DNA of 64,000 nucleotides, taken from NCBI RefSeq assembly GCF_048593235.1, contig NC_133619.1:638578558-638642557 (forward strand), given 5' to 3'. This document shows, in pieces, positions 1-64,000 of the stretch. Position 1 is the stretch's first letter. Every line of letters begins with the position of its first letter. Source of the stretch: Sminthopsis crassicaudata (taxonomy: Eukaryota). The translations under genes were made by a program, and so were the position numbers. Below the pieces are notes generated by a model that was not told the origin of the DNA, made no database searches, and saw only the letters and a list, made by a program, of their open reading frames with translations.

Positions 1-3000
1 CTGGAGCCAGCAAGAAAAGGAGAAGCTGGTGTGTACAGGACCCAGGTGGAGGTGGAAAGCCCCAGGGGGACCCAGGGAAGTAGGAGCTGTGCCAATAAGC
101 CCACTTTTCAGAAGGGAAAACTGCCTTAGGCAGAGGGACTGCCCCTCCTCCTAGGTCACAACTCAGCAAGGGTCAGAGGATACTTCCCAAGAGCTCAGAA
201 AGCCTGCATGCCGCCGCCCCCCCAAATCCTGTCAGGCACCACTGCAGTAACCAACATGCTAGGCAAGGACCCAGAGCCAGTCCCCTGCTGGGCCTCCTCT
301 GTCTGGAGGGACCGGGGCTTGGGGAGGTAGGGTTGGGGATGGGGAGAGGTGAGTTAGTGTATGTAAGAAAAGGAGGAGCCTGGACTAGGTCCTAGTGATG
401 GCTGTTTCTCTGGAGGTTAGAAGTGCCCTCAAACAAATGAACAGGTTTGGGAAGGAGAGCAAGTGAGAGGTGTGAGTGTGATGTCCTGTGCATCCCCGTC
501 CCACCCCAGGTGAGGGGGAATTTAAAGCGGGGACGCTCTTCCCACAGAGGGCAGGTTTGGGCCATTTCCTAAGGACTGCTCGGCCCAGCCTGACCTGGAA
601 GCTCCCCCTATTGCATTTCTTCACCCTCTTCCATCGAACACCCCAACAAAGCGGTACCTTAAGACAAACACCCTTTTCCTCAAGAGAAAGGTAGTGCAAA
701 TTGCACACCCAGTTCTCCGAGGGAGAAAGGGGTTCAAGTAAACAGACCTGGCCGTGCTCTGTGAAGATGCAAGGACCAAGGAACTGGATTTCCTCCAGAG
801 AAACAAGTCCTGAAAAACATGGCTCAGGGCCCTCTTCTCCCTGGCCTCATCCAGCACATGCTCCTCAGTCTCTGGAAAGCCCCTCACCAGGAAGTAAAGA
901 GCACTCTGATCTCCAGAATCATGGGAGAGCCCCCTCCTCAGCCTGCCTCCCTCAGCCTCCTCAGGACCGGGAGCTCTTGGAGCGGGGGTTCAACAGGGGC
1001 CTTGCAGGTTATCTGCAGCTAGACTAGGCTGCCTCTGCCGGTCGGTCTGGGGATCCCCGGCCTTGGACTTAGGCGAGCTCCCAAATGTGTGAAAATATTG
1101 AGACTCCCCAAGATGAAGGGTGGCGGGAGAGAATGGCCTCACAGAGCATCTTGTCCGGGGCTGTCTGGAAAGGAGCCCTTCCACCGTAGGCAGGCATCCC
1201 CGAGGGCCCCACTGTCCCACCTCGGATCTGGTGGAGGCCGCACTGGGCAGTGTGACAGCTGCGTGTTAGTTGGGCGCCTCTGCTCATCCAGGCCCTTCCT
1301 CACTACGCCCTGGGCCACTTACAGACTGCCCCGGGGCCTCCCTGAAGTCCTCAGCTACACGCCCAGTTCTTTTCCCTGAGCCAGGAGAGTCATCCCCTCC
1401 CCACACACTTTCCTACTTGTCACAGGCTTCATGGGAAGGGCCCAGAGCTGGGCCCATTCCAGAGTGGGGCCACTGAGTCAGTGCCAGAGCCGAGAGGCTC
1501 CCAGCCACCCACCGTCCCAAGGCCACACGTTTGTTCCCGCTTGGGGCACAAAACCAGCGCCCGTCCAAAGGGCTGATGAGCCCAAAAGGCTCGGGAACAC
1601 GGCCCAGGGAAGGCCAGCTTTTTCACTACCTTTCCCTGTTGACTTGGAATCCCCAGTTCAGTCATGTCCAACTCTGGCCCCCATGGACCATCTGTCCGGT
1701 TTTCTTTGCAGAGGTTCCTGAGAGCTTTGCCATTTCCTTGTGCAGTGGAACGAGACAAGAGCTCCAAGGCACCTTGGGGCCCAGGAAGGCCCAAAGTAAC
1801 GGTGTCGAGAGGCCGCAGCCCAGCCCTGGCTCCGAAAGGAACGTTCTTTCCTTAGTGCTTCCCAGGGATGATGTACCCGAACGATAAAAATTAGATCTTC
1901 CTTTCCTCAAGTAGAAGCAGGACAGGTCACTGGGTCCCTGCCCCCACCTGAAAATGAGGGGCTCACGAGCCAACAGGGGTCTGAGAAGTCATTTAATGCT
2001 TCTTGTCCCGTAGCCAAAGTGGGACCACTTGCCCAAACAGGCAGGGCTGCGCCCTTCTCCGGGAGCCCTCTCAGGCACGGGCAGGGCCCGCTGCTGTGCA
2101 GTAGGAACCATTCTTCCCTGGTGGTCTAGAACCCACTCCCCAGCTCTGTCCCACGTCATCAAGGGCCCATTCTCTCCTCTGCTGCAGGCCCGTCTCCCTG
2201 CCGAGGGCCGGCTTTGAGGCCCTGGGAGCGCCTCCGTCTGTCCTAGCAATCCCTCCTCCGTTTGGCAGCTGAACTTCCCGGGCCGGCACTGCCCGAATGG
2301 GCCTCTCCAGTCAGCCGCATTCCCTGGCTTCCAAGTTTCTCGGCTGCATCTGACTGTCTCTGTCTCCCCCCTCCCCCCAGGGCCTCCTTCCTTTGCTGCC
2401 GTGAGCAGGCCTTGGTCTCCCTGTTAAACAGCCCTGCCACGGACTCGCGCCCACTGGCTGCCGGCGGAGGGGGGGTGCGCGGTCCTGGGGTCGGCGGCAT
2501 CTCGCGGGTTAAGGATCCTGGCTTTTCTGAGACGCTCCCTTAGAGGGGCAGGAGTGGGGCAGCCGTGAGAGTGTGAACCCTGCATGTGCAACGTCAAACT
2601 GTTCTCGGAGGGATTGGTTTGTCAACCAAAAATGTGACTTTTAAAGCTGGTTAGGAGTGGGAAAGGAGGGAGACTATGGGGAAATGTAGGCAATGTTTAA
2701 AAAAAAAGCTTCCTCAGCTTCTTAGACACTTCCGGCTCTTGACCTTTCCCAGCTCTCCCCACCCCATGTTCTGGCGGGGCTCGCGCCCTGGTTTCCCCAC
2801 TTCCCGTCTCCCCCTGTCCCAGTCCGTCCTCCACCCAAGCCCCCCACATCCGGGGGCTTGTTTTTCCCTCCCATTCCCCTTGATATACACTCGGCTCTGT
2901 CCCCTCCTTTACCCTTGGGTGGCCCCGGCCTGAAGTCAACAATCAAAATGACTTGCATAGAGCAAAAAGTACTTTGCGAGTAGCTCGCACTAGCAGGTGC

Positions 3001-3082
3001 CATTATTATGCCCACTTTAAGGATGAGAAAACTGAGGCGGCACAGGATAGTATGTTTCTGAGATGCATTTGAACTCTTGACG

Positions 3083-3096
3083 GCGCCATCTAGCGG
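3083..3096 (-). promoter_or_regulatory. CTCF consensus site upstream of CCDC97
   Basis: gcgccatctagcgg; reverse complement CCGCTAGATGGCGC fits the CTCF core CCASYAGRKGGCRS. Confidence 0.6.
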
Positions 3097-3129
3097 TCTC
3101 GAGAGGTAGCACCGTCAAGTCAGCAAATC

Positions 3130-3700
3130 CTTAAAGGTTCGGCGGATTCAGCGCTTCCGTCGGTGGAAGCCGACTCCCTTTCTTTCCTCTCGCTGCCCCT
3201 TCTGGGGACCCTGCCTTGGGGCGGCTATTGTGCGGTCCGGAACCAAGGGCCCGGAAGCGCAGGCCGAGGCAGGGACCGTTTGGGGGCCGCACTCGGGAGC
3301 GCCGGAAGTGGATTGTGAGAACCCGGATCGCCACCGAGAGGACTCGGGATGGAGACGGAAGCGGTTCAGGGTTCCCGAGCAGGTGAGGATCGGGCCTGGG
3401 GTGCAGGGAGTGGGGTGCCCAGCCGCGGCGGGGCCACCAGAAACAGCATCTCCCCCCGGCCTCGGAGCCCGCCCCTCGGCCCGCAGGCGTTTATCGAGAA
3501 GCCACGCGAGACGAAAGCTGCCCTCGAGGAGCTTCCCTCCCCCCGCCCTCCTTAGCGTTTTGTCCCGGCCCCGAACCCGACGCTGCCGGCGCCTGCGCAC
3601 GCGGACAGGACGGGCCCGTGCCGGCGCCTGCGCACACGGGCGCACCTGTCCTGCGCTGGCGCCTGCGCACACGGGCTCACCTGGCTGGGTAGCTTCCCTA
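3130..3700 (+). promoter_or_regulatory. CpG-island promoter/first intron of CCDC97
   Basis: CpG-dense; ETS/GABP CCGGAAGTG at 3302-3310; three NRF1-like GCGCCTGCGCA at 3589, 3624, 3659; ATG at 3349. Confidence 0.7.
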
Positions 3701-6058
3701 GCCTGGACTCGTTAAGTCCCCACCTAGGGCTGGGCCGTGAAGGAATGGGTTTGGGGTAGGAGGAACTGAACTCGACTCCGAGCCGTGGGTTCCGCCTTTC
3801 CCGCGGAGAGTAAGCGCCCGGAGGGCAGGCTGCCTCCGGGGGAGGGGCGGCCCCGCCCAGCAGGCGTGGTCATTCCTGTTCCCCAGCAGCAGCAGCAGCC
3901 TCTGCAGCCCCCGAGCTCGGCCTGGGAGGGGGCGCCCTGCACTGGGGGGAGCCGAGCGGGGCGCCGCCCCCTGAGGCCCCCCAGAAGCAGGGCCCTGCCC
4001 AGGCCGAGGAGGAGGACGAGGAGGAGGTCCAGGAGGACCCCGGCGTCCGGGCCATGCTGCGCGCCGTGGCCGGCAGCCGCATCCCGGTGCGCAGCCAGCA
4101 GAAGGACGAGCCCGACTTCACCGAGAGGGAGAAGGTGGCCATCCTGCGCCGCCTCTACCGCGACAAGCCCCTGGTCTTCCTGGAGCGGTTCCGCAGCAGC
4201 CTCCGCGAGGAGCACCTGGCCTGCTTCCAGCACCTGCGCGGGGACTACCGGGCCGACTTCTACTGCGCCGAGGTGCTGCGGGGGGCCGCCGCCCGGGGCA
4301 GGGCCTCCCGCACCCGCCTGCGCAACCGGCGCTACGCAGCCCTGCAGGAGCTCATCCGCGGTACGGGCCCGCGGCCCGGGACCCGCGGGGGGACAGGGAG
4401 GAGGACACGGAGGGAGACCCCCGCGGGGACGGGGACACGGAGCGGGACAGGGAGGATACAGAGGGAGACCGCCAGAGGGACGGGGACACGGAGCGGGACA
4501 GGGAGGATACAGAGGGAGGCCGCCAGAGGGAGGAGGACACGGAGGGAGACCCCCGTGGGGACGGGGACACGGAGCGGGACGGGGACGGGGACACGGAGGG
4601 AGACCCCCGGGAGGACGGGGACACGGAGCGGGACAGGGAGGAGGACACGGAGGGAGACCCCTGCGGGGACAGAGACACGGAGCGGGACAGTGATGGGGAT
4701 AGGGAGACGGAGCCGACCCCCCCCCCAAGGGGACTCGGAGGGACGGGGACACGGAGCAGGACAGTGATAGGGATAGGGAGACAGCCGAACCCCCAAGGGG
4801 ACACGAAGCGGGATAATGATGGGGATAGAGGCGCTCAGAGCTGGACCCCCAGGGGATCGGGACACGGATTTGGCCGGTGATGGGGTCAGAGACAGGAACA
4901 AGGACCAGCTTAGTGATGGGGACATGCACACGGGGTCATTCCTACAGATGGCCGCCCCGCCAGCTCTAGGCCAGGCCAGGGACACGGCAGCAGATACACT
5001 GCGACAGTCTGGACCATATCAGCACACATCTACCCCCCCCCAACTCCGTGCCCCCAAACACAGGGTGGGGTCACTCAATACAGGTCCCGGCTGCTCCAAG
5101 AAACCCACGCTGCCCCCTCCTGTCCCAAGCTGAGGGCCGGGGGTGCTGCAGAGGAGGGGAGGGGAAGTGAGGCGTCTCCATTGGGCCCCATGTCCTGTTG
5201 TGCCCCAGGCGGGGAGTACTTCAGTGATGAGCAGATGCGGGCCCGGGACCCCCTGCTGTATGAGCAGTACATCGGGCAGTACCTGAGCGAAGAGGAGCTG
5301 GCCGCCCGCTCCCCAAAGACCCTGGCCCCGGATGGCTGCCCCCTGGCCGACCTGCTCCTCCAGTCCTACCAGGAGGGGGTGCTCCAGCGGAGGCTGCTGC
5401 AGCAACAGGAGGAGGAGGAGGCCTGCCTGGAGGAGGATGAAGACGAAGAGGAGGAGGATGAAGAAGAGGAAGAAAGTGAGAAAGGGGTCCCCATCGGGCT
5501 GGGAGGGGCTGCAGAAGCTCCGGGGGCAGCCCGCACCCACCACCCGACTGGTCTGTCCAACAGATTGCGGGCCTGGGCAGGAGGAAGAAGCCTGGGTCCC
5601 CGACTCAGAGGAGAAGGTCATCCTCAGAGAGGAGTTCACCAGCAGGATGCACCAGCGCTTTCTGGACGGCAAAGACGGAGACTTTGACTACAGGTGGGCC
5701 CGATGTCCCCGCCCCCAGGAACGGAGGCTCCCTTGGGAGCACTGTCCCCGAAGCAGCCCGGGGAGGTGGGGAGCACGGGGGTCAGACAGAGCCGCCTTTG
5801 CTGATTGAAGTGGGGACCGGGACTCGGAAGCATGGGCCTGGACGGGAAAGCCCCGCCCCCTCCCGCAGTCTCGCCCCGCCCCCATTCTCTCCCTTTGGCT
5901 GAAACACGCCCGTTGAGCCCCTTCCCCCCTCCCCCCGCTGCAGTAAGGTGGACGACAACCCGGAATTTGACAACTTGGACATTGTGACTCGGGACGAGGA
6001 AGAGCGCTACTTCGATGAAGAGGAGCCGGGGGAGGCGGAGCCAGATGAGGAAGACTAG
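3349..6058 (+). CDS. CCDC97: Coiled-coil domain-containing protein 97, ~339 aa, 5 coding exons
   Basis: Exons 3349-3382, 3887-4360, 5209-5475, 5564-5693, 5944-6058 (1020 nt; GT-AG; phases 1,1,1,2). Diagnostic peptides [76 protein letters not shown]. Confidence 0.95.
4370..4990 (+). repeat. G-rich minisatellite in CCDC97 intron 2
   Basis: Degenerate units of GGGGACACGGAGCGGGACAGGGAGGA(GGACAC/TACA)GGAGGGAGACC; explains the long repetitive ORFs at 3724-4985. Confidence 0.85.
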
Positions 6059-8883
6059 CTAGAACTCGGACCCAAACTTGTCCCCCGGGGCAGTGGCCAC
6101 CGGACCCCAGTAGGGGGCGCCCCCTGCCAGGCGCAGACATCCCCCACCTGGAACATGACTGATGAGGAAGCGCAGCCTCCGGTGCTTGTGTGGGGGGCCC
6201 AGGGCCGCACCCCCTCCCCGGGATCCCTCTGCCTCTCAGGGCCTCTCGTGGCGCGACCTCCGATCTCTGTTAATGCCCCCTCCCCCTCCAGGCCGCCCCC
6301 GAGCCCCATCTTGGTCAGGGCGGCTCGGAACAGAACTGGCCCCCCTCGCGTCCCCGACCACAGCCGCAACTTTCCCTTCCTTCACTTCCTCCTGCCCTGT
6401 TTACACTCCCCAAATACTTGCAGCCTGTTATCATGGGCCCTGAGTCATCCTTTGCCTTTCCCCTCCCCTCCCCCCAGGGCCTTCCCACCCCTTCAGCCCA
6501 GCCCCGAGGCCCGTCTGGGTGGGGGGCGCACATGGCAAGCTAGCTGTGCCTAACGGGAGCCAGATGACCCTGGTGACTCAGCCGGCTGTGTGGGAACCCA
6601 GGCGTCCTGCCTTCCCAGGCCCCTGGCTCCCCTCCCCCAAAGGAAAAGCCGGCTCCGACTCTCCCTCCGTCCTCCCCCAAACCCTGGGGTTGGCCGGTGC
6701 TCGGCGCTCCCGAGATATCCGAAGCCATGGGAAAGAGACCACCTAGGTGCCTTGCCCTCCCTTTCTCCCCTTCCAGTGGGGCTTTCCTACTGAGTCACGG
6801 GGGGAAGTGGGGTGAGTAAGGACTGGGGAGACGGGCCCCACCCCTACCCTTCTGCCTACCGGGGCCAGGGGCCAGGGCCAAAGTGCTCCGAAGGACCCGC
6901 ACCAGTGGAAGCACACGGGCCAAGGTGAAGCCCCAGCCGCTGCGGTCCCGAGAGCCAAAGGGGGACACTGAGGCAGAGGACGCAGGCCAGGCTCGGACTA
7001 GAGGAGGCCGGGAAGAACCCCGGGCACTGAGAGGGGGAGGGCCCCAGGCTCGGGGTGAGCCCCGGGGTGGGCAGATGGGCCTCCCTGCATTTCCCCCGGG
7101 GAAATGGGCCAGCTCCCGACCCGTTGGGCTTCTGCGATCCGCTCGGTCCCCGGGGGCTCCAACCCCCCACCCCGACCCCGGCACCAGGCTGGGTGATTCC
7201 CGGCAGAGGATGACTGGTGTCCCAGGGGGGGCTGGGGGTCGGTCAGTGTGTCTGTCTCCCCGTGGGGGTGACGGGAGTGAGTCTGCGTCTGCGCTGGGCC
7301 AGGCCCTGTCTCGCCCACGGCCCTGGAGTCAGAGAAAATATTTGTGTTCCGGGCTGCCCCCTGCCGCCCCCTCAGGGACCCAGGCATCCCAGCCCGGGGC
7401 TCTGCCTCCCCTCCCGAGCGGGAGAAAGGAGCTGGGGAGCAGCTAGCACCTCCCAGCCCCCCTGCCCAGGATCCCCTCCCCAGGGTATGTACCATGTAAA
7501 CACAGCAGGCCCGGGGATATTTATACAGTGGGCTGGGCTCCGTGCCAACGCCCACCGCAGCCCCTGCCCGCGGGCGCCCGCCTGCCACCGTGGCAGGCAG
7601 AGAGGCCCCAGGGAAGGGGGAAGGAGGGGTGGGCACAAATGCACACCCCAAGCCACAGACAACACAAAACACACCAGCTGGAGGGAAAACACCCAGGCTC
7701 CAAGACACAAACACACCCACTCAGATGTGAATGTGCACAGACTCGGCCGGGCCGCCCTGACCCCCCTCGAGCCTCTCACACGCGCGCGCCGGGGAAGGAG
7801 CCGGCCGGGAGGGGGCAGGGACAAGCCCTTGTTTAAGACCAGGAGCAGAGACAGGAAGGGTCCCTACCGCCCTCAGTTTCCTGCCCCTGTGGGGGCCGGA
7901 CAGGAAGCCACGCCGGAACCCAGCCGTGCCCCCCTCCACTTCCCTCCGGCCCCAGCCTCAGGGGAGGGACTCCGGCCTTTGGGGGAGCAGCCACCTTTCC
8001 AGCCCTACTCCTCTCCCCTCCTCCACCCCCCAGCCGCGAGCAGCTCCGGGCATGGGGCAGACGTGCCCTGACTTAGCCTGACCACCCAGCCGGGGGCCCC
8101 TGGCAGGCACGAGCCCGGCGTGGGGCAGGGCCCCGGGTGTGAGATGGGGAAGGGGGAGGGGCTCTGGAGATGCCAGGGTGGCACACAAAGGGGCGGGGCT
8201 TCCCCCACCCACCACCACTCCAGAAAGGGGAAGGTGCTTAGCTGCAGTTTCTCGGCTGTGCTAGGCAGGGCAGGCACCCCGAGGCCCAGCCCCCTCCTCT
8301 TGCCAGCTCACTGGGCATCCCTGGCCCAAGAATTCGAGCCCGGGGGCCGAGGGAGCGGTTAGGAGGAAAGAGGCGTCCCGCCGGCCTGGTGTGCGCACTG
8401 CACAGCTGGGCTCCCTCGGAACCTCCACGGTGACCGGTTCGGTGGCCCTCCAGCGGTGTGCTTGGTGGGGAAACAGCTGTGGCTACTGCCCGGCAGGGGG
8501 CCCTTCACATGTCCTGGGTCTGCCTCAGGCCCGATGAACCCGAACCCCAATCCAGGGCCCTGCTACCCACTCTCCCCATCAGAAGTAGCTGTGGGAAGGA
8601 GGAGCCTGGGGCCTGGGCCTCAGTAGGGGGGTCCCTCAGCCCCCAAACTGGGGAGCAAGTAGTGTGGGGGAACCGGCTGGGGGTCGGGCACAGAGATGGG
8701 CACAACAGACCAGGGAAAAGACGCCAGAGAATGCCGGAGGCCGAGATGCGTCAGGAGAGGCTCGTTAGGGATGGAGGGAGCCCGGAATAGGGAAGGCAGA
8801 CAAGTGGAGACGTGCCCCCCGCTCCTCATCCCAAATAGCTCCATTCCCTCAATAACACACAGATCCCAGTTTCTCTCTCCACC

Positions 8884-8889
8884 TTTAAT
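8884..8889 (-). terminator. TGFB1 proximal polyadenylation signal ATTAAA
   Basis: tttaat on + strand, ~160 nt past the TGFB1 stop, in a context like the human TGFB1 3'UTR as recalled. Confidence 0.7.
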
Positions 8890-9046
8890 CGGCCCCCAGG
8901 GGGTTGGGGTCCGGGTGGCCTTTAAATACCACACAACCCCCCCAGGCCAGGTCCCTCTCCCCCTCCCTTAAGGGTCCAGCTTGGGGAGGAGTGGGGGGAA
9001 GGGGGCCGGGCCTGCCGGGGGGTCCCCGGGGATCAGGGCGGGGGTC

Positions 9047-12074
<3,028 letters not shown>

Positions 12075-12561
12075 GGAGGAAGAGGCGCCCGCTGCGGCTG
12101 CTCTGGCCTCGGGGCCGGCGGCCAGGGGAGGGCTCGGGGTCCCCGAGGGGAGGAGGGATCTAAAGCTCTTCGGGGAGGTCTGCTGGAAGGGGAGGGTGTC
12201 TGAGTCTGAAGGCGGGGGCACAGAGGGACGAGATCCGAGACGCGACTACTGGACGCCGGGGGTGAGAACTTCGGAGACTGAGAGGGGGGCCAGGCGTCCC
12301 CGACTGTCCGGAGGGCCGGGGTCTGCGAGGCTTTTCCTGGATTCGGGGATGGGCTGCTGGGGGTGAGGGACCAGAGGTCCCGCGGGGAGGCAGCAGCGGG
12401 CGGCTAGGTCCGGAGTGCCCGGGGCGCGGTGGCCCAGGCTCCCGGGGGCAGGCAGGGCGCGCTCCGGCTCGGCCGGTGAGAAAGTCTCAACTTCTGGGCA
12501 ACAAGTCCCGTCCCTCCTCCTCCTCCTCCTCCTCCTCCTCCTCCCCTTTCCTCCCCTCCTC

Positions 12562-12596
<35 letters not shown>

Positions 12597-13350
12597 TCCT
12601 GAGGCTGCTCTGGAGACAGCGGCTCCTGGGCCCCCGGCTCCTCCTCGTCCTTCCTCCTTCCTCCCGCTGGGGCCGGCGGCCCGGGCTCCGCTAGAGCCGG
12701 GGGGGGTCCCGGCCGGCCCCAGGGGCCCCGCATGGGCCGGGGCGGGGCTGGGCTACGAGGCTGTGGCGGTGGCTCTGGGTGAGACGGCGCGGGGGGCGCC
12801 CCCCGGGAACGCGGCTCCGGCTCGGGGGTGGCGGAGGGCAGGGGCAGGGGGCGGGCGACGGCTCCAGCGGGGCAGCCGGGTTCGGGCTTCGGAGCTTTTT
12901 GAAGCGGCTGCGGCCCCACCCAGGAAGCGCGCGCGGGGGCCGGGGAGGAAAGGCGGGGGGAAGGAGGGGAAGGAGGGAGGGAGGGAGGAAAGCGCGGCTC
13001 CCCCCCCCCAGCTGCCCAGAGGCCGGGGATGGCGCCCCGCCCCCGGGACCTCGGCGTCCTCATACCCCCTCCCCACGCCGGCAAAGGGAGGCGGGCTGGG
13101 AATAGCGGCTGGTCTAGGGGCTCCCCCCACCCCCCGCGGCTGTCTGCCCAGGCCCCGGCCGCAATGGGGAGGGGCCGCGAAGCGCCGGGAGACCTCGCCC
13201 GGGCTCTGTTCCTCCAGGAGTGGGGGCCGAGGGATTCCCCTCACCGCTGGCCTCTCCCTGGCCCAGATCTGGCACTTCCCCCCCCCCATTCAGCCACACC
13301 GCGGGAGGGGCTTAACCTCCGATCCGAGGCCGCTTCTGGGAAAAGGGACA
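12075..13350 (-). promoter_or_regulatory. TGFB1 GC-rich 5'UTR and CpG-island promoter with (CCT)10 at 12513-12542 and (CGG)11 at 12563-12595
   Basis: Extremely GC/CpG-rich; repeats counted directly; TTGAGACTTT motif (~12483-12492) resembles the human 5'UTR as recalled. Confidence 0.7.
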
Positions 13351-13398
13351 GGAGAAGAAATTGGGGAGGGGGGGGACATTCGGGCTCATCCCCTGGGA

Positions 13399-13411
13399 CC
13401 CTAGATGGCGT
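13399..13411 (+). promoter_or_regulatory. CTCF-like site between B9D2 3' end and TGFB1 promoter
   Basis: CCCTAGATGGCGT, a near match to the CTCF core. Confidence 0.45.
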
Positions 13412-14145
13412 TCTCTGGGGGGCAGAAAGACCCCGACTTAGAGCCAGAGCTTCACTGGGAGTGGAGAAAGTACCCAGAGGGCGGGGAGAGAACAGTGGAG
13501 ATTACTGGGAGGGGGACAAGGGGGGGATACAGGGAGAGGGCCATGAGCCCCCCCCCCCCCCAAGGAGACAGGGCTCAGCCCCAGGGACAGCCCGAGGGCG
13601 CAGGGGAAGAAGTACAGGGAGGCCCAAGAAGGAAGATGGAGGCCAGGAAGTAAGCTTAAAGAAGGTGGCTCCCCAATGGCTCCAGCCCCCCACCTTAGGC
13701 AAGTGCCATTCCCTTTCTGAGCCTCAGTTTCCCCATTTTCCAAAGAGTAGAATAAATGAGACCACATCAAGAGTCAATAAGGCTCCTTTTAACTCAGACA
13801 TTGGGGTTCAATCACTCAAGGTGCCGTCCCTAGACACCCCCCAAGGGACCGGACTCCGGACTGAGGCCGTTTCCCTTTAACAGATGGGGGGGACGGCGAT
13901 GTCTGCTCTCTGTAGGACTCCTGTATGTACAATTTGTGCATTTCCTCCGTGAGGTCACCCCCGTTCACTCAGACACCCCTGGAAAGCCTCTCGGTTTCTT
14001 GGCATCTCCCGGGGCTTCCTTAGCCCAGCGCCTGGCTCCCAGAGAAAGCTCAGGAAGCGTGCGGATTGCCCACCGAGGGCAGGAGTCGGACGGACAGAAA
14101 AGGGGACAGGAGGAAATGACCGGGCTTGGGAGCCGGCCCAGGTCC

Positions 14146-16463
<2,318 letters not shown>

Positions 16464-16899
16464 TCAGGTCTGTTTTCTCATCTGCAAAATGAAGGGTCAT
16501 GACTTCAGCCGGGAGTGCCCAGAACCCAAAGGAGCTCTGGAAGATCTGAGTTCAAATCCAGCCTCAGACGCTTCCTAGCTCTTTAATCCTGAGCAAGACC
16601 CGACCGAAGGCTCAGTACAAATACTTTAAAGCGCTTTGCAAATCTTAAAAAGAAATCAGTGTGTGTGTAAGCATGTATACACATGCGGATACAAATGTAT
16701 CTATAGATGTATATAGGCTGTTAACTGAAAACCAATAACCCTTCCCATCGCCTTGGCTCCGCCCCCGGCTTATAAATAGACATGCGCAGTACCCCTGCAG
16801 AGCTGCAAAATGCTCGCGACTCCGGCCCCCACGCAGGCGCCGTTTCTCTGGCAAACTCCCGGACTACTCTACGGAGACGCGTCTCCGCGCCTCTCGGCA

Positions 16900-17330
16900 C
16901 CCGGCCCCTGCCTCCCCTGCCCCTGATTCACCCGAGGAGTCTGAAAACTTCGGGACCGTCGGCAGACTGGGCGGCTTCCGGGGCCTGCTCCGGCTGTTGC
17001 TCCGGCAACGGAGGCTCGCAGTCTTCCCTCCGCAGCATTCGTGCCCGCCCTAGCGCCGCTGATTGGCCCTCGGAGAGGAAATGAGGCGGGACAGTAGGTA
17101 TCTCCCGCCTTCGCCTCGTGCACTCCTCGCACACCGCTGATTGGGCCTCAGATGGAATGGGTGTGCCAGGAATGAAAGAGCGCCTTTCCCTTCGTGTGTG
17201 CCCGCCCAGCCCTCTGCTGATTGGTCCTTGCGGACGGTGATGGGGCGGGATTAAAGTCTTCTCCCTTCCAAGATCCCTTGCGCCCATCCCATTGCTGGGC
17301 TCTAATTGGTGTGTGCCTTGGCATCTGGGG
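16900..17330 (-). promoter_or_regulatory. B9D2 promoter and probable non-coding exon 1
   Basis: CpG-rich; three GCTGATTGG (CCAAT on minus) at 17058, 17136, 17216; candidate minus-strand donor G|GTGAAT at 16932/16931. Confidence 0.6.
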
Positions 17331-18285
17331 CGGGACCACGTCTAACAGGCTCTCTTCCCTTCTCATGAAATGTTTCAGCAGGGAAAAGGGAAACAGAGAA
17401 CCCGGGTGCCATATTGAGTGTGGCAAGTGAGGGGGGCGGGGGGGGAGTGTTGGCGTGCGGCCATGTTGAGTGTGTAGCCCGGCTTTCTTCTCATTATTCC
17501 AAATAAACAAGAAAACCCAAGCCTCCCACTTATGGTAAAACCACATCCTTCCCGTATGGCACCTGCCAGCCCTCCTGGAAACCACCTCCTCCTCCGCGCA
17601 GCCGCAGAGCCGGAAACCCAATCAGTCCTGCTGACTACCTACTGTGTGCCTCTGGCAACGCCAGACCACTGTGGGCCTGCTAGACCCCGGAGCAGCGAGC
17701 TCAGAAATAAAGCTGGGCCGGCGCCTGAGGCGGGAAACGGCGAATCCCAGAGGGAAATCTATGGGCCCGTTTTGTTTTTCTAATCAGCCAGCATGCATTT
17801 AAATGTCTGCGTTCCCATCAATTAAGTGTCTAATGTGTTCTCATGGGTGTATTAAGGGTCTCCTAAGAAAGGCCCGAAGGTTACAAGAACAAAACTCGCA
17901 GTCGGGGTTTTAACAGGCCGTTTGCCCTCGAGGACCTTACGTTGGGGGGGGGAGGGGGCTGCAGAGAGGCGTTGACGGAGGGAGGGATACGTAGTGTCTG
18001 GCTGGGGATGGAGGGATGGATGGAAGAAGAGAGAGAAGTGCTTGGACGGAAGGGCGTAGGGGCGAGAGTTAAATGTGGATGGATAAGCAGAGAGGTCACA
18101 GATATAAATAGGGGGGGCTGAATAGATTAGATAAATATAAATACAGAGAAGTGATATCAGTAGATAAAGAGATGTGTAGGTGAGGATGGAGAAATTCATT
18201 AGATGGATGAAGGTCACCTCCGTGAGAAGGCACTTCTGGGCATTTAATTGAAAGAGAGTGGCCTGAGGTCATCTCAGGCTGGGAT

Positions 18286-18423
18286 CTCTTTTTTTGTGAG
18301 GTAATTGAGGTTAAGTGACCTGCCCAGGGTAACATAGCCAGGAAGTGTGAAGTGTCTGAGGCAGGATTCGAACTCAGGTCCTCCCGACTTCAGGGCTGGG
18401 GCTCTATCCACTGCACCACGTAG
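18286..18423 (-). mobile_element. WSINE1-type tRNA-derived CORE-SINE
   Basis: poly-T tail followed by gaggttaagtgacctgcccaggg...tgtctgaggcaggattcgaactcaggtcctcc...ctctatccactgcaccac. Confidence 0.8.
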
Positions 18424-18591
18424 GGATCACTTAAGAGTCCAGCAAAAAAGGAAGGAAAGGCTGGCAGCTGTTGGAGAAAGACATGCGGACGATGGGGGAG
18501 GAGCAGCTGGCAGACCCAGCCAGTGAGTCTAGGAGGTGTGAGCTTCCTGAGGCTGGCTATGGCGAAGATCATTAGATCCCAAATCTCTTGG

Positions 18592-18891
18592 TGTAAGGAC
18601 CCCGTTAGTACCTGGATACCTTAGAGTCAGCCAGAGTCAGGAGCAGCAAAAGTCTTTATTCCTGTCTTTGGGGCCCCAGTCCGCTATTAGGTTTGGAATC
18701 TCCACTCCTCCTTCCTCTCTCTCCTCAGCCAAAGAATGATCCCGCAGGGTCCGACTCCAGCCTTCCCTGTATCCACCCACAGATGGAGCCCGGGCAGGGT
18801 GGTGGGCGGGGCTTTCTCCAGGCACGTGCTAATAGAGTATTGTCCTATGGTAGTTAGTCTCAAGTACTTGGACCCAGGACATCTCCCCCTT
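18592..18891 (-). mobile_element. 3' LTR of element A
   Basis: tgtaaggacc...ccaggaca; AATAAA (minus) at 18655-18660; PPT at 18892-18909. Confidence 0.9.
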
Positions 18892-18924
18892 TCTTTTGTT
18901 TTAGAACACAGGTGGTCATACCCT

Positions 18925-20300
18925 CCCTGAGTCCTCAGGGAGGTGAGAACCCCAAAAAGGAGGTAATCACACCCTCTCTGACTCCTCAGGAAGAGGTGAG
19001 AACCCCAAAAAGGAGGTAATCACACCCTCTCTGACTCCTCAGGAAGAGGTGAGAACCTCAAAAAGGAGGTGATCACACCCTCTCTGACTCCTCAGGAAGA
19101 GAGGTGAGAATCCCAAAAAGGAGGTGATCACACCCTCTCTGACTCCTCAGGAAGAGAGGTGAGAATCCCAAAAAGGAGGTAATCACACCCTCTCTGACTC
19201 CTCAGGAAGAGAGGTGAGAATCCCAAAAAGGAGGTGATCACACACCCCCACTCCTCAAGAAGAGAGGTGAGAACCCCAAAAAGGAGGTGATCACACCCTC
19301 CCTGACTCCTCAGGAAGAGGTGAGAACCCCCAAAAGGAGGTGATCACACCCTCCCTGACTCCTCAGGAAGAGGTGAGAACCCCCAAAAGGAGGTGATCAC
19401 ACCCTCCCTGACTCCTCAGGAAGAGAGGTGAGAATCCCAAAAAGGCGGTGATCACACACCCCCACTCCTCAGGAAGAGAGGTGAGAACCCCAAAAAGGAG
19501 GTGATCACACACCCCCTGACGTCTCAGGAAGAGAGGTGAGAACCCCAAAAAGGAGGTGATCACACCCCCCCTGACTTCTCAGGAAGAGAGGTGAGAACCC
19601 CAAAAAGGAGGTGATCACACCACCCCCACTCCTCAGGAAGAGAGGTGAGAATCCCAAAAAGGAGGTGATCACACCACCCCCACTCCTCAGGAAGAGAGGT
19701 GAGAACCCCCAAAAGGAGGTGATCACACCCTCCCTGACTCCTCAGGAAGAGGTGAGAACCCCCAAAAGGAGGTGATCACACCCTCCCTGACTCCTCAGGA
19801 AGAGGTGAGAACCCCCAAAAGGAGGTGATCACACCCTCCCTGACTCCTCAGGAAGAGAGGTGAGAATCCCAAAAAGGAGGTGATCACACCCTCCCTGACT
19901 CCTCAGGAAGAGAGGTGAGAACCCCCAAAAGGAGGTGATCACACCACCCCCACTCCTCAGGAAGAGAGGTGAGAATCCCAAAAAGGAGGTGATCACACCA
20001 CCCCCACTCCTCAGGAAGAGAGGTGAGAATCCCAAAAAGGAGGTGATCATACACCCCCACTCCTCAGGAAGAGAGGTGAGAACCCCCAAAAGGAGGTGAT
20101 CACACCCTCCCTGACTCCTCAGGAAGAGGTGAGAACCCCCAAAAGGAGGTGATCACACCCTCCCTGACTCCTCAGGAAGAGGTGAGAACCCCCAAAAGGA
20201 GGTGATCACACCCTCCCTGACTCCTCAGGAAGAGAGGTGAGAATCCCAAAAAGGAGGTGATCACACCCTCCCTGACTCCTCAGGAAGAGGTGAGAAGCAC
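18925..20300. repeat. ~42-44-bp VNTR (~32 units) between env remnant and PPT of element A
   Basis: Unit AGGAGGTGATCACACCCTCCCTGACTCCTCAGGAAGA(GA)GGTGAGAACCCCCAAA with a few interleaved variants. Confidence 0.95.
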
Positions 20301-21310
20301 CAAAGGGAAGTGGGGACTGTTAGCAGGTTTCTGGGCTGGGGGGTCTTATTAGAGACAGGTATGCACAAACCCATCAGCATGGGAGTTATTACACAAGCAC
20401 ATAGAATAAATCACAGGCTTGGACTCTCCCCACAGTCAGTGCAGGCTCCATGTGGTGTAACAAACAGGAATTGTACATGCAAGTAGTGATATAACAAATC
20501 AACATGGTCTTGTAAGAGATTTCCAGAAGTCCTAGAAGGAGGGTATATAAGCATCAGTCACACATACGCCTTCTTCAGCAGTCAAGAGATCATCCAGAAG
20601 CAATCTATTGTCCATTGCTTCACGTGTCAGGGAATCCAATGATCCCTGCAGATTTTGAAGTCCTGCAACAGTCTTTTCATGTCTCAGCGAATCCAATAAT
20701 TCCTTAAGGGTTTTTAAGTCCAACAATTTTTGATGTCCATGAGCCAAACACCATAACAGCCAGGCTCTTTCAGTGGTGGGCACAGTCAGCAACGGAACCA
20801 CCCGATGTTTCTTGGATCTTCTTCAAGGGTCTGCTCTGTCTCTCTCGGAAGGACAAGGAAAATATGGCTCACTGGCACCCATCTGATTCCTTCTCCATCT
20901 GTGGAGATACAAGCAAACCCTCTCCCCCAAGCAGTTAACCTATCTGGTCCCTTCCATTCACCACTTTCTGGATCTCTCCACATGACCTGGTGATTATCTA
21001 AGGACAGTGGAGCTGCTCCCACTGGACACTGTCCTTCCAGTGGGTTATAAAACCTGTCTGCGGGAGCCAGTGCATCTTTGTCAAAGATTAAGAAGTTAAT
21101 ATTATAAAGGGATAGATTTAGAAGTTACTCGTGGTTCTCCCTTTTGTTTTTTCAGGAGCGTCTTAATCTGTTTCTCCTCTCTACTATTGCCTGTCTTTGA
21201 AGATTAAAAAGTATGCCAGTAATGTGTAAAATCTTATACTGAGTGCAAAAGTGTGCAAAATGTTTAGAAATACATGCAGGTCATGTTAGAGTTTATTTAC
21301 TCTCCCTAAC
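20300..21310 (-). pseudogene. Element A integrase core/C-terminus and truncated env TM remnant
   Basis: IN: degenerate KTDN..AY, HITG..FN.QRQAIVERRN, WKGPDRLTAWGRGFACI; env: SLTREAMDNRLLLDDLLTAEEGVCV (ISD-like); stops and frameshifts. Confidence 0.8.
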
Positions 21311-21779
21311 TAATGCCAATCTGTCCTTATTCCTAGGCCTATCAGAGAAAATCTGGTAAAGATAATATCAATAATAATATCAATCTCACCTCTGTTTTGA
21401 GGTCCTCAGAATCTTCCGGCTACTATCTCAAAGAAAGTAGTTGAAGCATAACAGAGCACCTTATGATGATGAGCAGCAACCTTAAACTTTATTCCCGTAA
21501 ATCACATCTGCTCTATGACCTCCTGCACATACCTTAGTAGCAACCTCCCAGTCCAGTCCCCAGGGGGTAAGAGGAAAGAGAAAAAGTCAGAGAAAAGGGA
21601 AAAAAAGGGAAAGGCACTTCTTGTTCCAAGCTTAAATAGGGTTAATGAGGTCACAGACACAAGCCAATCAATGATGAAGGCTGCATTCCAAACTTGACCA
21701 AGACTTCAGAGCAAGATGTAGGTTTTAGCCATGGGTGAAGTTCCCACCTATGAAGGAAGTCCCTAAGTACTCAACTCTT

Positions 21780-23026
21780 TTTTTTTTTATTATTTTTTAT
21801 TTTTTTTTATTAATTTTTATAATTATAACATTTTCTTTGACAGTACATATGCATAGGTAATTTTTTTTTTTTTTACAACATTATCCGTTGTACTCCTTTC
21901 TGTTCCGAAATTTTCCCCTCCTTCCCTCTACCCCCTCCCCTAGATGGCAGGCATTCCCATACATATTAAATATCTTATAGTATATCCTAGGTACAATATA
22001 TATATGTGCAGAACCGAATTTCGTTATTGTTGTTGCAAAGGAAGGATTGTATTCAGAAGGTAAAAATAATCTGGGAAGAAAAACAAAACAAAACAAAAAA
22101 AACACAATGCTCACAGTTTACACTCATTTCCCAGTGTTCCTTCTCTGGGTGTAGCTGATTCTGTCCATCATTGATCAATTGGAATTGGATTAGCTCTTCT
22201 CTTTGTTAAGATATCCACTTCCATCAGAATACATCCTCACACAGTATCATTGTTGAAATGTATAATGATATCCTGGTTCTGCTCATTTCACTCAGCATCA
22301 GTTGGTGTCTCTCCAAGCCTCTCTGTATTCCTCCTGTTTGTCATTTCTTACTGAACAATAATATTCCATAACATTCATATACCATAATTTACTCAACCAT
22401 TCTCCAATTGATGGGCATGCATTCATTTATAAAAAGGGCTGCCACAAACATTTTGGCACACACAGGTCCCTTTCCCTTTTTTAGTATTTCCTTGGGAGAT
22501 AAGCCCAGTAATAGCACTGCTGGATCAAAGGATCTTAATTTGCATTTCTCTTATCAATAGTGATTTGGAACACTCTTTCATATGAGTGGAAATAGTTTTA
22601 ATTTCATCATCTGAAAATTGTCTGTTCATATCCTTTGACCATTTATCAATTGGAGAATGGCTTGATTTCTTATAAATTAAAGTCAATTCTCTGTATATTT
22701 TGGAGATGAGGCCTTTATCAGAACCTTTAACTGTAAAAATGTTTTCCCAATTTGTTACTTCCCTTCTAATCTTGTTTGCATTAGTTTTGTTTGTGCAGAA
22801 ACTTTTTAGTTTGATGTAATCAAAATTTTCTATTTTGTGATCAATAATGGTCTCTAGTTCTCCCTTGGACACAAACTCCTTACTCCTCCACAAGTCTGAG
22901 AGGTAAACCATCCCCTGTTCCTCCAATTTATTTATGATTTCGTTCTTTATGCCTAAATCATGGACCCATTTTGATCTTATCTTAGTATGTGGTGTTAAAT
23001 GTGGGTCCATGCCTAGTTTCTACCAC
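21780..23026 (-). mobile_element. 5'-truncated L1 with internal deletion, inserted in the ERV
   Basis: poly-T at 21778; ORF2 C-terminal peptide MDPHLTPHTKIRSKW...KLKSFCT...LIREMQIK; 14-bp TSD AGTACTCAACTCTT at 21766-21779 and 23027-23040. Confidence 0.95.
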
Positions 23027-24048
23027 AGTACTCAACTCTTAAGCACGTACAGGGATAAAGACCATTGGTCCACATACATCTCAATTGCGCTTTCCTAACC
23101 TTTCTTTGGAACCTTGCAAATCCCCTTTCTTTCAAAGTGGGGACCACTCATCTCATGTCAAGCTACTCAGCATCAGCTATAGTTTGTTTGATCAACGAGA
23201 TCATGCTCAAGGAGGCAGGAAGCAACACCACTAACCTACTCAACAGAGACATGTCCAAGGAGAGAAGATATCAAGGAGGCAGGATGTCAATGAGAGAAGA
23301 TGTCACCATGATAGGATGTTACAATTATGCACAGTACTGACATCTAGTACAATTGTCACAATTCCAGTTCACAATTTTACTTTGTCACAATTCTGGTGCA
23401 CTTACATATATGACACTTGTCACAATTCTAGATCAATTCTAGTTTCACAGATAAAGGTGCACATAAGCAAAATCATGTCCAGAAGCATTATCTCAATAAG
23501 CAGCTGGGTGTGTTGGTTTTTCACCCCCTAATTTAAAAGCATAGTCCTTCCATAGAAAGCATAGGGCAAAGCCTCTCCCTAGGCCACCATATGGCAAGTA
23601 GCCACGGGAGAAGCAAGCAGGCCCATTGTCCAATTGCAGTCTTTATATTGCACAGAAGTATGACAATGAGACTTAGGCTCGACAGTGGCCAAGTGGTCAA
23701 CCCATTCATTAAAGTCATACTCATGGAGATTTAGTCTTTATATTGCATATCACTCAAGACAGTCCATTTCAGCTGCTACAATGGAGCTGTGTCTGCTGTC
23801 TCTGGTGTCACGGTCAGGAGGGACATGGCTGCCATCAGCGTCTGGAGGGCTGCGGACATCTGGCTGGTCCCTCTGGGCTGTTGTCTGGTCCTTCTCATGG
23901 ATCCCCAGGTCACAAATGTCTGTGGTGGGGATCAATTCCTCTGCTGTTGAATCTGCACCTAGAAGGAAAGGAATGTACCCGGGGGCCCCAAACTTTGACC
24001 CAACCTGGGTCTTTCCAAATGCCATCCAGGCCTCTCCACATCACTGTG

Positions 24049-24622
24049 TGTAACGTGCTCTCCTGGCAGTTACAATTACTAGTCTGTCCTAGACCCACCA
24101 GAGTACCTTTGACCACTGTCCTTTGCAGTGTGAGCTCTACCCGGCTCGCCTCCTCTGAGGCCTTCTAAGGTCTCTGGCCACAATCTCTTGAATCTATTGC
24201 TTAGTAACCGGTAGCGCACTCAAGAACAACCACATGTAATCTTAAAAGCCTTTATTATACCTACTCACATAATGCCCTAACTGATGCCCTGACTTGTTGG
24301 TTCCCTGGTGAACACCTGGTCAGAAGACCCATGTGTTCACTACCAAAACCCTTACCTCTTTTGGCTACCCATCTTGGCTTGGCCACCCAGCTGGGGAGCC
24401 AGGGTGAACAGCAGGAGGTTAAAGAGGGCGGTTGCTGCCTGCAGTGGGCTTATATAGGGCCTGTGAGGTCACACACACAGCCAATCAGCGAGAGAGTCAC
24501 CCATTACAAAACTATCTCAATATGGCCAGGATCCCGCCCAAGGGCAGTCCTAATATCCACAGAAATTACTTCTGGGCCTCAATCCCGATGCACTGTGTCC
24601 GCCCATTTAAAGGGCCCTTACA
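24049..24622 (-). mobile_element. Solo LTR of B family (LTR-B3) inserted into B'
   Basis: tgtaacgtgc...cccttaca; 6-bp TSD ACTGTG (24043-24048, 24623-24628); empty site present in the paralog at ~31271. Confidence 0.92.
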
Positions 24623-25962
24623 ACTGTGGAAGGAAAGTTCTTTTCAAAAAGACAAACAAAAGTCAGACAAAATCAAAGTTTGAGTTACTGACTTGTACTT
24701 CAGGAGTGTGAATCAATACATCTGATGTTACTTCTCCTCCTGGGTCAAAAGTCAGACAAAAGTCAGTCAGTCTGTGACTTAGCTGCACTTTCTGTGTATG
24801 CCCAAAGTGCATTGCTAAAGTAAAATCCAAAGAATTAAAAAATGTAAAAATAAAATCATTTAAAAATGTAAAACCAAAATAACTTTAAAATATAAAATCA
24901 AAATAATTTAGGAATATAAAATCAAAATTTTAAAATTGCAAACAATCACATATATGAATTGCCACATCTTGTGCATATCCCAAAATTCCCTTCTCTTGTT
25001 TAGAAGAGAACATCTTGGGGATATAAATAGTCTGTCCAGTAATGACTTGACTGGCAGGAAGAAATGCCAATGGAATGGGCAAAGTCCAATTCAATGCAAA
25101 AACATCTAAAGGCAAAATATTTATAAGCCAATCCATAACCTGTCTTAAATGCATGTGAAATTCCTACAATGGAAAAATGGTTGATCACATGTCTAGCTGC
25201 TTCTCCAGATTGGAATGAAGCCATAATGTCCATTGGTCTTAAAACATTAAATTTCAAACCATAAGGCTTTTGTCCTATAGGGAGCTTAGGAGAGTGAAAA
25301 GAAAGATAAGCTGTGTAGCCTTTTGCCAGGCTCCTAGCTTCCTCTTTAGTTATCACAATTTGCAAATATAAGACTCTAGCAGGCTGATTATAAAAGATAT
25401 GATTTGAAAGTCCACTCTGAAAATGGACATGTAGGATATCATCTTTACCTGAGTGCTCTCTCACTTGCTCTCGAAGTTCTTTAGAGAGCTGATAATATAT
25501 ATTTAAAACTACAAATCTTATTTGAGCTGTGGCAATTCTTTGTACCACATCTATTGAATAAGCCAATTAAAATTTATTCTTACATACCCACGTGCAAAGC
25601 TTACAGCTGTAGCCAATACATTTTTTCCACTCTGGGATGGTTTCACAACACACATCAATTTGGGTATTGATATGAGAGATATTTCTTTTACCAGGTCTTG
25701 TCCCAGATCATTTTTAAAATTTTTTTAATTAAATTTTAAATTAAAAAAGCTATTTTTAAAATTTTTACCACAAGCACTGGGTAAAATTTAAATTTTTTAT
25801 CTGATTGTGCTGGAAAGTTCACCCACTTCATACTGTCTCCTTGGTGAAGGACTGCTATGAGTGCCCTTTTTGTAACCAAATTTGATATTTCCAATGCTTT
25901 TTTAGTTATTTTTTCAGCCATATTAGATAAAGCCAATTCAATCTCTCTTAGAGCCTCTAGTC

Positions 25963-26159
25963 CAGTGGTCCTCAAACTTTTTAAATAGGGGGCCCGTTCA
26001 CTGTCCCTCAGACTGCGGGAGGGCCGGACTATAGTAAAAACAAAAGCTCACACTCTGTCTCCGCCCCTCAGCCCATTTGCCATAACCCAGCAGGCCTGGC
26101 CATATAAACTTCCTCAATGGGCAGCATCTGGCCTGAGGGCTGTAGTTTGAGAACCCCTG
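25963..26159. mobile_element. hAT (Charlie/OC1-like) MITE, copy 1
   Basis: 16-bp TIRs CAGTGGTCCTCAAACT / AGTTTGAGAACCCCTG; 8-bp flanks CTCTAGTC/CTCTAGAG (NTCTAGAN target typical of Charlie elements). Confidence 0.85.
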
Positions 26160-27434
26160 CTCTAGAGCATCCTTTTAAAGGTGGTATTGTGAGTCTAAGG
26201 CACTGCTTCCTCTTAAAGGCAATACCACCTTAACTCTTGGAGATACTTCTCTCACAGGAGCAAGGTCAGCAGCCACACATCTTTGACACAAAGTAGGGCT
26301 GTTCTTTATGCCATATGGCAAGGCCGTCCATTCAAATCCTCTATAAAACTCAGCTGAATTAATGCTGGGCACTGAAAAGATAAATTCCTTCATATCCTCC
26401 TTATCTAGAGAAATATAATTTTTTATCCTAAAAGACCATTCCTCAGGCAATTGAGGAGATGGAAGCCCAAGCTGAAGAGCTTCCACTGTCTTCATGTGTT
26501 CATTTATTTTTCTTGGATCAATAAATATTCTCCATTCCTCAAACTTAACAAATTGAGGGGAAGCTTAGAGAAGCTTGTAAATGTCCTTGATTAAGTCTTT
26601 TCTGTCCTGTGCTTAATGAAATTTGAATTTTTTCACTTTTTAAGAAGTCTCTTCCCTATTGGTCAATAGAAGCCCTTTCCACTGGAAAATAAATAAGTTT
26701 TACTCTTTTAAATTTAAATTTCCATTCCAAGAGGTAGCACTAATTTTAACTACTATAGATCCTTTTATACCTGACACATAGGTATTTGCTGATTTTTAAC
26801 CAATTACCAGTCCAGCTGGCACATCTAATAGCTACATTACTTACATCTGTGTCTACCAACCTTTTCAATGGTCTGCCATTCATACAGTTAATGAAAAAAG
26901 GACACTGGGCTATGAAAGCTTCAGTCCATGATATCCCTTGAATTCTTTGGCCTAAAATCAAAGTTTGAGTTACTGACTTGTACTTCAGGAGTGTGAATCA
27001 ATACATCTGATGTGACTTCTCCTCCTGGGTCAAAGATCACACACTATCTATTCTAGTGATTAAAACAGCAATTTTCCAAACTTCTAAAAATAAATACTCG
27101 TAGGGGGTTGGGCAATTAACCCAACCTGTGGAAGTGAAAAATCCACAAGGTAAGAAAAAGGGAATTCCAACTCTCCAAGAACTATCCTAGAAGTTTTATT
27201 GGTATAAAACTCCACTCTCTCTAACTGAGCTGTATTTTTAAATTTTTTCTGAAGATTATAGCAATTACTGGACTCAGGACACCACAAATCTTTTTTGGCT
27301 GGGGCCCTAAAGCCTACTTTCTTAGCTGTTACTATTTGAATTTGAATCAGCCATTCAGGAGCCCAATCAATTTTTCCTGAGTCAATCCCTCTTAAGAATG
27401 GCTTGTTTTCTATATAAATAGTACACATGGGTTT

Positions 27435-27652
27435 GTTGTACATAGGATTAAATACTAAAATACATGGAACCTGTGAACTTAAAGGGCGATCATCTAATCC
27501 CTAAAGCACTCCCATTACATTCTTTTGGTGAGGTGAATTTTACTCAGAGGATTGGGCAAGAAAAACCCATGTAATGGGAGTGCTTTAGGGATTAGATGAT
27601 CGCCCTTTAAGTTCACAGGTTCCATGTATTTTAATATCTTCCTATGTACAAC
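27435..27652. repeat. Inverted repeat: 65-bp perfect arms (27456-27520 / 27569-27633), ~85 bp including imperfect ends, 48-nt spacer
   Basis: Reverse complement checked base by base. Confidence 0.95.
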
Positions 27653-27919
27653 CATGGGTACATAATCTGAAAGTTTGATTCTAGCTCCTACCTTAGGTTG
27701 TACCTCAACACATGCAGTAGTCCATGGACTAATGTTAAAACCCTCAACTGCATTCACCAAATACTGTAAATATATCTCATCAAAGCTTGATCTTAATCTA
27801 TTTAATATATGTTTGGGGTCCTCAAGGGACCCCCATGCAAGTTTCCCTGAATCGAAGTCTTACTTTTCTTCCTGATCCTACAAAACTCTACCAGGTGGCC
27901 TATCTTGCCCCAAGCAAGG

Positions 27920-29126
27920 TCAAAGAATGCTTAATTGTAATGCTATCTGCTGTAAGATGTCTCTTCCCCACAGATTGATGGGTATTTTTTCAACTAGAAA
28001 AGGAATAAAAGCTCCTGTTTCACCTTCAAAAGCCCATCTCAAAGGCCTAGCACTAACTTCAGCTGCTATTGGTCCTTCTACCCCAGACACGTAGGTGTCT
28101 GCCTTAATCTTTGGCCAGTGACTGGGCCAGTTGGCATCTCTAATTTCTGTTCGATCTGCACTTGTGTCTCCCAGGCCTGCTAATGGTATGCCATTTATAT
28201 AGATGGTGGGCATAGGTCGGCCAGCTGTCATGGCTGCTGTCCAGTATATTCCTGGGTTCTGCTGCTTGGAGTCAGAATGTGGGTGACAACAGATTGTTTA
28301 TTGGGAGTCTGTATCAGTAAACCCTATGCTACTACTTCTCCTGGTTGATAAGTCACACATTGTCTGCCTGTATTAGTGACTGGGATATTAGCTACACATT
28401 CCCACATCAGGGTATGGATGGACACTGTTTTGTAGGCACTCTCAGGAGGTGAAATGGTCAAGCCTACTGTGCCTGGAGGCAAGGGATCCATAGGCTGGAG
28501 AGGAACAGATTTCACCTCTCCAGGGGGTATCTCAGTTGTCCCAGATGCATACAACTCTATCCTCCCCAATTGTAGTCCCTTTCTACCATCATGTTGCTTC
28601 CTGGCTGACTGATTGTGTAATCCCTTTCTCCCATCAGATGGCTTCCTGGCTGATTGGTCATGTCTGGGTATTGGACTTGTAGGCACTCTCTGGGTGTGGC
28701 ATGGGCTGCCATCATGCCCCAAGTGTTTTTGGCCTGGGGCCCTGGAGCTGGGCCCCTCATCCCGTTTCCCTGGATCAGTCTGCACTCTGAGGCCCAGTGG
28801 AAGTCTCTGTTGCATTTTGGACATGGGGTTTGGGGTCTTGTTCTCCCACCCTGTTTTCTCACTGTCTCTATGCCAACATTGAGCTTTCAGATGCCCTGCT
28901 TTACCACGTTGAAAACATTGATGAGTCTCTCTGGAAGTCCCTTGCCAAAAGGAACCCTGTCTTCCCATGTTGGGAATCTTGGGAAGTCTGCCTCATAGGC
29001 TGGCTATAAAAAGCATTTGTGCCCACTGTGGCACAATCTTATGATCTCCTCTAAAGGAGCATCCTTGCATAGTCCTACTATAATTCTTCTGCAAACCTCA
29101 TTAGCATTTTCTTTAGCAAGTTGCCT
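27920..29126 (-). pseudogene. Element A gag CA-C/NC, dUTPase and protease (disrupted)
   Basis: RQLAKENANEVC; knuckles CFQRGKAGHLKAQC and CPKCNRDFHWASEC; GGGAAAC frameshift site at 28764-28770; dUTPase-like IELYASGTTEIPPGE; protease LAGLGDTSAD...INLWGRDIL. Confidence 0.85.
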
Positions 29127-29807
29127 TGATGAGGTAGAAAAGGGGGAATCCCGTTTTAGTCAGTGCAAAGATCGTGACTGCGCAGTGTCCCCTGTATATG
29201 AATCTACAGGCCCGAAAACCTAGATTGATAAAAAGAAAAAAGGTTTATTGTAGGAATTTGGTAGTAAAGTTGAAGGTAGAAAGGCGCCAGGGCCAGAGGT
29301 GGCCTTTGGGTGGGCAGGAACCCTTACATGGCAGGAAGGATACCATGTTTGGGGGGAAGGGCTCCTGCAAAGAGAGCTCCAGCTTGACTCTTTTATACCT
29401 AAAAGGGGGTTGTGGGCAGTGCCTCAAGTTCCGGGTGGGCTTATCAGATAAGGAGGAAACTGTTTGTGGGGAGCTGGGGAAACCTGAGCAAATAGTGGGG
29501 ACTGAGAAAACCCAAGCCAGCTCAGATCCGGTGGGGGCTGGGCCCAGATGTTCAAAAGGGTGCTTTTTGACCAGGATTTGTGAATCAAAGGTCAGCCAGG
29601 GGGGTTGGGAAATCAGAAAGGAAATCTTTTTTTTTTTTTTTTTTTGAGGCTGGGGTTAAGTGACCCAAGGTCACACAGCTAGGAAGTGTTAAGTGTCTGA
29701 GATCACATTTGAACTCGGGTCCTCCTGAATTCAGGGCTGGTGCTCTATCCACTGCACCACCTAGCTGCCCCAGAAAGGAAATCTTAAAGGGACCTCAACC
29801 CTCATCA
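29127..29807 (-). mobile_element. Solo LTR of a third family (LTR-C) in gag CA
   Basis: Terminal inverted repeats TGATGAG...CTCATCA; 4-bp TSD GCCT (29123-29126, 29808-29811); TATAAAAG and AATAAA on minus; removal restores gag ...MIR|QLAKE... Confidence 0.9.
29629..29771 (-). mobile_element. Young WSINE1-type SINE inside LTR-C
   Basis: Full length with poly-T; 14-bp TSD AGAAAGGAAATCTT (29615-29628, 29772-29785). Confidence 0.93.
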
Positions 29808-31754
29808 GCCTTATCATAATTTCTGTAACTGCATTTTCACCATTAGTCTGTATGACAGCTGTCTGCAAACGTCCCACAAAATCAGCAAAGGGTTCACTTA
29901 GCATGCTCTCCTAGCAGCTGCTATTACCAGTCTCTCCTCATCCCTAGGCCTTCAGAGTACCCTGGGTACTGATCATTGCAGTGTCAACTAACTATCAACT
30001 CGCCTCCTCTGAGGCCTTCAAGGGTCTCTGGCCATGATTTCTTGAATCCTAGTTTAATAACCAATAGCTCGCTCAAGAACAGCCACGTGTAAACTTAAAG
30101 CCTTTATTACACCTACTCACATAATGCCCTGACTTGTTAACTCCCTAGTGAACACCTGGCCTGAAGACCCACGTGTTCACTATCAAGTTCCTTACCTCTC
30201 TGGCTATCCATCCACTTGGCTTGGCTACCCCAGGATAAAGAGAGCGACCTGCTGCTTGCAGTGGGCTTAAAAGGGCTGTGAAGTCACACACAGCTAACCA
30301 GCGAGAGAGCCGTCACCCATTACGAAGCTATCTCAATATGGCTGGGATCCGGCCCGTGGGGCAGTCCCTAGCCACAGAAATTACTTCCGGGCCATTCAGA
30401 CCTCCTGTTGCGCTGTGCTGGCCCATTTAAAGAACCCTTACATTTCCCTTCTCTTGTTCAGCAGGTCCCGCACATCTCATCAAGCTAAACTTTAGCACCA
30501 GCTCTAGTTCACTTGATGCATGAAGATGGCAGAGTGTTATGCCCAAGGAGGCACAAAGCAGCAGATCAAGAAGCAGAAGTATGACAGTGAGAACAAGGCT
30601 CAACAGTGGCCAAGTGTTCAACCCATTCATTAAAGTCATACTCAAGGAGGTGATGTGCCAAAGAGGTTGGATGCCAAGGAGGTAAAATATCACAATTCTA
30701 GTTCACAATTAAATATCAGTGAGGTAAGGTGTCACAATTCTAGTTACATTTGTTACAACTCTACTGCACTGATATACATCTATTGAAAGGAATCACAGAT
30801 AAAGGTGCAAAACACAAATAAAGATGCACACAAGCAAAGTCAAGTCCAGTAACATTGTCTCAATAACATTGCCAGGTGGGCCTGTTGGTTTTTCACCCAC
30901 TAATTTAGAGGCATAGTCCTTCAATAGAAAACACAGGGCAAAGCCTCTCCCCAGGCCACCATAGGGTGAGTATAGGAGAAGCACACAGGCCCATTGTCCA
31001 TTTAACAGTCTGTTTATATTGCACATCACCCAGGACAGTCCATTTCAGCTGCTACACTGGAGCTGTGTCTGCTGCCTCTGGTGTCACGGTCTGGAGGGAC
31101 ATGGCTGCCATCAGCGTCTGGCTGGTCCCTCTGGGCTGTCGTCTGGTCCTCTTCTTGGATCCCCAGGTCACAGATGTCTCTGGTGGGATCCCCTCCTCTG
31201 CTGCTGCACCTCGAATGAAAGAATATACCCGGGGCCCCAAACCCTGACCCAACTTGGGCCTTTCCACATCACTGTGGAAAGAAAGTTCTTGTCAAAAAGA
31301 CAAACAAAAGTCAGTCTGTCACTTAGCGGCACTTTCTGTGTATGCCAGAAGTGCATTGCTAAGATAAAATTCAAAGAATTTTAAAATATAAAATCAAAAT
31401 AATTTAGGAATTTAAATCAAATTTTTAAAATCACAAGCAATCACATATATGAATTGCCACATCTTGTGCATATCCCAAAATTCCCTTCTCTTGTTTAGAA
31501 GAGAACATCTTGGGGATATAAATAGTCTGTCCAGTAATGACTTGACTGGCAGGATTATAAGAAATGCCAATGGAATGGGCAAAGTCCAATTCAATGCAAA
31601 AACATCTAAAGGCAAAATATTTATAAGCCAATCCATAACCTGTCTTAAATGCATGTGAGATTCCTACAGTGGAAAGATAGTTGATCACATGCCTAGCTGC
31701 TTCTCAGATTGGCGTGAAGCCGTCATGTCCATTGGTCTTAAAACATTAAATTTC

Positions 31755-31903
31755 GGGGGCAGCCAGGTGGCGCAGTGGATAGAGCACCAGCCTTGAATTC
31801 AGGAGGACCCAAGTTCAAATGTGGTCTCAGACACTTAACACTTCCTAGCTGTGTGACCCTGGGCAAGTCACTTAACCCCAGCCTCAGGGAAAAAAAAAAC
31901 AAA
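31755..31903 (+). mobile_element. Young WSINE1-type SINE inside element B
   Basis: GGGGGCAGCCAGGTGGCGCAGTGGATAGAGC...A-tail; 15-bp TSD AAAACATTAAATTTC (31740-31754, 31904-31918); empty site in B' at ~25241. Confidence 0.95.
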
Positions 31904-32626
31904 AAAACATTAAATTTCAAAACATAAGGCTTTTGTCCTATAGGGAGCTTAGGAGAATGAAAAGAAAGATAAGCTGTGTAGCCTTTTGCCAGCCTCCTAG
32001 CTTCCTCTTTAGTTATCACAATTTGCAAATATAAGACTCTAGCAGGCTGATTATAAAAGATATGATTTGAAAGTCCACTCTGAAAATGGACATGTAGGAT
32101 ATCATATTTACCTGAGTGCTCTCTCACTTGCTCTCGAAGTTCTTTAGAGAGCTGATAATATATATTTAAAACTACAAATCTTATTTGAGCTGTGGCAATT
32201 CTTTGTACCACATCTACTGAATAAGCCAATTAAAATTTATTCTTACATACCCACGTGCAAAGCTTACAGCTGTAGCCAATACATTTTTTCCACTCTGGGA
32301 TGGTTTCACAACACACCTCAATTTGGGTATTGATATGAGAGATATTTCTTTTACCAGGTCTTGTCCCAGATCATTTTTAAAATTTTTTAAATTAAATTTT
32401 AAATTAAAAAAGCTATTTTTTAAAATTTTTACCACAAGCACTGGGTAAAATTTAAATTTTTTATCTGATTGTGCTGGAAAGTTCACCCACTTCATACTGT
32501 CTCCTTGGTGAAGGACTGCTATGAGTGCCCTTTTTGTAACCAAATTTGATATTTCCAATGCTTTCTTAGTTATTTTTTCAGCCATATTAGATAAAGCCAA
32601 TTCAATCTCTCTTAGAGCCTCTAGTC

Positions 32627-32822
32627 CAGTGGTCCTCAAACTTTTAAAATAGGGGGCCCGTTCACTGTCCCTCAGACTGCGGGAGGGCCGGACTATAGTA
32701 AAAACAAAAGCTCACACTCTGTCTCTGCCCTCAGCCCATTTGCCATAACCCAGCAGGCCTGGCCATATAAACTTCCTCAATGGGCAGCATCTGGCCTGAG
32801 GGCTGTAGTTTGAGAACCCCTG
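32627..32822. mobile_element. hAT (Charlie/OC1-like) MITE, copy 2
   Basis: Same TIRs, same mutated flank (CTCTAGTC) and same insertion point in RT as copy 1. Confidence 0.85.
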
Positions 32823-35358
32823 CTCTAGAGCATCCTTTTAAAGGTGGTATTGTGAGTCTAAGGCACTGCTTCCTCTTAAAGGTAGAACCACCTTAACTCT
32901 TAGAGATACTTCTCTCACAGGAACAAGGTCAGCAGCCACACACCTTTGACACAAAGTAGGGCTGTTCTTTATGCCATATGGCAAGGCTGTCCATTCAAAT
33001 CCTCTATAAAACTCAGCTGGATTAATGCTGGGCACTGAAAAGATAAATTCCTTCATATCCTCCTTATCTAGAGAAATATAATTTTTAATCCTAAAAGACC
33101 ATTCCTCAGGCAACTGAGGAGATGGAAGCCCAAGCTGAAGAGCTTCCACTATCTTCATGTGTCCGTTTACCTTTCTCGGATCAATAAACATTCTCCATTC
33201 CCCCAAATTCCTTTTTATAACAACTTTAGAGGAATTCCAAGGACTTAGAGAAGCTTGTAAATGTCCTTGGTTAAGTCTCTTCTCTCCTATGCCTAATGAG
33301 ATCTAAATTTTTTCATTTTTTAAGAAGTCTCTTCTCCACTAGTCAATAGGGGCCCTTTCAACTGTAATAATAAATAAATTTATCTGTCTTCTATTTAAAT
33401 TCCCATTTCCAAGTGGTAGCACTATTTTTAGCTATTATAAATCCTTTTATGCCAGACATATAGGTATTTTCTGTGGTCTTTAACCAATTACTAGACCAGC
33501 CGGCACATCTAATAGCTGCACTATTTACATCTGTGTCTACCAGCCTTTTCAATGGTCTGCCATTCATACAGATAATGAAAAAAGCATACTGGGCTATGAA
33601 AGGTTCAGTCCATAACTGATGTTACTTCTCTTCCTGGGTCACAGATCACACACTGTCTATCTATACTAGTGATTGAGACAGAAGTTTCCCAAACCATTCC
33701 AAAAATAAAGTTTTATAAGTGCTTGGAGGGGATTGGGCAACCAAGCCCACCTGTGGAAGTGGAAAATCCATGAGGTGAGCAAAGGGGAGTTCCAGCTCAC
33801 TAAAAACTATCCTAGAAGTTCTACAGATATAAAAACTCCACTCTCTCTAACTACAAGGTCTTATCTTTGTAAAGTGGCTTAGAAACTGACTGAGCTGTGT
33901 TTTTAACATTTTTCTGAACATTATAGTCATTAAAGTCCTCAGTATACCACCATTCTTTATTGCCTCAGGCCATAAAGCTTACTTCCGCTCTTTTGAAATG
34001 AAGATTTAGGAGATTTGAATGGATTAATGGACAGTGCTGATGATATTATCACCCTTCCTATTCCTCCTCCTCCTCCTTCTCCCCAGACCCAGGAAGGTGG
34101 AGCTGAGGGAAGAGGGTCAGGAATTGGAAAATTCCTCAAAGGCCAATTTAAAATCCAAACCAAGCTTCGCACATAAAAAGAACTAAACCTCTTCTTAATG
34201 GGGGGGGGGGGGGGGGTTAATCAATACATTCCTTAAAACAATAATACACCAGGAAAACCAACAAAATGCTAAGAAGAATTTCTCCAACTGACTTCCATGT
34301 GATTTGTTTATTTCCCTCCTTAGCTTCAGCTTTGAAGTCTTCCGGTTCTAGCTGTAGTAACCTAGTTTTTTCTTCTTTCTCTATCTCAACCTGTAATTTA
34401 GCCCGCAATTCTAGGAACTCTTTTTTAATTGTTTGTCATTCTACTTCTAACTCAACTTCTAGTTGTTGTATTTCATACTCTATATTATCATATTCACATA
34501 TATTAGCTCTAGGTTGCTCCCTCTCCAGGGTAGCCTTCTTGGAGCTTGATTACGAGCTTCTTGCCATTCTTCAGATGTGATCTTTGTTAAAAGACCTTCC
34601 ATCTGGCTCTTTAACCTATTTATATGAGTATTATGTGCAGCTGTATCCTTGAGCCTGATCCCAGGGTTACCCAGGTCCATATTGCCTCTCTGCCTTCCCT
34701 CCTAGGTGGGGTTTCTACCGGTTCTCTCAGAATTTTAATTCTGAATATTAAATATTAATTTTCAAAAATTAATCTTTGAAGCCTGATAATCTATGATGTA
34801 CCCACATCTGGTGTCATCTGTAACATGCTCTCCTAGCAGCTGCTATTACCAATCTCTCCTGATTCCTAGGCCCTCAGAGTACCTTGGGCACTGACCCTTG
34901 CAGGTCAACTAATTCTACTAACTCGCCTCCTCTGAGGCCTTCAAAGGTCTCTGGCCATGATTTCTTGAATCATAGTTTAATAAGCGGTAGTGCACTCAAG
35001 AACAGCCATGTGCAAACTTAAAAGCCTTTATTACACCTACTCACATAATGCCCTGACCTGTTAACTCCCTAGTGAACACCTGGCCTGAAGACCTACATGT
35101 TCACTATCAAGCTCTTTACCTCTTTTGGCTATCCATCCACTTGGCTTGGCTACCCCAGGTTAAAGAGAGCGACTTGCTGCCTGCAGTGGGCTTAAAAGGA
35201 GCTGTGAGGTCACACAAATAGCCAATCAATGAGAGAGCCGTCACCCATTACAAAGCTATCTCAATATGGCCAGGATCCCGCTGAAGGGGCAGTCCTTTAC
35301 TTCCAGGCCACTTAGACCTCCTGTTGCACAGTGGCTGCCCATTTAAAGAACATTTACA

Positions 35359-36489
35359 GGTTCATTTGGTCTTTGTGCAGTTTTTATGAAGGCCTCACCC
35401 TTGTCATTTTTATTGGGGAGAGAAGCCCATGCTTTGATAGCAGCAGCAGCAATTTGCTCATATGCTGCTATGGAGTAATTACTCTGTACTGAAATTTCTG
35501 CATAGGAACCTACACGTGTTAGTTGGTCACAGGTGAGGTATTCACTCCACTTTGACTGTTTTGTTGGGCTTGTATCCTACAGAGCTCACTGTATTCAGAA
35601 AGCCACAATAAGTTTTGTCCAGGTTCTAAGCATACCCTTGCTATGGATTTCCAGTCACTAGGGGTTCAGACTTTATAAGCTAAATTCTGCAATGACATCT
35701 TGACATAAGCTGATGTAGCCCCATAAAGAGAGCAAGCCTTTTTCAGGTCTTTGAGGATGTCTATATCAAAAGGAGCGTATCTTCTACTTTCTTGACTTGA
35801 AGAGTTAAACTGTTGAATCACCGGAAATATTTACAGCTGCATATCACCTATATCCTTCCCTTCCTCTATGGCTTCAAGTACTGCCTTTTGTAATCTGGTC
35901 ATAGGAGGGGGTGATTGTTGGGGGGTAGGTGCTGGTGGTGTCACTGACCCTCTCACTACTCCTCCTTCCTCCATCCTGGAAGGTGGAGTTGTATGGGCCT
36001 GTCAATAATCTGCTCTCTAGGCACTGTTGAAGCTGCCTCTTGAGAGCCAGAATCACCACAGCCTTGAAACTCATTTAAGTCCCCATGCCCTCAGGCAATA
36101 TGGTCATTAGACTGTTCTTTGTCTTCCTCTTTTTCCTCACACTTCCTCATCTGGCCATTCTTAAAACTTTTTCATTTTCTATAACTTGCAAGATTCTTTA
36201 AGGCCAATTGTATTATGTTGTATATATAGAATGCTTCTGTGGAAATTGAAAGAGGACCTCTATCGTTATAGTATTCACAGAGTTGTTCTCCCACAAGTTT
36301 CCAACTATCTGGACTTATTTCTTCTTCCTCTAAGAACCAAGGGGACGTGCGTCCTAATGTACCCAAGAATCTAGCAATCTGTTCCCAGGTTATAATTAAA
36401 CCTTGCCCCTCAATTAACTTAAGCCTGCTTTCTATAGTGCCCCTTCGGGGTGGGGATGGGGGAGAATCTTTTCCTAACGTCTGCCCCAT
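35359..36489 (-). pseudogene. Element A gag MA-p12-CA(N) (disrupted)
   Basis: MGQTLGKDSPP... (myristoylation Gly2), WFLEEEEISPDSWKLVGEQL, then CA-like YAPFDIDILKDLKKACSLYGATS...TPSDWKSIARVCL; stops and frameshifts. Confidence 0.85.
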
Positions 36490-36631
36490 TTCAGCTACAA
36501 AAGGTTATTAGTTTAGCCCTTAACAAAGTAAGTTCCCTGTTTGTCTATTAAAATACTCACCTAATTTCCTGGTCACCGAGTGACTTCTTCAGTGAAAGTA
36601 GGGTACTTGGCCCACACCTTGGGTGCCAAAA

Positions 36632-36927
36632 TGTAATGACCATGTTAGTACCCTGGATACCTTAGAATCAGTCGGAGTCAGGATCAGCAAAAGTCTTTAT
36701 TCTTGGTCTTTTGGGGTCTCAGGGGATTAGATCTAGGAATCTACACACCTCCTTCCTCTCTCTCCACAGCCAAAGAATGATCCCACCTGTCCTACTCCAT
36801 CCTTGGAGGTCTCCCTTCCTTCACTGTTTGCACCCACAGATGGGATGGTGGGCCGGGTCATTCTCCAAGCATATGCTTTAGCGTATTGTCCAATTAGCCT
36901 CAAGTGCTTGGACTCAGGGCCTTTACA
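36632..36927 (-). mobile_element. 5' LTR of element A
   Basis: tgtaatgacc...ctttaca; adjacent PBS; homologous to 18592-18891. Confidence 0.9.
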
Positions 36928-37744
36928 ACTTGGGTCTGAAATAGGACTAAGGTGAATTTCTCCTTACTTTCCCTCATATTAAAACTGATTCCCCTGAGAG
37001 ATTTCAGACCTGCTGCTCTGGAATTCTCCTTCCACACCTTTCTCTTTTCAATTTAGATCATACAAAGCCCTTTAATCTATAAGTGAACTGAACAATCCTT
37101 TGAAGTTCTTGCTGCAGTGGGGAAGAGATTAAGGGCCTATGGCCATGGGGGGGGCACCCCTAGAATGATGGTGAAAGATGGCCGCTGGAAAGATGCAGGG
37201 TCAGGCAGGGCTCTTTCATCCATGGACATGCCCGGTGCCTAAAAAGAATCCAGACTAGTGGAGCAGGGGACAGCTGGGCCTGAAGCTTGCTCAGTTCCGG
37301 TGGGCGGATTTCCACTGATAATTGCAGCCCACTCATGCACAATTACTCTGGCTCTTAGTTCAGGGCTTCAGGTGCCACCTGGTGGCTGATTCAGACATAA
37401 GGCCTGCCTTGGTGCAAGTGTAGAACAGCTAGTTGTTCCACTATACATGGCCTTTACCTATCAAAAGAACCTGTACATGGGATGGCTCTCTGGGAAGAAC
37501 GAAGGGGATATACACCTGGGGAATTTTGGGTGGTATAAGAAAAAATGTCCCAAAAAGAGGGAAAGGCAGCGGGGGAAGCTTTACACAGACAGGGGGGAGA
37601 AAGGAAGGTGGAAATGCACCTCCAGGGGACAGCGAATGGGCTAGAAATAGAATGAAAAAGAGCATGGGAATTAAATGTGAAAAGGAAGATTGGAGACAGT
37701 TGGCAAATAGCAGGCAAATAGATATTTGGATGGATGGATAGATG

Positions 37745-38752
37745 TTTATTTTTTTAAAGCTTTTTTATTTTTAAAACATCTGCACTGACCTTTGCATAAG
37801 CCTTGTGTTCCAAATTTTCTTTTCCTTTCCCCCACTCCCTCCCTTAGATGGCAAACAATCCAATATATGTTATTCATGTTAAAGTATATGTGAAATCCAA
37901 TATGTGTAAACATACTTATATAATTCTATTGTACAAGAAAAATCAGATCAAAAAGGAAAGAAAATGAGTAAGAAAACAAAATGCAAGGGAACAACAACAA
38001 AAAGAGTGAAAAAACTATGTTGTGATCTACACTAAGTTCCCATAGTCCCCTCTTTGGGTGCAGATGGCTCTCTGTATTACAAGTCCATTGGAACTGGCCT
38101 GAATCATCTTATTGTTAGAAAGAGCCACGTCCATCAGAATTGCTCATCGTATAATCTTGTTGTTGAAGTGTATAATGATCCCCTGGTTCTGCTCATTTCA
38201 CTCAGCATCAGTTCATGCCAGTCTCTCCAAGCCTTTCTGAAATCTTCCTGCTGGTCATTTCTTACAGAACAATAATATTCCACAACATTCATATACCACA
38301 ATTTACCCAGCCCTTCCCCAACTGATGGGCATCCACTCAGTCTCCAGTTTCTTGTCACCACAAAAGGGGCTGCCACACTTTTGCATATGTTGATCCCTTT
38401 CCCTCCTTTAAGATCTCTTTGGGATATAGGCCCAATAGAAACACTGCTGGGTCAAAGGGTATGCACAGTTTGATAGCCCTTTAGGCATAGTTCCAAATTG
38501 CTCTCCAGAATGATTGTATCTGTTCACAGCTCCACCAACAATGTATCAGTGTCCCAGTTTTCCCACATCTCCTCCAACATTTGTCATTATGTTTTCCCAT
38601 CTTAGCCAATCTGAAAGCTGTGTAGTGGTACCTCAGAATTGTCTTAATTTGCATCTCTGATCAGTAATGATTTAGAGCACCTTTTCATATGATTAGAAAT
38701 GGTTTTAATTTCTTCATCAGAAAATTGTTTGTTTATATCCTTTGACCATTTT
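37745..38752 (-). mobile_element. Older 5'-truncated L1 3' fragment within a (GGAT)n-like tract
   Basis: T-rich tail, L1 3'UTR and ORF2 C-terminus (AAPFVVTRNWRLSGCPSVGEGLGKLWYMNVVEYYCSVRNDQQ). Confidence 0.85.
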
Positions 38753-38809
38753 GGATAAGTTTTTAAATGGATAGTTAAGAGTTGGATGGATGAATAGATG
38801 TTTGGATGG

Positions 38810-39049
38810 NNNNNNNNNNNNNNNNNNNNNNNNNNNNNNNNNNNNNNNNNNNNNNNNNNNNNNNNNNNNNNNNNNNNNNNNNNNNNNNNNNNNNNNNNNN
38901 NNNNNNNNNNNNNNNNNNNNNNNNNNNNNNNNNNNNNNNNNNNNNNNNNNNNNNNNNNNNNNNNNNNNNNNNNNNNNNNNNNNNNNNNNNNNNNNNNNNN
39001 NNNNNNNNNNNNNNNNNNNNNNNNNNNNNNNNNNNNNNNNNNNNNNNNN
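38810..39049. other. Assembly gap (240 N)
   Basis: N run. Confidence 1.
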
Positions 39050-39159
39050 TAGTTTGCAAATAGCAGGCTGGGAGAAGAGGCCCAGGGACTGTCATATAAC
39101 AGAGGGATTGCTATTCTCTTTGGTATGGAGGGAAAAAAGGGGGGAAATGAGCATTTATA

Positions 39160-41560
39160 GAGCTCCTACTGTGTGCCAAGCATGGTGCTAAAAACTTTAC
39201 AAATAATATCTCATTTAATCTTTCCCATACTTTCATGAACCATCTGTCTAGCCAAAAACCATGAGTAGATCAATACTATGCACATGTTTACATTATCATC
39301 CCCATTTTACAGTTAAGGAAAATGAGGCAGCTGAAGGTTAATAAACTTGCTCAGAATCATACAGTCAGCTAGTAAGTGAGGGTCAATTTGGATTCAGAGC
39401 TTCTTGACTGTAGGCCCAGCACTGTGTCCACTGAGCTGCCTCAGCGAGAGGCCCAGAATTATAGATGAAATTGCAAAAAAGACAAAACGAGTTCAGGCTT
39501 GTCTTTGGGACAAACTTCCCAAACAATCAGAAAGATCCAAAAGTGAAATAAGTTGCCTTGAGAGGTGGTGGATTCTGCCTCAGCACTGGACAACTAATGG
39601 TCAAGTATAATGACTAATGGAAGTTCATAGCAAAATCAGGTGCCCAGGAAGGTCACGAGAGTGTATGTGGGCTCCGTGCCGGCACACTTGCCTCGGTTCT
39701 GCATAATGGACGATGCTCCCGCGCTTTTCCAGTCACCAGTGGGTTGAAACAAGGCCGTGTGCTTGCTCCATGCTTTTTAGCACCCTCGGGATGTCTCTAA
39801 AGAACTTTGAGATCAGTTGTGACACCCAGGAGACCCTGGCACAAGAGACCCCGGCATGGGAGACCTGGCACAGGAGCACCCAGCATGGGGTGCCCGACCA
39901 GCAGAGCAGCCATGTTCAAAGGGAGAGCCGCTAGGTGGCATCGCGATGCCTAAAGCACTGGGTCTGCAGTCAGGAAGCCTGAAGTACAACTGAGCAAGTC
40001 ACTTCATCCTGTTCCATTCTTGGGTAAATGGAACTGGAGAAGGAAACGGCCATCTGCTCCAGAAAAACCCAGAGGAGGTCCCGCAGGGATGGCCAGACGT
40101 GTCATGGATTTACCTTTCTGTTAGGGGCTGGATCCAAGGTTTCTGATGTCCCTTCCAGCTCTAATTCCTCCAATTCTGAATTTGCTTTTTAACCAAGAGA
40201 TAGGAATATTCTAATAAGTGTTTAACAACCAGCTCTCTAGGAAAATATATAGCAGAATATACCTCTGAGTTTAATCTGAATTATCGCCATCTTCCTCCAT
40301 CACCGGCCTACATCTAAACAATCACCGGAACAATAAATCCGCAAAGCCCAGGTTTAAGCCACTTGTGGATGTTGATCCCTTTCCCTCCTTTAAGATCTCT
40401 TTGGGATATAGGCCCAATAGAAACACTGCTGGGTCAAAGGGTATGCACAGTTTGATAGCCCTTCAGGCATAGTTCCAAATTGCTCTCCAGAATGATTGTA
40501 TCTGTTCACAGCTCCACCAACAATGTATCAGTGTCCCAGTTTTCCCACATCTCCTCCAACATTTGTCATTTTGTTTTCCCATCTTAGCCAATCTGAAAGC
40601 TGTGTAGTGGTGAATGTTCACCCTGAAAATTTAACACTCAGCTCCTGAGAGTCTGTTCCAGTAGGCTTCTGCAGAGGGACCATAAGGAAGGCCTGAAAGT
40701 TCTTAAGGAGTGAAAGAAGAATGAGAAGGGGTAAGATAACCTTGGCGGCCGTACTGACGGATCGGGGAGACTGGTCCATGCAGTGAGAACAGCCTGGTGC
40801 AGTAGTCAAAGCAGAGGAGGAGACAAAAAATGGAACACATCAAGGATGACATTGCAAGATTGGGGAGCATTTGGTGGAGGATGAGACGGGATGTCGAGAA
40901 GAGGCAGACTTGAGATGGCCACCTGGAGAAAAGGCAAAGGGCAATGTTCCCCGCAATGTAGAGAGGTTCAGATCAGGGCTTCAAGGGAGGGCGATGAGGG
41001 AGTCATCGGGAGGGGTGACCATTAAACTCATGGGGGCTGACTAGGTCTCTGAGAGGGAGCACCCCTTTGCTTGAGGGTGATGAGCCTTGTTTGTTTGTAT
41101 CCTCAGATTCCCATAGTGCTCAGAACACTGAAAAATGGCCCACCTTGTAGAAGGAGAACCAGGGTCACAGAAACCTGGCAAGGAGAGAGTATCTGAGCGT
41201 GGAAGGTAATTCACCGAGTCTGAAGCTGCAAAGAGGTCGGAAGGATGAAGGCTGAGAAAAGACCGTCAGACCTGAGGCTCATGGGTAACTTTGGAAAGAG
41301 CAGTTTTAGCTGAGTGATGAAGTCGGGAGCCAGATGGAAGAGTTGTGGGGAGGAGGGACTGGAAGCCACAGGAATAGAATGCTTTTTCCAGGAGTTTGAC
41401 TGCAGAAGGATGATAGCTTGAGAGAACGGTCGGATTTGGTGAAGGTTTCTAAGGCTGGTTGAGACTTTGACATTTGAAAGCAGCAGGGAATGAACCGATG
41501 GACGGAGGAGATCCAAGGGGCTGGGAGCCAGTCATATGGAAAAGAATTCCTCATTTTTGC
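39160..41560. mobile_element. Cluster of old MIR/L2/RTE/hAT fragments
   Basis: L2/MIR tail motifs (agcatttatagagctcctactgtgtgcc; attatcatccccattttacag); RTE RT-like ttccagtcaccagtgggttgaaacaaggc at ~39725; Tip100-like hAT remnant at ~40200-40680; boundaries approximate. Confidence 0.5.
40369..40611 (-). repeat. 243-bp near-perfect duplicate of L1 segment 38387-38629
   Basis: Two mismatches in 243 bp; no poly-A and no TSD. Confidence 0.9.
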
Positions 41561-43309
41561 TCTACGTTCTGCCTGGCAGACCCATTTCTGGAATGAGCAT
41601 GTTGAGGCTGTGCCAGCGTCTCTAGAAAGGCCAGTTCCTTGACCCAGAGATTTGCTCTTTTGAACCTCCAAAGGAAGAACAGAGAGGGCAGAGTCTGCCC
41701 AGCCTGAGCTAGTCCAAAGAAAGGGCATCTCCTAAGTCTTGGACATGGGTTTTCCTAAAGATGTAGAGGCTTTTCCCCACTTCCTTTCTCAGCCCTCAGG
41801 CCTTCCCATAAACTCCTCTCCGCTCAGTCCTCTGAGACAGATGGGTGCCCCTCAAACTGATGGCTCAAAATCCCAAAGGGAGGTTTCAGGGGCAGGTTTA
41901 GAGGCTAGAAAGAGACCTGCCTCCCCCATCAACCACAGAGAGGGCCATAGAACTCAGTCTGAAGGGAACTCAGGGGAAATCAAACCAGAGAATGCACATG
42001 TGGAGAGAGTGAGATCTGGGGCAAAGGCCACCTCCTCCATCCAGGCTTCCTGGATTTCACCCCTTCTTCAAATGAACATGGGGACGCCACACCAAGACAG
42101 GATGGAGTTCTCCCATCCTCTACCTCTACTTGGCATGGGGGTCATGTCCCCATTTCTTGGAACAGAGTAAGCAAATGCTTAATCAATACATGTAGAAGTG
42201 AATCTTTGAATTAATGAAATTCAGTGCTAGCTTGTGGGGTCCTGACATGGGACTTTAGAGAGCACCCTTAGAGAATCTTGTTTTACAGAAGAAACTGAGC
42301 CGGAGCAGGGAAGTTGGCCACAGGTAGATAGGCACGAGAACCCCGGGCAGGGCAGCAGCGATCCCCACCAGATGCCGGCCCACAGCCGGTCCTGGGGCGG
42401 GTGGGCAAGCCCGCCAAGCTGAAAGAAAAAGGCCCTTAAGTGCCAGCCAATAGAGCCCCTAGCTCCACTGGGCCACCGCCTCCCTACGGAAGCGTGGTCC
42501 TGGGAAGCAGCCCCTGTGGAGGGCCTGCAGCCCCAGCTGCCAAGGCCCCAGAAGGGAGTCCTGGGCCCACATTGGCTGTGTTTGTCCATGGAGGCACCTC
42601 CTACCCCACGAGGCTGTAAGCCCCTTGAAGGCAGGCCCCTGTCTGTCTGTCCCCTCAGATTCCCACAGTGCTCTGCCCTCTGGTAAGTCTTTCCCTTTAT
42701 TCCCAAGGCCGGTATTGGCCAGAGGTCCCTCCTGGACCAGGCTTGTTTTGGCCTAGAGAGCTCCAGGGCCTCCAAGTCTGTCCTCTGTCCCTTAAAATCA
42801 GCCCTGCCCCCAGGCAGAGCCAGGCACATCTCCAATCTCTCTCTGGGAACAGACACTTCGTTCCTGGAAGGCGTCCGTGTACCCAAGGCCTGCCCCCAGA
42901 CTCACACAGTGCAGGAGCCTCTCCCCTTGGAGACAGGCTGCCCCCCCCCAGGAAGAGCACCAGGTTTTCACGGCCTGTCTCCCCCTCCCCCCCAGACGGC
43001 GGCGGAGTGTTTGGCAGCCGGTGATAACCAGGCCCTGCAGCCAGCAGATCTGGAAGGGATGCCAGTGGTGAGTGGGTGGGCAGAGGGAGCCAGAGAACCC
43101 CCTCCTAGTGCAGAAGAAAAGGGCCCTCCCTCGCCTGGAGGGGGAGAATCTCCTTCTGAGTCTTCTCTCCCCCCATCCATCTTCATCTCTTCCCAGTCTC
43201 CAGGAAACCTCCACGCCTGCTTTGTGAATGAGAGGCTGGGCTGAGACTTGGCTGGCGGGCCTTTCGGATGCTGTCTGCACATGCCACGGGGTAGAACTGA
43301 GGTTGTGGA

Positions 43310-44400
43310 GCCAGGGAGCTGACCCCCTGCCATAGAGAGCCAATCCTTGCCACAGAGAGCCAATCCCCAGCCACAGAGAGCCAGTCCTTGCCACAGAGAG
43401 CCAATCCCTGCCAGAGAGCTGACCCCCCACCACAGAGAGCTGACCCCCCACCACACAGAGCCCACTCCCCGCCACAGAGAGCTGACCCCCACCACACAGA
43501 GCCAATCCTTGCCACAGAGAGCCTATCCCCAACCACAGAGAGCCAATCCCTGCCAGAGAGCTGACCCCCTGCCACACAGAGCCGACCCCTGCCACACAGA
43601 GCCGACTCCCCACCACAGAGAGCTGACCCCCACCACACAGAACCAGTCCTTGCCACAGAGAGCCTATCCCCAACCACAGAGAGCCAATCCCTGCCAGAGA
43701 GCTGACCCTCACCACACAGAGCCCACTCCCCGCCACAAAGAGCTGACCCCCCGCCACAGAGAGCCAATCAATCCCTGCCAGAGAGCTGACCCCCCGCCAC
43801 ACAGAGCCCACTCCCTGCCACAAAGAGCTGACCCCCACCACACAGAGCCAATCCTTGCCACACAGAGCCAACCCCTGCCACACAGAGCCCACTCCCCGCC
43901 ACAAAGAGCTGACCCCCACCACACAGAGCCGACTCCCCACCACAGAGAGCTGACCCCCGCCACACAGAGCCGACTCCCCACCACAGAGAGCTGACCCCCG
44001 CCACACAGAGCCCACTCCCCGCCACAAAGAGCTGACCCCCACCACACAGAGCCCACTCCCCGCCACAGAGAGCTGACCCCCGCCACACAGAGCCGACTCC
44101 CCGCCACAGAGAGCTGACCCCCACCACACAGAGCCCACTCCCCGCCACAGAGAGCTGACCCCCACCACACAGAGCCGACTCCCCACCACAGAGAGCTAAT
44201 GCCCTACCACACAGAGCCGACTCCTCGCCACACAGAGCTGACCCTTGCCACACAGAGCCGACCCCCGCCACAGAGAGCTGACCCCTGCCACAGAGAGCCG
44301 ACCCCCGCCACACAGAGCCGACCCCCGCCACAGAGAACTGACCCTTGCCACACAGAGCTGACCCTTGCCACACAGAGCTACCCCTGCCAGAGAGCTGCAT
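43310..44400. repeat. ~20-bp degenerate minisatellite upstream of TMEM91
   Basis: Alternating GCCACACAGAGCCGACTCCC / CCACAGAGAGCTGACCCCC units; explains the spurious 150-460 aa ORFs. Confidence 0.9.
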
Positions 44401-45599
44401 CCAGCTCCAGCCTTTGACCCACACTAGCTGTGGGAGCTCTTGAGAACACCATGAGCAGGAAGCTTCCACATTGGGAGTCACAGGTTCCAACTCCCCCAAA
44501 TGCTTAGCGGCGTGTTTCCTGGACAGAGGGTTGCACCCTCTGCTGATCCCGGGGGCAGCCACCTTGGCTGTAAGCTTTCTGTCCTGGCCACTGACCCACC
44601 AGCCAGCCATCCCCCACCTCCTCTGCCCAACCAAGCAGCGTCTCACAGACTGTACCAGTGGGCCAGGGGAGCCGTCTAACCCAAGTGGACGCCGGTCACT
44701 GTGGGCACGCCTGATGGTGTCCAGGAGCCATCACCATGGCTTCACACGGACCCCACCATTGGGCGCTTTGTGCTCACGGGTGCCCACCTCCCCCACACTG
44801 ATGGCCGCCCCCCGGGGACCCCTTCCCCCTGCGGGGACCTTTCAGGGGGCTCCCCCACAGCTGCCTTCTAGAGGGTGCTTGTCTAAAGTCCTTGAGTGGC
44901 CGTCCATCTGGGAGCAAAGGGCCTGACCTTGGGGCTCCAAGAGGGGCCTCCCCTGTGGGTGACCTTGGATCCTGCATGGAACACCAGAGTAACCCAGATG
45001 ACCTTGGGCCACCTGGGAGGTCCTCTTCAGCTCCACATACCCCGCCCTGAATGCGGCCTCCATTTAGACTCAGTTTCCACATTTGCAAATTTATTAGGTT
45101 GGCTAAGCCCCCTTGGACCCTTAAATGTTCTGAATATGTTCAGTGGACACGGGGACAGGGGGATTTAGGGGAAGTCCCACATCCTCATGGAACTGAGGTC
45201 TTAGGGGGCAAAGGGTGATCTAGGGCAGCAGGGGGAGAGCCCGGCTGACCAAGGTCATCTTGACGGCAGAGCAGGGTCCCCTGCATTAGGCAGCCGCTCC
45301 CCCCCCAGCCCCTCAAGGCTGGCCGGGCGGGGCGAGGGAGTGGGAGTCACCAGCCGAGGCTAGAGGCCTTCTGGGGAGGGGGCTCAGGCCGGAGGTCCTG
45401 GAGAGGGGAGGATTCTGGGGGTCCGGACTCGTTTAGGAGGAGGGGGCTCGTGCTAAGGCCAGGAGGGGCTCGGGGAAGCAGGAGGGGCTGGGGAAGCAGG
45501 AGGGACTGGGGTTCAGGGAAGGCGGGAGGCATTCCTGGAGGAAATGGGGAGGGTCTGCAGGGGCGGCGTGTGCGCACATTGTGTGCGGTGGTGAGGGGC

Positions 45600-45944
45600 G
45601 TACCCTAGCGGCAAGAGCCCACTCTCCCCCGCCGCCTTTGAGGTGGGGATCCGCGCGGCCCCCTCCCCTGCCGTCCCCGCGCAACATCTGCCTCCTCCAG
45701 GTCCAGGGGAGGGAGCGGGGAGCGGAGGGAGGAGGGGGAGTGCGGTCCTGGGCGCCTGGGGCTCCGGGCGGGGGCGGCGGGAGCAGCTGCGCAGAGCGAG
45801 CGCCCAGAGCCCGAGCGGACTAGCCAGCGCAGCTTCGCAGCAGCAGCAGCCTCGGCCAGTCCTTCCCGCCTCGCGCTCGCTAACCCTGGGCACCCTGAAC
45901 CCTCAGCCTCAGGCGGCTGGGCTGCCCGGTCCCGGAGAGCCCGG
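45600..45944 (+). promoter_or_regulatory. TMEM91 CpG-island promoter and probable non-coding first exon
   Basis: CpG-rich; donor CCGG|GTGAGT at 45944/45945; acceptor TTCTAG at 46558 just before the ATG. Confidence 0.55.
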
Positions 45945-46565
45945 GTGAGTGGGGCAGCCCCGGGAGGGCTCCGGGATAGCCCGCAGGGACCGCTCCGGGG
46001 CACTTAGCATCCCCGGCCGGGGAGGGGGAGGGGAAGGGGGCAGCTCCCCAAACCCCTTCTCCGAGGGTCTCGGGGAAGCTTCGCAGGCTTCTGCCCCCTG
46101 TCCCAAGAGGACAGCCCCAACCCGGGCTTCCTGGGTTGGGGGGAGGGGATCTAGGGATGAATGGGGGGAGGGTATGCCGTATATGACTAAGGTAGGTAGT
46201 GGATGGGTGGGCAGCCTTGGCGTTTTCGGGGGCATCAGCCGGAGGTTGGGGGGCGCTGGGGGTGGGGGCAGGGCGGGGCTCGAGAGCTTTCCTATGCTAG
46301 AACCCTGGGATTTAACGTGGGGGGGTGATTAGGGAGCGAGTGGCTTAGAGACGAATCTGGGGGGGGGGTGATGGAGGTCTGGACCCTGAGCTTCTGACCT
46401 TGACGCATTTCTGAGCCTCAACTTCCCCGCCTGTAAAATGGGGGAGGGGTAGCGGGAGAGAGGTTTTCTCTAGGGTCCTCTTGCGGGTCTGGGTTCGCAG
46501 GATCGGACTGCACGATCTATTTCTAACGGACTCCTTGTTTCCCTCCGTGGGGTTCTAGAAAGGCC

Positions 46566-47888
<1,323 letters not shown>

Positions 47889-48125
47889 AGGCTCAGGGGG
47901 CCAGCGGGGTCTCAAGGGATGACCTCGACCCCTCCTCCCCACCCCACGGCCAGCCCCTCCCCACCCTTTGGCCATCCACTCCCCTTGCCTACCCCGATTC
48001 CCAACCCTGATCGTTATCAATCCCATTCCCTACCCCTTACCCCTCTACCCCCTCCCCCCTCCCCCCTCCCTACCTGCCCCTCCCCTCCCCCTCCCCCCCC
48101 ACCCTCAGCCAGGCAGAAACAACTA

Positions 48126-48131
48126 ATTAAA
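48126..48131 (+). terminator. Probable TMEM91 polyA signal ATTAAA
   Basis: First PAS-like hexamer ~240 nt after the stop. Confidence 0.5.
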
Positions 48132-48974
48132 CCTGGGATTCATCTGAAGCCGCATTGCTGTTTCTCTGTTGGGGGTGGGTGGGGCCGGGCCCGGGCCCAC
48201 AAAGCCCTTATAGGGAGATGGCTGGCTCCTCCCCAGGAAGAGCAGAGGGGGCAGGACCAAGGTTGTGAACGCCCCCCAAAGCCCGGCTCATCACTTCCCC
48301 ACCTCCCAGCCTTTGCCCGGCTGTTCCTCAGCCTTAACTTTCAAGGCTCAACTCAGACACGGTTTCAATTGATGTCAAGCATTTATTGAGTGCCTACTGT
48401 ATGCCAGGCACTGGGAACACAAGCGAGCAGTCTCTTGAATCTGATTTCTCCCCCCAGAAGTCAGCTCTCTCCACCTCCTCAGGCGACCCAAGCTTGGTTA
48501 TCCCTCCAGCAAAGTCGAGGTTCAGGGGGTGGGGAGAGAAGGGGCCACTGGGTCATGGTAGGGCCATGCAGAGAGGCAACTCCAGGCGTGTGTTGACAGT
48601 GTGACCATGCCTCAGGTTCACCTCCTTCCAGGGCTGCCACAATCCGAGATTCTCAGCACACAGTAGGCACCCCATAAATGCTTGCTTCTGCTCCATTCTT
48701 CAGTACACAACACAAAAGGGCTTTTTTCCAAGGGGATCACAGAGTTTGGGGATCCAATGCCCCACCTGCACTGAGGGGGAAACAGGCTTACAGGTGTGCC
48801 CCCAGAGGACTCAAAGGAGGGCCCTCACCCAAGCCCCTCCTGACTCCCCCACATTGAGGAGCTGCATCTCCATCTCCCCAGGGAACATGGGGTGGGAGAA
48901 CAGCAGTGTCCAGAGCTGCACCCCCTCCCTCTCCAGAGGGGCCAGGTTTCCTGGGGGCCCGGCCAGGCTCCCAC

Positions 48975-56612
<7,638 letters not shown>

Positions 56613-57214
56613 CCACGTGAAGGCCGGCCAGGACTAAAGCGCTTCCGGAGGTGGCGAGGGCGCATGTCTGAAAGTCTGGAGGAGCATGCGCAAACGTTTT
56701 GTTTGTTTGAGCACGTGGTGTCGGCTGACTTCAAAACTTCCCTCCTCTCCTCCCGCGGACAGGAGCCGTCTCGTCCGAGACGCGCGCGCGGGGATCGCGA
56801 CGCGCTTGCGCGAAGTTTGTTTGTAAAGGCTAGACGCCACGCTTTCACTCAGCCCCGCCCCCGACTTCGTCTGCGTCTGGGTTGCGAGGGGGCCGGTTCA
56901 GAATGGCCCCAGGCCCTATCCCAGGCGGAGCGCGGCTAAGGGGCGGGGCGCTCGTGTGGACCCGCGTTCTAGAGGCTGTCTGCGCTTCCGCCTGACGGGG
57001 AGGCCTCTTCGGGGCTATCTAGAAGAGTGACGGGGCTGAGGGGGTGTGGCGCACGGAGCCAGTCCCTCGGACGGGTCGCCCTCGGAGGCGTGGGAGGCGG
57101 CGCCGGCTCACGTGGGGCCGTGGGCGTGGACAGCTTTTCAGGCGGCCGCCACGCCGGCCCGGAGACAGCCTGGGTGGCAGCCGTGGAGCGGGACGGTTAA
57201 CGGCTTCTGTCAAA
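56613..57214. promoter_or_regulatory. Bidirectional CpG-island promoter EXOSC5/BCKDHA
   Basis: 602 bp between divergent ATGs; GC boxes; YY1 motif AAAATGGCGGC over the BCKDHA ATG. Confidence 0.8.
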
Positions 57215-63159
<5,945 letters not shown>

Positions 63160-63578
63160 GGGGAGCGAGCAGGGAGGACCAGGGCTGGGGGCCACATGCA
63201 GAGGGTCGGCCCCACTCGGCCCTCTCCTCACCCTTCTGCAGAGAGAACTGACCAGCCCAGAGACTAATGGGGGAGCGGGGCCGGGGGTGGGGGGAGCAGA
63301 AGCCATCCCCTGTCCCCCTGAACCCATAGCACAACTCCCCTTCCCCCATGGTCACTGCCCTGGAAGGGGAGGGGAAGGAGGGGGATGGGCCAGTGATCGC
63401 CACCAGCACCCCGTCTGTGACTGTGCCTTTTGGGAAAGCTCAGGCTGCTGAACCCCCAGCCACAAGGCCTTCGGGGCTCCTCGGGAGCTGTGATGCGCCT
63501 CCAGACCAGAAGCCAGATGCGGTTGCGCTCATGGGCCGGGAGGGATGGGACCTGGTGCTCTTGGGTGGTTGGGACTCA

Positions 63579-63584
63579 AATAAA
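63579..63584 (+). terminator. BCKDHA polyA signal AATAAA
   Basis: Canonical hexamer 420 nt after the stop. Confidence 0.7.
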
Positions 63585-64000
63585 GACTTCTTTGCCTTTG
63601 GCTCAGGCCAAGCCTGGCTTTTGATCTGGGGGCTGGGGGCAGTGAAAGGGGGGGGGGGAATGAGGGAAGACCCTCTCTCAGGTGAAGAGCTGCCTCCAAA
63701 CAGGGCCACAGCTCGTGGCCACTCAGGGCCCGGTTCTGGTCTGAGGGGAGTACGCCTAGGCTAATCAACAGCCTGGTAAGGGGCACAGCTGGCACCGGAA
63801 CCCCCACTTCCTCATGTGTGCTCCAAAGTCCTTTCCAGGAGGCACTGGAGGGTGCAGGCCCATAGTTTTCCTAGGGCCAGGTGCTTTCCCCACAGGGTGC
63901 AGTGGGGGATGCTGGTCCTGAGGACAGAGGAGGGTCCGACCCCACGGCCCTGCGCGCCACCCCACCCGGGACAAACAGCAAGGACTCCTGAGCCCAGGTT

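What the first reader, a model, noticed from the sequence alone, without database searches (positions are those of the whole stretch)
18592..36927. Fully decodable 'Russian-doll' ERV: at least nine insertions stacked inside one provirus
Seen: each layer has its own TSD. Element B (GGTTCA, 6 bp) and solo LTR-C (GCCT, 4 bp) sit only ~85 bp apart in the capsid MHR region of A, and removing them restores gag in frame. Also present are solo LTR-B3 (ACTGTG), an L1 (14-bp TSD), two SINEs (14- and 15-bp TSDs) and two MITE copies. Knowledge: 6-bp TSDs typify beta-like integrases and 4-bp TSDs typify gamma/ERV1. Inference: the provirus was a repeated integration sink in a gene-dense GC-rich region, giving the order A > B, C > SINE/L1/LTR-B3.
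Basis: partly seen in the sequence, partly recalled or inferred. Interest (0 to 1): 0.75.

Follow-up and report, generated by a model that had tools for sequence, protein, structure and literature searches.

The report
Nested retrovirus fossils that swapped DNA
A dead marsupial retrovirus fossil holds eight separately inserted mobile elements, and two related retroviral relics inside it share a nearly identical 1.5-kb stretch, including a small DNA transposon, most likely because one was copied onto the other by gene conversion; the stack is real, but the processes behind it are known ones.

Summary
The nest is real but was misread. Outer element A (minus strand, beta-like ERV, 18592-36927) is interrupted by B (6-bp TSD) and solo LTR-C (4-bp TSD) in capsid; three paralogs show both sites empty. 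But 21284-27928 is not A's pol: it is a missed LTR element, D, related to B, whose 5' end was deleted together with about 2 kb of A's pol. The L1 and LTR-B3 sit in D, so their order relative to B and C is not shown. The two MITEs (OC1-type hAT) are one insertion: same site, 98% identical against at most 91% for other copies, inside a 1.5-kb tract where D and B differ by 0-2% while flanks differ by 9-15%. Trees and diagnostic sites point to patchy, two-way ectopic gene conversion, with the MITE probably copied from B to D. Count: eight independent insertions plus one ~90-bp templated insert. Nesting is 4-8 times denser than in 20 paralogs, but the locus was picked after the fact, so a targeted 'sink' is unproven. 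A's 3' LTR, beside the B9D2 promoter, evolved twice as fast with a strong AT-to-GC bias, inflating LTR dating. Junctions were not confirmed by reads.

The parts
18592..18881 (-). 3' LTR of element A; accelerated, AT-to-GC-biased private changes
   Evidence: 76% to 5' LTR by blastn, p=0.17; 28 private changes in 250 sites, 19 W>S vs 2 S>W
18910..20304 (.). 53-55-bp minisatellite, about 26 copies, local expansion of a unit in A's 3' region
   Evidence: paralogs L005, L010, L043, L047, L050 match it over only ~110-170 bp
20330..21283 (-). A: integrase C-terminus and env (TM-like) remnant
   Evidence: PF00552 E 3.3e-14 on 20789-21124; frame 20532-20822 looks like an immunosuppressive-domain remnant by eye, no Pfam hit; collinear with L067, L068, L069
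21284..23118 (-). 3' LTR of missed element D, split by the L1
   Evidence: 39 of 39 other hits begin at query 172-197 (35 of them at 181-187); matches the terminal direct repeat of L058 and LTR-like ends of L054, L059; TG...CA ends with purine tract beyond
21779..23026 (-). 5'-truncated L1 with poly(A) tail, inside LTR-D; lacks ~190 bp at 22531/22533 relative to paralogs
   Evidence: TSD 21766-21778 / 23027-23039
23119..27928 (-). internal region of element D (degraded protease/RT/RNaseH-like, B-related family, subfamily I)
   Evidence: homologous to B 30574-33984; many dispersed copies; RVT_1 E 2.1e-6
24049..24622 (-). solo LTR-B3 inserted in D
   Evidence: TSD ACTGTG; empty site in B and in L059
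24657..24762 (.). ~90-bp templated insertion copying 26954-27043, bracketed by a ~16-bp duplication
   Evidence: 95.6% to the donor; no other locus spans it, and 29 of the 39 others show the two flanks close together
24943..26487 (.). conversion tract in D (with an unconverted 67-bp patch at 25159-25225)
   Evidence: 0 of 216, 9 of 66 and 20 of 1246 mismatches against B
25963..26159 (.). OC1-type hAT MITE, copy in D
   Evidence: ends match published OC1_Das by eye; 98% to the B copy, at most 91% to 38 others
27435..27652 (.). inverted repeat, a family feature of D-type elements
   Evidence: the same inversion in L053-L061
27920..27935 (.). private deletion junction joining D's interior to A's protease/RT start
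   Evidence: 0 of 39 other hits span it; all break at query 322-348; paralog L067 has ~2.1 kb of pol between the A-matching flanks
27929..29126 (-). A: capsid C-terminal part, nucleocapsid, protease
   Evidence: zf-CCHC_5 E 7.6e-5, RVP E 9.8e-19; 83-84% collinear with L067, L069
29127..29807 (-). solo LTR-C (ERV1-like by TSD length), with SINE inside
   Evidence: TSD GCCT; family TSDs; orientation read by eye from TATA- and AATAAA-like motifs
29628..29770 (-). SINE inside C (WSINE1-like, name recalled)
   Evidence: TSD 29614-29627 / 29771-29784
29812..29896 (-). A: capsid major-homology-region piece between C and B
29897..35358 (-). element B: two-LTR, gag-less deleted ERV (LTRs 29897-30442 and 34819-35358, subfamily II interior)
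   Evidence: TSD GGTTCA, LTR p=0.10; the left LTR is the right LTR's best other hit in the genome, 86% vs 84%
31438..33150 (.). conversion tract in B
31755..31903 (+). SINE inside B, absent from D
   Evidence: TSD 31740-31754 / 31904-31918; gap in D
32627..32822 (.). OC1-type MITE, copy in B (likely the original insertion)
35359..36490 (-). A: matrix and capsid N-terminal part, broken by a stop and frame breaks
   Evidence: PF02337 E 5.6e-11, PF00607 E 6.2e-8 in different frames
36632..36927 (-). 5' LTR of A, preceded (minus strand) by a tRNA-Lys-like primer site read by eye

Best explanation
This is a dead beta-like endogenous retrovirus (A) that carries eight independent later insertions, and two of its passengers, the related elements D and B, share a 1.5-kb near-identical tract that most likely arose by ectopic gene conversion, which would also have copied one DNA-transposon MITE from one element to the other. 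Shown by TSDs and empty-site paralogs: A > {B, C, D}; D > {L1, LTR-B3, 90-bp templated insert}; B > SINE; C > SINE. Shown: a private deletion removed D's 5' end and about 2 kb of A's pol. Inferred: D and B, 6.66 kb apart, same orientation and 85-90% alike, served each other as repair templates long after insertion; repair was patchy and ran both ways; the MITE most likely entered B at a hAT-favoured CTCTAGAG site and was copied into D. Inferred: the density of layers reflects a neutral, growing target between constrained host genes during overlapping bursts of several element families, not targeting.
For: Tract vs flanks: 15 of 1079 vs 111 of 914 mismatches, Fisher p 2e-24. In the tract D and B are sisters in 4 of 4 segment trees (support 100/97-100/100); in the 5' flank they fall in different supported subfamily clades (100/98 and 96/91). 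Shared private states: 18 in 940 sites left of the MITE and 6 in 26160-26489, against 0 in 252 and 0 in 220 sites in two flanks (4 in 26490-26929). MITE site among 36 other ERV loci scored: 34 empty, 1 with one flank only, 1 with an independent opposite-orientation MITE. MITE pair 98% vs at most 91% for 38 other copies; same damaged TSD in both. Direction: in 26609-27196 D carries type I at 19 of 19 diagnostic sites and B type II at 16 of 19; both carry type II at 25926 and at 7 of 7 scored sites in 26193-26287 (bracketing the MITE), and both carry type I at 26341-26412 and at 10 of 13 sites in 25002-25877. B's LTRs differ by 10%, far more than the tract. D as its own element. Ectopic conversion with patchwork among ERV LTRs is published (PMC4921805, abstract); NTCTAGAN is the published hAT target (PMC2836564, passage).
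Against: No orthologous locus from another species was seen, so the unconverted state and the donor are inferred from paralogs only. The MITE's left bracket rests on one diagnostic site (25926). B's native subfamily 3' of the MITE could not be fixed (one informative site in that flank), so D-to-B transfer there is weaker than it looks. The T3 tree placement outside subfamily I has weak support (73/83). L138 shows the same site was hit independently once among 36 loci, so parallel insertion does happen. No read or contig was seen to span a junction. Insertion density exceeds the paralog baseline (Poisson p 6e-6 to 7e-4), which a purely neutral model must put down to post-hoc choice and an undercounted baseline.
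Confidence: 0.8

Rival explanations
1. One reading: one provirus, nine or more independent insertions with their own TSDs, drawn to a repeated integration sink.
For: Six TSD pairs exact; insertion density about 0.47 per kb against 0.06-0.11 per kb in 20 paralogous loci; LTR-C-type sequence also lies in or at 3 of 14 B/D-family loci (L061, L062, L066).
Against: MITEs are one event; D was missed and has no TSD pair; 0 of 29 best LTR-C loci and 1 of 23 best LTR-B loci lie inside these ERV families; the baseline is biased low (intact top hits, only repeat types present in the window recognised).
Confidence: 0.07
2. Two independent OC1 MITE insertions at the same palindromic hAT hotspot in D and in B.
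For: L138 carries an independent MITE at exactly this site, in the opposite orientation, 86-87% to the window copies.
Against: 98% identity against at most 91% elsewhere, same orientation, same two-base damage to the TSD, and 1.5 kb of flank equally homogenised.
Confidence: 0.02
3. B is a young retrotransposed recombinant that picked up D's MITE-bearing tract at the RNA stage and landed beside it.
For: LTR and interior combinations are mixed in this family (L053, L064, L065), so template switching occurred.
Against: B's LTRs are 10% apart while the tract is 0-2% apart; D itself carries a B-type patch; no third copy with this tract among 36 loci.
Confidence: 0.04
4. The homogeneous tract is an assembly artefact (one copy's reads used for both, or two haplotypes merged).
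For: Not excluded by reads; laid contigs did not bridge junctions.
Against: The two tracts differ at 20 scattered sites in 1246 bp plus a SINE and a 13%-diverged patch; subfamily mosaicism is structured; flanks are 9-15% apart and easily resolved; two contigs of another sample match D's 3' part at 1 of 189 and 0 of 159 differences (records 17 and 19).
Confidence: 0.07

Closest known systems
MEBrv 3 env-less betaretrovirus-like ERVs of Dasyuridae (Harding et al. 2024, PMC11334065; parts 1-3 of 7 read)
   Same: Beta-like gag and pro, integrase C-terminus followed by an env remnant that looks like a gamma-type immunosuppressive domain, very many genomic copies.
   Different: A's LTR is about 296 nt (paper: 469 nt); intact paralog L067 spans 6.2 kb (paper: 7.3 kb); no sequence or RT-tree comparison was made, and A's RT is deleted.
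OC1_Das non-autonomous hAT elements (Gilbert et al. 2013, PMC3621081; part 1 of 3 and supplement 1 read)
   Same: Terminal sequences, about 195 bp length and 8-bp TCTAGA-centred target.
   Different: By eye the interior follows the autonomous element's 5' region, not the published 192-bp OC1_Das-NA interior; here one copy was duplicated without a new target site.
Ectopic gene conversion among ERV sequences (Trombetta et al. 2016, PMC4921805; abstract and opening read)
   Same: Patchwork of sequence from paralogous elements; homogenisation that distorts dating.
   Different: Here it involves pol interiors of two elements nested in a third, 6.66 kb apart, runs both ways, and carries a 197-bp insertion with it.
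Nested transposon insertions in mammals (Levy et al. 2010, PMC2836564; abstract and passages read)
   Same: Young elements inside older ones; hAT 8-bp NTCTAGAN and ERV1 4-bp TSDs; recurrent hotspots within a target family (L138).
   Different: Depth of eight insertions in one marsupial provirus, three levels deep.

Membership tests
Class II (beta-like) ERV, element A | Paired LTRs with TG...CA ends around gag-pro-pol | tested here: met
   17% apart, with the right LTR among the left LTR's best relatives (76%, best 77%)
Class II (beta-like) ERV, element A | Beta-type Gag, protease and integrase domains | tested here: met
   PF02337, PF00607, PF14787, PF00077, PF00552; PF19317
Class II (beta-like) ERV, element A | 6-bp TSD | tested here: inconclusive
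   5 of 6 match
Class II (beta-like) ERV, element A | RT groups with betaretroviruses | not tested
   A's RT is deleted; paralog RTs were not placed on a tree
MEBrv 3 | No env ORF, gamma-type ISD remnant beyond pol | tested here: inconclusive
   frame 20532-20822 resembles it by eye; no Pfam hit
MEBrv 3 | About 7.3 kb with 469-nt LTRs | tested here: not met
   LTR ~296 nt, L067 6.2 kb; membership not claimed
MEBrv 3 | RT in the MEBrv 3 clade | not tested
   supplement of PMC11334065 listed but not opened
OC1 (hAT) MITE | OC1 terminal sequences | tested here: met
   by-eye comparison with supplement 1 of PMC3621081
OC1 (hAT) MITE | 8-bp NTCTAGAN target duplication | tested here: met
   a CTCTAGAG-like octamer at 10 of 10 empty sites printed, 7 exact; 6 of 8 in the window; L138 near-perfect
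ERV1-type solo LTR (C) | 4-bp TSD across the family | tested here: met
   16 exact and 4 one-mismatch of 29 loci
ERV1-type solo LTR (C) | Gamma-like internal genes in full-length copies | not tested
   LTR pairs ~6 kb apart exist but were not fetched
Ectopic gene conversion tract | High-identity tract bounded by diverged paralogous flanks, discordant trees, shared derived states | tested here: met
Ectopic gene conversion tract | Unconverted state in an orthologous locus or another haplotype | not testable with these tools
   no related genome held; contigs uninformative
WSINE1 (both SINEs) | Sequence match to the WSINE1 family | not tested
   name recalled; only poly(A) tail and 14-15-bp TSDs shown

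The most novel reading that the evidence does not exclude
The stack sits on a long-lived double-strand-break and recombination hotspot beside the B9D2 promoter, and that one cause produced the excess of insertions, the private deletion, the templated insert, the 26-copy minisatellite, the GC-biased doubling of the 3' LTR's rate, and two-way gene conversion that duplicated a DNA transposon without transposase. The locus would then be a rate-free record of a marsupial recombination hotspot, and a case where LTR dating is off almost two-fold.
Probability: 0.25. Interest if true: 0.55.

Novelty: new member of a known kind. Interest (0 to 1): 0.33.

Why it matters
Nested elements and ectopic conversion are known, so the finding is a worked example rather than a new system. 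Its value: (1) a caution that counting copies overcounts insertions and that a one-LTR element can pass for the host provirus's pol; (2) a clean case of a non-autonomous DNA transposon duplicated by repair between paralogous ERVs; (3) two distortions of molecular dating at one locus: LTR-LTR distance gives about 30 My for A but 17 My for B at the published opossum-wallaby rate, although private change is 4-6% in every layer except A's 3' LTR; (4) a rate-free order of events: SINE retroposition continued after B and C integrated, which can be set against the published estimates of ~30 Ma for the end of WSINE1 activity (PMC4408412, passages) and ~17 Ma for the OC1 burst (PMC3621081) once orthologs are compared.

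Tried and rejected
MITE carried by a retrotransposing ERV family: rejected, 34 of 36 other loci are empty at the site. LTR-C targeted to beta-like ERVs: not supported, 0 of 29 top loci nested in them, though 3 of 14 B/D-family loci have LTR-C-type sequence in or at them. A's two LTRs from different subfamilies: not supported, no closer relative of the left LTR among 39 other hits (best 77% over most of its length); three-way comparisons with 8 single paralogs put most changes on the left LTR. D plus A as a recurrent chimeric family: rejected, 0 of 39 hits span the junction. First TSD counts for LTR-C snapped to the wrong end and were redone. One Fisher table had a mis-summed cell and was redone. 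Earlier notes of this scan: none found. Literature searches (listings only unless cited) returned no paper on this locus or on a transposon copied between nested ERVs; the library lacks most subscription journals, so this is weak evidence of absence.
Full report
Setting. The window is G000:C3:638578558-638642557, in a 3.24-Gb, 8-contig genome. An OC1-type MITE and abundant beta-like ERVs point to a dasyurid marsupial (inference from PMC3621081 and PMC11334065). GC is 55-75% over most of the flanks and 35-50% over most of the nest. Pfam hits on 111 long frames chosen from the 168 place CCDC97-, TGFB1- and B9D2-like genes on the left and TMEM91- and BCKDHA-like genes on the right (names recalled); B9D2's first coding exon starts at 16367 on the minus strand.

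Element A. LTRs lie at 18592-18881 and 36632-36927, 17% apart (K2P 0.196), flanked by TCTTGG / ACTTGG. On the minus strand follow matrix, capsid, zinc knuckle, protease and, far downstream, the integrase C-terminus. Paralogs L067 and L069 are uninterrupted at the B and C sites, have LTR pairs 92.5% and 87% alike, and are collinear with 36911-35359, 29899-29809 and 29127-27926; L068 is collinear across the same sites. This shows directly that B and C are insertions in capsid, 79 bp apart; the piece between them matches PF19317 positions 16-43. gag is also broken elsewhere. Excision and translation were not done (referred).

TSDs. B GGTTCA, C GCCT, LTR-B3 ACTGTG, both SINEs 14-15 bp, L1 13 bp exact. 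Across families, LTR-C gave 16 exact 4-bp TSDs and 4 with one mismatch among 29 loci; LTR-B gave 9 exact 6-bp and 2 with one mismatch among 23. B's left LTR is the right LTR's closest relative in the genome and the two are 10% apart.

The missed layer. Self-alignment shows 23446-27319 to be homologous to B's interior 30574-33984. Dispersed copies match 23040-27928 as one unit and end in their own LTR, which corresponds to 21284-23118 once the L1 is set aside. This is element D. Its match to relatives stops at 27928, where A's protease region begins; none of 39 other hits spans that point, and L067 has about 2.1 kb of pol between the A-matching flanks. So D inserted in A's integrase region and a later private deletion took D's 5' end, its second TSD and most of A's pol (inference). 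The L1 and LTR-B3 lie in D. A ~90-bp copy of 26954-27043 sits at 24657-24762 between duplicated 16-mers and is spanned by no other locus scored.

One MITE, not two. Both copies sit at the same site with the same damaged TSD. Of 36 other ERV loci scored, 34 are empty, one has a single flank and one (L138) has an independent MITE in the opposite orientation. The pair is 98% alike, the other 38 copies scored at most 91%. The ends match published OC1_Das by eye, and NTCTAGAN is the published hAT target.

The tract. D and B differ at 0 of 216 sites in 24943-25158, 9 of 66 in a patch beside B's SINE, and 20 of 1246 in 25241-26487, against 9-15% in adjacent flanks and up to about 30% further out. Other family copies are 5-18% away in the tract segments (26 loci examined). 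Trees of five segments (17-19 of 20 loci with over 85% cover, plus D and B) put D and B in different subfamilies in the 5' flank and as sisters in all four tract segments. Diagnostic sites (10 type-I and 6 type-II loci) give a patchwork: B-type in both copies at 25926-26287, around the MITE; D-type in both at 26341-26412 and at 10 of 13 sites in 25002-25877. The simplest reading is ectopic gene conversion in both directions, the MITE going from B to D (direction moderately supported). At 3.21e-9 per site per year (rate used in PMC3621081) the tract is about 1-5 My old, B about 17 My. Rivals: independent insertion fails on identity and flanks; a recombinant B fails on its old LTRs and on D's B-type patch; an artefact is unlikely but untested, since laid contigs bridged no junction.

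Revised history. A > {B, C, D}; D > {L1, LTR-B3, templated insert, deletion}; B > {SINE, MITE likely}; C > SINE; last, D-B conversion; minisatellite expansion (about 26 copies) undated. Eight independent insertions lie inside A. Private change is 3.8-6.4% in 14 of 15 segments, so the layers are of similar age.

Sink or not. In 20 fetched paralogous loci 5 nested insertions were recognised in 90.5 kb of ERV span; about 10 if edge-truncating ones are added by eye. The nest has 8 in about 17 kb (Poisson p 6e-6 to 7e-4). The baseline is biased low and the locus was chosen after the fact; dasyurid genomes hold 7,000-19,000 gene-bearing ERV fragments (PMC11334065, Table 2). Neither LTR-C (0 of 29) nor LTR-B (1 of 23) prefers these ERVs. 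A targeted sink is unproven.

A's 3' LTR. It carries 28 private changes in 250 sites, 19 W>S against 2 S>W; the other segments 463 in 9126, 211 against 181 (p 1e-4 and 1e-3), confirmed in three-way comparisons with 8 single paralogs. This fits GC-biased gene conversion beside the B9D2 CpG-rich region (inference) and inflates A's LTR date to about 30 My. With the deletion, templated insert, minisatellite and conversion tract, it suggests a break-prone locus (the novel case, probability 0.25).

Comparison and verdict. A works like the env-less MEBrv 3 retrotransposing ERVs but fails their published size features and was not placed on a tree, so membership is not claimed. Nested insertion, hAT hotspots and ectopic conversion among ERVs are all in print. 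Searches listed no paper on this locus or on a MITE copied between nested ERVs. Papers seen: PMC3621081 part 1 of 3 and supplement 1; PMC4408412 passages; PMC11334065 parts 1-3 of 7, supplement not opened (it may hold MEBrv sequences bearing on family names); PMC2836564 abstract and passages; PMC4921805 abstract and opening. Verdict: real, partly misread, a new member of a known kind; interest 0.33.

Noticed in passing
L138 (G000:C1:338792975-338793180): Independent OC1-type MITE at exactly the same CTCTAGAG site of another B/D-family ERV, opposite orientation, 86-87% to the window copies: a recurrent hAT hotspot in this family's pol.
   Followed up: yes
window 18592-18881: A's 3' LTR has 11.2% private changes against 5.1% in 14 other segments (p 1e-4) with 19 W>S vs 2 S>W (p 1e-3); it lies about 0.6 kb from the CpG-rich 5' region of B9D2 and next to the minisatellite. 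A pro-gag (27930-29120) also leans W>S (31 vs 11) without a raised rate.
   Followed up: partly
window 4917-16367 and 47343-62472: Host genes by Pfam: CCDC97-like, TGF-beta (TGFB1-like), B9-C2 (B9D2-like, ATG at 16367, minus strand), CD225 (TMEM91-like), E1 dehydrogenase (BCKDHA-like); gene names and the match to a human gene cluster are recalled. The nest lies upstream of B9D2 in the same orientation.
   Followed up: partly
window 29891-29905: B's left end reads CTTAGC where the family has TGTAAC; it fits either three terminal substitutions or a 9-bp duplication (8 of 9) with loss of the terminal three bases, i.e. a non-canonical integration end.
   Followed up: partly
window 27435-27652: A 218-bp inverted repeat is inherited in D-family copies (L053-L061), upstream of the protease remnant; its origin was not worked out.
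   Followed up: no
L053, L064, L065, L126: Mixed LTR and interior types in this ERV group: D-type interiors with B-type LTRs, an LTR-D fragment inside L053's leader, an A-type LTR piece at one end of L064, and a solo LTR-B inside an A-family pol (L126).
   Followed up: no
L061, L062, L066: LTR-C-type sequence in or at 3 of 14 B/D-family loci, more than a sparse family would suggest, although the 29 best LTR-C loci are not nested in such ERVs.
   Followed up: partly
window 25963-26159: The MITE's interior differs by eye from the published OC1_Das-NA; loose ends at 26045 in runs of organisms B, C and F suggest that another interior type is common there, so this may be a lineage-specific subfamily.
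   Followed up: no
window 15314-16283, 43310-44418, 49600-53380, 4360-4930: Four further tandem arrays (74-bp in a B9D2 intron, 20/41-bp, CA-rich ~100-bp, GC-rich 12-bp) in 64 kb: a minisatellite-rich region about 18 Mb from the contig end.
   Followed up: no
window 37760-40611: Another L1 3' fragment just right of the nest, running into an N stretch (38810-39049), and a 243-bp 99% direct repeat at 38387 / 40369.
   Followed up: no
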